This document shows, one piece after another, positions 1 through 64,000 of a DNA stretch of 64,000 nt. Within the stretch, counting starts at the first letter, position 1, and the number at the start of each line of letters is the position of its first letter. Source of the stretch: a bacterium (lineage in GTDB: Bacteria > Patescibacteriota > UBA1384 > CAILIB01 > JAUSJZ01); contig JAUSJZ010000010.1 of assembly GCA_030647115.1 (NCBI GenBank), positions 4,540 through 68,539 of the forward strand. Direction: 5' to 3'. Made by a program: the position numbers and the translations under genes. Below the pieces are notes generated by a model. It had not been told where the DNA came from and did no database searches. It saw only the letters and a list, made by a program, of their open reading frames with translations.

Positions 1-159
1 ATGGTGGTGCGAGATCCATTGCTATCGTCAATCAACACTACCTCGCTCGAGCGTATTTGCTCATTGATAGGCAGCAAACTATGTGCCGAATTGAATTTGG
101 TATTTCGCTTACTCAACTACTGAAACAATTTACCAGATACATCGTACTCTGACAATACC

Positions 160-915
160 TCATTTGATATTGGGATTCTTTTTGACAATAAGACGTAACG
201 CTTTAGGGATGACACTGAACTCAATTGGAGTACGGGCAATAGTGGTACGGTCGATTATCAGATTAATTGGCTCGGGTGACGTTAGACGTAACGTGTCGGC
301 ACTAAATTCACTCACCGACAGTGGTAAATCATGATGTTTGAACCGCTGCCACCAGCCGCCGAAACCGGTCTTTTGTTGTAAGACCACCTCACAGCGCACT
401 ACTACCTGATGTTCGTTGTTGGCGGTGGTACGGGTGTTAATAGTAACGGTGGCCGGGGTCAGTTTAGCTTGATAATCGGCGGTTATGACGGTAATTTCGC
501 CGCGACCGCTGACATCGAGTATGGCCTTGGTTAAGAATAAATTGCTGTTGTTGATGTGACCCAACGGGGCGTGCTGCCAACGGCGTTGGCGCAGAGCCAC
601 AATTGCCTCTTCCCAATTGCTGACCCCTATTTTTTCTAATAAGGCCAGGTGTTCACCCAGAGGGATGATGCCGAGTACCATATCAAACCGCAGTAGCCGG
701 GCCGCTACTTTGTTAACCAATTTGGGGTCGCCGACCGCCACCACCGTCTGGTAACCTTTCTGATGGGCATCTGATAGACAGTATTCGATGCTTTTAGTCG
801 GGTTCAAATGAATAATTTCACCAGCAATACCTTGGCTTACTACAGCATCTTCAATCTGTTTTGCTGTTTCAGCCAACCGCCTATTGGTGGGTTGGTCGAA
901 GATAAAATAGTACAC
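160..915 (-). CDS. DAGK_cat-family lipid kinase-like protein (YegS/BmrU-like) with degenerate GGDGT motif
   Basis: 251 aa. It has the GIIPLG segment typical of the diacylglycerol-kinase catalytic fold, but the canonical GGDGT is replaced by VGDPKL. It is co-oriented 15 bp downstream of the bactofilin gene, suggesting an operon. Confidence 0.5.
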   Translation of the reverse strand: MYYFIFDQPTNRRLAETAKQIEDAVVSQGIAGEIIHLNPTKSIEYCLSDAHQKGYQTVVAVGDPKLVNKVAARLLRFDMVLGIIPLGEHLALLEKIGVSNWEEAIVALRQRRWQHAPLGHINNSNLFLTKAILDVSGRGEITVITADYQAKLTPATVTINTRTTANNEHQVVVRCEVVLQQKTGFGGWWQRFKHHDLPLSVSEFSADTLRLTSPEPINLIIDRTTIARTPIEFSVIPKALRLIVKKNPNIK

Positions 916-930
916 GCCCTAAAAGAGAAA

Positions 931-1485
931 TTACTCTTCTAGTTCTAGTTTGGGCTTGGGTTTTTTGATGGGTTCTTCGGGCTCTGTCTCATCTTCAGTA
1001 TCGTCTTCAGTATCGTCTTTAACTTTGGGTTCGTCTTCAGCCTCGGGTTCGTCTTCATCTTCACCTTCAACCTCGGTTTCGCCTTCATCTTCGTCGGTAC
1101 TACCGATACTAGATTTTAGGGAAGAGAGCCTGTCTTCAGCTATAATCGGTGGTTTAATATCAACCATCGCCGATGAGCCGTTAAAAATGGCCCCCGGTTG
1201 AACGTGCAGGGTTTTGACCTTGACGTCACCGTCTACTCGACTCTCCGGTAGCATCTCGAGGGTATCGCTGGCTTCGATTGAGCCCTCAACCGCCCCGGCC
1301 ACCTGAACATTCTGGGCCTTAATTGGGCCAACGACCTTGGCATTTACCCCGACGACTACCGATTCATCAGAAATAACATCGCCCTTAACCGTACCGTTAA
1401 TCAAAATTGAACCACTATTTTTGATGCTGCCGGCTAGCTCAACATCTTCACCGACCATTGTGTCAAACTCTTGGGTGTTCTCCAT
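931..1485 (-). CDS. bactofilin-family cytoskeletal protein with polyacidic C-terminal tail
   Basis: 184 aa. A repeated G-x-V/I beta-helix pattern (INGTVKGDVISDESVVVGVNAKVVGPIKAQNVQVAGAVEGSIEA) is characteristic of the bactofilin domain. The C-terminal ~60 aa are D/E/T-rich low complexity encoded by short tandem DNA repeats (e.g. TCTTCAGTATCG x2 near 985-1010). Confidence 0.7.
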   Translation of the reverse strand: MENTQEFDTMVGEDVELAGSIKNSGSILINGTVKGDVISDESVVVGVNAKVVGPIKAQNVQVAGAVEGSIEASDTLEMLPESRVDGDVKVKTLHVQPGAIFNGSSAMVDIKPPIIAEDRLSSLKSSIGSTDEDEGETEVEGEDEDEPEAEDEPKVKDDTEDDTEDETEPEEPIKKPKPKLELEE

Positions 1486-1544
1486 TTGAGGCCCTTACTT
1501 GTCTTGTATAACTAGTGTAGCACACTATTATCAAGTCATAGTGC

Positions 1545-1573
1545 TTGCTAAAAATGAAAAACTATGATAAATT
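1545..1573 (+). promoter_or_regulatory. candidate sigma70-like promoter for uvrA (TTGCTA-N17-TGaTAAATT, extended -10)
   Basis: Hexamers sit with a 17-nt spacer and a TG extended -10 in the 118-bp divergent intergenic region, about 30 bp upstream of the uvrA ATG. This is a motif match only. Confidence 0.3.
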
Positions 1574-1602
1574 CGCTCTGATTTAGATTTAATTTTGAAC
1601 GA

Positions 1603-4452
1603 ATGCATGAATCGGTTATAACCGTTACCGGTGCCCGCGAACACAACCTCAAAAATATTGACATAATTATCCCCAAGGACAAGCTGGTAGTAATTACCGG
1701 TTTGAGTGGCTCGGGTAAATCTTCGCTAGCCTTTGATACTCTTTATGCCGAAGGCCAACGTCGCTATGTCGAGAGTCTATCGGCCTATGCCAGACAGTTT
1801 TTGGGTATCATGGAGAAACCCGATGTCGATCACATTGAAGGGTTATCGCCGGCGATCTCGATTGACCAGAAAAATAGCTCGCGTAACCCCCGTTCAACGG
1901 TAGGCACGGTCACTGAAATATACGATTACATGCGCCTTTTATGGGCTCGAGTGGGAGAAGTCTACTGTCCCAAGGGCCACGGCAAGGTTGAACAGCAATC
2001 AGCCAGCCAAATAGCCGATAAGATTATCAGCCTGGCCAAGGGTAAAGTGGCTCGTATAATGATTCAGGCACCCTTGGTGCGTGATCGTAAAGGGGAACAT
2101 CGTTTAGTAATTTCCGGTTTAATAAAGAAAGGTATTGCTCGGGTAGCGGTTGATGGCCAGGTGTTGGAGATTGAAGAGGCCGCCACCCTAGATCTAGACA
2201 AACAGAAGAAACACACCATCGCGGCGGTTATCGACCGCTTATTGGTTGATGGCACCGAAGGCGATAAAACCGATTTAAGTCAGGAAGAACGCATTCGAAT
2301 ACTCGATTCGGTCGAAAAAGCCCTGAAGATCTCGGACGGCTTAGTGGAGATAGTTGATACCGAGAAAGGGAAGTCGGAGTTGTTCAGTGAACACTTTGCC
2401 TGCAACAAGTGTGACTTTGCTCTGCCCGAATTGGAGCCGCGCGTCTTTTCATTTAACAGTCCCCACGGGGCCTGCCCGAAGTGTCAGGGTCTGGGTACTT
2501 TACAGCAGCTAGATGCCAAGCGCATTGTACCCAACGGCAAGCTGACTATCTCTGAAGGGGCTATTAGACCGTGGAGTCGTTCGACCAACAGTGAGACCTG
2601 GATGATGCGCATATTACAGGCGGTTGTCACTAAACACAATTTTGACCTTGATACGCCGTTCAATAAACTAAAAAAGAGACAACAAGACATTGTGCTCTAC
2701 GGCACCGCCGAAGAGCTATACAGTGTCAACGGTTACGAAACAATGTATGAGGGTGTCATACCAAATTTAGCGCGCCGCCATAAAGAGACCGACTCCGATT
2801 ACATTCGGACCGAGATTGAAAAATATATGATTAGCCAGATCTGCCCCGTCTGTTTGGGTGGTCGTCTCAAAGAAGAGATCAAGTCTATCAAAATTGGGGA
2901 TAAGTCAATTGTGGAAGCCAATGCGATGGATATCAACCTGGCCGAGACTTTCTATCTTAATCTACCCAAGAAGCTAAGTGAGATGCAGTTAACAATTGCT
3001 AATCAGGTGCTGAAAGAGATCTCGACGCGCATTAAGTTCTTAAAAAATGTTGGTTTGGATTATCTGACACTAGATCGCAGTGCGACCACTCTGGCCGGCG
3101 GCGAAGCGCAGCGAATTCGACTGGCGACTCAAATCGGTTCCGGTTTAACGGGGGTTCTTTATATTTTAGACGAGCCCTCAATTGGGCTCCACCAACGCGA
3201 TAACGACAAACTGCTCGAGACCTTAAAAGAACTGCGCGACCTGGGTAACTCGGTCATTGTAGTGGAGCACGACGAGGATACGATGCGAGCGGCCGACTAC
3301 TTAATTGATATTGGGCCTGGTGCCGGCAAGCACGGTGGTGAGGTGGTCGCTTTGGGTACGCCCGAAGAGGTGACCAAAGCCAAGGGGTTAACGGCCGAAT
3401 ATCTACGGGGTGATAAAAAGATCAAGGTGCCGACGGTGCGTCGCCAACCGACCAGACGCGAACTAACGGTGGTAAAGGCGAGCGCCAATAATCTGAAAGA
3501 TATTAACGTGACCATTCCGTTAGGTTTGTTCGTCTGTGTCACGGGTGTCTCTGGTTCGGGTAAATCCACCTTAGTCTACGACATTGTGGCTAAAACACTG
3601 GCCGGACACTATCACCGCGCCCGCACCATACCGGGCCAACACAAAGAGATTAAGGGTCTAGAACAACTTGATAAGGTTATTATTATTGATCAGTCACCCA
3701 TTGGGCGTACACCGCGCAGTAACCCCGCTACCTACACCGGTGTCTTTACCTACGTACGCGAGCTGTTTGCGGCGACCAAAGAGGCCAAATCACGCGGGTA
3801 CAGTTCGGGGCGCTTCTCCTTCAATGTTAAGGGAGGTCGTTGTGAAGCCTGTGCCGGTGACGGTGTCAAAAAAATTGAAATGAACTTCTTACCCGATATT
3901 TACGTCAAGTGTGAGGTCTGTAAGGGTAAACGCTATAACGAAGAGGCACTGCAGATTATGTACAAGGGCAAAACCACGGCCGAGGTCTTAGACATGACCA
4001 TTGATGAAGCACTGGAGTTCTTTCAGAACATCACGGCCATTAAACGCAAATTAAAGGTTCTGTCAGATGTCGGCTTGGGTTATATGCACCTGGGGCAGCC
4101 GGCGACGACACTGTCGGGTGGTGAGGCGCAGCGTATTAAACTGGCCAGTGAACTATCCCGTCGCAGCACCGGTCGAACCATCTATATTTTGGATGAACCG
4201 ACTACCGGTCTGCATTTCGATGACATCAACCGCCTGTTGCAGGTGCTACAGCGTCTGGTGAGCAAGGGCAACTCGGTCTTGGTGATTGAGCATAACATTG
4301 ACGTCATCAAGAGTGCCGACTGGATCATTGACCTCGGCCCCGAGGGTGGGGCGAAGGGTGGTTATGTCATTGTGGAGGGTTCGCCCGAGACGGCGGCGGC
4401 TCACGCCAAGAGCTATACCGGTCAGTATTTGAAAAGAGTACTATCGAAGTAG
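1603..4452 (+). CDS. uvrA: excinuclease ABC subunit A (UvrA)
   Basis: 949 aa. It has two ABC ATPase modules (Walker [15 protein letters not shown] and [10 protein letters not shown], signature LSGGEAQR x2) and zinc-finger Cys clusters (CNKCDF..CPKCQG; CEACAG..CEVCKG). The length is canonical for UvrA. Confidence 0.97.
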
Positions 4453-4479
4453 TATCGGTCGCCAAAAAGGAGGCGGAAC

Positions 4480-4734
4480 ATGGTTCTACGCGATGACCGA
4501 ACGGGGAATCCACTGGGGGTACTGGTCTGGGCCGAAATTACCTTCAGTGATCACAGTGGTCCCAAGGGTAAGCTGTACCAGGCCTCTTCTGAAGAAGTAG
4601 CTCGCAATTGGATTGAGGATATCTTCAGAATAGGCCCCTGTTTCTACGGTCTGAAGCCACTCGACTGGCAGTGTCTACCTGCCGATACGGAGTCGCACGT
4701 CATTGCCATCGTGTCAGTCCCGGTCACCCCTTGA
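4480..4734 (+). CDS. hypothetical small protein (84 aa)
   Basis: A strong Shine-Dalgarno (AAAGGAGG) lies 7-8 nt upstream of the ATG. It is followed by a hairpin and T-run at 4723-4753. No recognisable family. Confidence 0.4.
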   Translation: MVLRDDRTGNPLGVLVWAEITFSDHSGPKGKLYQASSEEVARNWIEDIFRIGPCFYGLKPLDWQCLPADTESHVIAIVSVPVTP

Positions 4735-4753
4735 CGGGGTGGCCTTTTCTGTT
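4723..4753 (+). terminator. putative intrinsic terminator (CACCCC-ttgac-GGGGTG + TTTTCTGTT)
   Basis: A 6-bp GC stem whose loop contains the stop codon of the 4480-4734 ORF, followed by a T-rich tract. It lies directly upstream of the RNase P RNA. Confidence 0.35.
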
Positions 4754-4774
4754 ACAATCACCCTGACCACTTTT

Positions 4775-5110
4775 GGTGACTGATTACGTGGCTGCGCAAG
4801 CAGAGGAAAGTCCGGGCTTCAGTGTCATCGTTGTTGCTAACGGCAACCCACCGCAAGGTGCGAGCTAGTGCCACAGAAACGATACCTCCGGCGAAGCTCC
4901 AGAACGAAAGTATCAGGAGCGGAGCCGGAAAGGGTGAAATAGTGCGGTAAGAGCGCACTGGTTTGCTAGGTGACTAGCGAATCGAGGTAAACCTAACGGG
5001 AAGCAAGGTGGGTTGGACTGTAGACACATCAAAAGGTTGACACACCGTGTCTGTAGAACCCACCGCTTAGATAGATCACGTAATAAACAAAACCCGGCTT
5101 ATCGGTCACC
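4775..5110 (+). ncRNA. rnpB: RNase P RNA, bacterial type A
   Basis: It contains the universal GAGGAAAGTCCGGGCT (P4 5' strand), AAGGGTGAAAtaGTGCGGTAAGAGCGCAC (P10-P12 region) and ACAAAACCCGGCTTATCGGTCACC (P4 3' strand plus P1 3' strand, pairing with GGTGACTGAT at 4775-4784). Length is about 335 nt. The antisense ORF 4758-4958 is spurious. Confidence 0.85.
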
Positions 5111-5134
5111 AGGGGTGGTTTTTTAGTTAAACTA

Positions 5135-6034
5135 TTAGAGCAATCCGCCAGTCATAATTCGGTATTCTCTCTTGGAGTCCCAAATACTGGTTAGTGCTTT
5201 GAAATTCTTATCTGGTTCCAGCATTAATGTCGCCAACTGATCAATCTCTTGTAGTACTTTTTCTTTCAGGTTAGTAAAGTTGCTATAGCTGACAATCTCT
5301 GGAACATGTAGGTAAATGATTTCGTTGTTCATCAAGCAGTGAAAGTCATAAAACAACTCCCAAGCAATCGCCATTAATCCCTCAAAACCACCGGCATTGT
5401 AGAAATGTTTTTCGTCAATCTTGCCCGCGCGCACTTGCAACCAAGCAGCGGCAGAAAAGTCGAAAGTACCTTGTGGCAAATCATAGAAGTTTAGTTTTGT
5501 GTAATTGTGTAGACTACCGTCGACATCAATTGTGACCCAGCGTGATTGCCCCTCATCCCAGTACTGATCTATCCAATGATCATCACTTTTTCCTACCGGA
5601 AGACCCTCCACCATAAAATACGGAGCAAAGCCAGACCTAACTCTGGTGGGGATGCCTTTTGATTTTAAAATTGCTGCCACTAAAAGAGAGTCATGCCGGC
5701 AAGTCACAACTAGTTTATCTTCCGGATTGCGATCGAGAGTAAGCCCCCTGGCATCCCTTCTGAAAAGCTCTGCCATCATTGCTGAAACGGTTGGAAAAAC
5801 ATCATCTTCTGGTTGTCTGTACCAAGGAACCCTGTTCATGTCACCGTATTTCAAATCAGAATTAGTACCCGTATTGCCGGCTTTAAGAGTCGTGCGGTGG
5901 ATGATCTGTTTTCGCACCAAAAGTCCAATTTCCTTAATGTCGTTTGGTAATTCTTCTCTAAGGTACTTTTCATACAAACCAGGATTGGTATAGAGGCTAA
6001 AACACTTATAGTGGTCTATGATTACCTGTTGCAT
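5135..6034 (-). CDS. transglutaminase-like cysteine-protease superfamily protein
   Basis: 299 aa. A Cys-His-Asp arrangement (VVTCRHDSLLVAAILKSKGIPTRVRSGF ... DDHWIDQYWDEG ... WVTIDVD) is typical of the bacterial transglutaminase-like core. Confidence 0.55.
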   Translation of the reverse strand: MQQVIIDHYKCFSLYTNPGLYEKYLREELPNDIKEIGLLVRKQIIHRTTLKAGNTGTNSDLKYGDMNRVPWYRQPEDDVFPTVSAMMAELFRRDARGLTLDRNPEDKLVVTCRHDSLLVAAILKSKGIPTRVRSGFAPYFMVEGLPVGKSDDHWIDQYWDEGQSRWVTIDVDGSLHNYTKLNFYDLPQGTFDFSAAAWLQVRAGKIDEKHFYNAGGFEGLMAIAWELFYDFHCLMNNEIIYLHVPEIVSYSNFTNLKEKVLQEIDQLATLMLEPDKNFKALTSIWDSKREYRIMTGGLL

Positions 6035-6103
6035 GATTGAAATTTATATTATTTTTAGTCAAACTAACTCTACTTCCACATCTACTTCTTGCTCTCAAAC
6101 TAT

Positions 6104-6119
6104 GGTCGGGGACCTGGAT
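6104..6119 (-). repeat. direct repeat R1: degenerate copy of tRNA-Gln 3' end (GGTCGGGGACCTGGAT on plus strand)
   Basis: Matches the last ~17 nt (T-stem 3' strand plus acceptor 3' strand) of the tRNA-Gln at 6465-6538, with 1-2 mismatches. No upstream tRNA body is present. Confidence 0.7.
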
Positions 6120-6299
6120 TGAGGTTGTCAAGTCAGTCCCTCGCACCTTTTAAGCTTAATACTCGGGACTGATTTTGACAATCCTCGGTTGAATGGTGCC
6201 GTTTCAAGCTAATCGTACCATTCAACACGAACCAGTGGTTCGAACCCTTATCACTAGGTCAAAAGAAAAAGGTCTACCAGAAGGTAAACCTTTTTCTTT
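6120..6299. other. modular hairpin cassette unit 1: long imperfect hairpin, perfect 10-bp hairpin, CGAACCAgTGGTTCG palindrome, perfect 12-bp A/T hairpin
   Basis: Inverted repeats at 6121-6140/6165-6186, 6188-6197/6217-6226 (GTTGAATGGT/ACCATTCAAC), 6228-6242 and 6262-6273/6288-6299 (AAAGAAAAAGGT/ACCTTTTTCTTT). Confidence 0.6.
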
Positions 6300-6316
6300 G
6301 GCTCGGGGACCTGGAT
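6300..6316 (-). repeat. direct repeat R2: exact copy of tRNA-Gln 3' end (GGCTCGGGGACCTGGAT)
   Basis: A 17/17 match to the 3'-terminal T-stem/acceptor segment of tRNA-Gln. It is followed (6317-6464) by a second cassette with the same hairpin architecture as unit 1 but different stem sequences. Confidence 0.75.
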
Positions 6317-6464
6317 GGTGACCGTCAAGACAACCGTCATTGACTGTCACAGCCACCGTGGTCGTTGACACTATACCACGGTGGCCCGAACCAGTGGTTC
6401 GAATCCTTTACCTCAAAACAATACGCCATAGCTTCAGAAAGAAATTATCTGAAGCGACGGCGTA
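6317..6464. other. modular hairpin cassette unit 2 (same architecture as unit 1)
   Basis: Hairpins at 6317-6350 (GTGAC..GTCAA/TTGAC..GTCAC), 6353-6362/6375-6384 (CCACCGTGGT/ACCACGGTGG, perfect 10 bp), palindrome CGAACCAgTGGTTCG at 6387-6401, and hairpin 6431-6438/6448-6455 (GCTTCAGA/TCTGAAGC). Confidence 0.6.
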
Positions 6465-6538
6465 TGGCTCGGGGACCTGGATTCGAACCAGGATTCACGG
6501 CTTCAAAGGCCGCTGTCCTACCATTAGACGATCTCCGA
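6465..6538 (-). tRNA. tRNA-Gln (anticodon UUG), CCA encoded
   Basis: Minus-strand cloverleaf: acceptor TCGGAGA/TCCCCGA (one A:C mismatch at pair 5:68); D arm GTCT/AGAC-like; anticodon stem GCGGC/GCCGT with loop CTTTGAA (U33, anticodon TTG, A37); T arm CCTGG-TTCGAAT-CCAGG; discriminator G; CCA. The 3' half closely resembles E. coli tRNA-Gln (GGTTCGAATCCAGG..CC.AGCCA), including the weak U1:A72 pair and G73. Confidence 0.85.
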
Positions 6539-6551
6539 ATACGGTTCAACT

Positions 6552-6944
6552 TTACTCGTTTGGCACGTATAAGTAAACCTGTCGCTCTCTGAACCCCAAC
6601 TTTTGGTAAAGCAGGTGCGCTTCGGGTGAACCGGGGTCGGCGTAGACGTAACAATCTGGATATTGTACCAAGACCATCTGCATCAAGGCCGAGGCGATGC
6701 CCTGGCGACGATAATTGGGGTCAACCAGCAAATCGGCGACTAGAGTAAAGCCCACTCCATCGCTAATGGCGCGCACAACCGCCACCACCTGATTATCAAT
6801 CGCGGCGTAAGCGGCAAAATTGCTTTTGGAGAAGGCGAAAATGACTCGCTCTTGGCGGGCAAGATCCCAATCGGGGTGGGCCAGGGTCAGTAAGGAGAGA
6901 TGTTGGTCGTGTTGGGGGGCGATGGGGTAGTAGGTAATCATCAT
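6552..6944 (-). CDS. GNAT-family N-acetyltransferase
   Basis: About 130 aa from the internal Met (MMITYYPIAPQ...). The acetyl-CoA-binding motif A is VDPNYRRQGIASALMQ. The listed ORF start at 7118 was trimmed because the N-terminal 58 aa overlap the divergent 7000 gene and lie outside the GNAT fold. Confidence 0.7.
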   Translation of the reverse strand: MMITYYPIAPQHDQHLSLLTLAHPDWDLARQERVIFAFSKSNFAAYAAIDNQVVAVVRAISDGVGFTLVADLLVDPNYRRQGIASALMQMVLVQYPDCYVYADPGSPEAHLLYQKLGFRERQVYLYVPNE

Positions 6945-6999
6945 TACTATTATACATTTGTCGAAATTACAGTACAATAATGGAAAATAGTAATTAGCT

Positions 7000-7713
7000 A
7001 TGCTTGCTATCATCTCGAACGCCCGACGTGGAGTACGCTGGTGGGTAAAGGTCTTATGGTCGTTACTGTTAATTGTGGTGGCTGTCTTGGTGGTAATGTC
7101 GATAGACCGACGTACCAAGCCGGTTAACTTAAATCAACCGGGCCAGACCGGGGGCACCGATTCCCAAAAATTAGAACCAACCGCTACTAATGAGACTGCG
7201 ATCGACACCCCGGTACCACCGGTTACCACTGAAGCTCCAAAAAAAGAAGAGACGCCGGTTACCGAAAACAAGCCGGCCGAGCCGGTCAATTATGATGGCA
7301 CCGACGTTCATCTAGGCCCCATTACGGTTAAAATACCGAAACAGTGGTACTTTACCTACTCGCAAGAGTCGGTCGGCCAACTGCTTAACTTCGGGACGCA
7401 GACTTTTGGCCCCGATAACCCTTATACAGCCGCTATGGCTGACGATGCTAGTGGTTACGTGGGCCCATACGAGAGCATCCCTTCCGAGGCAGTGGGGGCC
7501 TTAGTTGAAACCAATAATATCACACTAGCCAACGGCCAAACTATTGAGAAGAAAGTCTACCGCGGCAATACGGCTGACAATGTTGATCTAACCCAGGTGG
7601 TGGTGAAGCTGAAAGTGGCCGATAAAGAATATGGGGTGCTGTTTTATACCCAATCAAAAAACGACACCCAACTGAAACGACTGTCAGACATGTTGCAGAT
7701 TATGGCCTATTAG
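7000..7713 (+). CDS. hypothetical membrane-anchored protein (N-terminal TM, Thr/Pro-rich linker, globular C-domain)
   Basis: 237 aa. The hydrophobic segment VKVLWSLLLIVVAVLVVM follows basic residues. No family recognised. Confidence 0.5.
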   Translation: MLAIISNARRGVRWWVKVLWSLLLIVVAVLVVMSIDRRTKPVNLNQPGQTGGTDSQKLEPTATNETAIDTPVPPVTTEAPKKEETPVTENKPAEPVNYDGTDVHLGPITVKIPKQWYFTYSQESVGQLLNFGTQTFGPDNPYTAAMADDASGYVGPYESIPSEAVGALVETNNITLANGQTIEKKVYRGNTADNVDLTQVVVKLKVADKEYGVLFYTQSKNDTQLKRLSDMLQIMAY

Positions 7714-7749
7714 CTTGCTCGACAACCCATTATCTGATAAGGCTAAAGG

Positions 7750-9606
7750 GTGACAAACTACCAAGAGATACTACACAACAGCTCCGCTATCTTCATGCTG
7801 ATTAACAGAGCGGGTAGTGTGGTTTACGTTAATAAGGTTCTCTATTCTATCTCTACTAAAACCATAAAGGCCCGTGGTTTGGATGTGTTAGAGGGGCTAA
7901 TGAGTAAGGGTGATCGCCATCTCCTGGCCACCGAATTAGAATCGGTCTGGGCCGGTATGGGCAACGAACGTTTTTGGACGACTAACTTAAAGATACCCGA
8001 GCTAGGTTTAGTGACGGTGACCATGCGTTCCTGGCTGCTGTCACCCCAGTTGATTGTGCTAGAGCTAAACGATATCTCCGCCACCAGTGAGGCTTACCGC
8101 GAGATTGTCCAGTCGGAACGAGAGCTGGCCCTGACCAGCAAACTGGCCCAGTTAAGAACCAAGTATATCTCTGAAGACGCCTTTTATCACGCCATGCTGA
8201 AACTTATTAACCACGAGGTTAAGGCAGATGGGGCATTGCTTTACTTTAAAACCGACAATCGGCCGGGCCAGTTGGTGGCTGGGGTAAGTGAAGATGACCG
8301 AATATTTGATATTGATCTGACAAATCTAATTGCTGATCTGACGTCACACCGAGTGGAGCTTCAACGAAAACAGCTACTTCAGTGGCAGAGCAGGTTGAGC
8401 GTACCGCTACACAACCAAGATGGACCGGTGGGTTGGTTGATTTTGTTTTCGGAAGAGCCAACCAATTTTGACTGGGTCAGTATCAGGCTGATAACCAAGG
8501 TAGGCCATTTCTTGAATCACTTAGTTACCCTCGACATCATGCGCCGGCAACGGGAACACTCCCAAAATATATCGGCGACTATCTTTGCCAGCGTGCAAGA
8601 CGGTCTGATAGTGTTTGACGACAAAGGAGTAGTGATTGATATTAACCCGCCAGCGGCGGCCCAATTACAGCTTAGGCCTGGTAAAAAAAAGGTGCTACTG
8701 GAGAATCTGGTTATACCCGGCTATAAAGACGCCATCAATCGGTTTTGGCAGCGCTTGCAAACCAGCGGTAAGGCCAAATGTCGGGTTAAGCTGGGTGGCG
8801 ATAGTCAGCCAATATACGAACTAGAAGGGGTGCGCATCGCCACCGAACAACAGCTGGTCTACCTAGGCAATATTAAAGATGTCTCCCTGTGGGTCAATCG
8901 ACAAGAGCTACTACAGCAGAAGACCCGCCGGTTAGAGCAAATTGACCGGTTGAAAGATCAATTTATCTCCATGGTGTCGCATGAGCTGCGTTCCCCCCTG
9001 ACAGTCATCAAAGGGCATCTATCACTCTGGCAGAAGAACCGACAGTCAATCGATCAAGCATCAATTGAGGCGGTTACCCAGGGGGCCGAACGGCTCGACC
9101 GCTTCGTCGGAGATATCTTGTTAGCCGCCCAAATGGAGTATGGCGAATTACCACTTAGCTATTCCAAAATAGATTTACCGCACAATTTTACCAATTTGGT
9201 GAATCAGCTAAAACCGATGATTGAGGAGAAAGAGCTCAAACTAACCACCAAAATAGCACCGCTCAATATTGAGATCGATGCCGATAGATTTAACCAAGCC
9301 ATTGTCAACATCCTAATGAATGCTATCAAGTATTGTAACCAGGGTGACAGTATCACAATCAACCTCCGTCGTAACGAGCGGGGAATCACCATCACTATCG
9401 CCGACACGGGCCCGGGTATTGCCCAGAAACACTTAGCCCATATCTTTGACCGCTTTTTTAAGGGTAGTAGTAGCTCGGTCGGTGCGGGCTTGGGTCTGTT
9501 CATCACCCATCAGATAGTAAGCAGGATGGGTGGGCACATTAGTGTCACCACCAAATTAAACCAGGGTACAAAATTCACCGTAAGTTTGCCCGTCAGGGTA
9601 TACTGA
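7750..9606 (+). CDS. cytoplasmic sensor histidine kinase (GAF/PAS-type sensory region + HisKA + HATPase_c)
   Basis: 618 aa with a GTG start. The H-box is FISMVSHELRSPLTVIKGH. N, G1 and G2 boxes are NAIKYCNQGD, DTGPGI and GAGLGLFITHQIVSRMGG. There are no TM segments and no response regulator gene in the window. Confidence 0.85.
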   Translation: MTNYQEILHNSSAIFMLINRAGSVVYVNKVLYSISTKTIKARGLDVLEGLMSKGDRHLLATELESVWAGMGNERFWTTNLKIPELGLVTVTMRSWLLSPQLIVLELNDISATSEAYREIVQSERELALTSKLAQLRTKYISEDAFYHAMLKLINHEVKADGALLYFKTDNRPGQLVAGVSEDDRIFDIDLTNLIADLTSHRVELQRKQLLQWQSRLSVPLHNQDGPVGWLILFSEEPTNFDWVSIRLITKVGHFLNHLVTLDIMRRQREHSQNISATIFASVQDGLIVFDDKGVVIDINPPAAAQLQLRPGKKKVLLENLVIPGYKDAINRFWQRLQTSGKAKCRVKLGGDSQPIYELEGVRIATEQQLVYLGNIKDVSLWVNRQELLQQKTRRLEQIDRLKDQFISMVSHELRSPLTVIKGHLSLWQKNRQSIDQASIEAVTQGAERLDRFVGDILLAAQMEYGELPLSYSKIDLPHNFTNLVNQLKPMIEEKELKLTTKIAPLNIEIDADRFNQAIVNILMNAIKYCNQGDSITINLRRNERGITITIADTGPGIAQKHLAHIFDRFFKGSSSSVGAGLGLFITHQIVSRMGGHISVTTKLNQGTKFTVSLPVRVY

Positions 9607-9610
9607 AAAC

Positions 9611-10243
9611 ATGTTCAACCAGCGATTATTACCGGCCATTTTAGAGCAGAGTGCCCTGTCGGTTAAACGCAAACTGGAACAGTTGGCAGCGTTATCTGAC
9701 TCAGTCCAACTAGATTTTATGGATGGCACTCTGACCGACAGTAAGACGCTTGATCTGGATGAACTACTGCGGCTGGCTACCAACTTCAAAATTGAGGTTC
9801 ACCTCATGGTTGCTAAACCAAGCCAGTATTTTCTAACCCTGGCGACGGGTAAGGTAAAAGCCTGCGTCATCCACCAAGAGAGCTATGACGACCAGTCTGA
9901 TCTAATCAAAGACTGTCAGGCACTGAAAGCCCTGGGTATTAGTCCTAGTATCTCTTGTTGGCCAGACGCGGAACCTGAAACTGTAGCTGAAGCCAAATCT
10001 TATCAAATTATGGGAGTGGTTCCCGGTCAGGTGGGCCAAACTATTATCGGTAATACGCGAACGCGAGCACTTAACCTCAAGCAACGGGTGCGGCGTGGTG
10101 TTATGATATCACTAGACGGGGGAGTTACGTCTGCTGTTGTCAGTGACCTGGCAGATGTAGTCGACCGTTTTATTGTGAACAGCTGGCTCTATTTAAAAGA
10201 GCCGGAGATACAGTGGCGTCTGTTAGAGCAGGCGCTAAAATAA
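9611..10243 (+). CDS. rpe: ribulose-phosphate 3-epimerase-like TIM-barrel protein (divergent)
   Basis: 210 aa. Divergent matches to RPE hallmarks: LPAIL..DFMDG (substrate/metal site), HLMV, MGVVPGQVGQ (GFGGQ-like) and SLDGG. It directly precedes gap/tkt/fba. Confidence 0.55.
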   Translation: MFNQRLLPAILEQSALSVKRKLEQLAALSDSVQLDFMDGTLTDSKTLDLDELLRLATNFKIEVHLMVAKPSQYFLTLATGKVKACVIHQESYDDQSDLIKDCQALKALGISPSISCWPDAEPETVAEAKSYQIMGVVPGQVGQTIIGNTRTRALNLKQRVRRGVMISLDGGVTSAVVSDLADVVDRFIVNSWLYLKEPEIQWRLLEQALK

Positions 10244-10260
10244 CAAAGAAAAGGAGGGCA

Positions 10261-11271
10261 ATGGCATATGCAGTTGCGATTAACGGTTTTGGCCGCATTG
10301 GTCGAACTGCTTTTAAGATTGCCTTAACTAGGCCGGAGATTGAAATAGTCGCTATTAACGACCTGGCTGCAGCCGAATCACTAGCTTATCTACTGCGTTA
10401 TGACACCGCCTATGGCAAATACAGTGAAGAGGTAGCCGTTGACCAAAACTCCTTAGTTGTCGGAGGCCAGTCCATTCCACTTTTTGCCGAACCAGACCCT
10501 ACCAAACTACCCTGGCGTGATTTAAACGTTGACGTGGTAGTCGAGTCTACCGGTGCCTTTACCAAAAGAGAGCAGGCCGAGCAGCACCTAACAGCCGGTG
10601 CCAAGGCGGTTGTCGTCTCCGCTCCCGGAAAAGGTGATAATCCAATTACTATCGGGGTCTTGGGGGCGAATGAATTAAATGCTACCACCGAAAAACTATT
10701 CTCGAACGCCTCTTGCACGACTAATTGCATCTCACCTATCATGGCCATTTTAGACGCCGAGCTGGGGGTTGCTAAAGCGATGATGACGACAATTCACGCC
10801 TATACTGCTTCTCAAAATATTCAAGACGGACCGAACAAAGATTTTCGTCGGGGGCGCGCCGGAGCCGCCAATATCATACCGACGACCACCGGAGCAGCCA
10901 CAGCCACGACGGCCGTTTTGCCAAATCTCAAAGACAAATTTAACGGGTTTGCGCTACGGGTACCGCTTATTACCGGCTCAATTAGTGATATTACGGCGGT
11001 TGTCAAGCGCCAGACTACCGTGGCCGAGCTCAATCAAATATTCACCGACAAGGCCGATAAGGGTTTACTAAAAGGTATACTACAGGTCACTACCGAGCCC
11101 ATCGTCTCGAGTGATGTCATTGGTTCATCGTATTCAGCCATCGTTGATCTCTCCTTTACCCAGGTTGTGGGTGGTGACCTGGTTAAAATTGTAGCCTGGT
11201 ATGACAACGAGTACGGCTACTCCTGTCGTTTAATTGACCAGGTAATCGCGATTGCTAAACAAGTGGCATGA
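10261..11271 (+). CDS. gap: glyceraldehyde-3-phosphate dehydrogenase
   Basis: The N-terminal NAD-binding motif is MAYAVAINGFGRIGR and the catalytic motif is SCTTNC. The start was set at ATG 10261 inside the longer listed ORF (10213). Confidence 0.95.
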   Translation: MAYAVAINGFGRIGRTAFKIALTRPEIEIVAINDLAAAESLAYLLRYDTAYGKYSEEVAVDQNSLVVGGQSIPLFAEPDPTKLPWRDLNVDVVVESTGAFTKREQAEQHLTAGAKAVVVSAPGKGDNPITIGVLGANELNATTEKLFSNASCTTNCISPIMAILDAELGVAKAMMTTIHAYTASQNIQDGPNKDFRRGRAGAANIIPTTTGAATATTAVLPNLKDKFNGFALRVPLITGSISDITAVVKRQTTVAELNQIFTDKADKGLLKGILQVTTEPIVSSDVIGSSYSAIVDLSFTQVVGGDLVKIVAWYDNEYGYSCRLIDQVIAIAKQVA

Positions 11272-12104
11272 CCATTTATACGCTCGAAAAAAAGGCCTAT
11301 CACATTAGAGAGCAGGTAATTAAAATGCTGCTGGCCGCTAAATCGGGTCACGCGGCCGGTTCGTTAGGAGTGGCCGATATTATGACGGCTCTTTATTTTC
11401 GCTATCTCAATCATCAACCTAAAAAACCCGACTGGGAGGGTCGAGACCGGTTTATTTTGTCTTGTGGTCACCTGGTACCGGTCTGGTATGCCACCCTAGC
11501 CGAGGCCGGCTATTTCGATCAGGCCCAACTGACCGGTCTACGGCAATTTGGCAGTAAACTGCAGGGTCACCCTAAAAGGGGTCTGCTACCTGGGGTGGAG
11601 AATACCGGGGGGCCCTTGGGCCAAGGGGTTTCACAGGCTGTCGGACGAGCGCTGGCCGCGCGTTTGCTGAAGGCTAAATACCGAATTGTCTGCCTGATGA
11701 GTGACGGTGAACAGCAGGAGGGCCAGGTCTGGGAAGCTCTAATGACGGCCAGCAAATATAAATTATCTAACCTAACTTTTATAGTTGATCGCAATAATAT
11801 TCAGATAGACGGTCATACCGAAGATATCATGCCCCTTGAACCACTGCGGGCCAAATACGAGGCCTTTGGTCTAGAAGTGCTCGAAGTTGACGGGCATAAC
11901 ATTAAGGCAATTTTGGACTGTTTGAGTCAGGCCGAAGCGACCTATGAGAAACCGACGATTATTATGGCTCATACTATTGCCGGCAAAGGAGTCAGTTTTA
12001 TGGAGCAAGAACCGAATTGGCACGGTCGGGCACCCAATAAAGAAGAGGCGCTACGAGCGCTGCAACAACTACGAACACTAGAAGGAAGAATCGAACATGA
12101 TTAA
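11268..12104 (+). CDS. transketolase, N-terminal (TPP-binding) subunit
   Basis: 278 aa with GHAAGSLGVADIMTALYF and TPP-binding segments. The gene is split: it overlaps the next ORF by 8 nt. Confidence 0.9.
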   Translation: MTIYTLEKKAYHIREQVIKMLLAAKSGHAAGSLGVADIMTALYFRYLNHQPKKPDWEGRDRFILSCGHLVPVWYATLAEAGYFDQAQLTGLRQFGSKLQGHPKRGLLPGVENTGGPLGQGVSQAVGRALAARLLKAKYRIVCLMSDGEQQEGQVWEALMTASKYKLSNLTFIVDRNNIQIDGHTEDIMPLEPLRAKYEAFGLEVLEVDGHNIKAILDCLSQAEATYEKPTIIMAHTIAGKGVSFMEQEPNWHGRAPNKEEALRALQQLRTLEGRIEHD

Positions 12105-13053
12105 GGAACTAGCTACTGCCAACGGCTCATTACGCAACGGGTTTGGAGACGCGCTGGTAGAACTGGGTAATTTAAATTCTAAGGTGGTGGTGATCACCGC
12201 TGACCTAAAAGAGAGTACGCGGGCCACTACCTTTGCCGAGCGCTTTCCCGAACGCTTCTTCGACGTGGGCGTTGCGGAACAGAATATGATGGGGGTAGCG
12301 GCCGGTTTGGCACAAGAGGGCTTTATTCCCTTCTGTACCAGCTTCGCGGTTTTTAATCCGGGTCGTAATTGGGACCAGTTGAGAGTTAGTGTCTGTTATG
12401 ACAACGCCAACGTGAAGATTATTGGCGCCCATGCGGGTCTGACTGCCGGAGGCGATGGGGCGACTCACCTCGGTCTCGAAGATCTGGCAATCACCCGAGT
12501 CTTACCAAACCTGGTGGTGTTGGCACCGGCCGATATTCACGAGACCAGAATGGCCACCCTAGCGGCTGCTGCCTACGCCGGGCCAGTTTATATCAGGTTT
12601 GGGCGCAGTGATGAGCCAATTATCTTCAAACCGGGTGAACAATTTAGCATCGGTAAGGCCAAAGTTATGCGCGAGGGTCGCGACATTGCCCTTTATACTA
12701 CCGGCAGCATGTTAGCCCCGACCCTGGCGGCCGCCGCTTATTTGGATAGTAATAAGGTGAAGGCGGCCGTGATTCATTTCCCCACCGTAAAACCGTTAGA
12801 TAAGACGACTGCTATTGAATACGCCCGACAGACCAAGGCGGTGGTAACGGTCGAGGAACATCAAGTCGATGGCGGTTTCGGCAGTGCTATTAGCGAAGTA
12901 CTCTCTGAAAATTGGCCGGTACCCCTAAAGAGAATGGGGGTGAACAATACCTTTGGGGAGACGGGCTCACCCGTTGAATTGCGGCGAAAACACAAATTGC
13001 AGAGTAGCGATATCGCCGCTGCGGCCGTGAAACTGTTACTCAAACATCGATGA
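12097..13053 (+). CDS. transketolase, C-terminal (pyrimidine-binding + C-domain) subunit
   Basis: 318 aa. It matches the central/C-terminal half of transketolase (FPERFFDVGVAEQNMMGVAAGLA...) and is adjacent to the N-half. Confidence 0.9.
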   Translation: MIKELATANGSLRNGFGDALVELGNLNSKVVVITADLKESTRATTFAERFPERFFDVGVAEQNMMGVAAGLAQEGFIPFCTSFAVFNPGRNWDQLRVSVCYDNANVKIIGAHAGLTAGGDGATHLGLEDLAITRVLPNLVVLAPADIHETRMATLAAAAYAGPVYIRFGRSDEPIIFKPGEQFSIGKAKVMREGRDIALYTTGSMLAPTLAAAAYLDSNKVKAAVIHFPTVKPLDKTTAIEYARQTKAVVTVEEHQVDGGFGSAISEVLSENWPVPLKRMGVNNTFGETGSPVELRRKHKLQSSDIAAAAVKLLLKHR

Positions 13054-13916
13054 TCACCACTTTGGTACCGGTCTTGCACCAGGCCCAGCTCAACCGTTAC
13101 GCCGTCGGCGCCTTCAACACCAATAACCTGGAGTTCAGCCAGGCCATCATTGAGGCAGCCCACGAAGAGCAGGCACCGGTTATTATCCAACTCTCACCTA
13201 AAGCCATGGTTTACGGTGGTAAGGCCCTTTTTTGTCTGACACAAGAGTTGGCTGCCAACACCGACGTACCGGTAGTCATCCACCTCGATCACGGTAGGAA
13301 ATTGAGTGATCTCAAACTGGGGCTCGAATGGCAGATGAGCTCGGTCATGATGGATGCCTCCGCGTTGAGTTTTAAACGCAATGTCGACGCTACCAAAGAA
13401 GCGGTCCGATTGGCACACCGTCATCGTGCCAGCGTCGAGGGTGAGTTGGGTACGATTGGAGGTCAAGAGGACTATGTTACTGGTGATGATCAGAATTCCT
13501 ACAGCTTAGACCAGATCAAAATATTTGCTAAGGAGACCCGAGTCGATGCGTTAGCCCTTGGTTTGGGGACCAGCCACGGTTTGCCCGTTAAGAACGAACA
13601 CGTCGATCAAAATATCTTAAAACAGGCCCGGGCCGCTGTCACCACACCCCTAGTTTTACACGGTGCCTCAAATATTGCTCCACTGGTAATTCGTAAGGCA
13701 ATTTTAAACGGCATCACTAAAATCAATATTGATACCGAGTTACGGCAACCATTTACCGGTGCAGTCCGCCATGCGCTGGCGACTGACCACCGACTCTTTG
13801 ACCCCCGGGAATACCTGGGAGTGGCCCGGGCAGCCGTCAAGGAGAGAGTGAAGCAAAAGATTAGATTATTTGGTTCAGCCAATAAAGCCAACTATGGATA
13901 TCCACGTTTTAGGTGA
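13050..13916 (+). CDS. fba: class II fructose-bisphosphate aldolase family protein
   Basis: 288 aa with AVGAFNTNNLEF, VIIQLS, VVIHLDHG and LHGASNI motifs of class II FBP/tagatose-bisphosphate aldolases. Confidence 0.88.
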   Translation: MITTLVPVLHQAQLNRYAVGAFNTNNLEFSQAIIEAAHEEQAPVIIQLSPKAMVYGGKALFCLTQELAANTDVPVVIHLDHGRKLSDLKLGLEWQMSSVMMDASALSFKRNVDATKEAVRLAHRHRASVEGELGTIGGQEDYVTGDDQNSYSLDQIKIFAKETRVDALALGLGTSHGLPVKNEHVDQNILKQARAAVTTPLVLHGASNIAPLVIRKAILNGITKINIDTELRQPFTGAVRHALATDHRLFDPREYLGVARAAVKERVKQKIRLFGSANKANYGYPRFR

Positions 13917-14856
13917 TGTAACAATCGACAACTTCATCTTTATTGATCATAATGATGCGGTTTTAAATTGTCGGCTCAATACCGACAACTGCACCTTGAG
14001 TGTGAAATACGGCGAGAAAACGCCGGTCAAGGAACTGTACCATTCAATTGGCGGCAACGCGGCTAACGTAGCGGTTGGTTTAACTCGCTGTGGTCTATCA
14101 AATAAACTGTATACCGAAGTCGGTGCTGATGTTGCTGGCCAACAATTAATAGATACCTTAAAAAAAGAGGGCGTTAACGTCAGCCAGGTCGAGGTTGTCT
14201 CTAAGAGGGCAACCAACCAATCGTATATCATTTTGTACTTAGGCGAACGAACTATCTTCTCTTATCATGAACCCGATCAAAAACTTGCTATCAATATTAA
14301 AGATAGTGATACGGTCTATCTTACCTCACTCGGAAAAGGGTGGCAGGAAGTGTATGAGAGTGTCTTAAATAGTAAGCTGTTAATTTACCAACCGGGGACC
14401 ATTCAGATAAGAGCTGGTTGGCGACAATCTAAAGCGATATTAGCTAAATCGGGTATTCTGATTCTCAATTACACCGAAGCAGAGAGTCTGCTTGGCAAAA
14501 CCTATTCGAACGGTAAAGATCTGTTAAACGCCCTGCTAAATACGGGTGCCAAAGAGGTGGTTGTAACCAAAGGCAAGGCCGGTTCACTAGCCGCTAACCA
14601 GTACGAGTTTTATGAAGCGGGAGTTTGGCATGAGGCTATTAAAAAAGAATCAACCGGCTCTGGTGATGCCTACACCAGTGCCTATGTCGCTAGTCGGCTA
14701 AAAGGTCTGGGTATCGATGTAGCAATGCAGGCCGGCACGTTGAACGCCGGTTACGTGATGCAGGAGATTGGCGCTCAAGCAGGCTTGCAACGATGGGATG
14801 AGCTGATGAAAGCCGTTAAATCGAGTAAGATAACGGTTAAAAATATAAATGATTAG
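13894..14856 (+). CDS. PfkB-family carbohydrate kinase (ribokinase-like)
   Basis: GGNAANVAVGL (motif 1) and GSGDAYTSAYVA (C-terminal anion-hole motif). The start was chosen at MDIHVLG to limit overlap with fba. Substrate unknown. Confidence 0.75.
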   Translation: MDIHVLGDVTIDNFIFIDHNDAVLNCRLNTDNCTLSVKYGEKTPVKELYHSIGGNAANVAVGLTRCGLSNKLYTEVGADVAGQQLIDTLKKEGVNVSQVEVVSKRATNQSYIILYLGERTIFSYHEPDQKLAINIKDSDTVYLTSLGKGWQEVYESVLNSKLLIYQPGTIQIRAGWRQSKAILAKSGILILNYTEAESLLGKTYSNGKDLLNALLNTGAKEVVVTKGKAGSLAANQYEFYEAGVWHEAIKKESTGSGDAYTSAYVASRLKGLGIDVAMQAGTLNAGYVMQEIGAQAGLQRWDELMKAVKSSKITVKNIND

Positions 14857-15811
14857 CAAGAAAGTCGTTGTTTTGAGAGAGATACCGGCCGTGGCAATTG
14901 AATTGCTGGCTAAGAAATATCAGGTTGATGTCAATCAGTCGGGTCGGGTTCTGACCCGAGAGCAGTTGTATCATCGAGTGAAAGGGGCTAGCGCCATCAT
15001 CTCACTGCTGACCGATCGCATAGATGGGGCGGTGGTCAAGGCCGCTGGGCCACATCTGGCAATTGTCGCCAACTACGCGGTGGGGTTCGATAACGTAGAA
15101 CTGAAGGCCTTACGTGAGAAAAACATTGTGGTAACTAATACGCCGGGCGGAGTAACCGAAGCGGTCGCGGAACATACATTAGCCTTAACTCTGGCAGTGG
15201 CGCGTCGGGTGGTAGAAGCGGACAAATATGTCAGAAGCGGTCGCTATAAGCAGTGGGAACCATTACTCTTTTTAGGGCAATCACTAGTCGGCAAGACGGT
15301 GGGTATAATAGGGGCCGGTCGTATTGGTTCGGCCTTTGGTCGCATGATGCATCGAGCCCTCAAGGCAAAGCTACTCTACTTTGATACTCAACGTAACGCT
15401 GAATTAGAGCGGTCAATCGGAGCTACCAAGGTCTCTCTCAACGCCATTATGGAGCGCAGTGATATTATCTCTATTCACGTCTGTCTAACACCGCAGACCA
15501 AACACCTGATTGGTAGGGCCCAGTTAGCAGCCATGAAACCGACGGCTATTTTAGTAAATACCGCCCGGGGCCCGGTTATAGATGAAAGCTGTTTAATAGA
15601 TTGTCTCAAAAATAAAAGTATCTTCGGAACCGCCCTAGATGTTTATGAAAATGAACCCCACTTAATACCGGGCACTCGAGCACTCAACAATATAGTCCTG
15701 ACGCCTCATATTGGTTCAGCTACCGATGATGCCCGAATAGAGATGGCCGTCACGGCGGCCCGTAATGTTATCGCTGTACTATCTGGTCACGTCCCGCTCA
15801 ACCCCGTTTAA
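14849..15811 (+). CDS. D-isomer-specific 2-hydroxyacid dehydrogenase (glycerate/hydroxypyruvate/lactate DH family)
   Basis: 320 aa. The NAD-binding motif is GIIGAGRIGSAFG, with catalytic Arg/Glu/His placement typical of the family. Confidence 0.8.
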   Translation: MISKKVVVLREIPAVAIELLAKKYQVDVNQSGRVLTREQLYHRVKGASAIISLLTDRIDGAVVKAAGPHLAIVANYAVGFDNVELKALREKNIVVTNTPGGVTEAVAEHTLALTLAVARRVVEADKYVRSGRYKQWEPLLFLGQSLVGKTVGIIGAGRIGSAFGRMMHRALKAKLLYFDTQRNAELERSIGATKVSLNAIMERSDIISIHVCLTPQTKHLIGRAQLAAMKPTAILVNTARGPVIDESCLIDCLKNKSIFGTALDVYENEPHLIPGTRALNNIVLTPHIGSATDDARIEMAVTAARNVIAVLSGHVPLNPV

Positions 15812-15881
15812 AAACGATATCCTCTTGACAAGCTATACCAACCTGCCAGAATAAGGACAGATTAGAAGTTAACATGCGTAT

Positions 15882-16124
15882 ATGGCTTACGAGTATACCA
15901 ACTCAAAAGGACAGCTCTACCACCTCCACTCGAAGGAGGTAACCTTGAAGGGTAACCTTCAGATGAAGATCTTCTACTTTAAGAAGGAGGTCGACGAAGA
16001 GTTCGCGATTGATGAACTACCGGCCGACCGAGAGGTCGTCGAGAATGAGCGCACCGGTTTACCGCTCGTGCGACGTAAGCGAACCGAAGAAGAGGCTAAG
16101 GAAGAGGCTAAAGAAAAAGGCTAG
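15882..16124 (+). CDS. hypothetical small protein with highly charged C-terminus
   Basis: 80 aa with no clear SD. It is followed 25 nt later by a very strong intrinsic terminator, which supports a transcribed unit ending here. Confidence 0.35.
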   Translation: MAYEYTNSKGQLYHLHSKEVTLKGNLQMKIFYFKKEVDEEFAIDELPADREVVENERTGLPLVRRKRTEEEAKEEAKEKG

Positions 16125-16149
16125 GCAAGACTAGCTCTTAAGTAGGAAA

Positions 16150-16180
16150 AGACCCCATCGCTGGGGTCTTTTCTTGTTTT
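16150..16180 (+). terminator. rho-independent terminator (AGACCCCA-tcgc-TGGGGTCT + TTTCTTGTTTT)
   Basis: A perfect 8-bp GC-rich stem with a 4-nt loop and a U-rich tail. It ends the central-carbon operon before the surface locus. Confidence 0.8.
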
Positions 16181-16211
16181 ATTGGGTCTTACTTGCTACA
16201 TTCTCTTGTAG

Positions 16212-17675
16212 ATGAAACGCAGCGACCTTTTCTTTACAGCCTTATTAATACCACTGGACTACATGGCGGTGGTAGTCAGTTTTATGTTGGCTTATCTTAT
16301 TAGAGTCAGTTATCCAACCATTGTACCAATCCACTGGTTGGGCCAGGTAGCCGACACGGTTAGCTACGAACCTGACCTGCAGCTTTATCCATTAATAGCC
16401 TATGTACCGGCTATTCTGTGGTTAGTAGCCGCCATGGTCGTTACTTTTATCTTTACCGGTCTGTATCGTGCCCGTCGCTTCACTAATACCTCGGAGGCTT
16501 CATCACAGATATTACGCTCCGTCGCTTATACCTTTTTACTACTGCTGCTGGTTACCTTCGTTAGGGGCAATACAATTTTACCCCGTCTGGTAATTCTATA
16601 TGCCATGGTTTTAACGGTCTTCGCGTTGGTATTAACTCGGTGGCTGGTCCATTTTATGAGAGTGATACTACAACGATACGGGGTTGGAGTGGTACGCGTC
16701 GCCGTGCTCGGTAAGAGGCGCAACGCCGATCGGGCAATCAGCTTCATTAACAGTTTTCGGGGTGAAGGATACCGCTTTGCCAGACAGTATTCATTGGGGG
16801 AACGAGAGAAGCTGTTGCGAGCGATCGACCGACGTAAATTTGATGAGCTAATTATCGCCGTTAATCACATTGATGAGCAGGAGCTGATTGATATTAGAGA
16901 GGCCTGTATTGAAAAACGGGTCGGTTTTGCTTTCGTGCCGAGCATGTTAGAGGTGCTGACTTCAAGAGTAGAGGTTAAAGACATGCGGGGATTTACGATG
17001 ATTGAGGTGCCACTGACCCCGTTGGAGGGTTGGGGCTATATCGTCAAAAGAATCGTTGATCTCACAGGTTCGATAGTGGGTCTTATTATACTTAGCCCGT
17101 TACTAATACTTATTGCTCTAGCCATCTATATCGATAGTCCCGGCCCAATCTTTTTTAAACACAAACGACTGGGTCAGCAACTAGAGGAGTTTTCGCTGTT
17201 CAAGTTTAGAACCATGAAGACCGAATTTTGTGACGGTGAGGGTTATGACAAGAAAAGGGCTCGGGCTCACTTTGAGGAGCTGCTCAACAATAATAAACAT
17301 TTGAAGGAAGAATGGCAGACCTATCAGAAGCTGAAACACGACCCCAGAGTGACTAGATTAGGGACCATATTACGTAAGACCAGTCTTGATGAATTGCCAC
17401 AGCTCTTTAACGCTCTAAGAGGAGATGTGAGCCTGGTTGGTCCCAGACCGATAGTCCGTAATGAGCTAGAAAAATATGGTCAGATGCGGCACCGTCTGTC
17501 GGCTATTAAGCCCGGTATAACCGGTCTGTGGCAGGTGAGTGGGCGTAATGATACTACCTATGAAGAGCGGGTGAGGTTAGATATGGTTTACGTGGAGAAT
17601 TGGAGTCTCTGGTTAGACGTTGTTATTATGTTAAAGACAATCAACACACTACTATTTAGAAAAGGTGCCTACTAA
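16212..17675 (+). CDS. undecaprenyl-phosphate sugar phosphotransferase (WbaP/CpsE-like bacterial sugar transferase)
   Basis: 487 aa. It has N-terminal TM helices and a C-terminal sugar-transferase domain ([41 protein letters not shown] ... VGPRP ... GLWQVSGR). Confidence 0.85.
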
Positions 17676-18735
17676 ACGCCTGCGAGTCGCCCTCGTTAAG
17701 GACTGGCTAACTAGCTACGGTGGATCTGAAGAACAGTTGTGGCAGCTACACTTGCTCTACCCCGATGCTCCTATTTACACCTCTGTCTACGACGAGCAAC
17801 GGTTGCCGCAGTTTAAAAAAGCCACTATTAAAGAGATGTCCCTTTCGGGCTGGTTTAGAAAGGGCAGACGTTTCGAAAAATTGGCACTTATCTTACCCCT
17901 ATATTTTTCCACATTGCACCTGTCAGATTATGACCTGGTGATTTCGATCACATCGGGTTTTGCTAAAGCCGTGACAACCAACTCCCAAACCGTTCACCTG
18001 TGTATCTGTAACACTCCCATTCGGTTCGCGTGGGGTTTTGGTACCGATAAGAGGGGACTATTGGGTAGCATTCTGGCGCCCCTGTTCCGCTGGTTTGATA
18101 AACGGTCTGCTCAAAAAGTTGATTACTTTCTGGCCAATTCAGTCAATGTCGCCCGCCGCATCAAACAGGTCTACCAGCGCGATAGTGAGGTGCTGTACCC
18201 GCCGGTTCACGTCGAGAATTTTATTGATCTCAAACGCAGCCGCCAACCCGAAGGGCTGATAACGATTGGCCGTTTAGTTTATTACAAAAGAATAGATCTC
18301 ATTATTGCCGCCTGTAATCAACTACAACTACCGTTGACCGTTATTGGCACCGGCCCCGAAGAGAGTCGCTTACAAAAGCTGGCCGGACCGACAGTCAAGT
18401 TATTAGGTTTTTGTGACACCGCGAAAATTAAACAAGAACTGACTAAAGCCAAAGCCTTCGTCTTTGCCGCCGAAGAAGATTTTGGTATCGCACCGGTAGA
18501 AGCGATGGCAGCCGGGTGTCCGGTGATCGCCCTTAAAAAGGGAGGCTCGCTCGAGACGGTTACTAGTAAGACCGGCACTTTTTTTAACGAACAGACGGTA
18601 GACAGTCTGGTAGAGGCGATACAGCACCTGCCAGCAGACTGGGATATTGTCTCAATGAGAAAACAGGCCAATAAGTTTTCAGTGGAAAAATTTATTACCG
18701 GTGTTACCTCCTTTATTGATCGTTTTACACGATAA
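17665..18735 (+). CDS. glycosyltransferase family 4 (GT-B fold)
   Basis: 356 aa with a GTG start. The N-terminus is VALVKDWLTSYGGSE. The C-terminal GT1/GT4 EX7E-type region is FAAEEDFGIAPVEAMAAGCPVIA. Confidence 0.8.
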   Translation: MPTKRLRVALVKDWLTSYGGSEEQLWQLHLLYPDAPIYTSVYDEQRLPQFKKATIKEMSLSGWFRKGRRFEKLALILPLYFSTLHLSDYDLVISITSGFAKAVTTNSQTVHLCICNTPIRFAWGFGTDKRGLLGSILAPLFRWFDKRSAQKVDYFLANSVNVARRIKQVYQRDSEVLYPPVHVENFIDLKRSRQPEGLITIGRLVYYKRIDLIIAACNQLQLPLTVIGTGPEESRLQKLAGPTVKLLGFCDTAKIKQELTKAKAFVFAAEEDFGIAPVEAMAAGCPVIALKKGGSLETVTSKTGTFFNEQTVDSLVEAIQHLPADWDIVSMRKQANKFSVEKFITGVTSFIDRFTR

Positions 18736-18761
18736 TTTATGACTGTGGCATAATAGAGGCA

Positions 18762-20285
18762 ATGAGAGAGAGGGCAAAGTTGTTTGCGTTGGTGTTGGTC
18801 ACACTGACCTTATTGTTGATGGCTCCAAAATGTCTGGCGTGGAGTGAAAGTAATAATTTCATTCTAGATGATGCCAGCATCGCCCCTAATTTTACCGGAG
18901 ATTCTGGTAACCAATCGATAACGGCCACGGTCAGCCCCTTACAAAATTCACAGAGTGCCAGCAATACTCTAAACGAAGCCGGAGTAACCATTAAGGCGGT
19001 CCTACCGACTCCTTTGGCACCGTCACTACAAGCAGTTGATGGTGTCACGAAAGTTCTTAACGTTAAAATTTCACTGGGTGATAACGATCGAGCCAGTCGG
19101 GTACAGCTAAGATTAGTCTCCACCGACGGTACTTATACGGGTTACTTCATACCAAACAGTCAGGCTGTCAGTGTTAGTGATAGCTGGGTAGGGTATAACA
19201 GCTGGGGTGAAGAGTGGCGTCAGCTAAAGGAACTAGACGTTAACAAACAATATCGAGCTCAAGTCAGGGTTAAGACCGATGATTTCAGTGTCTCTGAATT
19301 TAGCGCTTTCAGTGAGGTAGTTACTCCAAACGGTATTTTGACCGCAGAGACCGGCACTCCCACCAGCAGTGTTCTGCCTAAATCATGGCAAACGAGTCGG
19401 GCTAAAAGTCTCTTGACAGCCATCGCGACGGCCCTACTACCCTTAACCGCTGCTGCCCTAATAATTCAGGCGGGAGCGGCTATCTCTATTATTGGTGAAT
19501 TACTACTAAACCTACTGGGGCGTCTTCTGGCCTCACTGCTATCGCTAGCACAATTGGTTGCCCTTGCCGGTCGAAAAAAAATCTTTGGCCAGATAATGGA
19601 CAGTAAAACCAAAAAACCGGTGCCTGGAGCACAGGTCTCTTTATTACGCCCCGATACCAGGCGAGTCCTTGACATGCAAACGACCGACCAATACGGGCGA
19701 TACTATTTTATTGCCAACAATAAACAACCGTATCTGCTGACCATTAATAAAGAAGGCTTTGATTATTGGGAGCAGGTGCTGCACTACAAGATTAACCGTC
19801 GTATCTATCTGGGTGAAAGTCTAGAGAACGACGTACCGCTACTGAAAGATAAATTTAAAAAAACGAAGTTGATGAGGGGCCTAGAGACTATCAGGGTTCC
19901 ACTACTGTTAATCGGCTCCATCTCGTGGTTGGGTGTATTTATCCAACAACAGTCTGTTCTGACCTGGGGTCTGGGAGTTTATTACGTACTGGCTTGGGTG
20001 TTAGAAATATACATCAGAATACAACCGCGACCTTTTGGGTTAGTCGTGGCTGCCACGACCAATGAGCCTCTGTCTTTAGTGGTAGTGCGCATTTACAACA
20101 ATGTTCATAAGTTGATTGAGACGGTCATCGGTGATGAACAGGGTCGCTTTAAGACCCTACTGCAGCCCGGCCGGTACAACTTTACGTTTGCTAAACAAGG
20201 TTATAAACCGAATGAATTGAACGGAATTATCATTGACCGGCATCTGGCAAGCTTGAAAGTGGATGTCACCATGTATCGTGTATAA
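18762..20285 (+). CDS. signal-peptide/polytopic membrane protein with two carboxypeptidase-regulatory-like (CarboxypepD_reg) beta-sandwich domains
   Basis: 507 aa. Signal peptide is MRERAKLFALVLVTLTLLLMAPKCLAWS. A ~200-aa extracytoplasmic region precedes hydrophobic blocks. Two segments (GQIMDSKTKKPVPGAQVSLL..DQYGRYYF and VVAATTNEPLSLVVVRIY..DEQGRFK..GRYNFTFAKQGYK) resemble carboxypeptidase regulatory-like domains. Confidence 0.55.
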   Translation: MRERAKLFALVLVTLTLLLMAPKCLAWSESNNFILDDASIAPNFTGDSGNQSITATVSPLQNSQSASNTLNEAGVTIKAVLPTPLAPSLQAVDGVTKVLNVKISLGDNDRASRVQLRLVSTDGTYTGYFIPNSQAVSVSDSWVGYNSWGEEWRQLKELDVNKQYRAQVRVKTDDFSVSEFSAFSEVVTPNGILTAETGTPTSSVLPKSWQTSRAKSLLTAIATALLPLTAAALIIQAGAAISIIGELLLNLLGRLLASLLSLAQLVALAGRKKIFGQIMDSKTKKPVPGAQVSLLRPDTRRVLDMQTTDQYGRYYFIANNKQPYLLTINKEGFDYWEQVLHYKINRRIYLGESLENDVPLLKDKFKKTKLMRGLETIRVPLLLIGSISWLGVFIQQQSVLTWGLGVYYVLAWVLEIYIRIQPRPFGLVVAATTNEPLSLVVVRIYNNVHKLIETVIGDEQGRFKTLLQPGRYNFTFAKQGYKPNELNGIIIDRHLASLKVDVTMYRV

Positions 20286-20295
20286 TTAAGTTATC

Positions 20296-23200
20296 TTGAA
20301 GGGGCAAAGTCGACTAACATCACATTTGCGCCGTTTCTTGACCATATTTTTAGGTGTGGTGGTTTTGATGTTGTCGTCACAAACAACGTCTAGGGCAGCG
20401 ACGATCAACCAATTTACTTTTCAGGCGCGTATCTTGAGTAAAGACCGCACCAGTACTCCTACTGGCAATTACAACTTCCGTTTTAGCATCTTTAACGTCG
20501 AAACGGGTGGTTCACAGTTATGGCAGGAAACTACCAATGGGGTCACGGTCAATTACGGTAAGTTTACGGTCATTCTGGGAAATTCCACCAGCCTCAATTC
20601 AGTTAACTTTAATAGTGAGGCCCTATACCTGCTGGTGGAGTTTGATTCCGATAATAACGGCAGTTTTGACCAGTCATTTGATAATCGACTGGCTTTGACG
20701 GCCGTACCGGTGGCCCAGAACGCAAAAAAGCTTGGTGGTAAGAGTGGGTCTCAATTTGCCACTTTGACCGAGAACGAGACTGTCAGTGGCAGTTATCTAT
20801 TTGAAAACAACCTTACCGTACAGGGCACTACCGTTTTGGCGGCCAGTCTTAACGGTATGGTTAAAGCCTCATCTGGCACTATTCAAAATGCTATTGCCGG
20901 AGCCGACTATCAGGCACCAATTAGCTGGGGCGATGGCTTAACGGTAGATAATAACACCGCCGCTTTAGATTATAACTCCACCAACCTTAGAATAACCTCC
21001 GAGAAAATAAATACCATTCAAGATATTGCAACGGGTGCCACACCCCAATTTGCTCGAATAGGAGTTGGCCAGGCGGCCAATAACAGTCTGATCTCTCTAC
21101 CGGCGTCCACCGGAGCCACTGGTGGGTTTGACTTGGGGGGTGATGTTAACCTCTATCGTTCGGCCAGTAATACCCTCAAGACCGATGACAGTTTGGTGAT
21201 AGGCGGCACCTCGGCTGACTTATTGGCCCAAGGAGATTTACGACTCTACGATACCGACTCCTCAAACTACGTCGCTTTACAGTCTCCAACGTCCGTGTCA
21301 TCTAACATCGTCTGGACCTTACCGGGCACCGACAGTAGCGGTTGTCTCTCTAGTAATGGTTCCGGTACTATCTCCATCGCCGCTTGTTTGAGTGCTGCAG
21401 CTCCAACTGATGCTCAATATCTAACCCTGGCCGCAAATGGTACCCTGTCAGCCGAACGGATACTGCTAGGTACCAGCAATCAAATTATTTTGGCCGATAC
21501 CGGAGCCAACGGTAATCTAACGCTGTCACTGCCCCAAGACATTGCCACCAGTTCGGCCGTACAGTTTGGTTCGCTGGGGTTGGGTACGGCGGCCGGTTCG
21601 GCTAAATTAACTTTCACTGCCGCGACCACCGCCGCCGGAGGCATTGATTTTGGAACAGACGTTACGCTCTATCGCTCGGCCGCCAATCGACTCAAAACCG
21701 ATGACGTCTTAATAGTAGATACCGGAGCCAGTGTAACCGACATTACCAGTTTTGACGCAGGCACCGTAATGGTAGTGGCCAGTACCGGTCATTCTACTAT
21801 CTCGACCTATTCGACCAGAAACACTGACGGTAGCGCTATCGGTGGGATGCGGTTTTATGGCAATAATGATGCGGCCTCACCGTCAGTAATCCAGTACGGT
21901 ATCGTTAGCGGTTCAATAGTTGATAGTGCCGCTGGCGACGAGACCGGTAAGGTATCCATTTACACTAGAAATGATACGGCAAGCAGCAACGATTGGGGTC
22001 GCGTTGATTTTGATGAAAACGGAAAAATCTGGTTAGGGGCGGTCAGCGCTTCTGGTACTGGCACCAATGATGTTAATCTCTATCGTTCGACTACCGATAC
22101 CTTAAAGACTGATGATGCTTTCATCGCTGCCAACATCACTTCAGGCGGGTTGACATCGGGTCGTGTTACCTACGCCGGAGCCTCTGGTCTATTACAAGAC
22201 TCGGCCAGTATGACTTTCGACACCACTAACGGTCTGATTCTAGCGGCCGGTTCAGCCTCAGCACTAAAGCTATCTTCAACGGCCGGTACCGCTGTCGGTG
22301 GTTTACTCTTGGGTACCGATACCACTCTCTATCGCTCGACCACGGATACTTTAAAGACTGATGATAGTCTAATTGTCGCCGGTGCCTCACTAGATTTATT
22401 AACCCAGGGTGATGTGCGGCTCTATGACAGTGATTCTTCTAATTACGTCGCCTTCCAGAGCCCGGCCACAGTCGGTACTAATATCATCTGGACTTTGCCA
22501 AGTACCGACAGTTCGGGTTGTCTATCGAGTAATGGCTCGGCGACGCTCTCTTGGGCAGCCTGTAGTGGTTCGGGGAGTCTCGACGATGCCTATAATAATG
22601 GAAGTACAATTACCGTCGATGCTGGGGCAATTGTCTTGAACGACTCCGGCACCACTACAACCTTGTTCGATATTAATCAGTCGGGGGCGATTACCGGTAC
22701 GGCACCACTTATCGATGTCGATTACTCAACCTCAATCAACAACGCCGCTGACTACGCGAGTCTAAGCCTAACCGGAGTCACCAATGCCGGCGCCGGGTTC
22801 TCAATTGGTATTGATCTGGCTGGTTTTGATTACGGTATTCAATCGGCTCTGCCGTACGTATTATCTTCCTCTAAAGCAGCTGATAGCATCGACTTTCTCT
22901 CTAAGAAACCCGACAGTTCGGGTGGTACCCAGTTTCTCTTCGACACCAGTGCCACGGTTGCTACCGCTTCGTTATTCGCGGTGAAGAATAACGGTACCGG
23001 CAGTATCTTTGTCATTAATGGCAATGGTAGAGTAGGTATTGGCACTGAAGTAGCCGGGGATAAATTGGATGTTCAGGGGGGTAATATTCGTAACAGTGCC
23101 TTAGCCGGGGTGGGTAACCGGGCCGTTTATTCTGATGCCAATGGGGTACTAACCAACAGCGCCTCCGATCAAAATATAAAAACCAATATCGTATCGTTGG

Positions 23201-23913
23201 CTTCCAGTATGAGCGCCCTCGATACGATCTCTCAATTAAGGGGAGTCTATTACAATTGGCTCGATACTGATAGATTGGGTAGCCAACGCGAGATCGGCTT
23301 TGTTGCTCAAGAGGTTCAACCGTATCTACCGGAATTAATTGGATCTAATCATGACGGCACCTTGTCGCTCGATTATCCCAAACTAACGGCCGTCTTGACC
23401 GAAGCCGTAAAACAGCTTAATACCGAAGTCAAAGCTCTTCAGGGTACCACTATGACAGCAGAGGAGATTATCAGTCCGACCAGTAAAGATTTAATCTTGA
23501 GACCAAGTACGGGTAAGATACTCGCCCAGGGCTCCATTGATGTGGCGGGCACTTTAGTGGTGAGCGGGGCGACAACCCTCGCTGATACCCTGACGAAAGA
23601 TCTGGCGGTAGCCGGTACTTTTATGGTCAAGGGTAGCGGTACTGCCGACTACGAATTAGACGGTTCTGAAGACGATACCAATTTGATTGGCGGTACTGAA
23701 AAAGCTGCCATTGCCAACGGCCAGACTGAGACTAACATCAGTATTCCATCACAGGGCACCAATAATTATTCGGTTATTGCCACCTGGCTGAACGACCCCG
23801 GGCAATCATTCTGGACAACCGTAACCGACTCGGAGCATTTCAAGGTCAGGGTGAGTAACCCGGTCGCCGCCGATTCTACCTTCCGTTATCTACTAATCAA
23901 TAACGAACAGTAG
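20296..23913 (+). CDS. secreted tail-fibre-like repeat protein with C-terminal Peptidase S74 intramolecular-chaperone (auto-cleaving) domain
   Basis: 1205 aa with a TTG start. The signal peptide is (MKGQSRLTSHLRRFLTIFLGVVVLMLSSQTTSRA). LYRS..L.TDD modules recur. The fibre motif is GRVGIGTEVAGDKLDVQGG. The C-terminal domain is SASDQNIKTNI..LRGVYYNWLD..EIGFVAQEVQPYLPELI..LSLDYPKLTAVLTEAVKQL. Confidence 0.7.
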   Translation: MKGQSRLTSHLRRFLTIFLGVVVLMLSSQTTSRAATINQFTFQARILSKDRTSTPTGNYNFRFSIFNVETGGSQLWQETTNGVTVNYGKFTVILGNSTSLNSVNFNSEALYLLVEFDSDNNGSFDQSFDNRLALTAVPVAQNAKKLGGKSGSQFATLTENETVSGSYLFENNLTVQGTTVLAASLNGMVKASSGTIQNAIAGADYQAPISWGDGLTVDNNTAALDYNSTNLRITSEKINTIQDIATGATPQFARIGVGQAANNSLISLPASTGATGGFDLGGDVNLYRSASNTLKTDDSLVIGGTSADLLAQGDLRLYDTDSSNYVALQSPTSVSSNIVWTLPGTDSSGCLSSNGSGTISIAACLSAAAPTDAQYLTLAANGTLSAERILLGTSNQIILADTGANGNLTLSLPQDIATSSAVQFGSLGLGTAAGSAKLTFTAATTAAGGIDFGTDVTLYRSAANRLKTDDVLIVDTGASVTDITSFDAGTVMVVASTGHSTISTYSTRNTDGSAIGGMRFYGNNDAASPSVIQYGIVSGSIVDSAAGDETGKVSIYTRNDTASSNDWGRVDFDENGKIWLGAVSASGTGTNDVNLYRSTTDTLKTDDAFIAANITSGGLTSGRVTYAGASGLLQDSASMTFDTTNGLILAAGSASALKLSSTAGTAVGGLLLGTDTTLYRSTTDTLKTDDSLIVAGASLDLLTQGDVRLYDSDSSNYVAFQSPATVGTNIIWTLPSTDSSGCLSSNGSATLSWAACSGSGSLDDAYNNGSTITVDAGAIVLNDSGTTTTLFDINQSGAITGTAPLIDVDYSTSINNAADYASLSLTGVTNAGAGFSIGIDLAGFDYGIQSALPYVLSSSKAADSIDFLSKKPDSSGGTQFLFDTSATVATASLFAVKNNGTGSIFVINGNGRVGIGTEVAGDKLDVQGGNIRNSALAGVGNRAVYSDANGVLTNSASDQNIKTNIVSLASSMSALDTISQLRGVYYNWLDTDRLGSQREIGFVAQEVQPYLPELIGSNHDGTLSLDYPKLTAVLTEAVKQLNTEVKALQGTTMTAEEIISPTSKDLILRPSTGKILAQGSIDVAGTLVVSGATTLADTLTKDLAVAGTFMVKGSGTADYELDGSEDDTNLIGGTEKAAIANGQTETNISIPSQGTNNYSVIATWLNDPGQSFWTTVTDSEHFKVRVSNPVAADSTFRYLLINNEQ

Positions 23914-23918
23914 CGACC

Positions 23919-23937
23919 ACAGTAGCTAACTGCTACT
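23919..23937 (+). terminator. weak hairpin (CAGTAGC-taact-GCTACTG) between fibre gene and GT2
   Basis: Perfect 7-bp stem immediately after the fibre gene stop. No strong U tract follows, so this may be an attenuator or RNA-stability element. Confidence 0.25.
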
Positions 23938-23945
23938 GTTGAAAC

Positions 23946-24914
23946 GTGGAATATCTAATACCGCACTACGGTTCTTTGAAATTGGTCAAGAAAGCGGTAC
24001 GCAGTATCAGACGCTGTGACGGTAACGCCCGCATTTTAATTGGAGACGATACCAGACTATTGCAGACGTCAGACTTTACGACCAAGGTAAATATTTTTAA
24101 AGGTCCGCAACGTGGATTTGCGGCTAACGTTAATAACCTGTTAAGGAATGCCCAATACGAGTGGGTAGTTATCATCAATAATGACGTTGAACTATTTAGT
24201 GACTGGCGGGTAATTATAGAGAATAATCTTGAAGAACTAGACCCAAAAATATACTGCCTGGCCAGCAGTCTCTACCGACCCGACGGGCGAGTAGATAGTT
24301 TTGGCGATAATTACTCTTGGTATGGTCAAGGCTACAATCGTTTTCATCTACTCTCACCGAAGAATAAGATGTACAATCGAGTGCGAGTGTTGGGAGCAAC
24401 CGGGGCTCTGATGGTTGTCAGACGTAGCGTTCTACTGCGCTATGGTGGTTTTTCGGAGATATTGGGTAGTTACTGCGAGGATACGGCCTTTCATCTCTTA
24501 GCCAATAATGATGGTTGGTGCAGTTATTTCATCCCGGACGCGCGGGCTTTTCACACCGGTTCCGCTACCTTCAACCTCGATCAAAAACTGCAGCTGTCGG
24601 CTCGTAATAGCCTTTTGGTCATCCGGTCGCTATTTAAGGGCAAGTTGAGGCAACATCTGTTAAGAAGGGCTTATCACTACTGGAAGTTAAAGGCTCTGTT
24701 CAGTCGTAAATTTCGATTGCAGATTTTAGAAGGCATTAGAGCCGGTTTGTCAGAAATACCCTATCGAGCAAAACGTAAAATTGATCATTGGCCGGATGGG
24801 TTATATTTTGAGGGTTTTGCCACCTCTACCTGGCGTCTGACAAAGCAGCTATTGGGTAATCGTGTAATCGCTAAGTTGGGGCGTCTATTCACCCTAAACG
24901 ACATTGATAGTTGA
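23946..24914 (+). CDS. glycosyltransferase family 2 (GT-A fold)
   Basis: 322 aa with a GTG start. GT2 N-terminal region (IPHYGS..LVKKAVRSI..ILIGDD ... VVIINNDVEL) with a DXD-type motif. Confidence 0.65.
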   Translation: MEYLIPHYGSLKLVKKAVRSIRRCDGNARILIGDDTRLLQTSDFTTKVNIFKGPQRGFAANVNNLLRNAQYEWVVIINNDVELFSDWRVIIENNLEELDPKIYCLASSLYRPDGRVDSFGDNYSWYGQGYNRFHLLSPKNKMYNRVRVLGATGALMVVRRSVLLRYGGFSEILGSYCEDTAFHLLANNDGWCSYFIPDARAFHTGSATFNLDQKLQLSARNSLLVIRSLFKGKLRQHLLRRAYHYWKLKALFSRKFRLQILEGIRAGLSEIPYRAKRKIDHWPDGLYFEGFATSTWRLTKQLLGNRVIAKLGRLFTLNDIDS

Positions 24915-24943
24915 GTAATTTAGTGCTACTATAAAGAAGTTAG

Positions 24944-26917
<1,974 letters not shown>

Positions 26918-26918
26918 G

Positions 26919-29435
26919 ATGCCAAAAGCTAAAGATAATAAAAAACCGGCCAGTTTTATCGGGCGCGTCGAACAACGCGAGGTTGTCGATGAGATGCGTA
27001 CATCTTATTTAGACTACGCCATGAGCGTCATCGTTGCGCGAGCCTTACCCGATGTTAGGGATGGTTTAAAGCCGGTTCAACGACGCATCTTAGTTACGAC
27101 GCATGACCTAGGTCTGACAGCTAAAGCGAAACACCGCAAATCGGCTAAAATAGCCGGTGACGTTTCCGGTAACTACCATCCACACGGCGAATCCAATGTC
27201 TACCCGGCCATGGTGCGTCTGGCTCAAGATTTCTCTATGCGCTACCGCTTAATTGATGGTCAAGGTAACTTTGGCTCCATCGACGGTGACGAGGCCGCCG
27301 CCATGCGCTACACCGAAGCCCGTATGACTAGCCTGGCTGAACTGATGTTGGCCGACATTGAGAAAGAGACCGTACCCTACGTTGATAACTACGATAATAC
27401 CAGACAAGAACCGAGTGTTTTGCCGGCCGCCCTGCCCCAACTATTACTAAACGGAACTTTGGGTATCGCTGTCGGTATGGCCAGTAATATACCGCCCCAC
27501 AATATCGGTGAGGTCATTGATGGTGTAACCGCCACGATTGACAACCCCAACCTTGAACTGGAAGGACTGATGGAACACATCAAAGGTCCCGATTTTCCCA
27601 CCGGTGCTCATATCTATGGCATTGAAGGCATTAAACAGGCCTACGCTACCGGCCGTGGTCGGGTAGACATTAGAGGCATCGCCGAAATTGAGGAGTTTGA
27701 GGGCAAATCACGCATCGTCATTAGCGAAATTCCATATCAGGTCAATAAGTCAGAGCTGGTATTAAAGGTAGCCGAACTGGTGCGAACCAAAAAACTGGAA
27801 GGTATCTCTGACATCAGAGATGAATCTGACCGAACCGGTTTAAGGGTGGTCATTGAGCTCAAACGGTCAGCCTACCCGAAAAAAGTCTTGAACAGACTAT
27901 ATAGCCTGACCACCCTGCAAACCGCTTTCCATATTAATACGGTGGCTTTGGTGGATGGCATTGAACCGCGTACCCTCTCGCTGAAAGAGATTATCCAACA
28001 TTTTATTAATCACCGGGTCGTCGTAGTCACTAAACGTTCCGAGTATGACCTAGCCCGCGCCCAAGAACGGGCTCATATACTAGAAGGTTTAATCAAAGCC
28101 CTCGATCATATCGATGAGGTGGTAAAGATAATTAGGGCCTCCAAGACGAGAGAAGAGGCGCATAAGAAGCTAGTGGTCAAGTTCGGCTTCTCTAACGAAC
28201 AGACCGTCGCCATTTTAGACATGAGACTGGCCACCCTGGTTGGTTTGGAGCATGACCGGTTGGAAGCAGAGCTCAAAGAGAAGCAGGCCATAATTACTTA
28301 TTTACAGAGTATCTTGGCCGACAAGGTCAAACTGATGGCGGTTATTAAATCGGAATTAGTGGCTATTAAAGAAAAATACGCCGACAAACGCCGGACTAAG
28401 ATCTTCAAACAAGGCCTGGGCTCGTTCACCGCCGAAGACTTAATTCCCAACGAATCGGTTCTGGTTACCCTCACTAAGACTAATTATATTAAGCGCGTAC
28501 CGGTTACCGAGTACAAATCACAGGGCCGGGGTGGCAAAGGGGTGTTGGGCATGTCAACTAAAGAGCAAGATTCCGTTTGGTATACCAAAATTGCCAATAC
28601 TCACGATGATATTCTATTTTTCACCGACCAAGGCCGAATTTTTAAGACTAAAGTATATGAGTTACCGACCGCCAACCGCCAGGCCAAGGGTAACGCCATC
28701 GCTAATGTTATCCAGATTGCACCGGGTGAGACCGTTACGGCCGTCATTGCCGTCGAAAAAAGTATCTGGAGTGAAGAGAACAAATATCTATCGATGGGTA
28801 CCTTGATGGGGACCGTCAAAAAAACGGTGGTCAGCCAATACAAAAACGTCCGCAGTACCGGTATCAAGGCCATCAGTCTCAAAGACGACGACCAACTGCG
28901 CTGGGTTAATATTACTTGCCCCGAAGATTTGGTGATGCAGGTTACCACCAGGGGGCAGGCGATAGTTTACAAAGAAGCCGACGTCAGACCAATGGGCCGC
29001 AGCGCCGCCGGTGTGCGAGGCATCAGATTACGCGAGAATGACGAGGTAGTCTCAACCACCGTTATTCAAAGTGCCGTCAAAGACCAATCGGAGTTGTTAA
29101 TTGTCACCGGTAACGGTTTTGGCAAACGCACCGAGGTTAAACAATTTCCTTTCCAGAAACGGGGCGGAGTCGGTATCAAGGCCGCCAATGTCACCGGCCG
29201 TACCGGGCCGGTTGTCAGTGCTCAAGTCGTAACCGACGAAAAGAGCTCCGTCGTCATTACTTCACAGCGGGGTCAGGTTATTAAAACAATGCTCAAACAG
29301 GTCAAAAAGTTGGGTCGGGTAACCCAGGGTGTAGTAGTGATGCGTCTGAAGAAGGAAGATAAGGTCGCATCGGTTGCCATAATGGCACCGGAGGAATTAA
29401 TTATTGAACAAGAAACCGTTGTTAATAATGGATAA
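26919..29435 (+). CDS. gyrA: DNA gyrase subunit A
   Basis: 838 aa. Catalytic region AAMRYTEARM, GyrA-box QGRGGKG, and C-terminal beta-pinwheel repeats. Confidence 0.97.
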   Translation: MPKAKDNKKPASFIGRVEQREVVDEMRTSYLDYAMSVIVARALPDVRDGLKPVQRRILVTTHDLGLTAKAKHRKSAKIAGDVSGNYHPHGESNVYPAMVRLAQDFSMRYRLIDGQGNFGSIDGDEAAAMRYTEARMTSLAELMLADIEKETVPYVDNYDNTRQEPSVLPAALPQLLLNGTLGIAVGMASNIPPHNIGEVIDGVTATIDNPNLELEGLMEHIKGPDFPTGAHIYGIEGIKQAYATGRGRVDIRGIAEIEEFEGKSRIVISEIPYQVNKSELVLKVAELVRTKKLEGISDIRDESDRTGLRVVIELKRSAYPKKVLNRLYSLTTLQTAFHINTVALVDGIEPRTLSLKEIIQHFINHRVVVVTKRSEYDLARAQERAHILEGLIKALDHIDEVVKIIRASKTREEAHKKLVVKFGFSNEQTVAILDMRLATLVGLEHDRLEAELKEKQAIITYLQSILADKVKLMAVIKSELVAIKEKYADKRRTKIFKQGLGSFTAEDLIPNESVLVTLTKTNYIKRVPVTEYKSQGRGGKGVLGMSTKEQDSVWYTKIANTHDDILFFTDQGRIFKTKVYELPTANRQAKGNAIANVIQIAPGETVTAVIAVEKSIWSEENKYLSMGTLMGTVKKTVVSQYKNVRSTGIKAISLKDDDQLRWVNITCPEDLVMQVTTRGQAIVYKEADVRPMGRSAAGVRGIRLRENDEVVSTTVIQSAVKDQSELLIVTGNGFGKRTEVKQFPFQKRGGVGIKAANVTGRTGPVVSAQVVTDEKSSVVITSQRGQVIKTMLKQVKKLGRVTQGVVVMRLKKEDKVASVAIMAPEELIIEQETVVNNG

Positions 29436-31194
29436 AGAAACCAGAGAAATTGTCATTCCGTCGGTATTAACGGTTAAAGAACTGTCCGATTTAACCGATA
29501 TCTCGGTTAACAATATCATCACTGTTTTATTTCGATTTGGCATTATGGCGACTATCAACCAGGATATTGATTTTGATACCGCTCAAATTGTCGCTGACGA
29601 ATTCAACATCAATCTGGTAACCGCTCAAGAAGAGGCACCAACGGTAGCAGTTGAGAATGAGGCTAACAAAACCGAACGACCACCGGTGGTAACAATTATG
29701 GGCCACGTTGATCACGGTAAGACCACCCTGTTAGATGCTATCCGTAATACTTCGGTAGCCGAAAAAGAAGCCGGTGGAATAACCCAGGCCATCAGCTCTT
29801 ATCAGGTTAACGTTAATTATGAGAATAAAGAGCGAATCATCACCTTTGTTGACACTCCCGGCCACTCCGCTTTTGAGGCCATGCGCCAGCACGGTGCCAG
29901 TATTACCGACCTGGTAGTTTTAGTTGTAGCCGCTAACGATGGCGTAAAACCGCAGACGATAGAGACTATCAAACACGCCCGGCGTTACAACGTACCCATT
30001 CTGGTAGCTATCAATAAAATCGATCTGCCGGAAGCTGACGTCGAACGGACAAAGAGGGAACTGGCCGATCAGGAGCTAATTGGTGAAGCCTGGGGTGGAC
30101 AAACGGTAATGGTTGAGGTTTCAGCCAAGAAGAGAGAGGGTTTAGACAGTCTCTTAGATAGTATTTTGTTGGTAACCGACCTCATGGAACTCAAGGCCAA
30201 TGAGGAGTTGCCGGCATCGGGAGTAGTCATTGAATCAGAACTCGTCTCCGGGTTGGGGCCAATTGCGGTCGTACTGATACAGAACGGCAGCCTTAAACTA
30301 GGTGATATCGTGGCTATCGGTTCCAGTTACGGCAAGGTGCGCCTGATAGAAGACTATCGCGGTAAGAAAATAAGGTTAGCCCGTCCTTCCCAACCGGTTA
30401 GAATTGCCGGTCTATCAACCGTTCCCTCTTTCGGAGAACGTCTGGTAGAGGTTGATAACGAACATGAGGCCCGAGCCATTGCCCGACAGAACAACGCCTC
30501 GAATAACCGCGATAAAATTAGAAAACTAGCTGAAGCTCTCGGCAAAAACTCCCGTTTAGTCGGTAATCAGCGTGAATTATTGCTCGTAGTCAAGGCTGAC
30601 ACCCAGGGCTCACTAAATGCTATTACCGAATTAGTCCAGTCAGTATCCAATGATGACGTCGTCGTCAGAGTGTTAAAGAGCGGCGTTGGCCTGGTTAGTG
30701 AACAAGATATCGAAGCCGCCGCTACCTCAAAAGCGACCATTATTGTCTTTAATCAGAAGAATCCAACTATCATTACCAAATTGGCTGACCAAAAGAAGGT
30801 TCAGATACACACCTACAAGGTTATCTACGAGCTAGAGCAGCTGATTAACGAAGTAGTACGTGATCTGATGCCGGAGCTTCTGGTGGAGCGAGAAGTGGCT
30901 AAACTGCAGATTTTAAAGAGATTCAGAGACAATCGTAAAAAAATGGTTGTAGGTGGCTCGGTTGAAGATGGTGATCTGGAGAAAGGTCAGAAGATAGTCA
31001 TCAGAAAGGGGGCTGAAACCGTCGCAGCTGGTACTATAACCGAGCTGAGGGTTGGTAAAGAGATTGTAACCAAGGTCAGGGCAGGTAAAGAGTGCGGGGT
31101 TGAGTTTACTGTTCAAGAAGGAGATGAGACGGCCATTGCCGCCAATATGACTTTATTGGCCATCATCGTCGAAAAGGTCAAAAAGACGGTTTAG
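29428..31194 (+). CDS. infB: translation initiation factor IF-2 (short form)
   Basis: The G domain is [21 protein letters not shown]. The start is ATG 29428, overlapping the gyrA stop by 8 nt (alternative ATG at 29404). At about 588 aa it lacks the long N-terminal region of many IF-2s. Confidence 0.9.
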
Positions 31195-31217
31195 GGGCCA
31201 CTCTGTGGACAAACTGC

Positions 31218-31246
31218 TTGACTTATATTCAAGGCTCTGGTACAGT
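31218..31246 (+). promoter_or_regulatory. candidate promoter TTGACT-N17-TACAGT upstream of LysM-M23 peptidase/obg
   Basis: Hexamer match with a 17-nt spacer, 10 nt before ATG 31257. Motif only. Confidence 0.3.
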
Positions 31247-31256
31247 GTTTTAGTCA

Positions 31257-32312
31257 ATGAATGACACCAATACAGAGGAACCTCCGATACGCCGCTCCCT
31301 CTTACAGAAACTTGGTCGTCTTAATCGCTTGGGCAAGCGGTTATTGCCAGCAAAATATTTTGCAATAAATGGTTCTATTTTAGGTAAACCGATATTCTGG
31401 GCACCAACATTACTGGTTGCAGCGGCTGTTTTTGGTAATTTATCTGAAAGCAAAACCCACGCTCAGACTATTTCCGATCTGATTGGGTTAGACCCCAAGA
31501 CCAAGCTGACAACCATGTCAGCTATCGATCAGTACACTCCTTTCGTTGAGGAGACTCGCGATGCCGATGTAGTGGTCACAGCTGGAATCATGCCGTCAGA
31601 CCTGGTTTTGACCAAACCCGGTTTAGCTCGCACCAATGTCAGACCGACAGAACAACCCAAACAACCGGAAAAGAGGGAGAAACCGGTTTATCACACTGTT
31701 GCTGCCGGTGAAACGCTATCAGAGATAGCCTCGAGCTATGGGGTTAGAGTAGCTTCCATTATGGTTGATAACGCTACCTTGACCAATAACGATCACCTTA
31801 AAATTGGTGATCAAATTAAAATACCCGCTGCTGACTATTCAGACGACTATTTAAAGAAAAATACGAAAACAGTGGTTGCCCAGGCTAATACCGGTCGTAA
31901 GGTAAGCGTGCGCGAAACCTCGGCTGCCAGATATGAAGATTCTGGTATGCCCGTTTTCGCTCGACCAGCCGGCTCAAGAGGAAAGAACGGTTATCACAAC
32001 TGGGCCATAGATATATCACCTGACGGTGGTAGAACTGTTATGGCCTCGGCTGATGGGGTCGTCGTTGAGGTAGCCGACGGCTGGGACGGCGGTTATGGTA
32101 AGAAGATCGTGGTTGATCACGGTAGTGGCTGGGAGACGCTGTATGCCCATCTAGACAGCATTTCAGTTAAAGCAGGGCAGAAAGTAGCTCAAGGACAGTC
32201 GATGGGCGTTATGGGGGCAACTGGCCGTACTTATCCTATCGGAGCGGTCCACCTTCACTTTGAGATTAGAAAAAATGGTTCTCGGTTGAATCCGATTAAC
32301 TACGTCGACTAA
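31257..32312 (+). CDS. LysM domain-containing M23 family metallopeptidase
   Basis: 351 aa with an N-terminal hydrophobic anchor. LysM is YHTVAAGETLSEIASSYGV..IKIP. The M23 motifs are VVDHGSGWETLYAHL and GAVHLHFEI. Confidence 0.8.
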   Translation: MNDTNTEEPPIRRSLLQKLGRLNRLGKRLLPAKYFAINGSILGKPIFWAPTLLVAAAVFGNLSESKTHAQTISDLIGLDPKTKLTTMSAIDQYTPFVEETRDADVVVTAGIMPSDLVLTKPGLARTNVRPTEQPKQPEKREKPVYHTVAAGETLSEIASSYGVRVASIMVDNATLTNNDHLKIGDQIKIPAADYSDDYLKKNTKTVVAQANTGRKVSVRETSAARYEDSGMPVFARPAGSRGKNGYHNWAIDISPDGGRTVMASADGVVVEVADGWDGGYGKKIVVDHGSGWETLYAHLDSISVKAGQKVAQGQSMGVMGATGRTYPIGAVHLHFEIRKNGSRLNPINYVD

Positions 32313-33283
32313 TGAATTTTGTCGATCAGGTTGAGTTAACTTTGATATCAGGTAAAGGAGGAGCTGGCCTAATCCACTTTCAAAGAGAGAAGTATCGACC
32401 TAATGGTGGCCCCGATGGAGGCGATGGCGGTCGGGGAGGTTCAATTATTATCAAGACCGACACCAATAAGCAAACTCTGGCTCACTTAACGGCCCTACAT
32501 CGTATTAAAGCCGCTAATGGGGCTAACGGCCAGACCGATCTAAAGAGCGGCAAAAGCGCGACTGACATTAACATTTTGGTCCCTTTAGGCACCGAAATCA
32601 TCCAAAACGGGGAAACGGTTAAAGATTTATCAAAACTGGAAGAATTTACGATTGTTAAAGGTGGCCGAGGTGGTAAAGGGAATTGGCACTTCAAATCAGC
32701 TACCAATCAGGCGCCGCGTAAAGCGGAACCGGGCGAAGAGGGGCAAAAAGCGATCTTCACCTTCAAATTAAAGTTAATTGCCGATATCGGGCTGGTTGGT
32801 CAGCCGAATGCCGGTAAGTCGTCGCTGTTGAACGCCCTTACTCGAGCCAGTAGCAGAGTAGCGGCCTACCCTTTTACGACGCTTGAGCCGCATCTGGGAG
32901 TGGTCAAACGAGACGAATGGGAGCGAGTAATAGCCGATATACCGGGTATTATTGAAGGCGCGGCGAACGGTAAGGGCCTCGGGCATGACTTTTTAGCTCA
33001 TATTGAACGCACATCTCTGTTGTTAATCTGCATCGCCGCCGATTCTGAATCACCCCAGCAAGATTATAAGGTGATCGAACGTGAATTAGGCGACTATTCC
33101 CCCCAACTATTAACTAAGCCGCAATTACTGCTTGTCACCAAGGCCGACCTACTGTCTCAAGCCAAATTAAAGTCTTTAAGTAAACAGTTTAAGACCTCTT
33201 TTCAAAAAGAACCTCTGACTACCTCTAGTGTAACGAATGAAGGTCTGAAAGAGTTGATTAATCAATTGCAAAAGCTTGTTTGA
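32312..33283 (+). CDS. obg: GTPase Obg/CgtA
   Basis: 323 aa. Obg-fold Gly-rich N-domain (NGGPDGGDGGRGGSIII) and G domain (GLVGQPNAGKSSLL, DIPG). Confidence 0.9.
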   Translation: MNFVDQVELTLISGKGGAGLIHFQREKYRPNGGPDGGDGGRGGSIIIKTDTNKQTLAHLTALHRIKAANGANGQTDLKSGKSATDINILVPLGTEIIQNGETVKDLSKLEEFTIVKGGRGGKGNWHFKSATNQAPRKAEPGEEGQKAIFTFKLKLIADIGLVGQPNAGKSSLLNALTRASSRVAAYPFTTLEPHLGVVKRDEWERVIADIPGIIEGAANGKGLGHDFLAHIERTSLLLICIAADSESPQQDYKVIERELGDYSPQLLTKPQLLLVTKADLLSQAKLKSLSKQFKTSFQKEPLTTSSVTNEGLKELINQLQKLV

Positions 33284-33307
33284 CATTAGTTGCACAATGC
33301 ATTATTA
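33279..33307 (+). promoter_or_regulatory. candidate rpoBC promoter TTGACA-N17-TATTAT (second overlapping candidate TTGCAC-N17-TAGAAT)
   Basis: A consensus -35 overlaps the obg stop codon, and an AT-rich -10 lies 17 nt downstream, about 95 nt upstream of the rpoB ATG. Confidence 0.35.
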
Positions 33308-33352
33308 TTAGGTAGAATTGATAAGGGTGTTAGATTTAAAAGTTAGAAGCCG

Positions 33353-33375
33353 GCTGTAATACAGCTCAGTTTTTA
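33353..33375 (+). terminator. hairpin GCTGT-aat-ACAGC + TCAGTTTTT in rpoB leader (terminator/attenuator-like)
   Basis: A 5-bp stem plus a U tract between the candidate promoter and the rpoB start codon. This is a weak structure. Confidence 0.25.
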
Positions 33376-33403
33376 AGGGCTGTCTTTTGGTTTTTATATA
33401 TAT

Positions 33404-36400
33404 ATGACTACACAAAAACGTCGGATCATCGGCAAATCCAGTGAATCGTCACTCGAATTGCCGAACCTCATCAAAGTACAGACCGATTCGTATGACTGGT
33501 TCTTAACCGAAGGAATTAGAGAACTGTTAGATGAAATCTCACCCATTGAAGATATCACCGGTCGCAATTTAGTACTAACGTTCGAAGATTTTACCTTCGA
33601 CAAACCGAAGGCGACGTCCGAAGAAGCGCGCGATAAAAACTTAACTTTCAAATCGGCCTTAAAGGTTCGAGCAGTACTCACTAATAAGGTAAGTGGAGAA
33701 GTCATTGAAAACGATGTCTATCTGGGTGAATTTCCCATGATGACTCGCTACGGTACTTTCATTATCAACGGTATTGAGCGAGTTGTGGTTAACCAGATAG
33801 TCCGTTCATACGGTGTTTTGTTCGCTAAAGAAGTTACCCAAGGTAGAGACCTCTTTGGAGCCAAATTAATACCGGCTCGAGGGGCTTGGTTAGAATTTGA
33901 AACCAACCACCGCGATGTTATATCAGTTAAGGTAGATCGTAAACGACGCATACCAGTCACCACTTTCTTAAGAAGTCTGGGTTACGGTAAGACCGAACAG
34001 ATCGAAAAGCTCTTTGCCGGAGTCGATACTCACCCAGATCACCGCTACATTGCCACCACCCTCGAAAAAGACCCCGCTTTAAATGACGAAGACGGCTGTG
34101 TCGAGGTTTACAAAAGAATTAGACCCGGAGATTTAGCCACTCCCGAAAATGCCCGCACTTTCATTAACGACATGTTCTTCCAATTGAAGCGTTATGACTT
34201 GGGCAAAGTCGGTCGCTACAAACTAAACAAACGACTCAACCAGAATGTGGAGATAGACCAGAAGAGTCGCATCTTAGGTAAAGAAGATATCGTCAGCATC
34301 ATTAAAGAGATTATTGCCCTCAACAATACTCCCGGCGCACTATCAGACGACATCGACAACCTCGGTAACCGTCGCATCAGAAGCGTCGGCGAACTGGTAC
34401 AAGGTAGAGTCAGAGTAGGTCTGATGCGCATGGAGCGTATCGCGCGTGATCGCATGTCGGTCTCCGACCTAGACACGGTGACACCGGCCCAGCTTATCAA
34501 TGCCCGACCGGTTGTCGCTGCTTTACAAGAGTTCTTTGCCTCCAGTCAGCTATCCCAATTTATGAACCAGACCAACCCACTAGCCGAGCTGGAACACAAA
34601 CGTTGTGTCACCGCTACTGGTGCCGGTGGTCTATCACGCGAACGAGCCGGTTTTGATGTCCGCGACGTTCATGCCAGTCACTACGGTCGTCTCTGCCCGG
34701 TTGAATCACCCGAAGGCCCGAACGTCGGTTTGGTACAGTATTTGGCATCTTACGCCCGCATCAACGATTATGGCTTTGTGGAAACTCCTTACCGTATCGT
34801 TTCCAAGAAAAACGGTCGTCCTTTTGCTACCGATAAAATTGTTTACCTCGATGCCAGTGATGAAGAACAGCTGGTTATCGCACCAGCATCGGTTCTGATA
34901 GACGAGAAGGGTCAGTTCACCGAAGAACGAACGGCGGTGCGTAAATTTGGTCACCCAGTTATTGAAAAGACAGCCAATATCACTCACGTCGACGTCTCAC
35001 CGGTACAGACTTTCAGTATCTCTACTAACCTCATACCTGGTTTGGGTAATGATGAAGCCGCCCGCGCCATGATGGGTTCCAATATGCAGCGACAGGCCGT
35101 TCCTTGTGTCAAGCCCGATTCACCGGTAGTGGGTACCGGCATGGAAGAAGAGGCTGCCCGTGACTCCGGTGCCATCGTCACCGCTGAAGAAGCCGGTGAA
35201 GTAGTAGATGTCAGCTCCGATCGTATCGTGGTCAAAGGTAAATCAAAGCTAGAATATAACCTGGTCAAATTCATCCGTAGTAACCAGGGCACACTCATTA
35301 ATCAACGCCCAACGGTTAGTGTCGGCGAGAAAGTAGTCAAGAGACAGGTCATCGCCGACTCATCGGCTACCGATAAAGGTGAATTGGCGCTAGGACAGAA
35401 CGTCTTGGTTGCCTATATGTCTTGGGGCGGTTACAACTATGAAGATGCTATTATCGTATCTAACCGCCTGGCTAAACTCGACAAATACACCTCTATTCAT
35501 ATCGAAGAGTATGCCATTGAGATTCGTGATACTAAGTTAGGTCCTGAAGTGTTGACCCGAGACATTCCCAATGTCTCGGAAGATGCCCTCGCCAACCTCG
35601 ATGATGAAGGTGTTATTAGAGTAGGAGCCGAGGTGCATTCAGGAGATATTCTCGTCGGTAAAATTACTCCTAAAGGTGAGACTGAACTAACCGCTGAAGA
35701 GAAACTGCTACGGGCCATCTTCGGTGAAAAAGCGAAAGAGGTACGAGACTCTTCACTACGACTCCCGCACGGTCAGCACGGTAAGGTTATTGGCATCAAA
35801 CGTTTCTCTAAAGACGCTGGAGACGAGCTCTCGGCCGGTGTCTATGAATTAATTGAAGTTACAGTAGCCCAGATGAGAAAAGTCTCGGCCGGTGACAAAC
35901 TAGCTGGTCGCCACGGTAATAAGGGTGTTATCAGCATTATCGTACCGCAAGAAGATATGCCTTTCCTGCCAGATGGCACCTCAATCGATGTTATTTTGAA
36001 CCCCCTGGGTGTCATCTCCCGTATGAACCTCGGTCAGATTATCGAAACCACCATCGGTTGGGCCGCCAGTAAGAACGGCGAGAAAATCGCCATCCCGGTT
36101 TTCAATGCCCTCACCGAACCCCAATTACGAGGTGAACTCGAAGCAGCTAATTTGCCTGGTTCCGGTAAAACTGTCCTCTATGACGGCAAAACCGGTGAAC
36201 GTTACGACCAGGAAGTGTTGGTTGGTACCAACTACATTATGAAGTTGATCCACTTAGTCGACGACAAGATGCACGCCCGTAGCGTCGGCCCTTACTCCAT
36301 GATTACGCAACAGCCTTTAGGTGGTAAGGCCCAGTTTGGTGGACAACGCTTCGGAGAGATGGAGGTCTGGGCGCTTGAAGCCTACGGAGCCGCTCACACC

Positions 36401-36727
36401 CTGCAAGAGATGCTGACCATCAAATCAGATGACACCTATGGCCGCTCTAAAGCCTATGAATCAATTATCAAGGGTGAAGAGATTCAAAAACCAAGCGTAC
36501 CGGAGTCGTTTAACGTCTTAGTGCGTGAATTACGCGGTCTGGCCTTGAACGTCGATTTGGTCGGCCGAGCCGAAGAAGCGCTGGCGGCCGAAAAGATGCG
36601 ACAGTTACAGCAAGACGACATTGATAAGAAAGAAATTGTCTTGCCAGATACCGATCTGACCGAGATTGGCACCCTACAAGATGAAATTGTGGTAGAAGAA
36701 CCAGTAGCAGAAGATAAAAATGAGTAA
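33404..36727 (+). CDS. rpoB: DNA-directed RNA polymerase subunit beta
   Basis: 1107 aa. Collinear with bacterial beta subunits, including the rifampicin-region and C-terminal catalytic-site motifs. Confidence 0.97.
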   Translation: MTTQKRRIIGKSSESSLELPNLIKVQTDSYDWFLTEGIRELLDEISPIEDITGRNLVLTFEDFTFDKPKATSEEARDKNLTFKSALKVRAVLTNKVSGEVIENDVYLGEFPMMTRYGTFIINGIERVVVNQIVRSYGVLFAKEVTQGRDLFGAKLIPARGAWLEFETNHRDVISVKVDRKRRIPVTTFLRSLGYGKTEQIEKLFAGVDTHPDHRYIATTLEKDPALNDEDGCVEVYKRIRPGDLATPENARTFINDMFFQLKRYDLGKVGRYKLNKRLNQNVEIDQKSRILGKEDIVSIIKEIIALNNTPGALSDDIDNLGNRRIRSVGELVQGRVRVGLMRMERIARDRMSVSDLDTVTPAQLINARPVVAALQEFFASSQLSQFMNQTNPLAELEHKRCVTATGAGGLSRERAGFDVRDVHASHYGRLCPVESPEGPNVGLVQYLASYARINDYGFVETPYRIVSKKNGRPFATDKIVYLDASDEEQLVIAPASVLIDEKGQFTEERTAVRKFGHPVIEKTANITHVDVSPVQTFSISTNLIPGLGNDEAARAMMGSNMQRQAVPCVKPDSPVVGTGMEEEAARDSGAIVTAEEAGEVVDVSSDRIVVKGKSKLEYNLVKFIRSNQGTLINQRPTVSVGEKVVKRQVIADSSATDKGELALGQNVLVAYMSWGGYNYEDAIIVSNRLAKLDKYTSIHIEEYAIEIRDTKLGPEVLTRDIPNVSEDALANLDDEGVIRVGAEVHSGDILVGKITPKGETELTAEEKLLRAIFGEKAKEVRDSSLRLPHGQHGKVIGIKRFSKDAGDELSAGVYELIEVTVAQMRKVSAGDKLAGRHGNKGVISIIVPQEDMPFLPDGTSIDVILNPLGVISRMNLGQIIETTIGWAASKNGEKIAIPVFNALTEPQLRGELEAANLPGSGKTVLYDGKTGERYDQEVLVGTNYIMKLIHLVDDKMHARSVGPYSMITQQPLGGKAQFGGQRFGEMEVWALEAYGAAHTLQEMLTIKSDDTYGRSKAYESIIKGEEIQKPSVPESFNVLVRELRGLALNVDLVGRAEEALAAEKMRQLQQDDIDKKEIVLPDTDLTEIGTLQDEIVVEEPVAEDKNE

Positions 36728-39700
36728 TATGCAACCAAAGGAAAACAGTGGCGCCGTTGACTTTACGGCGGTCAAGCTCGGGGTAGCCAGCGCTGAAGAA
36801 ATATTACGCTGGTCCTATGGCGAGGTTCTCAAACCAGAGACAATCAATTATCGTACTCAAAAACCAGAACGAGACGGGCTATTTTGTGAACGCATTTTCG
36901 GCCCGATTAAAGACTATGAATGTACCTGTGGTAAATACCGCAAGATTCGTTACCGCGGCGTTATCTGTGACAAATGTGGAGTTGAGGTCACTAAATCATC
37001 GGTACGACGCGAACGCATGGGCCACATCGATCTGGCCGCTCCGGTAGCCCATGTCTGGTATATCCAGGGTGTGCCGAGTACGCTCGGGACCATATTAGAC
37101 GTATCGGTCAGCGATTTAGAGAAAGTGGTTTATTTTGCCGCTTTCATTATCAAATCAGTCAACGAGGGTATCCGTCGTCAGGCAGTTGAAAATCTGGACC
37201 GCGAATTTCAGGAGTATAAAGATCAGGTTCTAGGCAAGACTAAAAAAGGTGATGCTTCAGATGATGTGATGGTCAAATTGAATGAGATTGAGGGGCAGTA
37301 TCGTCTAGAGAAAAGTCTGTTAGATAGTTTGGCTCCGGTCAAAATTATTTCTGAACAACGCTACCACGAATTGTCCCTTAAATACGGCCAAATTATTGAC
37401 GTCGGCATTGGCTCCGACGCCATTTTGGAACTCTTAAAAGAGGTAGATATCAGCGAACGCATCACTACCCTCGGTACTCTGGTAGCAGACGCGTCACCCG
37501 TAGCCAAGCGCAAACTAATGAAACGCATCAAACTATTCACTGACCTTAAACGAGCCAAGATTAAACCAGAGTGGATGGTATTGATCAGACTACCAGTCAT
37601 CCCACCAGATTTAAGACCAATGGTTCAGCTCGATGGCGGACGATTCGCCGCGTCGGACCTAAACGATCTTTATCGACGCGTTTTGAACCGTAACAACCGT
37701 CTCAAAAAACTATTGAACCAAGGGGCGCCTGAAGTTATTACCCGCAACGAGAAACGCATGCTACAAGAAGCGGTCGATGCTTTAATTGACAACAACGCCC
37801 GTCGCGGTAAGGTGGCCGCCTCCACCAACGGCAAACGTCGCCTAAAGTCACTATCAGATATGCTGCGCGGCAAACAGGGCCGTTTCCGTCAAAACCTGCT
37901 CGGTAAAAGAGTAGATTACTCCGGTCGTTCGGTTATTGTTATTGGTCCGAGCTTACGTTTGAACGAATGTGGTATTCCGAAAATTATGGCGATTGAACTA
38001 TTCAAACCCATGGTTATTAGCCGGTTAATCAGAGACGGCCACGCCCATAACGTTAAGCAGGCCACCCGCTTAATCGAGCAGGGTGAAGATTTTGTCTGGG
38101 ATATTCTAGAAGAGATAACCAACAAACATCACGTATTGTTAAACCGTGCCCCTACCTTGCACCGTCTCGGTATTCAAGCCTTCAAACCGGTTTTGGTTGA
38201 CGGTAAGGCAATTCAGGTACACCCAAATGTCTGTCAGGCCTTTAACGCCGACTTCGATGGAGATCAGATGGCGGTACACGTACCACTCTCGGAACAGGCG
38301 CAGAAAGAGGCTGCTGAAATTATGTTATCCTCTAAAAACCTGCTCAAACCGGCCTCTGGCGATCCAATTTCTGGTCCGCGGCTAGACATGACCTTGGGTA
38401 TTTATTACCTGACGGGTGAAGATGAAGGAGCCAAAGGCGAAGGCAAGATTTTCTACAGCCCCAAAGAGGCTATTCGGGCCTTTAACGAACACGCAGTCGA
38501 TCTGCGGGCTAAGGTAAAGGTGCAATATCCACGCGAAGATCACCAAGAACTGGTTGAAACCACTATCGGCCGAGTCATCTTTAACGAGAGCATTCCGGTC
38601 GAACTGCGGTTTGTGAATGAAGAGTTAGATAAGAAAAAATTGAACAGTTTCTTTAGTGATTCCTTCAACAAACTAGGTATCGATACGACAGCCTTACTGG
38701 TGGATATTATCAAAGACCTCGGTTTCAAATACGCCGAGTATTCCGGTATCACCTTTGCTATTGCCGACATCGTCCATCCGGACGAACGGGAAGCCATTAT
38801 CGATGCGACCGAGCTGCAGTTGGCCCAGGTAGATTTGCAGTTCAGACGCGGTCTGATAACAGAGAATGAACGTTATCTGAAAACGGTTGAGTTGTGGTTT
38901 GATGCTCAATCACAAATTGAGAAAGCCCTGATTAGTAAACTAAGCGGTAAAAACCCGGTCGTACAGATATTCAAGTCTGGTGCCCGCGGTTCATTGTCAC
39001 AGATGCAACAGATTTCCGGTATGAAAGGTTTGGTAGCCAACCCATCTGGTCGCATTATTGAAATTCCAATCAAGAACAACTTTAAAGACGGTTTATCGGT
39101 CTTTGAATATTTCGTCTCCACTCATGGCGCCCGTAAAGGTCGGGCCGATACCGCTCTGCGTACGTCTGACGCCGGTTATTTAACCAGACGTTTAGTAGAC
39201 GTCGCCCAAGACGTAGTTATCTCCGAGGTAGATTGCGGCACCAAGAATGGTATTAAGCTTCATAAACAAGACTTTGTCGAGTTGGGAGAATCATTCACTA
39301 CGGCTTTAGTCGGCCGTTACCTGGCTGAAAAGACCTCGGGAGTGAAGGTTGGTGAGAAGATTGGTGTCCATAATGCCACCAAGATAGCGGAAGAGAATGA
39401 CTCGGTAACCGTTCGTTCACCATTACGTTGTACGACCCGTTGGGGTATTTGCCAGACCTGTTACGGTGAAGACCTAGCGGTCGGAAATGATGTCCGCATG
39501 GGTGAGGCCGTCGGTATTATCGCTGCTCAAGCTATTGGTGAACCCGGTACCCAGCTAACCATGCGTACCTTTCACACCGGTGGTGTCGCTTCATCTGGTG
39601 GAGATATTACTACTGGTTTACCTCGGGTAGAAGAGTTGTTTGAGGCCCGTTCTCCTAAAGGGGCAGCCACTCTGGCCACTATGTCCGGTACGGTAAATAT

Positions 39701-40457
39701 CGAAACCGTCGCTAACGGTAAGAAAGTCACTATTGCTTCCATGATTGATGCCAGCGATACAGTCCAACTGGAAAAGGGTTTGACCTGGTTTGTTAATGAC
39801 GGCGATAAAGTGAGAACCGATCAACCCTTAGCTAAAAGTGAGAAGGGCCAGGTTCAGAAGGCTCCCTATGCCGGTGTAGTATCCATCAAAGACAAGAAAT
39901 TGACTATTAACGGCCAGAAAGCTTCAGTGCAAGAAGAAGTATTTGACAACACCATCCAAATATTGGTCAAGGAAGGTGAGATGGTAGGGTCCGGTGACCC
40001 ATTGACCGAAGGTAATCTAGATTTGAAACAGACCCTAGATCTGAAAGATAGACAGACCGTCGAGAATTACATCATTAATGAGATTCAGAAGATCTACACC
40101 GCCCAAGGTCAGCCGATCAATAATAAGCACATTGAGATACTGGTTAGAAAGATGCTCTGTAAGGGTCAAATTACCGACCCCGGCACTTCTAAATACATCG
40201 AAGGTGAATTGATAGATATTTTAGAGCAACTCGACGAGATTGAAAAGTACAACATCAAATACACCGAAATCTTACTCGGAATCTCTAGAGTATCCCTTAA
40301 TACCTCGAGTTTCTTATCGGCCGCTTCCTTCCAAGAAACGACCAACGTACTGATGCAAGCGGCTATCAGAGGTCAAACTGATCACTTAAAGGGGTTGAAA
40401 GAGAACGTGATTATTGGTAAGTTAATACCTGCTGGTACTGGTTACAAAAAAAGATAA
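36720..40457 (+). CDS. rpoC: DNA-directed RNA polymerase subunit beta'
   Basis: 1245 aa. Zn finger [20 protein letters not shown], catalytic NADFDGD, and an 8-nt overlap with rpoB. Confidence 0.97.
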
Positions 40458-40870
40458 TGCCTACCATAAATCAACTAATTAGAAGACCCCGTCAGAAACC
40501 GACCGCCAAGGTCAAGGCTCCGGCTTTGAAATACGCTTACAATGCCTTCAAGCGCCGACCGGTCGATAATAAGGCCCCCCAGAAAAGAGGTGTCTGTTTG
40601 AAGGTCTACACCGTAACTCCAAAAAAACCAAACTCCGCTCTGCGTAAGGTTGCCCGTATTAGATTGTCAAATGGCCACGAAGTAACCGCCTACATCGGCG
40701 GTGAAGGTCACACCCTGCAAGAGCACTCGGTCGTTTTGGTACGGGGCGGTCGGGTAAAAGACTTACCCGGCGTGCGTTACCACGTCGTACGGGGCAAATA
40801 CGATACCACCGGTGTCGACGCCCGACGACAAGGCCGCAGTCTGTACGGAGCTAAAAAACCCAAGAAATAA
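40457..40870 (+). CDS. rpsL: 30S ribosomal protein S12
   Basis: 137 aa. [19 protein letters not shown] motifs. ATGA overlap with the rpoC stop. Confidence 0.95.
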
Positions 40871-40872
40871 CC

Positions 40873-41343
40873 ATGCGCGGCAAGAGAGCCAAAAAAAGAG
40901 TTTTAATACCAGATGCCAAGTACGATTCGGTTAACGTGACCAAACTGGTTAATTACGTCATGCAACGCGGTCAGAAAAAGACAGCGGAGGTTATTGTCTA
41001 TCAGGCTTTAGAAAAAGCCGCTGCCACGACCGAAAAGAAACCGTTAGAGGTGCTCAATAAGGCCCTCGATAATGTCGGCCCGTTGTTAGAGGTACGCAGC
41101 AAGCGCATTGGTGGGGCTAACTATCAGATACCATTTGAGGTCAACCCTGATCGACGCCTCATACTAGCCTTAAGATGGATCGTTACTGCCGCCCGCAGCG
41201 GTAAAGGGGTCAAGATGTCTCAAAGACTGGCTACCGAACTACTTAACGCCTACAAGAACGAAGGTACGGCCGTTAAGAAGCGTGAAGATGCTCACCGTAT
41301 GGCCGAAGCCAACCGAGCCTTTGCTCACTTTGCCCGTCACTAA
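40873..41343 (+). CDS. rpsG: 30S ribosomal protein S7
   Basis: 156 aa. Position and sequence are typical of S7 in the str operon. Confidence 0.93.
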   Translation: MRGKRAKKRVLIPDAKYDSVNVTKLVNYVMQRGQKKTAEVIVYQALEKAAATTEKKPLEVLNKALDNVGPLLEVRSKRIGGANYQIPFEVNPDRRLILALRWIVTAARSGKGVKMSQRLATELLNAYKNEGTAVKKREDAHRMAEANRAFAHFARH

Positions 41344-41367
41344 TATTTAATATCATCGATACCAACC

Positions 41368-43479
41368 ATGGTTGATAAAGTCTCCCTTGATCATGTACGC
41401 AATATAGGCATTATTGCCCATATTGACGCGGGCAAGACGACCGTGACCGAGAGAATACTGTTTTATACGGGTATTACCCATAAAATAGGGGAAGTGCACG
41501 AGGGTGAAGCTACCATGGACTGGATGGAGCAAGAACAAGAGCGTGGTATCACTATTACCGCTGCTGCCACGACCTGCTTTTGGACACCCACCTTCGGTAA
41601 CAACACCGACAACCACCGTATTAACATCATCGACACGCCCGGGCACGTTGACTTCACCATTGAGGTTCAGCGCTCGTTGCGAGTACTAGACGGGGCAGTA
41701 GTCGTCTTAGACGGTAAAATGGGCGTCGAGCCACAGACCGAGACGGTGTGGCGCCAGGCTAACGACAACAACGTACCGCGTATTATCTTTATTAACAAAA
41801 TAAACCTGCTCGGGGGCAACTTTGAACTCTGTATCGAGACAATTAATCAACGTCTGGCCAAAAATGCCCTAATTGCCGCCCTACCAATTGGTGTGGGCGA
41901 TGAGCACCGCGGGGTGGTCGATCTGGTTGAAAATATGGCTATTGTCTACGCCAACGACGAGAAGACAGAGATTAAACAAGAAGAGATACCGGCCGATTTA
42001 AAGGAGCAGGCCCATCTTTATCGCGAACGTCTAATCGAAAAAGCCGTCGAATCAGATGAAGTTCTACTCGAAAAATATCTGGAAGGCGAGGAATTAAGCA
42101 CGGCTGAAATTAGAACAGCCATTCGTAAATCAGTGCTAGCCAATGAGCTTTATCCAATTTTCGTCGGAGACGGACGCACGGCTATCGTAAAATATCTCCT
42201 TAATAATGTCGTTTCCTATCTACCGTCTCCACTAGACCTGCCTCCAGCCGTCGGTGAAGATCCAGACGACCCCGAGAAGCAGCTAGAGCGTAAACCGAGC
42301 AATGATGAGCCTTTAGCCGCCCTAGCCTTCAAAATCGCTTCGGACCCGTTTGTCGGTAAACTGACTTTTATTAGAATATACTCTGGTATTTTGAACAGCG
42401 GTTCGAACATTCTTAATGCCTCCAAAGGCGAGATAGAGCGCATCGGGCGCATCTTCCGTCTGCATGCCAACCACCGTGAAGAGGTCAAAGAAGGTGAGGC
42501 TGGTGAAATTGTCGCCGTCGTCGGTCTCAAACAGACCACTACCGGTGACACTCTGACCGACCCGAAAGCACCGCTAATTATGATGGGCATTAAGGCCACC
42601 CAATCGGTTATTTCGATGGCTATTGAACCCAAAACCAAGGCCGACCAAGAGAAACTGGGTATTGCCCTGGGTCGTCTAGCCGAAGAGGACCCGACTTTTA
42701 GAGTAAGTTCTAACGAAGAGACCGGCCAGACCATCATTGGTGGTATGGGCGAACTCCACTTAGATGTCTTGGTAGACCGCATGCGCCGCGAATTCAAGGT
42801 CGAAGCCAACGTCGGTGCTCCCCAGGTTGCCTTCAAAGAGACTATTCGTAAAGAGGTCGAACAGGAGCACAAGTATGTACGACAGTCTGGTGGTCGGGGC
42901 CAATATGGTCACGTCTACATCAGAGTCTCACCTAATGAAGTAGGTAAGGGTTTTGAATTCATTAACTCCATCGTCGGTGGAACCATACCAAAAGAGTATA
43001 TTCCAGCGGTACAGGCCGGTGTGAAAGAGGCCCTAGAACGGGGTGTTATCGCCGGGTATCCGGTCATCGATGTTAAATGCGAACTCTTTGACGGCACCTT
43101 CCACGAGGTAGACTCATCGGAAATAGCCTTTAAAATTGCCGGCTCCCTGGCTCTACAAGAGGCCGTACGCAAAGCCGACCCGGTTATACTCGAACCAATT
43201 ATGGCCGTCGAGGTCACCACACCGGAAGACTTCTTCGGTGACGTCATGGGCGACCTCAATGCCCGTCGCGGGCGCGTTAACAACACCGAAGACCGCGGTT
43301 CGGTTGGGGTTAAGGTTATACAGGCCGAGGTGCCACTGGCCTCAATGTTTGGCTACGCCACCCAATTACGTTCTATGACCCAGGGTAGAGCTAATTACGT
43401 GATGGAGTTTGCCAATTACGCCGACGTGCCCCGTCATATACAAGAAGAGTTAACTGCCGGTAAACACAAAAGCAGTTAA
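41368..43479 (+). CDS. fusA: elongation factor G
   Basis: 703 aa. [21 protein letters not shown]. Five-domain EF-G length. Confidence 0.96.
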
Positions 43480-43489
43480 GACTGATGTG

Positions 43490-43517
43490 TTGACAGATAA
43501 GACCAATCGGGTATAGT
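43490..43517 (+). promoter_or_regulatory. candidate internal promoter for tuf (TTGACA-N16-TATAGT)
   Basis: Consensus-like hexamers in the 115-bp fusA-tuf spacer. Motif only. Confidence 0.35.
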
Positions 43518-43593
43518 ATTTAAGGAGTGAGCCGTTTGACTCGAGTGTTTGGGTTCAGAAACAACTTTATATAACAAAAACTAACAGCTTATT

Positions 43594-44775
43594 ATGGCCG
43601 AGAAATTTGAACGCAGCAAACCGCACGTTAACGTAGGCACCATTGGCCACGTTGATCACGGTAAAACAACTTTAACCGCCGCCATCACCCAGGTTCTCTC
43701 TAAAGAGGGTAAGGCTAAGGCGATGAGTTTTGATCAAATCGATAACGCTCCTGAAGAGCGCGAGCGTGGTATTACCATTGCTACCACTCACTGTGAATAC
43801 GAATCTGATAAGCGTCACTACGCCCACGTCGATTGTCCCGGCCACGCCGACTATGTTAAAAATATGATTACCGGTGCCGCTCAGATGGACGCCGCTATTT
43901 TGGTTGTCTCTGCCCCTGACGGTCCAATGCCTCAAACTCGCGAGCATATCCTCTTGGCTTACCAGGTCGGTGTACCGCAAATAGTCGTTTTCTTGAATAA
44001 GGTAGATATGGTTGATGATGCAGAGCTATTAGAACTGGTAGAAATTGAGATCCGTGAATTGTTAACCAAATATCATTTCCCCGGCGATAAAACTCCTATT
44101 ATCAAAGGTTCAGCCCTTAAGGCCCTTGAAGGTGATGAGAAAGCCGGCGAAGCGATCAAAGAGTTAATTCAAGCCCTTGATGATTACGTTGTCGACCCGG
44201 TGCGTGAAATTGACAAAGACCTACTAATGCCGATTGAAGATGTCTTCTCGATCAAAGGTCGTGGCACCGTCGCTACTGGTCGTATTGAGCGCGGTCAGGT
44301 CAAAGTTAACGATGAGGTTGAGATAGTCGGTGTTAAACCGACCCGCAAGGTAATCGTTACCGGTGTAGAGATGTTTAAGAAGATGCTTGATTCCGGTCAA
44401 GCCGGTGACAACGTCGGTATTTTGCTGCGTGGTATTGAGCGAGAAGAGATTGAGCGTGGTCAGGTTTTGGCCAAACCAGGTTCAATTACCCCTCATACCG
44501 AGTACGAAGCCGAGGTTTATATCTTAAGCAAAGAAGAGGGTGGACGTCACACACCATTCTTTAAGGGCTACAAGCCGCAATTCTACGTGCGTACTACCGA
44601 TGTTACCGGTGAAGTAGAGTTGCCAGAAGGCGCCGAGATGGTTATGCCCGGTGACACCGTCAATCTAGTCATCAAGCTCATCGTCCCGATTGCTCTTGAA
44701 GATGGTATGCGCTTCGCCATCAGAGAAGGTGGTCGTACCGTCGGAGCCGGTGTAGTAACCAAAATAATCAAATAG
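43594..44775 (+). CDS. tuf: elongation factor Tu
   Basis: 393 aa. [31 protein letters not shown]. Confidence 0.97.
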
Positions 44776-44843
44776 GTACACAAGCAGCTCTCTAAGCAAT
44801 TAGAGGGCTGTTGTGTCTCTAGCAGAGACTAAATTATAAGAAG

Positions 44844-45170
44844 ATGGCCAAGACTGAACAATCATATAAACAACGTATCCGCATCCGCCTTAAAGCGTAT
44901 GATCATCGTATTATCGATTCTGCCGCTAAGCAGATAATCGAGACGGTTGAGCGTACCGGAGCCCGCACCATTGGGCCCATACCGCTACCAACCGATAAAT
45001 CGATTTATACCGTACTGCGGTCGCCGCACGTCCACAAGGACTCACGGGAACAGTTTGAGATGCGCACGCACAAGCGTATGATTGACGTCTTTGACCCCGC
45101 TTCCAACACCATCGACAATCTCATGCATCTAGACCTGCCTGCCGGGGTAGATGTAGAGATGAAGATGTAA
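44844..45170 (+). CDS. rpsJ: 30S ribosomal protein S10
   Basis: 108 aa. RIRLKAYDH..LDxS family pattern. First gene of the S10 cluster. Confidence 0.93.
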
Positions 45171-45249
45171 CAATTAACCGATACTACCCTAATTTGGGGA
45201 CAAGTCGGCTCAATAGTTTGAGCCGTTAATATGGCTCAATTTTTATAAA

Positions 45250-45771
45250 ATGGCTTTCATGATTGCTAGTAAACAAGGTATGACTCGTATCCATCGTCAA
45301 GATGGTAGTATTGCTGCGGTCACTGTTTTGAAATGCGAACCCCTGAACGTGCTTGGACAACGGACAACCGCCAAAGACGGTTATTCGGCTACTATTGTCC
45401 AATCAGGTAAGACTACCAAAGAGACCCAATCTGATAAAACAAAACTCGAAGATTTCACGGCCGACCAATTAGTTAAAATTGTCGGTGTCACTAAGGGTAA
45501 AGGCTTCAGTGGTACCGTTAAACGACACGGGTTCAGCATTGGCCCCAAATCACACGGTTCACATAATATGAGAGCGCCCGGCTCAATTGGTTCCGGTTAT
45601 CCACAACGAGTCGTCAAGGGTCGACCGATGCCCGGGCGTTTAGGAGCCACCCAAACCACCATCACTACCTTTGTTGAATCGGTCCTAGACAAAGAAAACC
45701 TATTATTGGTCAGAGGCTCCGTTCCTGGTAGCCGTGGTACCATTTTAACGGTTGAAGGAGTACAGCAATGA
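45250..45771 (+). CDS. rplC: 50S ribosomal protein L3 (short, 173 aa)
   Basis: N-terminal GMTRI and central [13 protein letters not shown] motifs. An in-frame stop at 45214 precludes N-terminal extension. It is shorter than the typical ~210 aa. Confidence 0.85.
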
Positions 45772-46373
45772 ACATCTCGTTAATTAACCAAGAATCAATC
45801 GGTGAGATGACATTCCCTAAGTCGCTCGAGCGCGAGGTGTCACCACTATTAATAAGCCAGTACGTGGCTTATGTTCAGAGTGCTACCACCAAGAAGACCG
45901 GTCACACCAAAACCAGGGGTGAGGTTAGTGGAGGGGGTAAGAAGCCCTGGAAACAGAAAGGCACCGGCCGCGCCCGTCACGGTTCCTCACGGTCTCCAAT
46001 CTGGACCGGTGGTGGTGTTGTCTTTGGACCTCGACGCGAACAGGAAAAAACGGTCCGCATGAATAAAAAGATGAGAAGGTTGGCACTGGCAGCCTTATTG
46101 ACCATGGCCGCCAAAGATAAGCGACTGGCGGTAGCCGAATTTGACGAGACTAACGCTCCTAAACAGATAAGAACCCAACTACAGCAGTATCTTGCTCAAA
46201 AAGACGCCGTTCTGGTCATCCAAAGCATGGCTTCACCACTGAAGAAAGCCTCGAACCTCGATAAAACCAAATCAATCTCTATCAATCGTTTTGGGGCGCG
46301 ACAGTTGTACTCCAAAAAAATGATCGTTTTTGATAAGGAATCATTTGATAATCTGGTAAATCGACTGCAATGA
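45768..46373 (+). CDS. rplD: 50S ribosomal protein L4
   Basis: 201 aa. Position and similarity to L4 ([21 protein letters not shown]). Confidence 0.9.
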
Positions 46374-46663
46374 AAGCTCATCTAACCGAAAAGTCGGTCA
46401 CTCTAGCCAACCAAGATCATCCTTGTTTCACCTTTTTAGTGAATAAGGCCGATACGTCAGCCCACATCAAGGCGCTGGTAAAGACCTTATACCAGGTAGA
46501 TGCGACCGACATCAGATTTATCAACAACGTTGCCAAACAGGTTAAATTCAGAGGTAAGAAGGGCTCGCGTGGTGCCATCCGTAAGGCCATAATCACCCTC
46601 AAGCCCAAGCAGAGAATTGACTTATTTGACGTGAAAGAAGAAAAACCGACCGATGGCAAATAG
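46370..46663 (+). CDS. rplW: 50S ribosomal protein L23
   Basis: 97 aa. Position between L4 and L2. Family-typical length. Confidence 0.85.
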
Positions 46664-47462
46664 ACTATTAAAACCAACCTCCGCCGGCCGGCGCGGCATG
46701 ACCGCGCGTGATTTTAGTATGGTCACCGATAACACCAGAATAAAAAGCCTGACTGCCAGCAAGAAAGAACAGGCGGGTAGAAATACTCAAGGCCACTTAA
46801 CTGTGCGACATCGCGGTGGCGGTGCCAAGAGACTCTTTCGTACCATTGACTTTAAACGTAACCTAGAAGGTCAACAGCAGGTCAAAGCAATCCAGTATGA
46901 CCCCAATCGTACCGCCAGAGTTGCCTTACTAGAGAATAAACAGGGCGAGAACAGCTTCATCTTAGCCACTACAACCATGAAGGTCGGTGACACTATTAGT
47001 CACGGTCCCACGGCCGAGATTAAGGATGGCAACACCCTGCCACTGCAAAACATACCGGTAGGCTTAACCGTGCACAACATTGAGGGCCAGCCGGGTCAGG
47101 GTGGCAAGTATGCCCGCGCTGCCGGCACCTACGCCATTTTGCAAGGACTAGATAACGGCTATGCTACAGTTAAACTGATGAGCGGTACCATTATGAAGAT
47201 AAGCGATCGTTGTCTTGCAACTTTGGGCCAAACGAGTAACATACATAACGCTAGTGTAGTCATTGGTAAAGCCGGACGAAATAGAAATCTCGGCAAGAGA
47301 CCAACCGTTCGTGGTAAGGCAATGCACCCGGCCGCTCACCCCCATGGTGGTGGTGAAGGTAATAACGGTATTGGTTTACGCAAAGGACCCAAAACGAAGT
47401 GGGGAGCCCAGGCTTTGGGTGTGAAGACTAGCAAACGCAACCGTAAAAAGAAACTAAAATAA
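46653..47462 (+). CDS. rplB: 50S ribosomal protein L2
   Basis: 269 aa. Conserved HPHGGGEG motif. Confidence 0.95.
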   Translation: MANRLLKPTSAGRRGMTARDFSMVTDNTRIKSLTASKKEQAGRNTQGHLTVRHRGGGAKRLFRTIDFKRNLEGQQQVKAIQYDPNRTARVALLENKQGENSFILATTTMKVGDTISHGPTAEIKDGNTLPLQNIPVGLTVHNIEGQPGQGGKYARAAGTYAILQGLDNGYATVKLMSGTIMKISDRCLATLGQTSNIHNASVVIGKAGRNRNLGKRPTVRGKAMHPAAHPHGGGEGNNGIGLRKGPKTKWGAQALGVKTSKRNRKKKLK

Positions 47463-47465
47463 GCG

Positions 47466-47771
47466 ATGGCCCGTTCAATCAAAAAAGGTTCATACACTCA
47501 CTACTCAATCTTAGAGAAGATTGGTCGTCTTAGAGCTGGTGATAAAACCGTTATCAAAACCTGGAGTCGTTCATCTACTATTATCCCCGAGATGATCGGT
47601 TATCGTTTCGGCGTGCATAACGGTCGCACCTTTACGGAACTGTTAGTCACTGAAGATCATGTGGGTCACAAGCTTGGTGAATTTTCCCCGACCCGTAAAT
47701 TCACCAGACACGGTGGTCGCATGGCTAAAGATCAGGCCGACAGCACTAAAACTGGTAACAGAACCGAGTGA
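47466..47771 (+). CDS. rpsS: 30S ribosomal protein S19
   Basis: 101 aa. MARSIKKG.. N-terminus and GHKLGEFSPTR motif. Confidence 0.93.
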   Translation: MARSIKKGSYTHYSILEKIGRLRAGDKTVIKTWSRSSTIIPEMIGYRFGVHNGRTFTELLVTEDHVGHKLGEFSPTRKFTRHGGRMAKDQADSTKTGNRTE

Positions 47772-48136
47772 TGATATACAGCTACAACGTTCGTTATCTG
47801 CGCATCTCACCGAAGAAGCTACAACAGGTTAGTGCCCTGGTTAGTGGTAGTAACACAAATAAGGCTTTGGATATTTTAGCGGTTCAAAAACAGAAGGGGG
47901 CCAGCATGTTATATCAAGCCATTAAATCGGCTCTGAATAACGCTGCTGCCACTAATATTGATTTGAACCACTATCGCATTGTCGGTATCGCCTGTAATAA
48001 AGGTCCGGTATTCATGCGTCGTTGGGTCAGATTACGCGGAACATCAACTCCCAAAAGAAAGTACACCACCCACGCCCGCATCGATTTTGGCGAAACCAAA
48101 CCAAAACAGTCAAAAGTGAAACAGCCCGCTAAATAA
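47768..48136 (+). CDS. rplV: 50S ribosomal protein L22
   Basis: 122 aa. Position and similarity (ALDIL..Q..KGA). Confidence 0.88.
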
Positions 48137-48138
48137 TT

Positions 48139-48810
48139 ATGGGACACAAAGTACATCCAAGCGGAATGAGGCGCGGTCTGCGGTCTGAATGGCCGTCGAA
48201 GTGGTTTTCTAGTGGTACCAAATATCGCGATCAGCTAATAGAAGACATCACCATCCGTAAACAAATCGGAGCCCGCTTCAATCAAGCCGGCATTGAAGAT
48301 ATCATCATCAAGCGCAACGCCAATCTGTTAGAGATTGAAATTAAAACGGCCAAGCCGGGTATTATTATCGGTCGTAGCGGTGCCGGTGCCAAGGGTCTCA
48401 AGGTATTAATTGAAGACCAGTATCGTAATTTACCTAAAGCCCAACAGCCTCACATCCGCATTAATATTGTCGAAATCAAGAACCCCGATTTATCGGCCCA
48501 ATTGATTGCCGAGAATATCGCCCGCTCCATTGAACGCCGCATTAACGTGCGTCGAGCCGTACAACAGGCATTAGAACGGGCTAAAGAGAAAGGCGTGAAG
48601 GGTATGAAAATAAGGGTCTCCGGTCGTCTGAACGGGGCTGACATCGCTCGCTCTGAATATGTAAACTACGGTTCGGTGCCTCTTTCTACCTTCAAATCAC
48701 AGATTGCCTACAGTTTGGTGCACGCTTTAACCGGTTTCGGTATCATTGGGGTTAAAGTCTGGGTCTACCGTGGTATTGATGAGCCATTAAGAGAGAGCTC
48801 TAAAAATTAA
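48139..48810 (+). CDS. rpsC: 30S ribosomal protein S3
   Basis: 223 aa. [12 protein letters not shown]-terminus and KH domain. Confidence 0.95.
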
Positions 48811-48812
48811 TT

Positions 48813-49226
48813 ATGTTACTACCCAAGCGAGTTAAACATCGTAAACACCAGCGCGGCAGCAACCGCGGCGTAGCCGCACAGGGCTGCCACGTTAACTTTG
48901 GGCAGTTTGGTCTGCAGGCATTAGAGAACGGTCAGTTATCATCGCGTCAAATTGAGTCAGCCAGACGCGCTATTACCAGACATATTAAACGTGGCGGTCA
49001 GGTATGGATCCGTGTCTTTCCCGATCATCCTCTCACCAAAAAAGGAGCAGAGGTTCCGATGGGGAAAGGCAAAGGCGCCGTAGACCACTATGTAGCCAAG
49101 GTTAAACGAGGCCGAGTGTTGTTTGAAATCGGCGGTGTTGACGATGCCCTCGCCAGAGAGTCATTGCACCTGGCAGCGTATAAGTTGTCGGTTAAGACAG
49201 CTATTAAAGCGAGAATGACGATATGA
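48813..49226 (+). CDS. rplP: 50S ribosomal protein L16
   Basis: 137 aa. [16 protein letters not shown]-terminus. Confidence 0.95.
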
Positions 49227-49378
49227 AACGCCAAGACGAATTAATTAGTTGGCGTAAAAAGACTCCGGTGGCTTTGCGGGCTGAATTAAAGGAGATCAGA
49301 CTTGACAGCTCCAAAAAGATGACCCGGGCCAGAATTCTGACTATTTTACGAGAAAAGCAATTGGCAACCAATGAATAA
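49223..49378 (+). CDS. rpmC: 50S ribosomal protein L29 (found by hand; below ORF-track length cutoff)
   Basis: 51 aa ([51 protein letters not shown]). ATGA overlap with the rplP stop. The stop overlaps the rpsQ start. Expected position between L16 and S17. Confidence 0.8.
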
Positions 49379-49613
49379 GAAATTACACCTAATTCTAACC
49401 GGAGTCGTTGAAGGAGTACGTGAAAACACGGTCCGGGTTAAGGTGGCTCGTTTTAAGCGACATCCGATCTATCTGAAAAAATACACCGTGCACAAAACCT
49501 ATTTTGCCGTGTTACCAACCGGTTTGACGGTTAGTATAGGTGACGAGGTAAACATTATGAATCGCCCTAAAATGAGCAAGAGCAAGGCCTGGCAAGTAGT
49601 TAAAACACCCTAA
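49371..49613 (+). CDS. rpsQ: 30S ribosomal protein S17
   Basis: 80 aa. [26 protein letters not shown] motif. Confidence 0.92.
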
Positions 49614-49981
49614 TGGTACAACCAGGTAGTAGACTACAAATTGCCGATAATACCGGAGCACGCGTCATTGAATGCATTACGGTTTTAGGTGGAGCCGCTC
49701 GCGATGCCGCTACCGTAGGTGATATCATCTCTGCTAGTGTAAAGGTTGCCTCACCCCACGGTCAGGTAAAGAGAAAGGCCTTAGTCAAAGCGGTCATTGT
49801 GCGTCAGAAAAAAACCATGCAACGAGTTGACGGTTCCAATATCCGTTTCGACGAAAACGCGGCGGTCATCATTGATGCCAACAAAGAACCGGTCGGCACC
49901 CGCATCTTTGGCCCCATACCACGTGAGTTACGAGATATGGGTTACCGTAAGATAATTTCGCTAGCGCAAGAAGTATTATGA
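49613..49981 (+). CDS. rplN: 50S ribosomal protein L14
   Basis: 122 aa. [18 protein letters not shown]-terminus. Confidence 0.95.
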
Positions 49982-50301
49982 GAAAGATAAAAGTAGGCGA
50001 TACTGTTATTGTTAGATCTGGTAAAGACCGTACTAAAATTGGCCAGGTTGAAGTTATAATCGCCGGTCGGGCCTTGGTGAACGGTATCAATATAGTCAAG
50101 AAACACCAGAAGAAGACCGCCGCCACTCCGCAAGGAGGCATTATTGAAAAGAGTTTGCCGGTTCACGTGTCCAAACTGATGCTGATAGATGCTAAGCTGA
50201 AAAAACCGACTCGGGTCAGATTCCAGATAGACGCAGGCAAAAAGGAGCGTCGTTACACCAAAAGCCAGGAATTGGTTACCGTAAAGACCACCACCAAATA
50301 A
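49978..50301 (+). CDS. rplX: 50S ribosomal protein L24
   Basis: 107 aa. [23 protein letters not shown] motif. Confidence 0.92.
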
Positions 50302-50843
50302 TGTCACCAACAAACATCATTACCTCGAAGCCGAACCTCGAAGCTCTCCAAAAAGAGCTGGGCTTGAAGAACATCGAAGCCACCCCTCGAATTAAAGGTG
50401 TCGTGTTAAATGTCGGTGTCGGTCGTATCGTGGAAAAAGAACAACGACAAAAGGTAGCCGAATTTTTAGGTAGAATCGCCGGTCAAAAGCCGGTTCCGAC
50501 CAAAGCTCGTAAATCGGTGGCTGCTTTCAAAATTAGAGAGGGCAACATCGTCGGTTATAAAGTTACCTTGCGCGGCGCTAAGATGTATCGTTTTCTTGAT
50601 AAATTGATTAACGTCTCTCTGCCACGCACGCGTGACTTTAGAGGTATCAAAAAAACAGCCGTCTCTAAATCTGGTATCAGCCTGGGCATTAAAGACATCG
50701 CCATCTTCCCCGATATCAAACCGGAGGAACTAAAAGAGAACCAGGGCATTCAGGTCAATATAATTTTATCTAATATCAATCAAGAGACAGTTAATAAAGT
50801 AGCACAATATTTAGGCTTACCCCTAGAAAAAGACAATGGCTAA
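50301..50843 (+). CDS. rplE: 50S ribosomal protein L5
   Basis: 180 aa. Position and similarity. Confidence 0.93.
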
Positions 50844-51021
50844 AACATCATTAATAGTTAAGGCAAATCGACAACCCAAATTCTCAACCCGTAAAGTAAC
50901 CCGGTGTAAGCTTTGTGGACGCTCAAAAGCCTATATGCGTACCTTCGGTATGTGCCGGCTCTGCTTCCGCGAATACGCCTCACGTGGTGAGATACCCGGT
51001 ATTAAAAAAGCTAGTTGGTAA
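50836..51021 (+). CDS. rpsN: 30S ribosomal protein S14, short zinc-binding type (type Z)
   Basis: 61 aa with CKLCGRS...CRLCFRE (C-x2-C ... C-x2-C). Confidence 0.93.
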
Positions 51022-51022
51022 T

Positions 51023-51397
51023 ATGACAGACCCTATTGCAGATACAATTACCCGCATCAGAAATGCGGTCATGACCCAAAACAAAGCATGTGAAATTTTA
51101 GCTTCGTCTTTTAACAGTCGTCTTTTAGAGCTGCTCAAAGAAGAAGGTTACTTAGGTGAGATCAGCCGCGATGAACAGAACCCACGGGTATTGAAGGTAA
51201 ACCTCCTATCTGATAAGATTCATGGGTTGAAGAGATTAAGTAAACCGGGCCGTCGTCTTTATGTTGGCCACAAGCATATTCCGATTTCACTTTCCGGCTA
51301 CGGTACTATCATTGTTTCGACACCAAAGGGTTTACTGACCGGAAAGTCCGCTCGACAGCAACATTTAGGTGGAGAATTAATAGTCGAAATAAACTAA
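51023..51397 (+). CDS. rpsH: 30S ribosomal protein S8
   Basis: 124 aa from MTDPIADTITRIRNA. The upstream part of the listed ORF (50915) overlaps rpsN and was trimmed. Confidence 0.92.
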   Translation: MTDPIADTITRIRNAVMTQNKACEILASSFNSRLLELLKEEGYLGEISRDEQNPRVLKVNLLSDKIHGLKRLSKPGRRLYVGHKHIPISLSGYGTIIVSTPKGLLTGKSARQQHLGGELIVEIN

Positions 51398-51401
51398 CAA
51401 A

Positions 51402-51944
51402 GTGTCACGCATCGGTATTAAACCAATTGAATTACCTAACGGCGTTACCGTCAATGAACAAGACGGTCTATTAGAGGTGACCAACGGTAAGAACGTTTTG
51501 CCGGTGAGTTTGCCGAAATCACTGGAATTAGTCACTAGTGACCAAACTTTATCAATCAAGAGAAAGAATAACGATCAAGAGACATTGGCCCTACACGGTA
51601 CAGTACGGATGCTACTAGCTAATGCCATTCAAGGTCTGGCAGAGGGCTGGAATAAGGTGCTTGAGTTTCACGGCTCTGGTTACCGAGCGGCTGTTACTGA
51701 TCGCGAACTAGAGCTGCATCTGGGCTATTCACATCCGATTGTCTACCACATACCTGATGGCATTGAAATCACGGTCGTGAAGAACCACATCACCGTCAGT
51801 GGCTACGACAAGCAACAGGTCGGTCAGGTAGCCGCTATTATTCGCGATTATCGTAAACCGGAACCCTACAAGGGTAAGGGCATCAAGTACCGTGGTGAAC
51901 ACATCATTCGTAAAGTAGGCAAGGCCTTAAAGAGCACCGCCTAA
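51402..51944 (+). CDS. rplF: 50S ribosomal protein L6
   Basis: 180 aa with a GTG start. SRIGIKPIELPNGVTV N-terminus. Confidence 0.92.
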   Translation: MSRIGIKPIELPNGVTVNEQDGLLEVTNGKNVLPVSLPKSLELVTSDQTLSIKRKNNDQETLALHGTVRMLLANAIQGLAEGWNKVLEFHGSGYRAAVTDRELELHLGYSHPIVYHIPDGIEITVVKNHITVSGYDKQQVGQVAAIIRDYRKPEPYKGKGIKYRGEHIIRKVGKALKSTA

Positions 51945-52270
51945 TGAATAATACAGCCCGAACAATTAGAGTCAGAAATAAGCTCAAGCTTGTTTCGAGC
52001 CGCCCACGATTGAGCATCTTTAAAAGCAACCGTTATCTTTCGGTACAGCTAATTGACGATCAAAACAATAAGTCTATTTTAGGGGTACACGAGAAAAAAA
52101 TGGCTGGCAAGACTAAAATAGAACGAATCAAGCAATTGGCCCAACAGACGGCCGAACAGCTTAAACAAGCCAAACAGACTAAAGTATATTTTGATCGCGG
52201 CAAAAACAGATATCACGGTCAGATTGCCTCATTTGTTGAAGAACTACGACAAGCTGGTATAAATATCTAA
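51944..52270 (+). CDS. rplR: 50S ribosomal protein L18
   Basis: 108 aa. Position and similarity (RLSIFKSNRYLSVQLIDD). Confidence 0.9.
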   Translation: MNNTARTIRVRNKLKLVSSRPRLSIFKSNRYLSVQLIDDQNNKSILGVHEKKMAGKTKIERIKQLAQQTAEQLKQAKQTKVYFDRGKNRYHGQIASFVEELRQAGINI

Positions 52271-52271
52271 G

Positions 52272-52769
52272 ATGTACAATAACGAAAACCGTCACAATAA
52301 TCAGCGCAACCGACCCCGACCGGTTAGTGAATACGAAGAGAAGATAGTTGACGTGGCTCGCGTTACCAGAGTAGTTAAGGGTGGGCGTCGCATGCGTTTT
52401 CGAGTATTGGTAGTCATCGGCAATAAGAAAGGCCGAATTGGAGCCGGCATTGCTAAGGGTTCGGAAGTACCAACCGCCATGCGAAAGGCGATTGAGACTG
52501 CTAAAAAGAAGATGTTAGACGTGGTAATTACCGATAGTGGTTCCATACCACACGAGACCAGAGCCCGTTATTCGGCCAGTGAGATTGTTCTTTTCCCAGC
52601 TCCAGAGGGTTCTTCACTCGTCTCCGGCGGTACCGCCAGAACGGTTTTAGAGCTCGCCGGCTACAAGAACATTGTCTCTAAGAGTCTCGGGTCAAATAAC
52701 AAGCTAAACTGCGTCTTTGCTACCCTAGAAGCCCTAGAGAACCTTAAGAAGCGTAATTTAACCCAATGA
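52272..52769 (+). CDS. rpsE: 30S ribosomal protein S5
   Basis: 165 aa. [24 protein letters not shown] dsRBD motif. Confidence 0.95.
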
Positions 52770-53182
52770 TTGCCTTAGTAAAAATACACCATTCGAAAAA
52801 GAGAGTTGGCCGCGGCATTGCTGCCGGTCAAGGTAAGACCGCCGGCCGAGGCACCAAAGGGCAAAACTCACGTACCGGTAAGAAAAGACACTCCGGCTTC
52901 ACCACCGGTGCCAGCCCGTTGCAGATGCGCCTGCCCAAGATTGAGGGCAATAAGGTGGTCAATCGATATTACAGCCTTACCACCGATAGACTGGCACAGT
53001 TTTTCCAAAAAGACGATGCGATTACTATTAAGGAACTGCAGCACCACGGCCTACTACCTCAAAAATTGCCGCCTAAGGCGGTCGTTAAGGTTATCATGGG
53101 GACCAAACAAGACTTCGATCTAAAGCTAGATTCAGCTATTGCTCACTCCAAAAGCATAGTCGTTAAAGTTGAAACCGCTTAA
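52766..53182 (+). CDS. rplO: 50S ribosomal protein L15
   Basis: 138 aa with a Gly/Arg-rich N-terminus. It follows rpsE directly, so no L30 gene intervenes. Confidence 0.92.
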
Positions 53183-54455
53183 AACACTCATCACTATATT
53201 CAGAATTCCTGAATTAAGGAAAAGAATCTTGATAGTAGTGGGTTTGCTGGCCCTCACCAGAGTCGTTTCAGTTGTGCCATTACCTGGTGTTAGCGGCCAA
53301 CAGCTAGCCAATTTCTTTCAAGCCAATCAGGCTCTAAATCTACTCAACCTCTTTACCGGAGGCGGTCTGATGAATATCTCCATCGCTCTAATGGGAGTCG
53401 GACCATACATCACCGCTTCAATCATCTTCCAGCTACTGGGGTATATTATTCCTTCCTTAGAAAGTTTACAGAAGGAAGGTGAGATCGGCCGCCAGAAGAT
53501 TAATCAATACACCAGATTGGCCGCCGTGCCGCTGGCAATTATCCAATCTTTTGGTACCCTGACCCTGCTCCGAAATTCCGGAGTGATAGATAGCTGGAAT
53601 GCCTCATCTCTGTTATTAATGCTCACCGTTTCCACCGCTGGCACCCTCTTTTTAATGTGGATTGGTGAACTTATTTCAGAATACGGTATTGGTAACGGCA
53701 TGTCCCTCATCATCACCATTGGTATCATTGCCGGCTTTGAGAACTCATTTGCCCAAACTACCAGAAACGTTACCGCTGGAGGAACTTCTTCACTCAACCT
53801 AATCGTGTTTTTGGCCGTAGCTTTAATCACCCTGGCAGTAGTAGTCATGGTAACCGAAGGGGTCCGTAATATACCCATTACTTACGCCAGGAGTACCAGA
53901 GGCCGGGGTATGCTGGGCCGAGTAAACTCCACCCTACCGGTCAAGATTAATAGTGCCGGTGTCATACCAATTATCTTCGCCATCTCCTTAATACTGATAC
54001 CCTCAATCGCCGGCCAATTTTTTCAAAAAAGTGCCACTCTGTGGATAGCCCATACGGCTCAATTTCTCGTAACCGTTTTTGACCAACGTCACTGGTTTTA
54101 CTCACTGGCTTATTTTGTCTTGGTCTTTGCCTTCTCTTATTTCTACACCTTTATCATCATTAAGCCAGAAGAGATGGCGGAGAATCTGCAACGCCAAGGA
54201 GGTTTTGTCCCCGGTATTAGACCCGGTAACGATACGGCCTACTTTATTTATAATGTGGTTAATCGTCTGACCTTTCCAGGGGCCCTCTTTCTGGGTATTA
54301 TCGCCATCATGCCGATTGCCATCCAAAACATGACGAAAATACAGACAATATCGCTCGGCGGCACCAGTATTCTAATCGTTGTTAGCGTGGTTTTAGATAC
54401 GATACGACAGATTGAAACTCAAATTGCGGCCAGAACCTACGAACATATGGCATGA
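53169..54455 (+). CDS. secY: preprotein translocase subunit SecY
   Basis: 428 aa with 10 TM segments and conserved SecY signatures ([10 protein letters not shown]..). Confidence 0.95.
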
Positions 54456-55105
54456 GAGCCTGTTCTACACTAGTTTTAATATCAATTATCATTATTTACG
54501 CCTATAGACTCGGCTACAACCGGGCGGCCGACAGTTTGAATATTGACGCTAATACTACCACTACCACAGTCTCCACCGGTGCCACCACAACACCGACCGA
54601 GACGGAAATTGTCGCCCAGGCGGAAACACTGACCGACGGCGCCGCTACGGTCACCCATAATGTTACCGACGGGGAGACCTTATTTCTGATCGGGTTGAAA
54701 TATGATGTGCTTTGGACAACCATCGCCAGCGCTAACGCAATCACCGAAAACACACCGTTAAAAACCGGTATGAAATTGATAATTCCACTTAATAAGAACG
54801 GCCAGGTTACCAAGACCGAAACCTTGAATATATCTGCTGATGACGGTCAGAAAACTCAAACTGTCGTTAACCACGGTGAACAGACCTGGCGAAAGGATGT
54901 CTTAGAAGTTGTACGGCGAACAATGCCAGTAGACTATCATTTAATTAACGATGACCCGTTGTCTATGACCGCCCAAGACAAGAGTGCCGGTACGGCTACG
55001 GTTGAGGTGCAACACGGAACACAAAAGTTTATAGTTGAACTAATACAACCCCAAGACAAGGGTGACAATGGTATCTGGTACATCGCTAAAATAAGTAATC
55101 TCTAA
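54452..55105 (+). CDS. LysM-domain membrane-anchored protein inserted between secY and adk
   Basis: 217 aa with an ATGA overlap with the secY stop. N-terminal TM (STLVLISIIIIYAY), Thr-rich linker, LysM (HNVTDGETLFLIGLKYDVLWTTIASANAI..LKTGMKLIIP) and a C-terminal globular region. Confidence 0.7.
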   Translation: MRACSTLVLISIIIIYAYRLGYNRAADSLNIDANTTTTTVSTGATTTPTETEIVAQAETLTDGAATVTHNVTDGETLFLIGLKYDVLWTTIASANAITENTPLKTGMKLIIPLNKNGQVTKTETLNISADDGQKTQTVVNHGEQTWRKDVLEVVRRTMPVDYHLINDDPLSMTAQDKSAGTATVEVQHGTQKFIVELIQPQDKGDNGIWYIAKISNL

Positions 55106-55761
55106 TGAAACGCTTTACTTTTTTGTTTGTGGGGCCACCTGGTAGTGGCAAAGGCACTCAAGCCGAGGCGGTTGCAGACAGCCTGGGGCTGCCACACGTC
55201 GATGTGGGCGCTCTGTTGCGAGAATTAGCCGATTTAGACAACAATACCGGACGGTTGATTAAGTCTTTAATGATAGCCGGTAAAACCGTACCAGAAGAGG
55301 TTGTTTTAGAGGAACTGCTGGTTCATTTAAAGATGCTTGATTTATCTAAGGGCCTAGTCTTAGACGGTTACTGTCGCACTCAAAAACAGGCTAAGGACCT
55401 GCTAAACTTACAGACCCAAGGGGTCATCCCACCCATTGTTGTCATCTCCATTAAGGTTGACGATAATTTATTGCAAGAACGCATCACCACCCGGAAATAC
55501 TGTGAGTTACGAAACGGCGAGAAAAAGAATATTGACAATAGTTTTAGTGTCATCGACTGCCAGCAGCAAGGGGGACACATCAGCAAACGGGCCGACGATA
55601 ATCTGACAACCTTTCACGAACGACTAAAGTTGTACCACGAGCAGACAGAACCGGCGATCGCCGACTTAAAAGAGACTTCGAAAGGCCTAATTATGGTTGA
55701 CGGTACGCCGCCAATTAAGTCGGTTGAGGCAACCATTGCTCAACAGATACAACATTTGTAA
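55105..55761 (+). CDS. adk: adenylate kinase
   Basis: 218 aa. P-loop GPPGSGKGTQ and LID region. Confidence 0.93.
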   Translation: MKRFTFLFVGPPGSGKGTQAEAVADSLGLPHVDVGALLRELADLDNNTGRLIKSLMIAGKTVPEEVVLEELLVHLKMLDLSKGLVLDGYCRTQKQAKDLLNLQTQGVIPPIVVISIKVDDNLLQERITTRKYCELRNGEKKNIDNSFSVIDCQQQGGHISKRADDNLTTFHERLKLYHEQTEPAIADLKETSKGLIMVDGTPPIKSVEATIAQQIQHL

Positions 55762-56537
55762 TGGCTTTAATAAAGACGCCAACCCAGTTAAACCTTATCA
55801 GACAGGCCGGGCAGAAATTGGCCCGGGTTTTGGTGGACATTAAGACTAGTGTCAAGCCCGGTGTCACGACCTTGGCCCTTGACCAACAGATAGGCAATCT
55901 CATTAGTAAAGAGAGGGCCACTCCGTCATTTTTGCACTATGAAGGTTACCCCTACACTACGTGTATTTCAGTCAACGAACAGGTTATCCACGCTTTTCCC
56001 AGTACCTACCAGCTAAAAGAGGGGGACATCGTCACTATCGATGTTGGTCTCTGGTATAAGAGAGTCTGCGTCGACGCTGCCCGCACCTATGCCGCTGGCG
56101 CGATATCAGATACCAACCGGACACTATTAACAACTACCCAGAAAGCCTTACAGGCTGGTATTGCTCAAGCGCAGGTGGGCCAGAGAATAGGTGCCGTTAG
56201 TAGTGCCATACAAGCAGTAGCTCAAGCCAATAAGCTGGGCATCGTCCGTTCATACACGGGCCATGGCGTCGGAACTGCCGTGCATGAGGATCCTTCAGTA
56301 CCCAACATTGGGGTAAAAACAGACGGGCCACAGATCAGAGCCGGTATGGTACTGGCTATAGAACCCATGTTTACCCTCGGTTCGGGTGACGTTTACACTG
56401 AAAATGACGGTTGGACCGTAGTAACGGTTGATAAGAGTTGGGCGGCTCAATTTGAGGACACGGTTATTGTGACGCCTCAAGGACCAGAAATAGTTACCAG
56501 ATTATTGCATAAAGTAAAAAAGTCTGATATTGTTTAA
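55761..56537 (+). CDS. map: type I methionine aminopeptidase
   Basis: 258 aa. Pita-bread fold metal ligands (D..D..H..E..E pattern; TGHGVG). Confidence 0.93.
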
Positions 56538-56554
56538 GGGGTCTTCACCCATAT

Positions 56555-56860
56555 TTGTTTTTAATGTCCAAATCTGAAATACAATTTAACGGAGAAGTAA
56601 TAGAGGTTAAACCCAACACTACCTTCGATGTAGAACTAGAGAACGGCAGCATTATCTTAGCCAGGTTGGCCGGTAAACTGCGAGTCCACTACATCCGCAT
56701 TACCGAAGGAGACTGGGTTACAGTCGAGATGTCTCCTTATGATTTAACGAAGGGCAGAATTGTACGACGTTTAGATGAATATGAAAGTAAAAGACTATCA
56801 AGAGAGAAACAAAGTCATCAAACATTAGACGTAGATAATGAAAGTCCGAGCATCAGTTAA
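56555..56860 (+). CDS. infA: translation initiation factor IF-1 with ~27-aa C-terminal extension
   Basis: S1-like OB fold ([29 protein letters not shown]..). The ORF continues about 27 aa past the usual C-terminus, and its last 23 nt overlap rpmJ. Confidence 0.85.
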
Positions 56861-56954
56861 AAAAATGTGTATCAGTTGCCAAATAGTTCGCCGCGAGGGT
56901 GTCGTGCGGGTGATTTGTAAAAAAAATAAAAAACATAAACAACGTCAAGGCTAA
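56838..56954 (+). CDS. rpmJ: 50S ribosomal protein L36 (found by hand; below ORF-track cutoff)
   Basis: 38 aa ([38 protein letters not shown]). Canonical L36 zinc ribbon C-x2-C-x12-C-x4-H. Expected position between infA and rpsM. Confidence 0.85.
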
Positions 56955-56956
56955 TT

Positions 56957-57337
56957 ATGCGTATCGCTGGTGTAAATATTGTTGATTCGGCCCAAGTGCA
57001 GAGCGGTTTAACAGCCGTTTACGGTATTGGTCGTAGTTTGAGCGAACAGATATGCCGTGAGTTGAATATTGACCCGTATAAAAAAGTCTCTGCTCTGACC
57101 GAGAGCGAAGATCAACTGCTTCGAGCGAAACTCGAAACTCTGAAGATCGAAGGTGACTTACGCTCCAGTATCCAACAGTACATCAAGCACCAGACCACTA
57201 TGAATAGCTATCGCGGTATCAGACATGCTAAAAAATTGCCGGTTCGCGGTCAGCGGACCAAGACCAATGCCCGTACTAAGCGTGGTAAAAAAATAACCGT
57301 CGGCAGCGGTCGTAAACCAACTGCCCAAAAGACCTAA
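56957..57337 (+). CDS. rpsM: 30S ribosomal protein S13
   Basis: 126 aa. MRIAGVNI N-terminus and basic C-tail. Confidence 0.95.
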   Translation: MRIAGVNIVDSAQVQSGLTAVYGIGRSLSEQICRELNIDPYKKVSALTESEDQLLRAKLETLKIEGDLRSSIQQYIKHQTTMNSYRGIRHAKKLPVRGQRTKTNARTKRGKKITVGSGRKPTAQKT

Positions 57338-57339
57338 CC

Positions 57340-57717
57340 ATGGCCAAAGCAACCAAAACAAAAAAGAAATCAATTGGCCTGGGCGTTTTATACGTCAATG
57401 CTAGCTTTAATAACACCATGCTAACCCTCACCGATAAAGAAGGTGACACCTTGGCCTGGTCTAGTAGTGGTAAAGAAGGTTTCTCGGGTTCTAAAAAATC
57501 AACTCCTTTTGCGGCTGCTCAAGTTACTAAAACCATTATTGAAGCCATGAAAAAGATGGGTATAACTCAATTAGAGATCATCGCCAGTGGCGTCGGCAAC
57601 GGTCGTGACTCTGCTTTGCGTATGGTATCTTCTTCCGGAGCCGATATTATTAGCATCGCCGACCGCACACCGATGCCTCACAACGGTTGCCGTCCCCGTA
57701 AAAGTAGAAGGGCTTAA
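57340..57717 (+). CDS. rpsK: 30S ribosomal protein S11
   Basis: 125 aa. GSKKSTPFAAQ motif. Confidence 0.95.
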   Translation: MAKATKTKKKSIGLGVLYVNASFNNTMLTLTDKEGDTLAWSSSGKEGFSGSKKSTPFAAAQVTKTIIEAMKKMGITQLEIIASGVGNGRDSALRMVSSSGADIISIADRTPMPHNGCRPRKSRRA

Positions 57718-58311
57718 ATGGCTAGAAATATAAACTCCTGCAAACAGTGCCGCCGGGCCGGTGAAAAACTATTCCTGAAAGGGGAACGCTGTTTGGGTCC
57801 AAAATGTGCCTTCACGAGACGCTCCTTTGCCCCCGGTATGCACGGTAATGCTCGTCAACGTCGATTATCAGATTATGGTGTCCAGTTGAGAGCCAAACAG
57901 AAAGCCAAACTGATTTATGGCTTACTAGAGAAACAATTCAGACGCTATATCGGTTTAGCCCAGAAGGCTGATAATACGGGGTTTGCCCTGTTGAGGTTAT
58001 TGGAGACCAGACTTGATAATATTGTCTATCGCACCGGTATGGCCTCTTCACACGCTGAAGCGCGACAGCTAGTCACCCACGGTCATGTAAAGGTAAATGG
58101 CGTAAAAAGCAGTATACCCAGCTATCAATGCCGTGCGGGTGATAAGATAGAGTTAGAGAAGGGACACGAGGTAAAAGAGAAACCAACTTCAGAGATGCCT
58201 GGTTGGTTGACATCTGACGGCAAAACAGCTACTGTTGGTGAGTTAAGCAGTCGTGATCAGATAGATACCAACCTTAATGAACAACTTATAATAGAATTTT
58301 ATACACGCTAA
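57718..58311 (+). CDS. rpsD: 30S ribosomal protein S4
   Basis: 197 aa. Zn-ribbon-like CKQCRRAGEKLFLKGERC and S4 domain. Confidence 0.95.
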   Translation: MARNINSCKQCRRAGEKLFLKGERCLGPKCAFTRRSFAPGMHGNARQRRLSDYGVQLRAKQKAKLIYGLLEKQFRRYIGLAQKADNTGFALLRLLETRLDNIVYRTGMASSHAEARQLVTHGHVKVNGVKSSIPSYQCRAGDKIELEKGHEVKEKPTSEMPGWLTSDGKTATVGELSSRDQIDTNLNEQLIIEFYTR

Positions 58312-58312
58312 T

Positions 58313-59239
58313 ATGTTTGACCACGAAATTTTTGTCAAGATGACCGAAGAGTCCGCTAAAGAGGCCACTTTTGAGATTGAGCCCCTAACGGCCGGATTTG
58401 GTCACACTATCGGTAACTCGCTCCGCCGAGTCTTATTGTCTTCGTTAGAAGGTGCAGCGGTTGATACTGTTAAGATCGAAGGGGCCGACCACGAATTCAC
58501 CACCATTCCCGGTGTGCGTGAAGATATTGTGGAAATTATTTTGAACTTAAAACAGCTCCGTTTTGACCTCAAAACAGATGAGGCAACCTTACTGCTCGAA
58601 AAATCTACTAAAGGTCCGGTGACCAGCAAAGATTTTAAACCCAACGCCGATTGTGCTCCCACTAGTTTAGATCAGCCGATCGCTAATATAAATGGCAGCG
58701 GCAAACTACAGCTGGAAATTGTAGTAAAAAAAGGCCGGGGTTATGTCACCGTGGAACAGAAAGACACCAAATCTAACCCGGTCGGTGTCATCAGTATCGA
58801 TAGCACTTATTCACCGGTGGTGGCCACTTCTTACGAGGTAGTGCACACCCGTGTCGGTCAAGAGACCAACCTCGATAAAATTGTCTTGCACCTAGAGACT
58901 GACGGCTCCGTCTCTCCTAAAGAGGCTCTAGCCGAATGCTCACAGGTACTAGTAGATCACTTTGTCAGAATTGGTGGCTTGCCCGAACAGCAGATTGAAC
59001 CCATCACTACCACTGCTAAAACAGAAACTGCAACCGCATCTACCGAGCCCTTAACACCAAAGATGAAAATTGAAGAAGCCGGCTTTTCGTCTCGAACCAC
59101 CAATGCGTTATTGACAGGCGGTTACAAAACCGTCAGTGGGCTATTGCGCTTGAGTGAAATTAAACTAGAGAGCATTAAAGGTTTAGGCGCGAAGGGACTG
59201 GCTGAAGTTAAAGAGGCCCTTGCCAGAGTAGATTTGTAA
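58313..59239 (+). CDS. rpoA: DNA-directed RNA polymerase subunit alpha
   Basis: 308 aa with an N-terminal dimerisation domain and a C-terminal domain (LSEIKLESIKGLGAKGLAEVKEAL). Confidence 0.95.
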   Translation: MFDHEIFVKMTEESAKEATFEIEPLTAGFGHTIGNSLRRVLLSSLEGAAVDTVKIEGADHEFTTIPGVREDIVEIILNLKQLRFDLKTDEATLLLEKSTKGPVTSKDFKPNADCAPTSLDQPIANINGSGKLQLEIVVKKGRGYVTVEQKDTKSNPVGVISIDSTYSPVVATSYEVVHTRVGQETNLDKIVLHLETDGSVSPKEALAECSQVLVDHFVRIGGLPEQQIEPITTTAKTETATASTEPLTPKMKIEEAGFSSRTTNALLTGGYKTVSGLLRLSEIKLESIKGLGAKGLAEVKEALARVDL

Positions 59240-59241
59240 TC

Positions 59242-59601
59242 ATGGCCAAACAGTTCAAACTATCCCGCAAGAAAGCTAATCGCGACGCTTTAATTAGCAA
59301 TCTGGTATCTAGTTTGATTGTGAATGGTCAAATTATGACAACTGAAAAGAGAGCCAAGGCGACCAAGCCGGTGGCCGAAAGAATACTCACCAAGGCACAA
59401 CAACCAACATTAGCCAACCAGCGTCTGATAAGATCATCAATAAACACGTTGGCAGCCGATTATTTGTTAAAAACACTCAGTCAAAAACTGCCTAAAAAAA
59501 ATGGCGGCCTGGTGCGTCTAGTGAAAGTCGTCGCCAGAAAAGGTGATGCCGCCGATAGAGCCAGTTTAATAATTACCACAAATGGAAAAGCGTTGGGTTA
59601 A
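59242..59601 (+). CDS. rplQ: 50S ribosomal protein L17
   Basis: 119 aa. Position after rpoA and similarity. Confidence 0.9.
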   Translation: MAKQFKLSRKKANRDALISNLVSSLIVNGQIMTTEKRAKATKPVAERILTKAQQPTLANQRLIRSSINTLAADYLLKTLSQKLPKKNGGLVRLVKVVARKGDAADRASLIITTNGKALG

Positions 59602-59956
59602 GATATCTGCCAAAGAGCAAAAGTTGGGTCGACTAGCTACCAAGGTGGCCGGTCTATTGATCGGTAAAGATTTACCGAACTTTCAGTCTAATCAAGGAGC
59701 GCTCACCCACGTGGTAGTCGTAGATTGTCGTGATATTGTCATTACAACCAGACGATTGACCGAAAATGTCTACCACCACACTGGTTATATTGGAAACCTA
59801 AAAACAACCACTCGAGCTGAAATGTCACCTACTGAAGTGGTCAGAAAAGCCATCTCTGGTATGTTACCCAAAAACAAAACCCGCCGGTCATTAATGCAGC
59901 ACCTGCACTGTCAATTAGAACACGATCATCCTTTTAAACAATATCTTAATGAATAA
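59582..59956 (+). CDS. rplM: 50S ribosomal protein L13
   Basis: 124 aa. LGRLAT..YHHTGYIGNLK motifs. 20-nt overlap with rplQ (start uncertain). Confidence 0.88.
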   Translation: MEKRWVKISAKEQKLGRLATKVAGLLIGKDLPNFQSNQGALTHVVVVDCRDIVITTRRLTENVYHHTGYIGNLKTTTRAEMSPTEVVRKAISGMLPKNKTRRSLMQHLHCQLEHDHPFKQYLNE

Positions 59957-60323
59957 GAGTACGACTCTAAGAGGTACCGGTAGAAGAAAATCGGCCGTGG
60001 CCCGGTCGATGTTCACCGCCGGTAAAGGCCTGGTAACTATTAATGGGCGCGAGGCTGAATTACCGGCCAATGCCGCCGCCCCACTTATTTTAGTCGGTAA
60101 AAGAGATGCTTTTGACATCAGTATCAAGGTTTCAGGAGGTGGTCTAACCGGTCAGGAAGGGGCGATGAGACATAGTATTGCCAACGCCCTGGTAGATTTT
60201 GACGCTGATCTTAGACCGACTTTGCGTAAGGCCGGCTATTTAACACGCGATGACAGAAGCAAGGAGCGCAAGAAATACGGTTTGAAAAAAGCCCGCCGCG
60301 CTCCCCAGTGGTCTAAACGATAG
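59949..60323 (+). CDS. rpsI: 30S ribosomal protein S9
   Basis: 124 aa with a C-terminal ..RAPQWSKR. Confidence 0.93.
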   Translation: MNKSTTLRGTGRRKSAVARSMFTAGKGLVTINGREAELPANAAAPLILVGKRDAFDISIKVSGGGLTGQEGAMRHSIANALVDFDADLRPTLRKAGYLTRDDRSKERKKYGLKKARRAPQWSKR

Positions 60324-60327
60324 CCTG

Positions 60328-60702
60328 ATGCGACGTGTCATCCCACTGACACTTGCCGGTATCGTCACCTTCTCTCTTTTACTCTGGAATATTCTGACTA
60401 CCAGCCCCATTGGGCACCCCCAGTTGAGCATTTTATTACCCTCTGTTCTCGGTCTAACCCTATTTTCATGGTTGATGTTTATTCGTCTATCTTTCGCCCG
60501 TAATAATAACGGCCAATCGACCCTCAAAACACTGATCAGACAGAATTTACTGATTGCAATCTTAAGTGGCAGTCTGCTCTATCTACAAGGCCTACGCGTG
60601 TTAACCCTCATAGATGCTATATTGTTAATAGCCGCCACTGTATTATTAGAATTATTTTTTATGTCGGAAAAGACCGATGTTCGAACACCGAAAGATGACT
60701 GA
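60328..60702 (+). CDS. hypothetical small integral membrane protein (about 4 TM)
   Basis: 124 aa with four hydrophobic stretches. It lies between rpsI and pheS and overlaps pheS by 26 nt. Confidence 0.5.
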   Translation: MRRVIPLTLAGIVTFSLLLWNILTTSPIGHPQLSILLPSVLGLTLFSWLMFIRLSFARNNNGQSTLKTLIRQNLLIAILSGSLLYLQGLRVLTLIDAILLIAATVLLELFFMSEKTDVRTPKDD

Positions 60703-61657
60703 ATTAAAAGCCACTATTAACCGCTTATTAGCCTCTTCCAAGCTTAGCCCGAGTGAAAAGTTGCACCAGATACTGGGTAGAAAGGGTATTTTAAAGGCTG
60801 CCTACGATGAATTGCCTGGGCTGAAGCAGGCAGAGCGAATTGAGCGGGGCCGGCTCTTGAATCGGTTGAAGCATAAAGTTCAGCAGCAACTTGAAGACAA
60901 TGACCTATCAACCGCTGATCCGGGCTTCGATTTAAGTCTGCCACCATTAGACCTACCCATTGGTACCATGCACCCGATCAACCAAACGATGGATCGGATG
61001 GTAGATATTTTTATGCGGTTGGGTTTTGAAATATTTACCGGACCGGAAATTGTATCGGACGAGAATAACTTCGGTCTGCTAAATTTCCCCGCTGACCACC
61101 CGGCCCGCGACACCCAAGATAGTTTCAGTTTGGTTAATAGCAAACTGATGCTGCGCACCCAAACGTCAGCCGTCCAAATACCAATTATGAAGAATCATGA
61201 CCTACCAATGCGTATCATTGTGCCAGGTAAGGCTTTTCGGCGCGAAGTTAATGCCACTCACATGCCCATGTTCCATCAATTGGAAGGGTTCATTGTCGAT
61301 GAACAGGTGCGCTTCACCGATTTAAAGGGTGTCTTGAGTGAATTTATGAAACAATTTTTCGGTCAGGAGTTAAAAATGCGTTTTCGAACACACTACTTTC
61401 CTTTCACCGAACCCAGTGCCGAAGTAGACATCTGGTGGCAGAGAGAGAGTGGCACCGGTCGATGGTTAGAAGTTTTGGGCTGTGGTATGATACACCCCCA
61501 GGTTTTAGAGAATGCCGGTATTAACAGCAAGAAATTTCAGGGTATTGCTTTTGGTCTCGGTTTAGAGAGACCCTTCATGTTAAGACATAAGGTCGATGAC
61601 ATGCGACTTTTATATGATAATGACGAATCATTTCTCAAATCATTCTTTCAACTATGA
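60677..61657 (+). CDS. pheS: phenylalanine--tRNA ligase alpha subunit
   Basis: 326 aa. Class II aaRS motifs (FPFTEPSAEVDIWW; GCGMIHPQVL). Confidence 0.95.
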   Translation: MFEHRKMTELKATINRLLASSKLSPSEKLHQILGRKGILKAAYDELPGLKQAERIERGRLLNRLKHKVQQQLEDNDLSTADPGFDLSLPPLDLPIGTMHPINQTMDRMVDIFMRLGFEIFTGPEIVSDENNFGLLNFPADHPARDTQDSFSLVNSKLMLRTQTSAVQIPIMKNHDLPMRIIVPGKAFRREVNATHMPMFHQLEGFIVDEQVRFTDLKGVLSEFMKQFFGQELKMRFRTHYFPFTEPSAEVDIWWQRESGTGRWLEVLGCGMIHPQVLENAGINSKKFQGIAFGLGLERPFMLRHKVDDMRLLYDNDESFLKSFFQL

Positions 61658-63999
61658 TAGTTCCACTCACCTGGTTAAAACAGTACGTTAATATTAAATC
61701 AACCCCGGCCGTTTTAGCCGAGCGCCTGACGCTACAGGCCGCTGAAGTTGAGGAGATAATTGAACCGCCACTGCCGGTAACGACCGCTCTAGTGGCTACC
61801 GTCATTGATATCAAGCCCCACCCCAACGCCGACCGCTTAAAACTGGTAACCGTGACCCTTAAGGGGACCACCAAAACAATCGTCTGTGGCGCACCCAACG
61901 TTGAGGTTGAGATGGTCGTCCCCTTTATACCGGTAGGAGGCTACTATTTTGACAATGAAGAGAATCTGTTGACACTAGGCAATGCAACAATTAGAGGAAT
62001 AGATTCGGCCGGTATGCTCGCCAGTGAACGTGATTTAGGAATTTCTGATTCGCATTCCGGCCTGATGGTCTTGCCTGATAGCGCCAAAAATAAAAAAACC
62101 GTCAGTGGTGCTCTAGAGTTAAATAGTGCGGTCTTTAAACTAGAGATTACCCCCAACCGGTCAGATCTCTTCTCGATAATCGGCCTCGCCCGAGAAGTAT
62201 CCTACATTGAAAAGACCAGGTTGACGCTACCTAGTTTCGGAACCTTCAGCCACCAAGAATCACTCGCTCTCCTTAAACCAACCGTCAAGACAGACTTCTG
62301 TTCGCGTTACTGCACCATTGTTATCAACCACATTGAGAACCAAAATTCGCCCAGCTGGTTGTCGAACAGGTTAAGATTAGCCAGTATACGACCCATCAAT
62401 GCCATTGTGGATATCACCAACTACGTCATGTTAGAATACGGCCAGCCGTTGCACGCCTTTGATTATGACCAACTGAAACAGACCGATAAGGGTGTTAACC
62501 TCGAGGTGAGACCGGCGAAGAATAATGAGACGCTCATCGCCCTAGACGGAGTCAATTATCAGCTAAAGACAACCGACACCGTCATTGCCGATGATGAAGG
62601 GGTACTGGCCCTAGCCGGTATTATTGGTGGTACGAGAACGGCCGTTAGTTATCAGACAAAAACCATCTTGCTGGAGTCAGCTATCTTTCACCCTGGTAAC
62701 ACTCGACGCACGGCCAATCGGCTCGGTTTAAGAACCGAATCATTAACCAGATTTGAAAAGGGTCTCGACCCTGATCTACAAATTATCGCTTTAAAAAGGG
62801 CGGCTACCTTGATAAACGACATCTGTGGCGGTAAACCAACCGGTAAATTATTTGATCTCAATTTCATTCGCAAAAAAACGGTCACTATTACCGTCTCTTT
62901 AGAACGCATTAGACAGCTGGTCGGTATTAACTTTGAGAAACAGTTTGCCAAAAATGCGCTGTCAGCCCTCGGTTTTCAGGTAACTAGTACCAGTCAGTTT
63001 GGTTTGCGAGTAACACCACCGTCGTGGCGGTTGGATATTGAACGAGAAGAGGATATTGTCGAGGAACTAGTACGACTTTACGGTTATGATAATCTTCCCA
63101 ACACCCTGCCAATCGGCACCGCGATTGACCTGCCGCAGACAACGAACGAATATTCATTAACGCGCTCTATTAGGTCATTAGTGACAGCAGCCGGTGTAAC
63201 CGATATTATTTCACAACCTTTCTTAAGTTCTAAAGATGCCACTTTATTTCACCTCAATAAATCAAGTCTGGTCAAGATTAATAACCCCACTACCGTAAAT
63301 GAACAGTATTTACGCCCCAATATTACCAGTCTATTATTGCGCCGAGTGGGCACGAACAGTATTGAGAACGAATCACTGCTAATGGCCGAAATTGGCCACG
63401 TGTTTAGTCATAGCCAAAATAGAATTAGCGAGAGCGTCCACTTGGGGCTTGTCTCACTGACCAAAGAGCCGGTAGCTCAAGCCCGTCTGATAAAGGGCAT
63501 ACTTTCAAACATTGGTATCGTTACGGAAAAAGAATTCCCGGTAGTCTTTAGTAACAGTTCGGCGACGTCAAGGTTAGTACGACCAGGGCACGAAATAATA
63601 ATTACCAATAATAAACGGGTGGGTTGGTTGGGTTTGGTAAGTAACACCGTCACCCAGGCACTCAAACTGAAAGGTAACCGTTACGTGGTAGCGGCAGAAC
63701 TCAACTTAGATGGGCTAATCAACAGCCCCTCATTAATTCAGCTGTACCAGAAGCCAAGCATTTATCCGGCCTCTTCTAGAGATCTGTCTCTTTCATTACC
63801 AATGGCTGAACCAGCTAATTTGGTGATCACTCACCTGAAAAAAGGGGTTGATTACCTGAAAGATGTTTTAGTTATTGATGAATACTACCAACCGACCTGG
63901 CGTAGTTTAACATTGCGGTTTGTCTTCCAATCGGATAACCGTACTCTGACCGAGAGCAATATTGATGGTAGTCTAAAACAGCTCAAACACAATATTAGT
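61654..63999 (+). CDS. pheT: phenylalanine--tRNA ligase beta subunit (3'-truncated by window end)
   Basis: ATGA overlap with the pheS stop. An open frame runs through the end of the window. The N-terminus is MIVPLTWLKQYV.., followed by a tRNA-binding domain. It is not in the ORF track because there is no stop in the window. Confidence 0.85.
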   Translation, partial: MIVPLTWLKQYVNIKSTPAVLAERLTLQAAEVEEIIEPPLPVTTALVATVIDIKPHPNADRLKLVTVTLKGTTKTIVCGAPNVEVEMVVPFIPVGGYYFDNEENLLTLGNATIRGIDSAGMLASERDLGISDSHSGLMVLPDSAKNKKTVSGALELNSAVFKLEITPNRSDLFSIIGLAREVSYIEKTRLTLPSFGTFSHQESLALLKPTVKTDFCSRYCTIVINHIENQNSPSWLSNRLRLASIRPINAIVDITNYVMLEYGQPLHAFDYDQLKQTDKGVNLEVRPAKNNETLIALDGVNYQLKTTDTVIADDEGVLALAGIIGGTRTAVSYQTKTILLESAIFHPGNTRRTANRLGLRTESLTRFEKGLDPDLQIIALKRAATLINDICGGKPTGKLFDLNFIRKKTVTITVSLERIRQLVGINFEKQFAKNALSALGFQVTSTSQFGLRVTPPSWRLDIEREEDIVEELVRLYGYDNLPNTLPIGTAIDLPQTTNEYSLTRSIRSLVTAAGVTDIISQPFLSSKDATLFHLNKSSLVKINNPTTVNEQYLRPNITSLLLRRVGTNSIENESLLMAEIGHVFSHSQNRISESVHLGLVSLTKEPVAQARLIKGILSNIGIVTEKEFPVVFSNSSATSRLVRPGHEIIITNNKRVGWLGLVSNTVTQALKLKGNRYVVAAELNLDGLINSPSLIQLYQKPSIYPASSRDLSLSLPMAEPANLVITHLKKGVDYLKDVLVIDEYYQPTWRSLTLRFVFQSDNRTLTESNIDGSLKQLKHNIS

Positions 64000-64000
64000 A

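Follow-up and report, generated by a model that had tools for sequence, protein, structure and literature searches.

[quoted passage not shown] A single tRNA, tRNA-Gln(UUG), was identified at positions 6465-6538 of the minus strand by ARAGORN and by the Rfam tRNA model (RF00005, 60.8 bits), and its cloverleaf could be drawn with an A5.C68 mismatch in the acceptor stem and a genome-encoded CCA. The last 18 nucleotides inside this gene, counting the A of the CCA (R0, 6465-6482, minus strand; TGGCTCGGGGACCTGGAT on the plus strand and AUCCAGGUCCCCGAGCCA on the sense strand), extend from the T-loop to the CCA. They recur on the minus strand as an exact copy at 6299-6316 (R1) and as a degenerate copy at 6102-6119 (R2, AAUCCAGGUCCCCGA-CCA), in which the discriminator G is lost and the match is 15/18, corresponding to three differences or to one deleted base. 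The window contains three matches to the repeat, as compared with 0.10 expected by chance, and their start-to-start spacings give the lengths of two units, 166 bp for unit 2, which ends in R1, and 197 bp for unit 1, which ends in R2.

An earlier note on this DNA had described a 17-nt tRNA 3' end recurring in one exact and one degenerate copy, and units of 167 and 195 bp; both copies were found, but the repeat has 18 nt when the A of the CCA is counted and the units measure 166 and 197 bp. Its statement that no tRNA body accompanies the extra copies agrees with the ARAGORN and Rfam searches, which call tRNA-Gln alone, and the repeats, palindromes, and all of the hairpins that it listed at 6035-6545 were located, with coordinates that were off by 1-2 nt. 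A contig of an independent Logan assembly, from SRR13727527, agrees with the window at every position of 2135-6521, and the repeats are therefore not an artefact of the assembly of this MAG. Homologues of the proteins encoded in the window point to a CPR/Patescibacteria MAG, and the nearest named relatives among UvrA homologues are Berkelbacteria, with 68% identity. A cyanobacterial origin, which the GC content had suggested, was rejected, since the homologues place the window in this other group and HIP1 is present in it at chance frequency.

Read on the sense strand, which is the minus strand of the window, the two units are built from the same parts in the same order: a hairpin right after the CCA (hpT), a spacer of 15-16 nt, a palindrome, a perfect hairpin (hpB), a long imperfect hairpin (hpC), and the repeat. 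In unit 2, hpT2 (6421-6464) abuts the CCA of the tRNA; it was recognized both as an inverted repeat and in the fold, with a stem of 16-18 bp around a loop of 9 nt, and UAUUGUUUUG comes next on the sense strand. From its sequence hpT2 looks like a weak terminator, and it was not called by a simple terminator scan because its loop is larger than 8 nt. It is followed by the spacer UUGUUUUGAGGUAAA (6407-6420; 15 nt on the sense strand), the palindrome GGAUUCGAACCA-C-UGGUUCG (6387-6406; seen as inverted repeats and in the fold), the perfect 11-bp hairpin hpB2 (6352-6385; an inverted repeat), and the long imperfect hairpin hpC2 (6318-6350; from the folds). The corresponding parts of unit 1 are hpT1 (6262-6298), an inverted repeat that resembles a bidirectional intrinsic terminator of the form AAGAAAAAG-stem-CUUUUUCUUUUG and partially matches the Rfam ctRNA terminator, a spacer of 16 nt on the sense strand (6248-6261), the palindrome GGGUUCGAACCACUGGUUCG (6228-6247), the perfect 10-bp hairpin hpB1 (6188-6226; an inverted repeat), and the long imperfect hairpin hpC1 (6121-6186; an inverted repeat also present in the fold).

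The description of these units in the earlier note as having the same architecture with divergent stems is borne out by the equal order of the parts and by a comparison of the two sequences, in which nothing but the repeat and the palindrome was clearly similar (5' part, z = 1.2; middle part, z = 2.7, which comes from an off-register alignment). In the perfect hairpin, the 4 apical pairs are identical in the two units and 6 pairs are changed on both sides. These double-sided changes make structural conservation with compensatory change, as had been suggested, plausible, but unrelated hairpins fit equally well, and the two are indistinguishable because there are two units alone and no close homologues were found. 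The comparison of the two units therefore falls short of demonstrating a functional structured RNA. The folding check that had been recommended gave a clear result, each unit folding far better than shuffled sequence on either strand (z = −6.9 to −7.7).

These properties bear on an explanation in which the units are neutral, decayed debris of an old local duplication or fold-back rearrangement of the tRNA 3' region, in which hairpins would persist solely because terminators and palindromic DNA are common at such a place, and no relevant RNA product would be made. The lack of clear similarity between units 1 and 2 outside their tRNA-derived parts is what such debris would be expected to show, as is the damage to the repeat of unit 1. 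However, R1 and the 20-nt palindromes are perfect while the rest of the units differs, unlike the outcome of uniform decay, and all four hairpin positions are kept in both units together with extreme folding z-scores.

The composition of the palindrome gives a clearer view of how the units are built. The 20-mer CGAACCAGTGGTTCGAAYCC is found in the 64-kb window at 6228-6247 and 6387-6406 only, with 0 expected. The earlier note had correctly placed it in both units but had missed its origin in the T-arm: in sense orientation, nucleotides 1-12 match the reverse complement of tRNA-Gln's own T-arm, UGGUUCGAAUCC, without a mismatch and form an inverted repeat with it, and nucleotides 13-20 repeat the 5' strand of the T-stem plus UUCG in the sense direction, which is the 5' half of the T-arm. 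When the repeat ((A)AUCCAGG..CCA) is added to this sense T-arm half (..CUGGUUCG), the 3' part of the tRNA is represented, split in the T-loop by hpB and hpC, and therefore both conserved anchors of each unit are tRNA-derived. In the predicted fold, GGAU pairs with the AUCC of the following repeat to close a four-way junction, the closing stem having 4-5 bp. The spacer of unit 2 is complementary to the repeat weakly and only when G.U pairs are allowed, and the energy of the spacer-repeat duplex in the window units is no better than that of shuffles (p about 0.3); an acceptor-like helix of spacer and repeat, or a full minihelix, was for this reason dropped as a feature of the window units.

A cloverleaf-like four-way junction that contains T-arm and acceptor 3' sequences, as is present in each unit, could also be the mark of unusual or degenerate tRNA genes that the tools had misfolded, and the earlier note had recommended a check for ordinary tRNAs in units 1 and 2. 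Neither ARAGORN nor Rfam finds one there, the Rfam tRNA model giving nothing in the units at the gathering threshold or at E ≤ 10, and relaxed ARAGORN settings yield only implausible intron-containing or permuted models; moreover, the lengths of the arms and the loops are not tRNA-like. Such an origin is therefore extremely improbable, and a hidden tRNA or tmRNA was rejected as a candidate, since default and relaxed ARAGORN and Rfam find tRNA-Gln only.

Previously, a class of elements with this kind of relationship to a tRNA, the tRNA-linked repeats (TLRs), has been described in Escherichia coli, where it was first reported by Egan and Landy in 1978 (as cited in PMC8144298). In E. coli K-12, ten loci carry between one and five TLRs each, 22 in total (Stenum et al. 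[quoted passage not shown] For RtT and the rrn-linked RrA, RrB, and RrF, cotranscription with the gene upstream and processing that yields a discrete RNA have been shown (PMC8144298). The three rrn-linked members are the only TLRs with a known function; they lie between dual terminators, are expressed by read-through, and bind Hfq and CsrA, and the repeat is thought to serve in 3' processing, whereas an earlier claim that RtT acts in the stringent response has been retracted (PMC8144298).

The units of the window share those properties of this class that can be read from the sequence: they occupy 6102-6464 on the minus strand, starting at the base after the CCA of tRNA-Gln; their ends match the 3' end of that tRNA at 18/18 positions including the CCA in unit 2, and at 15/18 or with one deleted base in unit 1; and there are two of them, in tandem. 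One of the options raised in the earlier note, that of tRNA-linked small RNAs or processing/termination modules, thus matches a described class, the E. coli TLRs (PMC8144298). The likeness extends to internal organization. The 178-bp repeats of E. coli tyrT/tyrV (RtT, rttR; RF00391), in which the class was originally recognized, are also on the same strand as the tRNA, directly downstream of it, and in tandem, with a length of 178 nt as compared with 166 and 197 nt for the window units. An RtT unit consists of an antisense copy of the T-arm (GGGGAAGGAUGAGAAGCUUCG), a sense T-arm half (AAGGUUCGA), a hairpin insert, and AAUCC..CCA, so that E. coli and window units have in common an antisense T-arm, the 5' half of a sense T-arm, a hairpin insert, and the repeat, each fitting the T-stem of its own tRNA. 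The E. coli tyrT locus has four RtT units (133-137 bits), each of which ends in AAUCCUUCCCCCACCACCA, the tRNA-Tyr 3' end. At both tyrT/tyrV and argV-Q, where the units have 178 and 133-135 nt, respectively, the repeat is bounded as AAUCC...CCA from the T-loop, and its start falls at the same T-loop position in all cases compared.

Differences from the E. coli elements are equally apparent. The host tRNA is tRNA-Tyr for RtT but tRNA-Gln here, and the organisms belong to the Proteobacteria and the CPR, respectively; a terminator-like hairpin at the start of the unit is present in the window units but not in E. coli RtT; and the closing helix has 10 bp in E. coli (p = 0.003) but 4-5 bp in the window, where the helix between spacer and repeat has a p of about 0.3. 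The three TLRs of the arg tRNA operon of E. coli (argV-argY-argZ-argQ), which have 133-135 nt, end in AAUCCUCCCGGAUGCACCA, the tRNA-Arg 3' end, and resemble the window units in forming a four-way junction closed by pairing of an upstream segment with the repeat, but they are without the T-arm palindrome, their core hairpins are those of RtT, and duplicated tRNA genes alternate with them. RrA, RrB, and RrF are like the window in that 18 bp from the 3' end of the upstream gene recur just before the second terminator; however, they are linked to 5S rRNA, have GGA motifs and bind CsrA and Hfq, and share no sequence with the window units.

It should be noted that the window units are not members of the Rfam RtT family. 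RF00391, which has a gathering threshold of 45 bits, gives no match in 5900-6700 even at E ≤ 10; inspection of both units showed that they lack the RtT core hairpins, CGUUGC-loop-GCAACG and CCCGAAGGG, which are present in the E. coli Tyr and Arg units and in the gammaproteobacterial tRNA-Tyr locus L013 discussed below, and the conserved core of the E. coli and L013 units, CGUUGC..GCAACG-CCCGAAGGGCG, is absent as well; and the closing helix is non-significant. These same three differences leave a common descent of the window units and the E. coli TLRs unproven; the link between the window units and TLRs rests on architecture and on tRNA-derived sequence, which could be the outcome of convergence.

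The distribution of the palindrome, for which the earlier note had recommended a count of copies in related genomes, was examined on a larger scale. No true copy is present in 185,579 representative genomes, where the three hits are all within coding sequence (for example, that of a ...DSNHWFG... permease motif), and viral contigs gave 0 matches for the palindrome and 0 for the repeat junction. A relaxed palindrome scan of the viral contigs produced eight hits, which are phage tRNA arrays, tRNA fragments next to integrase-like genes, or unrelated sequence, and the architecture of the units is absent from all eight. One true match was found in JGI metagenomes (L011). This rarity is difficult to reconcile with MITE-like elements that had captured the tRNA 3' end, another option of the earlier note to which the small size and hairpin-rich character of the units would be suited. 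The window has no other copy of either the palindrome or the repeat, the ends of the units lack terminal inverted repeats, and there is no target-site duplication besides the tRNA end; a MITE-like origin is therefore very improbable.

The organism that carries L011 is a gammaproteobacterium, as judged by its EF-G paralogue. Downstream of its tRNA-Tyr, the CCA is followed by a hairpin of 36 nt. The next 16 nt, a spacer, are imperfectly antisense to the 3' strand of the tRNA acceptor, and after them come the same 20-mer as in the window, one perfect and then one complex hairpin, and AAUCCACC. Horizontal transfer is an unnecessary explanation of the 20/20 identity of the palindromes, because the two tRNAs share UGGUUCGAAUCC and the palindrome could be rebuilt locally from each tRNA; in addition, as the search that led to L011 used the palindrome as bait, the identity does not count as independent evidence. 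A relative of the L011 locus, L013, has a tRNA-Tyr followed by a 173-nt unit that ends in the full 19-nt tRNA-Tyr 3' end, after which a second unit begins. The L013 unit aligns over its full length with the Rfam RtT model at 27.3 bits and E = 0.05, which is below the gathering score. Its palindrome has diverged to GGAUUAGAAUCA[..]UGGUUUG, and the changes give G.U pairs, which keep the pairing on the tRNA-sense strand only. In the window, hpT1 and hpT2 each have one G.U pair on the sense strand, and the sense-strand folds are slightly more stable than those of the other strand. Taken with the L013 palindrome, these features lend weak support, from predicted folding, to an RNA made from the strand that encodes the tRNA. 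The sense-strand G.U pairs and the terminator-like hairpins are also an indirect indication that the units may be transcribed with the tRNA and processed.

The occurrence of the same ordered layout in a different phylum, in L011 and L013, also argues against the units being neutral debris. On the other side, the E. coli TLRs themselves have gone without a demonstrated function for decades (PMC8144298), and the units are absent from the relatives of the window's organism considered next. With the features of units 1 and 2 discussed above, an origin as debris of this kind is doubtful.

Two contigs, L006 and L008, from distant relatives whose UvrA proteins have 79 and 77% identity, respectively, with that of the window, retain the gene order uvrA - RNase P RNA - variable region - tRNA-Gln (minus strand) - GNAT (minus strand) - histidine kinase - rpe - gap - tkt. 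In both, tRNA-Gln is present with no extra copy of its 3' end and no units, and what lies directly 3' of it is a terminator in L006 and the next gene in L008. The A and T tracts of the L006 terminator (AAGAAAAAG ... CUUUUUCUUUUG) are identical to those of hpT1, which follows R1 in the window, so that it is R1 that has the ancestral 3' flank, and unit 2 lies between the body of the tRNA and that flank. No two of the three genomes have the same genes between rnpB and tRNA-Gln: the window has a transglutaminase-like gene, L006 has msrB, and L008 has zip with an unknown gene. In the remoter UvrA relatives (L020-L024), the GNAT/tRNA-Gln synteny is not present, and the transglutaminase-like neighbor was rejected as an anchor for synteny, its homologues being found in unrelated contexts.

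Much of this is compatible with an interpretation of the units as scars of att sites or miniature, integrase-less integrative elements (CIME-like), inserted serially in the T-loop of tRNA-Gln and each duplicating the sequence from T-loop to CCA. That sequence is the block of identity expected from a crossover by a tyrosine integrase in the T-loop, and it is the span of the repeat. The presence of the ancestral-type 3' flank on R1 rather than R0 places unit 2 as an insertion would be placed, the distal copy R2 is the most decayed, and the direct repeats R0, R1, and R2 bound the inserts while the 3' ends of tRNA-Gln in L006 and L008 are "empty", although the comparison is with distant genomes (77-79% UvrA identity). 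Direct 3'-tRNA repeats downstream of an intact tRNA and beside variable gene content are features that the locus has in common with att sites in tRNA genes and CIMEs, and the content between rnpB and tRNA-Gln varies in each of the three genomes. The variable genes are, however, outside the repeats, and no further copy of the repeat flanks them. The earlier note had proposed a search for a cognate integrase, and none was found: there is no integrase, excisionase, or transposase in 1-17.7 kb, and Pfam analysis of the ORFs in 160-17675 returned housekeeping families only. In contrast to known att sites and CIMEs, the segments here are without a recombinase, tiny (166-197 bp) and non-coding, contain their own inverted copy of the T-arm, and have a conserved order of hairpins. 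The same architecture is present in the chromosomal tandem arrays of E. coli and in L013 without genes of mobile elements, whereas the tRNA fragments in viral contigs are of a different kind, being single antisense 3' fragments with no hairpin cassette, adjacent to putative integrases (a reading based on the N-terminus of the neighboring ORF). The proposal of att-core remnants is consequently weakened by the lack of a recombinase and the location of the variable genes, even though the boundary of the repeat and the position of unit 2 fit it, and it appears unlikely as the origin of the units.

The combined evidence suggests that 6102-6464 consists of two TLR units linked to tRNA-Gln, unit 2 being a proposed read-through 3' extension that would be trimmed by the enzymes of tRNA maturation, and we consider this interpretation probable with moderate confidence. 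In such a mechanism, RNA polymerase would pass the weak hairpin hpT2, lengthen the tRNA-Gln transcript at its 3' end by unit 2, and stop at the strong terminator hpT1. The resulting layout, tRNA - hpT2 - unit 2 - R1 - hpT1, parallels that of E. coli 5S - T1 - TLR - T2, as in rrnB T1-RrB-T2. The terminal 18 nt of the unit, with their first bases paired to the GGAU upstream, would present a tRNA-like 3' end; the enzymes of tRNA 3' maturation could therefore trim the unit. The product would be a discrete and compact four-way-junction RNA of about 165 nt, ending in ...GAGCCA at the CCA of R1, in which hpB and hpC would sit where the T-loop would be in a tRNA. Unit 1 is probably an older, decaying copy, given its location beyond the terminator and the damage to its repeat. 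[quoted passage not shown]

What is new here is a member of the TLR class on the tRNA-Gln of a CPR bacterium, which is a phylogenetic extension of the class and a handle on the origin of TLRs and not a system of a new kind. With a TLR-like array on the tRNA-Gln of a reduced CPR genome, and with the same fold-back T-arm layout in uncultured gammaproteobacteria, these elements would seem to be far more widely spread than the literature examined describes. A broader proposal, which is speculative and rather unlikely, is that TLR-type modules are a widespread design, found from CPR to Gammaproteobacteria and rebuilt in each case from the T-arm and 3' end of the host tRNA as a fold-back mimic of a minihelix with hairpins in the T-loop. 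If so, either the modules would be generated by a conserved mechanism directed at the T-loop, namely a tiny integrative element of the non-autonomous kind, or RNAs resembling the 3' end of a tRNA would have a conserved role, in which they might, for example, be decoys for enzymes that bind the 3' end or read-through reporters of the transcription of tRNA operons. The locus itself provides a rule for searches, namely a non-tRNA copy of the last ~18 nt of a tRNA within ~400 nt downstream of it, and this could gather examples for tests of covariation and of RNA function versus mobile-element origin. With regard to the annotation of the locus, three or more of the ORF calls over the repeat region in this MAG are spurious.

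The tRNA-Gln gene adjoining the two tRNA-linked repeat (TLR) units (window 6465-6538, minus strand) carries an A5·C68 mismatch in its acceptor stem, whereas both syntenic relatives, L006 and L008, have a G5-C68 pair. Sequence comparison also reveals marked differences from these relatives in the anticodon arm and T-stem, and the discriminator differs too (G in the window versus A in the relatives); the D-arm and the 5' acceptor strand are nearly identical. On this pattern, the 3' two-thirds of the gene may have been replaced by recombination, or it may simply have diverged.

About 1.3 kb separates the tRNA-Gln/TLR locus from a gene for bacterial class A RNase P RNA (window 4773-5116; 193.6 bits), but this proximity is probably unrelated to the repeats, because the uvrA-rnpB-...-tRNA-Gln linkage is retained in relatives that lack them. 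Between rnpB and the 3' side of tRNA-Gln, the gene content differs in each of three related genomes, with a transglutaminase-like gene in the window (5135-6034), msrB in L006 (5395-5754), and zip with an unknown gene in L008 (11286-12918), so that the slot looks like a hot spot of gene turnover. Neither a recombinase nor flanking repeats were found at this slot. The transglutaminase-like protein has homologues (60-69% identical) dispersed over CPR lineages in non-syntenic contexts. Support is lacking for all 12 ORFs of 27-78 aa that overlap the tRNA and hairpin units on both strands at window 6006-6654, and those of them that appear in gene tracks are spurious calls.

In E. coli K-12, three tRNA-Arg-linked repeats (L017, 2817784-2818645) share with the tyrT RtT units the hairpins CGUUGC-loop-GCAACG and CCCGAAGGG, although the host tRNA is Arg in the former and Tyr in the latter, which argues that the insert is a shared module with flanks fitted to each tRNA. 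The TLR layout contrasts with that of the viral contigs L026, L028, and L030, in which antisense tRNA 3' fragments (TGGTGCGGGAGGGATTCGAACCCTC...) lie immediately upstream of ORFs starting MASLYKR..SPYWW. These ORFs look like putative integrases from their N-terminal sequence, and the arrangement resembles that of a classical attP site or prophage end.

In L012 (465-2443) and in L013 (3995-6082), a gammaproteobacterial contig, the EF-G paralogue lying upstream of the TLR locus of tRNA-Tyr was called as a pair of adjacent or overlapping ORFs, the first comprising the GTPase and domain II (384-416 aa) and the second domains III-V (275-276 aa). The EF-G gene could be split, or a frameshift or recoding could account for this organization; many database homologues are of like size (200-340 aa). 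The second tRNA-Tyr-linked unit of L013 (6465-6724), which is incomplete where it runs off the contig end, appears to have an extra insertion of ∼140 nt within the perfect hairpin, beyond which the conserved GCCCGAAGGGCG motif resumes. In L014, a relative without the tRNA-Tyr, a ∼30-nt repeat (..GGGATCTCCAAACGCTGCTAACTGCCT..; 815-1000) occurs about four times in tandem downstream of the EF-G paralogue.

Follow-up and report, generated by a model that had tools for sequence, protein, structure and literature searches.

Organization of the locus

Five open reading frames, all on the + strand, were found at positions 16212-24914 of the window (the whole stretch of 64,000 nucleotides analysed), bounded by a conserved terminator hairpin and by gyrB, whose start lies at 24965. 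The genes and boundary elements are as follows.

16146..16185, +, intrinsic terminator of a small upstream gene, forming the upstream operon boundary
16174..16202, +, candidate operon promoter: -35 TTGTTT (16174-16179), 17-nt spacer, extended -10 TGCTACATT (16194-16202)
16212..17675, +, polyprenyl-phosphate sugar-1-phosphate transferase of the large WbaP type (N-terminal TM segments, CoA_binding_3, Bac_transf catalytic domain)
17665..18735, +, soluble GT4-family glycosyltransferase (PF00534, PF13692)
18762..20285, +, polytopic membrane protein of 507 aa (PF13620), the proposed fibre partner
20296..23913, +, fibre protein of 1205 aa
23946..24914, +, soluble GT2-family glycosyltransferase (PF00535), final gene of the unit
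24904..24932, +, candidate gyrB promoter: TTGATA, 17 nt, TGCTACTAT, marking the downstream operon boundary

The genes overlap or are separated by short gaps (-11, 26, 10 and 32 nt), in agreement with the co-directional, tightly spaced block between a terminator and gyrB described in an earlier note on this DNA. The strong terminator claimed there was substantiated as well: it consists of a perfect 12-bp inverted repeat (GAAAAGACCCCA/TGGGGTCTTTTC, 16146-16157 and 16162-16173) that encloses a loop of 4 nt and is followed by a T-rich tail, and the hairpin is retained through compensatory substitutions in the related loci L001, L002, L004, L006, L007 and L030. This terminator was missing from the + strand list of a consensus scan. 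Immediately downstream, the motifs TTGTYY and TGYTACATT show little or no variation in six loci whose proteins are just 51-58% identical, and by its sequence this element would act as the promoter of the operon. Between the candidate promoter and the ATG lie 9 nt (16203-16211); the mRNA should thus be leaderless or nearly so. At the other end, the candidate gyrB promoter was found by the consensus scan with a TG extension, and its -35 and extended -10 are kept in 5-6 loci; the interval between the GT2 gene and gyrB contains no terminator, so that read-through is possible. With its own conserved candidate promoter before the first gene and short or overlapping gaps, the tight operon organization holds, and a single transcription unit is the best explanation for the locus.

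The same five genes, in the same order and position, were present in 7 distinct relatives, all Patescibacteria (one record is labelled Saccharibacteria), and in every relative, as in the window, the flanking genes are pfkB, 2-hydroxyacid dehydrogenase, gyrB, gyrA and infB. A Patescibacteria origin of the DNA is supported. GC content was normal, ranging from 0.467 to 0.492 within the locus and from 0.448 to 0.516 over the window. The earlier view of an accessory-looking block had therefore to be abandoned, since the composition is normal and the locus is clade-fixed, at a constant position in all relatives found. In a reduced genome, the persistence of this gene order while the proteins diverged by approximately 50% suggests that the genes are regulated together to serve a common purpose.

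The sugar transferase genes

All five domain assignments of the earlier note (Bac_transf, Glycos_transf_1, CarboxypepD_reg, Peptidase_S74 and Glycos_transf_2) scored above the Pfam gathering thresholds. The priming transferase matched PF02397 Bac_transf (3.2e-63, 212.9 bits, cut-off 27), PF13727 (7e-07) and the NCBIfam model TIGR03025 EPS_sugtrans (378.7 bits, cut-off 295.6), the WbaP and WcaJ equivalog models remaining under their cut-offs. Its hydrophobic segments span aa 4-38, 56-87, 98-153 and 276-315, and it is 51-58% identical across distant syntenic loci. The GT4 protein, in which no TM segment was found, matched PF00534 Glycos_transf_1 (2.9e-24, 86 bits, cut-off 26.4) and PF13692 (1.6e-20); it had no equivalog-level NCBIfam match, and its matches to the GtfA and SdgA models were weak (1.8e-07 and 5.2e-07, far under their cut-offs). 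The GT2 protein matched PF00535 Glycos_transf_2 (3.9e-08, 33.8 bits, cut-off 23.3), likewise with no equivalog-level NCBIfam assignment. Neither the five genes nor the scanned flanking ORFs included a flippase, polymerase, ligase, oligosaccharyltransferase or transporter, so the glycan pathway is incomplete at this locus.

The polytopic CarboxypepD_reg membrane protein

The product of the third gene comprises, in order, a signal peptide, a conserved ESNNFxL N-terminus, an FN3-like ectodomain, a first hydrophobic region, a first CarboxypepD_reg domain, a TM hairpin and a second CarboxypepD_reg domain. PF13620 CarboxypepD_reg was matched in two stretches (2.6e-19, 69.8 bits, cut-off 32.3). In the AF2 model, beta-sandwiches were found at 80-190 (block-mean pLDDT 73-89), 273-350 and 424-504, and helices at 2-25, 214-260 and 358-419. 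The folds retrieved by Foldseek were all generic (FN3, transthyretin-like and CnaB), with TM scores of 0.87-0.89 between the model domains and the transthyretin-like domain of carboxypeptidase D (5aq0). The compact form of this protein is represented by only 7 clusters among 5.8 billion proteins. The CarboxypepD_reg parts are basic, in contrast to the acidic ectodomain, and RKK and RRKR clusters lie beside the membrane segments; following the positive-inside rule, this charge distribution suggests a cytoplasmic location for both CarboxypepD_reg domains. Contact with the fibre would then be possible solely via the FN3-like ectodomain, which counts against the best explanation of the locus presented below.

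The fibre protein

The following regions were distinguished in the 1205-aa protein.

20296..20397, +, signal peptide, aa 1-34, predicted cleavage between SRA and A (sequence inspection)
20398..20820, +, MAT_N-like N-terminal domain, aa 35 to ~175 (NCBIfam NF053851 Bdello_MAT_N)
20821..23163, +, modular fibre shaft and tip, aa 176-956 (DNA repeat families D1 and D2; motif and Cys positions)
21733..22086, +, hypervariable shaft cassette, aa ~480-597 (window identity and dN)
23164..23460, +, S74 intramolecular chaperone/self-cleaving domain (PF13884; predicted scissile Ser S957, predicted general base K962)
23461..23913, +, post-chaperone C-terminal module, aa ~1056-1205 (short beta-rich linker, then a beta-sandwich ending FRYLLI)

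The signal peptide shows a positively charged n-region, a hydrophobic core (aa 14-32) and an AxA-type site, a layout shared by all fibre orthologues, in which the TTG start is also conserved. In the NCBI model of this protein (P0001, 1181 aa), translation begins at M25, which would shorten the signal peptide. As this signal peptide is the only membrane segment, the protein is predicted to be secreted and to need a partner in order to remain on the cell. Residues 26-101 matched positions 3-79 of the 162 in NF053851 (3.8e-10), with a score of 39.8 bits that lies below the curated cut-off of 60. The same model matched 19 out of 19 related N-domains tested (best 6.8e-11), all of them below the 60-bit cut-off. 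A profile of the N-domain retrieved 70,335 representative clusters (50% identity), and the domain was N-terminal in all of the 150 best matches listed. We found no Pfam model and no PDB relative for it. Given the size of the family and the lack of a Pfam model, its description would improve the annotation of numerous giant 'hypothetical' proteins.

The shaft contains four D[VT]xLYRSxxxxLKTDD modules (aa 286, 458, 595 and 678), and the Cys pairs 350/364 and 742/756 mark a duplication within it. Orthologues range from 921 to 2088 aa and carry 2 to 5 LYR..LKTDD modules, making the fibre the sole component of the locus that changes strongly among relatives. Tip and shaft are 95-100% conserved between close orthologues and replaced between distant ones, a pattern which, as far as sequence can tell, fits tip swapping with host range. 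Between close relatives, the hypervariability for which the earlier note proposed a check was not seen, fibre divergence being no higher than that of the metabolic neighbours, with the exception of one cassette. Identity in this cassette fell to 15-25%, with indels, against L002 and to 53-78% against L001, whereas most other 40-aa windows of the fibre were 68-100% identical; its dN was 0.21-0.32, compared with 0.03-0.15 for most other 100-aa fibre windows.

The S74 domain was clearly recognized (PF13884 Peptidase_S74, 6.1e-13, aa 957-1014, 49.3 bits, cut-off 22), and its SDxxxK motif, SDQNIK at aa 957-962, has Ser and Lys invariant in the 8 aligned orthologues. Profile comparison with the PDB gave gp37 of phage S16 (6f45, 2e-08) as the best relative, followed by 8jov (3.6e-08) and MYRF (7dc3, 0.0066). 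The auto-cleaving, tail-fibre-like protein proposed earlier is thus supported by an above-threshold S74 domain and by the Ser/Lys motif in every orthologue, cleavage itself being a prediction. The chaperone does not form the C-terminal end of the protein: S74 is internal, and approximately 150 conserved residues lie beyond its helix. All seven orthologues compared share this conserved post-chaperone module, which was also detected near the C-terminus of S74-less fibres (L015, L018 and L019), while among 342 confirmed viral relatives of S74 none of the 80 top-ranking ones covered it; of 15 sampled viral ORFs, 14 end 0-27 aa after the chaperone, as do the solved phage chaperones, and one 63 aa after it. 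The AF2 monomer model of aa 930-1205 was poor (pLDDT 45; 60-68 for the last 100 aa), so that the trimeric fold of the fibre stands as a proposal, and the Foldseek matches of the C-terminal module to tailspike C-terminal domains were not significant (E 0.011 or worse). It is worth mentioning that the part of the fibre best conserved between distant orthologues is the one predicted to be cut off, which is odd for a disposable chaperone.

The viral resemblance raises the question of whether the gene is a remnant of a captured chromosomal prophage or tailocin. PHROG tail families match the C-terminal part of the fibre (1.1e-11 to 1.3e-06) and viral contigs carry S74 copies with identities of up to 59%. 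Nevertheless, no phage structural, lysis or integration genes were found beside the locus, in the window or in the relatives' flanks, where glycolysis genes and gyrB/gyrA are found instead; the position is identical in the 7 distinct relatives, base composition is normal, and the 15 sampled viral proteins were devoid of the signal peptide, the N-domain and the post-chaperone module. We consider this origin highly improbable.

An unlikely, albeit better founded, alternative is that the 1205-aa protein, instead of being an adhesin, has a structural role as an envelope or S-layer-type glycoprotein and that the locus equals a Gram-positive S-layer glycosylation cluster. The protein is indeed large and secreted, with 44% Ser+Thr+Ala+Gly and 19 N-x-S/T sequons, a WbaP-type initiating transferase and two glycosyltransferases are encoded alongside, and the locus is clade-fixed and single-copy, the protein being under purifying constraint similar to that of its neighbours between close relatives. 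However, it is trimeric fibres rather than lattice-forming proteins that are typified by an S74 chaperone, a MAT_N-like domain and a modular LYR..LKTDD shaft, lengths from 921 to 2088 aa and complete replacement of the shaft are hard to square with a conserved lattice, and the oligosaccharyltransferase or transporter gene of such clusters was not found in the five genes or the scanned flanking ORFs.

A two-gene core module in distant Patescibacteria

In 12 of the 16 distant Patescibacteria loci that could be evaluated, one or two fibres with the N-domain were encoded downstream of a CarboxypepD_reg membrane protein homologue, either directly or within approximately 1 kb. Relatives of the Bac_transf, GT4 and GT2 genes were not found near any of these 12 pairs, whose neighbours encode a 12-TM plus TPR protein and small secreted proteins. 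This recurrence without the glycosyltransferases identifies the membrane protein and the fibre as the core module, and the membrane-protein-plus-fibre architecture pointed out in the earlier note holds. Conversely, in the two neighbourhoods examined of N-domain fibres outside CarboxypepD_reg loci, neither had a CarboxypepD_reg neighbour. Among syntenic loci, Bac_transf and GT4 are 51-60% identical, compared with 33-41% for the membrane protein, the transferases evolving more slowly than the core pair. Addition of the glycan genes in this clade is the best reading of these data.

The membrane protein and the fibre could then act alone, with the three glycosyltransferases making an unrelated envelope polysaccharide or glycosylated cell-wall polymer and merely sharing the operon. 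This is a possibility to be taken into account, yet a clearly less probable one than a joint function. The 12 distant loci lacking transferase relatives speak in its favour, as do the assignment of the priming transferase by NCBIfam as a bona fide EPS-type enzyme and the slower evolution of Bac_transf and GT4. Against it, the GT2 gene lies inside the unit, immediately 3' of the fibre gene, in every syntenic locus extending that far, and no promoter or terminator separates the glycan genes from the core pair.

Proposed function of the locus

Considering the observed gene order, domains and motifs, together with the conservation of the operon and of its two-gene core, we propose, with a probability of roughly 0.55, that the locus builds a phage-tail-fibre-like surface appendage, namely a secreted trimeric adhesin matured by S74, partnered by the membrane protein and accompanied by glycan genes. 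Its sequence features make a cell-surface appendage for contact with other cells the most likely product. The 1205-aa protein would be exported by the Sec pathway, with removal of the signal peptide. The S74 chaperone, probably aided by the conserved terminal beta-sandwich module, would align three chains at their C-termini, allowing the shaft to fold as a trimer, and would then cleave at S957, so that the last 249 residues come off and the mature tip is uncovered. Retention of the fibre on the cell would depend on the conserved N-terminal domain, and the most likely partner for holding or assembling it is the polytopic membrane protein encoded next to it. The priming transferase, GT4 and GT2 may produce a short lipid-linked glycan, which would either decorate the fibre or form an envelope glycan seating its base. 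By analogy with the Bdellovibrio MAT fibres, the fibre may recognize the surface of another cell, the host of the episymbiont. Accordance with this experimentally studied analogue (PMC10769870) favours the host-attachment module suggested in the earlier note; the N-domain matches below the cut-off (19/19) temper it, and adhesion is put forward by analogy.

A more tentative proposal, which we regard as doubtful for the time being, is that the FN3/CarboxypepD_reg protein constitutes a dedicated anchor or assembly platform for the MAT-type N-domain, forming a two-gene module across Patescibacteria which, equipped with its own glycan genes, became a host-recognition organelle in this Saccharibacteria-related clade. 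If true, this protein would be the N-domain partner left open by the Bdellovibrio work. The recurrent pairing with one membrane protein leads, in any case, to a testable proposal for the attachment site of such fibres. Type IV pili are the only host-contact device of ultrasmall episymbiotic Patescibacteria known to have been studied (PMC12206443). The fibre locus would provide a concrete second candidate for holding the host, with the general build of the prey-recognition fibres of Bdellovibrio, and its syntenically fixed position makes it easy to find and compare.

Comparison with known systems

The Gram-positive S-layer and adhesin glycosylation clusters (WsaP/WbaP loci; GtfA/GtfB, SdgA/SdgB) share with this locus a Ser/Thr-rich secreted protein beside a WbaP-type transferase and GT4/GT2 enzymes, and differ in their oligosaccharyltransferase, flippase and ABC transporter, which are lacking here. 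Phage tail fibres and tailspikes (K1F endosialidase, T5 pb1, S16 gp37; PF13884) have the S74 domain and its Ser-Lys dyad in common with the fibre. They have neither signal peptide nor MAT_N-like domain, whereas the fibre is chromosomal, C-terminally extended and predicted to be Sec-exported. In the ICA domain of MYRF (E = 0.0066), the S74-type domain is also internal and cleavage separates two functional halves, as predicted here; MYRF is, however, a eukaryotic membrane-tethered transcription factor with a TM helix in its C-terminal half, and none is predicted in the fibre.

The MAT fibres are surface-exposed adhesins of the predator Bdellovibrio, the N-domain partner of which is still sought (Caulton et al. 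2024, PMC10769870). Members of this superfamily are defined by an N-domain of about 130 aa that adjoins the signal peptide, by an intertwined trimeric beta-helix or prism along the fibre and by binding to the surface of another cell. Those of the S74 subgroup of B. bacteriovorus, e.g. Bd3182, display the same succession of signal peptide, beta-rich N-domain (here a sub-threshold match), long fibre and S74 with SDxxxK. Both systems are chromosomal, belong to bacteria living on other bacteria (in a probably symbiotic manner here) and swap tips between paralogues or orthologues. They differ in lineage (Patescibacteria versus Bdellovibrionota), in copy number (a single gene at a constant position in the DNA analysed versus 21 MAT genes over the B. 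bacteriovorus HD100 genome) and in the predicted released fragment, of 249 aa here and 140 aa in Bd3182, S74 being internal in our case and followed by the conserved module of ~150 aa. Finally, the fibre described here is coupled to a polytopic CarboxypepD_reg protein and three glycan genes.

A five-gene locus with fixed synteny

The locus consists of five co-directional ORFs, spaced by -11, 26, 10 and 32 nt, and is followed by gyrB (start 24965) and then gyrA. The domain assignments proposed in the earlier note held for all five products, each scoring above the Pfam gathering threshold, and the first product also exceeded the cut-off of NCBIfam TIGR03025 (EPS polyprenyl glycosylphosphotransferases).

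Genes of the locus and their Pfam matches
16212-17675, + strand: priming transferase; Bac_transf (3.2e-63), plus CoA_binding_3
17665-18735, + strand: glycosyltransferase GT4; Glycos_transf_1 (2.9e-24)
18762-20285, + strand: polytopic membrane protein, 507 aa; CarboxypepD_reg, twice (2.6e-19)
20296-23913, + strand: fibre protein, 1205 aa; Peptidase_S74 at aa 957-1014 (6.1e-13)
23946-24914, + strand: glycosyltransferase GT2; Glycos_transf_2 (3.9e-08)

The same five-gene order was found in the relatives L001, L002, L003 (=L007), L004, L005 (=L006) and L030, of which L004 is labelled Patescibacteria_CAILIB01 and L007 Candidatus Saccharibacteria, with pfkB, a 2-hydroxyacid dehydrogenase gene and a small ORF on one side and gyrB-gyrA-infB on the other. 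The block had been regarded as accessory, and a presence/absence comparison across related genomes had been suggested; since the five genes occupied the same place in the relatives found and the GC content inside the locus was unremarkable, that view was not supported, and we consider the locus to be fixed in the clade and to contain one highly plastic gene, rather than to be an accessory island. Protein identity to the distant syntenic members was 71-78% for GyrB, 52-58% for the priming transferase, 53-60% for GT4, 32-41% for GT2 and 33-41% for the membrane protein. The fibre could be aligned with them only at its N-terminus (over as much as ~600 aa for L005) and, for most of them, over the last 275-330 aa, and its length across the syntenic loci was 921, 1140, 1196, 1205, 1607, 1673 or 2088 aa. 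Between close relatives the fibre was not more diverged than its neighbours (dN of 0.083 against 0.03-0.13), the exception being a cassette in the shaft (aa ~480-597) with 15-25% identity and indels relative to L002. Residues 718-957 were 80-100% identical between close relatives (mostly at least 90%) and were replaced in distant ones. dN/dS ratios were uninformative as a test of diversifying selection because synonymous sites were saturated (dS 1.3-2.3), and a diversity-generating retroelement was discarded, no second copy of any fibre segment being present within the window.

The terminator previously noted upstream was confirmed as a perfect 12-bp stem (16146-16173) with a T-rich tail; we assigned it to the small upstream gene, and compensatory changes preserve its hairpin in relatives. 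Immediately 3' of it, the compared loci share a conserved TTGTYY separated by 17 nt from an invariant TGYTACATT, which ends 8-9 nt (9 nt in the window) upstream of the first start codon. This conserved arrangement so close to the start codon suggests that the operon has its own promoter and a leaderless or nearly leaderless mRNA. Inspection of the sequence revealed no terminator within the five-gene unit, and the predicted, conserved extended -10 promoter of gyrB overlaps the 3' end of the GT2 gene. Within 18745-18764, an extended -10-like TGGCATAAT that ends 7 nt upstream of the membrane-protein ATG, in a placement that recalls the arrangement before the first gene, may be an internal, leaderless-type promoter of the two genes for the membrane protein and the fibre.

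The small upstream gene is an 80-aa ORF (15882-16124, + strand) carrying a conserved promoter, 5' leader and terminator of its own, a promoter-like TTGACA-16-CAGAAT lying at 15825-15852. It had no Pfam, NCBIfam or PHROG match and outdid gyrB in conservation (78-99% vs 71-94% identity in relatives), while its synonymous divergence between close relatives was 0.12-0.17, compared to 1.3-2.0 in neighbouring genes. An RNA gene was rejected, as no Rfam match neared its gathering score and the third-codon-position changes seen in distant relatives fit a coding gene, which is perhaps very highly expressed.

The fibre combines a possibly MAT-like N-domain with an internal S74 chaperone

The fibre is 100% identical to the NCBI entry 'MAG: tail fiber domain-containing protein [bacterium]'; exact-sequence look-ups with either version matched no contig. 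It starts with a predicted signal peptide (aa 1-34, AxA-type site), and this layout and the TTG start are common to all orthologues; the shorter NCBI gene model would lose half of the signal peptide. The N-domain that follows (aa 35 to ~175; 20398-20820) matched NCBIfam Bdello_MAT_N at 3.8e-10, below the curated cut-off, as did 19 of 19 related N-domains tested, each also below it. Bdello_MAT_N represents the N-terminal domain of the mosaic adhesive trimer (MAT) fibres of Bdellovibrio. The N-domain of the fibre defines a very large family: a profile of it retrieved 70,335 clusters (50% identity, E <=1e-3) among 1.84 billion representatives, and 26,895 at E <=1e-10; among the best 150 matches listed the domain was always N-terminal, in proteins reaching >5,000 aa. 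A word-indexed protein search with this profile yielded mainly short fragments and contributed little more. Searches of Pfam and the PDB found no Pfam model, PDB relative or solved structure for it, and Pfam likewise gave no match to the isolated N-domain, cassette, C-terminal module or membrane-protein ectodomain. The shaft contains four D[VT]xLYRSxxxxLKTDD modules and an internal duplication, orthologues having 2 to 5 such modules.

The S74 catalytic motif SDQNIK (aa 957-962) retained its Ser and Lys in all 8 orthologues. Against the PDB, the S74 profile matched phage S16 gp37 (2e-08), 8jov (3.6e-08), MYRF (0.0066) and phi29 gp12 (0.26), in every case within the chaperone only. The chaperone helix is followed by ~150 residues conserved in the seven orthologues compared (motifs IPSQG, DPGQ and FRYLLI), a module that S74-less fibres of distant loci also have close to their C-terminus. 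Viral contigs yielded 342 confirmed S74 relatives, the best 80 of which reach 59% identity, and none of these 80 extended into the module; 15 sampled viral ORFs ended 0-27 aa (63 aa in one) past the chaperone and 0/15 carried the N-domain. The fibre thus joins a cap-like terminal domain to its S74 chaperone. That the gene is a phage remnant, sharing with viruses the chaperone but neither the N-domain nor the terminal module in these samples, we regard as highly improbable; that it encodes a secreted S74-type fibre we hold with good confidence. An AF2 model of aa 930-1205 (8-sequence alignment) was poor (pLDDT 45), and its Foldseek matches to the tailspike C-terminal domains of Pam1 (7eea, E = 0.011) and Sf6 (2vbm, 0.069) were not significant; they give a model-based hint of likeness to such domains, the model being too weak for the fold of the module to be named.

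Five IMG/VR contigs (L033-L037) encode S74 chaperone domains 52-59% identical to that of the fibre, a much closer match than phage S74 domains typically give, and may represent phages of related Patescibacteria or the mark of a recent module exchange.

The membrane protein pairs with fibres in distant Patescibacteria

An AF2 model and hydropathy agreed on the order of parts in the membrane protein. It starts with a signal helix and a disordered segment whose first residues are the conserved ESNNFxL, continues with an FN3-like sandwich at aa 80-190 (block-mean pLDDT 73-89) and ~55 aa of hydrophobic sequence, and ends with two CarboxypepD_reg domains separated by a helical hairpin. Throughout the family the ectodomain is acidic and the CarboxypepD_reg parts basic, RKK/RRKR clusters abutting the membrane segments; by the positive-inside rule, this would place both CarboxypepD_reg domains in the cytoplasm and leave the ectodomain alone exposed. 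Foldseek returned generic Ig-like folds only; SlaB and NOMO were rejected as relatives, their low TM-scores giving no evidence of kinship. This compact form is rare (7 clusters). Its predicted mature N-terminus (18846-18870, aa 29-36), ES[NQ][ND][FY]xL, resembles the [MT]S[ST]N[FY]x[IL]..D..G.GG that opens mature secreted proteins of 209-307 aa upstream in distant operons, and such a motif may serve in sorting or in strand addition.

Secreted proteins (209-307 aa) with the motif
L009:3663-4562
L015:4359-4988
L017:952-1875
L019:4491-5120
L025:4561-5475

The membrane-protein alignment was used to scan one genome per species. Distant homologues, from records of Uhrbacteria, Magasanikbacteria and other Patescibacteria, showed 25-30% identity over the TM/CarboxypepD_reg part and were larger, with more FN3 domains. 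In 12 of the 16 evaluable loci a giant ORF (636-2552 aa) beginning with a signal peptide and the fibre N-domain followed directly or lay ~1 kb downstream, often with a second one after it, and relatives of the three glycan genes (priming transferase, GT4 and GT2) were absent from all of these loci. These results indicated that the membrane protein is tied specifically to fibres and that this clade has added the glycan genes. The converse pairing fails: a CarboxypepD_reg neighbour stood beside 0/2 N-domain fibres looked up elsewhere. Absent from the distant loci and held here in a fixed order with the fibre gene, the glycan genes might be functionally separate from it, a reading that we consider rather unlikely.

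Upstream, the distant loci encode a 12-TM protein bearing TPR repeats at its C-terminus, a ~210-aa secreted protein and a ~310-aa Ig-like protein that is anchored C-terminally. With these starts a conserved surface-appendage operon (L019:2176-16852; equivalents in L010, L013, L015, L018, L020, L021 and L022), which continues with a ~1000-aa protein that is acidic, rich in FN3 domains and terminated by the TM/CarboxypepD_reg module, and then with 1-2 giant N-domain fibres. Several MAG records (L012, L014-L019, L021, L024, L025 and L027) are titled 'uncultured Gammaproteobacteria bacterium' and share the operon with records of Magasanikbacteria and Uhrbacteria; their taxonomic labels may be unreliable.

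Proposed function and comparison with known fibres

Altogether, we propose, as the reading with the best support, that the fibre would be exported via Sec as a trimeric, MAT-type surface fibre and matured by S74 self-cleavage, that the adjacent membrane protein would hold or assemble it, that the three transferases would make a short lipid-linked glycan decorating the fibre or forming its bed, and that the fibre would adhere to a host cell. We give this whole chain a probability of roughly 0.55. The adhesive role is inferred by analogy with Bdellovibrio (PMC10769870) and from the lifestyle of cultivated Patescibacteria (PMC12206443). A structural or S-layer-type glycoprotein, likewise encoded beside glycan genes, seems an improbable identity for a protein with this N-domain and S74 chaperone.

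Among the papers listed in literature searches, none combined Patescibacteria or Saccharibacteria with S74 or tail-fibre terms; in the searched literature the fixed five-gene operon of this clade, the internal S74 domain with a conserved terminal module, and the recurrent pairing of fibres with a polytopic FN3/CarboxypepD_reg protein all appear undescribed. The fibre itself is a further member of a described kind: its NCBI name is already tail-fibre-like, and the MAT authors already report relatives in other bacteria (PMC10769870). It differs from Bd3182, an S74-type MAT member, in that the predicted cleavage at S957 would free 249 residues, compared to 140 in the Bdellovibrio protein (PMC10769870).

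Follow-up and report, generated by a model that had tools for sequence, protein, structure and literature searches.

A 64,000-nucleotide stretch of bacterial DNA (the window) carries, at positions 20296-23913 of the plus strand, a gene whose product is probably a chromosomally inherited, Sec-secreted, trimeric surface fibre resembling the prey-binding mosaic adhesive trimer (MAT) fibres of Bdellovibrio, made by an ultrasmall epibiont of the Saccharibacteria type (Patescibacteria) and matured by autocleavage at an S74 domain. S74 fibres in cellular genomes are already known from the Bdellovibrio MAT proteins (2024). The unusual feature of this fibre is the extension that follows the S74 domain, a neck and a knob. 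The first-pass annotation had called the product a tail-fibre-like protein, and the S74 chaperone, the repeats and the shaft motif on which this rested are all present. Its remark that a secreted S74 fibre is unusual in a cellular genome was overstated, as 13 of the 21 MAT fibres of Bdellovibrio end in S74 (PMC10769870) and the NCBI record of the protein already bears the name 'tail fiber domain-containing protein'.

The open reading frame encodes 1205 aa including a TTG start and closes with a stop codon at 23911-23913. TTG 20296 is the earliest start-capable codon downstream of the preceding in-frame stop in the ORF listing, and a second TTG at 20326 (aa 11) is as conserved; both are invariant in two related loci (L006 and L007). 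The corresponding NCBI protein (P0001) is 100% identical but omits the first 24 residues, as it begins at ATG 20368 (aa 25). This ATG is not kept in the closest relatives, which have GTT or CTG at that position, and starting there would remove the hydrophobic core of the predicted signal peptide. Based on hydropathy and on the N-termini of homologs, the signal peptide is predicted to occupy aa 1-34 (20296-20397), with a basic n-region, the hydrophobic core FLTIFLGVVVLML, a hydropathy maximum at aa 14-26 and a predicted signal-peptidase site at SRA↓AT. Every homolog N-terminus is likewise signal-peptide-like and ends with an AxA↓A-type site. The true start may be TTG 20296 or TTG 20326, and on this codon comparison the conserved TTG start gives back the signal peptide that is missing from the NCBI record. 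A TTG start with a signal peptide, as had been proposed, thus stands, and the downstream ATG that would have spoken against it is not conserved.

Behind the signal peptide lies a β-rich conserved N-terminal domain (20398-20745, plus strand; aa 35-150) that matches NCBIfam NF053851 (Bdello_MAT_N) with E = 2e-10 and 40.7 bits, below the 60-bit curated cutoff, in an alignment that spans profile positions 3-79 of 162 alone. The same profile matches all 19 homolog N-termini that were compared, the best with E = 2.3e-11, at E-values that imply scores under the curated cutoff throughout. Because the score falls under the cutoff, the homology to the MAT N-domain is distant, and the profile match indicates that the fibre carries a distant homolog of this domain rather than being a member of the Bdellovibrio subfamily. 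The N-domain is presumed to be the cell-proximal anchor. It is common to relatives that end in S74 plus knob, to one that ends in Peptidase_G2 and to others without a recognised end. This combination of one constant N-domain with C-terminal ends that can be exchanged, whether S74 or another, is a trait of MAT-type proteins.

The similarity to the S74-type MAT fibres of Bdellovibrio, such as Bd3182 (Caulton et al. 2024, PMC10769870), goes further. Both are cellular and not viral, and in both an S74 chaperone with an S-D-x-x-x-K dyad lies on the C-terminal side of a fibre that runs to roughly 1000 aa. The β-rich N-domain of about 130 aa that comes directly after the signal peptide in MAT fibres has a distant counterpart in the window fibre, behind the predicted signal peptide. 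Both belong to families that exchange C-terminal ends on a constant N-domain, and in both cases the producer lives attached to other bacteria. There are also clear differences: the window fibre has a shaft built of LYRS..LKTDD modules, its producer belongs to the Patescibacteria, a group absent from the list of MAT-like proteins in PMC10769870, and it is encoded by one copy at a fixed locus, whereas B. bacteriovorus HD100 has 21 members of the MAT family (PMC10769870).

The modular shaft (20746-22995, plus strand; aa 151-900, delimited by motif and repeat analysis) is the fast-evolving, length-variable part of the protein. Orthologs range from 921 to 2088 aa overall, and between genomes with about 77% identical GyrB the shafts align only partially, at 28-54%. 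Two long repeats are found at 21082-21390 (aa 263-365) and 22255-22566 (aa 654-757), with 67 of 101 residues identical (66%) and a score z of 41 against shuffles. The first-pass annotation had reported both repeats but as about 70% identical, which is slightly high; at the DNA level, the two segments it gave agree at 159 positions over 240-242 nt, or about 66%. Each long repeat contains one equally spaced cysteine pair (Cys350/Cys364 and Cys742/Cys756), which suggests a disulfide in each, and these are the only four cysteines of the whole fibre. Together with the features of the signal peptide, this points to an extracellular location. All four of the reported LYRS..LKTDD modules were recovered, at aa 286, 458, 595 and 678, as a 75-nt DNA repeat family with 4 copies. 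Of 67 homologs, 55 have two or more copies of the motif, compared to about 0.015 per shuffled protein. Between these modules, a variable insertion at 21703-22065 (aa about 470-590) was delimited by comparison with the relatives P0002 and P0003 and is the least conserved stretch, with 72% identity to P0002 and 43% to P0003, the latter with gaps of 9-33 aa; a module resembling it is also visible in P0004 and P0005. The VGIGTEVAGDKLDV motif, which had also been noted, was found at aa 913-926 (23032-23073). It is a generic fibre-shaft motif, with 21 copies spread over 14 of the 67 homologs, whereas a shuffled protein has about 0.004.

The fibre gene is chromosomal and not part of a prophage. It is single-copy and lies between genes of glycolysis and the pentose-phosphate pathway and gyrBA, a location that stays the same between genomes whose GyrB is about 77% identical. 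Directly upstream, on the same strand, Pfam matches identify a Bac_transf priming sugar transferase (16212-17675), a GT4 glycosyltransferase (17665-18735) and a 507-aa membrane protein with two CarboxypepD_reg domains (18762-20285). A GT2-family glycosyltransferase (23946-24914) and gyrB (24965-26917), both identified by Pfam and synteny, follow downstream, also on the plus strand. The block of sugar transferase, GT4, membrane protein, fibre and GT2 has the same order in seven related loci (L002-L007 and L009), and gyrB closes it wherever the contig extends that far. The fibres of these seven loci are 33-86% identical, and GyrB is 76-78% identical in four of them and in one further locus, L001. 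Synteny in such compact genomes reaches housekeeping genes, so the fact that the fibre gene neighbours those for the transferases and the membrane protein only weakly suggests that they work together.

That the protein is instead the tail fibre of a phage or prophage, or one captured recently, is hardly credible, even though its NCBI name points that way, as do a PDB hit on the tip of a long tail fibre and matches to PHROG tail proteins, among them phrog_8215, whose match (aa 339-1051) reaches into the shaft. A search of 50,697 phage records gave 557 that match the fibre. The best 25 of the 557 were examined, and all 25 of these listed matches lie inside aa 867-1067 and cover at most 17% of the query each, so that the other 85% of the protein has none. 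Searched by themselves, aa 36-865 and aa 1068-1205 have no match in the 50,697 records. No phage structural or lysis genes were found close to the fibre gene, and the GC content around it forms no island. A Sec signal peptide is also not needed by virion proteins, which are assembled in the cytoplasm. A virion tail fibre was rejected as a candidate, as the similarity falls short of full length and the neighbours are metabolic, glycosyltransferase and gyrase genes.

The same neighbourhood would suit a structural envelope or S-layer-like component without a role in host recognition, possibly glycosylated by the neighbouring transferases. We regard this as very unlikely. The single copy at a fixed locus beside a priming sugar transferase, GT4, GT2 and a membrane protein, and a serine plus threonine content of 23.6%, fit such a component, but N-x-S/T sequons are not enriched (19 observed, about 18.6 expected). 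Moreover, the fibre architecture and the MAT-type N-domain indicate a projecting filament and not a lattice, and the rapid divergence and length changes of the shaft are as expected for an exposed interaction or antigenic element.

The C-terminal region contains a well-conserved Peptidase_S74 intramolecular chaperone (23164-23454, plus strand; aa 957 to about 1053, from Pfam and PDB profile matches). The Pfam match (PF13884, aa 957-1014) has E = 6.1e-13 and 49.3 bits against a cutoff of 22, and spans profile positions 1-56 of 58. The motif NSA-S957-D-Q-N-I-K962 aligns to SSDRRIK of 6f45, with Ser957 (23164-23166) and Lys962 (23179-23181) as the catalytic residues. This Ser-x4-Lys dyad is invariant in 8 of 8 aligned family members, and a sample of 120 other S74 proteins has the S-D-x-x-x-K motif throughout. 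The first-pass annotation was thus right to see a true S74 domain, and the residue that aligns to the catalytic position is indeed a serine. In genomes with GyrB 76-78% identical, the S74 domain is 72-74% identical, which argues for strong purifying selection. With the family profile, the best PDB matches were 6f45 (E = 3.7e-9) and 8jov (E = 5e-8), and those to MyRF and GA-1 were weaker. The fibre shares with phage S74 chaperones (K1F endosialidase, T5 pb1, S16 gp37 [PDB 6f45] and GA-1 gp12) sequence homology over aa ~940-1060, a catalytic dyad of Ser and Lys spaced by five residues, a predicted central helix and a position right after the fibre tip. The helix, at about aa 1027-1050, comes from a monomer model of aa 896-1205 that has low confidence (pLDDT 41). 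Unlike phage S74 fibres, the window fibre has a signal peptide and would fold outside the cell.

With regard to the cleavage site, T5 pb1 is cut at Thr1263-Ser1264, which unmasks its receptor site (PMC4690869), and Bd3182 self-cleaves at S782, whereas an S782A mutant does not (PMC10769870). Since both are cut N-terminal to the catalytic serine, the scissile bond predicted from these precedents should be A956↓S957. The S|D site proposed earlier lies one residue too far; the pattern is X↓S-D.

In the phage proteins named above, nothing follows the S74 chaperone (133 aa in T5), whereas the window fibre continues for 152 residues. The solved canonical chaperones stop at the equivalent of aa ~1055-1060, and what follows in the window fibre is therefore additional. 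The extension of about 150 aa that had been reported is real, in frame and kept in every ortholog examined at the locus. The distance from Ser957 to the C-terminus is 249 aa, beyond the approximately 95-155 aa usual for S74 proteins; it is 141 aa from cut to end in Bd3182, and in the sample of 120 S74 proteins, which is biased to short proteins, it ranges from 86 to 157 aa with a median of 101. The full extension is rare, with 6 clusters among 1.84 billion representatives.

The first part of the extension is the neck (23455-23670, plus strand; aa 1054-1125, defined by profile matches), a short segment that appears shaft-like and of the β-solenoid type, for which no confident structure model was obtained, with an acidic linker (DGSEDD) behind it. 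In the profile of the extension, positions 4-60 have multiple repeat matches in YadA-head/bactofilin-type proteins and also match two shaft segments of the window fibre itself. The second part is the knob (23671-23910; aa 1126-1205), with the signature TW..DPGQ..W / FRYLLI, which AlphaFold2 models as a β-sandwich with six strands above pLDDT 90 (mean 86.4, pTM 0.71). The best Foldseek matches were to C-terminal domains of phage tailspikes and fibres, with, among predicted viral structures, a Minorna tailspike (E = 2.3e-4, a modest value) and, among solved structures, matches in the marginal range of E = 0.02-0.1, including cyanophage Pam1 7eea (E = 0.02) and Sf6 2vbm (E = 0.045). The modelled knob superposes on the Sf6 tailspike, Pam1 and Klebsiella K1 lyase 7w1d / K1-lyase_C caps with query-normalised TM-scores of 0.55-0.61 at 17-27% identity, and with an rmsd of 2.1-3.2 Å for Pam1 and Sf6. 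No Pfam family was found over the window knob. PF24146 (K1-lyase_C) does not match it either, and 2 of 17 aligned relatives match weakly (best E = 0.027). Like the tailspike caps, the knob is the last domain of a fibre or spike protein, trimeric in the tailspikes and probably so here. However, in tailspikes the sandwich directly follows the β-helix and stays on the mature protein, whereas in the window fibre it follows a chaperone that is predicted to cleave itself. Neck and knob are both missing from the S74 members of the MAT family.

One explanation for such an extension is that the S74 cut yields two functional products, the fibre anchored on the cell and a trimeric mini-fibre, made up of chaperone base, neck and knob, which would be free or loosely attached and would bind a glycan or other target on the host or the producer. 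There is a precedent in MyRF, a eukaryotic S74 protein in which S74 cleavage parts two functional halves. As in the window fibre, the S74 domain of MyRF is not C-terminal, so that cleavage separates two substantial pieces; a transcription factor lies upstream of the domain and a transmembrane anchor downstream of it, and outside S74 there is no similarity to the window fibre (7dc3 matches the family profile weakly, E = 0.007). The knob is modelled as an autonomous domain with a confident fold, its nearest structural relatives are distal domains of receptor-binding proteins, and unrelated proteins that are secreted or anchored in the membrane carry it at their C-terminus as well. In sequence the neck is similar to the shaft, and neck and knob are kept in all orthologs examined. 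Two unrelated S74 proteins, P0080 and P0019, also have a β-sandwich-type tail past the chaperone, with a sub-threshold K1-lyase_C match in P0019. We nevertheless consider a functional mini-fibre unlikely. The C-terminal β-sandwiches of tailspikes such as Sf6 are generally seen as assembly or stability caps, not binding sites, which speaks against a ligand-binding knob, and we know of no function of released S74 chaperones after cleavage.

Still less likely is that the S74 domain never cleaves here, or cleaves conditionally, so that neck and knob would stay as the distal tip with the knob as the receptor-binding end. The uncleaved state would account for the conserved extension, the knob is terminal and has a predicted fold like that of the distal domains in tailspikes, and the non-S74 MAT fibres of Bdellovibrio have tips made of β-sandwich domains (PMC10769870). 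However, neither residue of the Ser/Lys dyad varies, few parts of the fibre are as conserved as its S74 domain, and the S74 domains described in PMC10769870 and PMC4690869 all self-cleave after folding. A lasting uncleaved chaperone would also mask the upstream tip, as in T5 (PMC4690869).

We therefore favour a secreted MAT-like fibre that cleaves itself. The TTG-initiated signal peptide would direct export and be removed at SRA↓AT, the N-terminal domain (~115 aa) would hold the fibre on the producer envelope, with the co-conserved membrane protein and a glycan from the three neighbouring transferases as candidate anchor partners, and the modular, fast-evolving shaft would point outward. The S74 chaperone is expected to trimerise three chains and nucleate folding of the fibre. 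In the correct trimer, the Ser957/Lys962 dyad would then cut the A956-S957 bond, leaving a mature fibre of ~920 aa with a newly exposed tip and shedding a 249-aa trimeric fragment that consists of the chaperone, the shaft-like neck and the tailspike-type β-sandwich knob. In the simplest reading, neck and knob may enlarge the assembly module and serve as an additional trimerisation cap, as the fibre has to fold outside the cell. By analogy and in view of the epibiotic lifestyle of the group, the most likely role of the fibre is contact with a host bacterium.

It speaks against this reading that a conserved, self-folding knob is odd in a part that is discarded, and that the S74 fibres of Bdellovibrio and phages fold without one. 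The knob is 44-61% identical at GyrB ~77%, a divergence similar to that of the neighbouring enzymes, which argues against a hypervariable receptor tip. The C-terminal position of S74 domains is an architectural habit that lies outside the Pfam definition, and MyRF breaks it too.

Cultivated Saccharibacteria attach to host bacteria, and many other Patescibacteria probably do so as well. Apart from type IV pili and some adhesins without names, little is known of how these organisms recognise their hosts. The fibre encoded at 20296..23913 (+ strand, 1205 aa) is a concrete candidate for a host-contact structure in this under-studied phylum: its gene is present once, always at one position, and is conserved throughout the lineage; the ends of the protein are conserved and its shaft evolves fast, and the prey-handling fibres of Bdellovibrio are distant relatives. 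Fibres with a Peptidase_S74 chaperone were already described on bacterial cells in 2024. What is new here is such a fibre, resembling the mosaic adhesive trimer (MAT) fibres of Bdellovibrio, in bacteria of the Saccharibacteria type, and its chaperone is followed by a rare neck (aa ~1054-1125) and knob (aa 1126-1205). The first-pass annotation, which took the ORF for a secreted, repeat-bearing, tail-fibre-like protein, described a real feature and read it largely correctly.

The window is part of a cellular chromosome and carries uvrA, the RNase P RNA and tRNA-Gln genes, genes of glycolysis and the pentose-phosphate pathway, gyrB, gyrA, infB, obg and rpoB. The RNase P RNA (bacterial class A, 4773-5116, + strand, 193.6 bits) and tRNA-Gln(UUG) (6465-6538, - strand) are ordinary housekeeping RNAs and confirm the cellular origin. 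Along the fibre gene, the GC content stays level. The gene order Bac_transf, GT4, a 507-aa CarboxypepD_reg membrane protein, the fibre, GT2 and gyrB is kept at seven other loci, with fibre identities of only 33-86% and fibre lengths of 921-2088 aa. Among species-representative genomes the sole match was an uncultured Candidatus Saccharibacteria MAG, and a 471-kb contig bears the label Patescibacteria. When 50,697 phage records were searched with the fibre, the matches listed were confined to aa 867-1067. The block is conserved and the phage matches fall only in this region; therefore, the fibre gene is a vertically inherited cellular gene, and the chaperone is the only part that it has in common with phages. 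A prophage origin is effectively excluded by the neighbouring genes, the synteny and the limited extent of the phage matches. The parts of the protein differ in conservation: where GyrB is 76-78% identical, the S74 domain is 72-74% identical, the N-domain 49-61%, the knob 44-61%, the neck 43-46% and the shaft, which aligns only partially, 28-54%.

The ORF begins where the first-pass annotation placed it, at TTG 20296, which is the first start-capable codon past the upstream stop. The NCBI protein record of this fibre (P0001, 1181 aa, 'tail fiber domain-containing protein') takes ATG 20368 as the start instead and is without the first 24 residues. A codon comparison showed GTT or CTG at the position of this ATG in the two closest relatives, whereas TTG 20296 and TTG 20326 are both invariant in the three genomes compared; the annotated starts of the orthologs P0002 and P0003 are the TTG equivalent to 20326. 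Neither TTG has a well-spaced Shine-Dalgarno sequence. From either TTG, the sequence reads as a putative signal peptide of the classical type: basic residues come before the hydrophobic core FLTIFLGVVVLML, and the predicted cleavage site is SRA↓AT, which would make ATINQF the mature N-terminus. In every homolog a hydrophobic N-terminus with an AxA↓A-type site directly precedes the conserved domain. The earlier proposal that the signal peptide depends on a TTG start is thus supported. A true start at a downstream ATG, which would have removed the signal peptide, does not hold, because ATG 20368 is not conserved, the TTG codons are invariant and the homologs have signal-peptide-like N-termini. 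The start of P0001 is probably a misannotation that removes the signal peptide, and such misannotation could reach the orthologs too. This case flags a systematic start-codon error through which the public record hides the signal peptide. In its DNA sequence, the short stretch from the stop of the upstream gene to the second TTG (20278-20326) is better conserved than the coding regions on either side. It contains an invariant GAAGGGG as well as a TATAAT overlapping the stop codon, and may act as a promoter or as a 5' leader element. A promoter and terminator scan of 16000-25200 found 13 promoter-like sites, compared to 11.6 ± 4.0 in shuffles, with none reported at the fibre start and no call on the conserved stretch.

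In MAT fibres, the signal peptide is followed by a conserved N-domain of ~130 aa, which is β-rich and thought to sit on the surface of the producer, and by a long trimeric shaft; they end in S74 in 13 of 21 members and in other tips in the rest, and S74 self-cleavage has been demonstrated experimentally in them (PMC10769870). The NCBIfam model Bdello_MAT_N (NF053851) matches the N-domain of the window's fibre with E = 2e-10, below the 60-bit subfamily cutoff and over about half of the model, and it matches all 19 relatives tested with scores that are likewise below this cutoff. The mosaic logic is also similar to that of the MAT fibres, as one N-domain is combined with ends consisting of S74 and knob, of a Peptidase_G2 chaperone or of nothing recognisable. 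An N-domain relative, P0008 (7001-9913 of its locus, L008), has a MAT-like N-domain and a weakly matched Peptidase_G2 autoproteolytic chaperone without S74; its locus differs from that of the window's fibre and adjoins a Wzy_C gene. The N-domain fibre family seems to rely on two or more types of self-cleaving chaperone. Patescibacteria are absent from the list of MAT-like proteins in the original study (PMC10769870), so that the MAT-type plan is extended here to a phylum outside that list. A literature search with incomplete coverage found no paper linking S74 or tail-fibre-like proteins to Patescibacteria.

The internal repeats of the shaft are real, with aa 263-365 and aa 654-757 sharing 67 of 101 residues and scoring 41 SD above shuffles. 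The two repeat segments in the DNA stand as first described, with an identity of about 66% instead of the ~70% given at that time. The four copies of the LYRS..LKTDD motif were found at aa 286, 458, 595 and 678; the modules around them are related pairwise (z = 6-15), and at the DNA level they form a four-copy, 75-nt family. At least two copies are present in 55 of 67 homologs (maximum 11), against ~0.015 per shuffled protein, and the motif is a signature of the wider fibre family. The VGIGT…KLDV motif (aa 913-926), found in 14 of the 67 homologs, is a generic shaft motif. Modules are replaced even among close relatives, as at aa ~470-590 compared to P0003. The only four cysteines of the protein, Cys350 (21343-21345), Cys364 (21385-21387), Cys742 (22519-22521) and Cys756 (22561-22563), form one pair per copy of the long repeat with a spacing of 14 residues, which is consistent with one disulfide per long repeat in an extracellular protein. 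N-glycosylation sequons are not enriched in the fibre (19 observed, ~18.6 expected).

The Peptidase_S74 domain is present (Pfam, aa 957-1014, 49.3 bits against a cutoff of 22, E = 6.1e-13). Its motif NSASDQNIK aligns opposite NVSSDRRIK in the solved structure of the phage S16 gp37 tip, which carries the chaperone (6f45). A family profile of eight members improved the 6f45 match to E = 3.7e-9 and also found 8jov, with MyRF and the GA-1 appendage matched more weakly. There is a serine at the aligned catalytic position: Ser957 and Lys962, the predicted dyad, are invariant in all eight aligned members, and the S-x4-K spacing is identical in 120 of 120 other S74 proteins sampled. Cleavage had been placed at S|D, which is one residue too late. 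T5 pb1 is cut at Thr1263-Ser1264, and the catalytic Ser departs with the chaperone (PMC4690869); the structure of Bd3182, an S74 member of the MAT fibres, stops at A781, ahead of the catalytic S782 (PMC10769870), and the solved GA-1 fragment starts with SDERHK. Because these precedents place the cut before the catalytic Ser, the predicted bond is A956↓S957, and its cleavage would free 249 residues. An AlphaFold2 monomer model of aa 896-1205 from eight sequences (pLDDT 41) gives at most a tentative helix position.

The long extension noticed at the outset is real, as solved chaperones end at the equivalent of aa ~1055-1060, the phage matches listed stop at aa 1061-1067, and the protein runs to 1205. 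Counted from the catalytic Ser, 249 aa remain up to the C-terminus, compared to 133 aa in T5 pb1, 141 aa in Bd3182 and 86-157 aa (median 101) in the 120 sampled S74 proteins, a sample biased toward short proteins since every one listed is 226 aa or shorter. The extension is not an artefact of assembly or frameshift: it is in frame, and all orthologs examined, which come from independent assemblies, keep it. When 1.84 billion cluster representatives were searched exhaustively with HMMER, only six matched the extension with E ≤ 1e-30; thus the full extension is rare and lineage-restricted.

The neck resembles the short-period β-solenoid repeats of YadA-head and bactofilin-type proteins, as well as two segments of the fibre's own shaft. 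The knob reappears at the C-terminus of unrelated proteins, among them a pectate-lyase-like protein, small membrane-anchored proteins and the S74 protein P0080. In P0087 (138 aa) the knob stands alone behind an N-terminal membrane anchor, and in P0089 (407 aa) it forms the C-terminal end, preceded by a long region rich in Pro, Val and Gln and by a TM-helix-like hydrophobic segment; these two proteins suggest that it is a general extracellular module. Modelled from a 17-sequence alignment, the knob is a confident six-strand β-sandwich (pLDDT above 90 across strands). The structures that match it best are C-terminal domains from the tailspikes and fibres of phages: the Pam1 tailspike (7eea, E = 0.02), the Sf6 tailspike (2vbm, E = 0.045, 24-27% identity), the R2 pyocin fibre and the Klebsiella K1 lyase. 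Among predicted viral structures it matches the tailspike of phage Minorna (E = 2.3e-4), and the named entries are nearly all phage fibres or spikes. No Pfam family covers the knob, and the scores are modest; therefore, we claim a resemblance of the modelled knob to tailspike C-terminal domains at the fold level only. An H-type lectin, considered from the strand pattern, was rejected (Helix pomatia agglutinin, probability 0.18-0.25, rmsd ~13 Å), and assignment to Pfam K1-lyase_C was rejected on sequence. Long tails past the chaperone are also present in two S74 proteins that do not belong to this fibre family. P0019 has a 367-aa tail (aa 1248-1614) with a sub-threshold K1-lyase_C β-sandwich match at its end, and P0080 has a tail (aa 1980-2266) with a knob related to that of the window's fibre and then a proline-rich stretch. 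A terminal β-sandwich behind S74 is thus uncommon but recurs, and chaperones of this kind with further domains after them may be a recurring architecture that has been overlooked.

Taking the observed domain composition, catalytic residues, synteny and knob fold together, the best-supported account is that the fibre would be exported by Sec and anchored by its N-domain, that the S74 chaperone would drive trimerisation and folding, and that self-cleavage at A956↓S957 would then lead to loss of the 249-aa chaperone-neck-knob fragment and exposure of the mature tip. Trimerisation, cleavage, anchoring and host binding are proposed on the MAT and T5 precedents and the epibiotic lifestyle. We favour the extension as an enlarged assembly cap. 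Two alternatives are serious. The S74 domain may be non-cleaving, with the extension staying as the fibre tip, a reading to be weighed against the invariant dyad and the cut seen in T5 pb1. Alternatively, the released fragment may be a functional 'mini-fibre'; with extra folded domains on an S74 chaperone, one may ask if such fragments are discarded in every case. In its full form, where autocleavage is a maturation switch yielding both an anchored fibre with an unmasked tip and a self-acting trimeric mini-fibre of chaperone base, neck and tailspike-type knob, we consider this idea unlikely. Such a mini-fibre could bind host or self glycans, prime contact sites or act as a decoy, and it would be the first case in bacteria of an S74 chaperone fragment that still functions once cut off.

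The 507-aa membrane protein (18762-20285) combines an N-terminal signal or anchor with two CarboxypepD_reg (transthyretin-like) domains and a cluster of hydrophobic segments at aa ~216-270. All syntenic loci have it directly before the fibre gene, but it diverges fast, with 37-41% identity where GyrB is ~77% identical; it is a candidate envelope partner of the fibre. A small gene of 67-82 aa lies between the 2-hydroxyacid dehydrogenase gene and Bac_transf in five related loci (L002 3537-3755, L005 3466-3714, L006 1571-1792, L007 1526-1747 and L009 2558-2761), in none of which it has a Pfam match; the window equivalent would fall in the gap 15812-16211. After infB, a LysM and Peptidase_M23 protein (31257-32312), found also in the syntenic loci that reach that far (L002-L004), is probably a cell-wall hydrolase.
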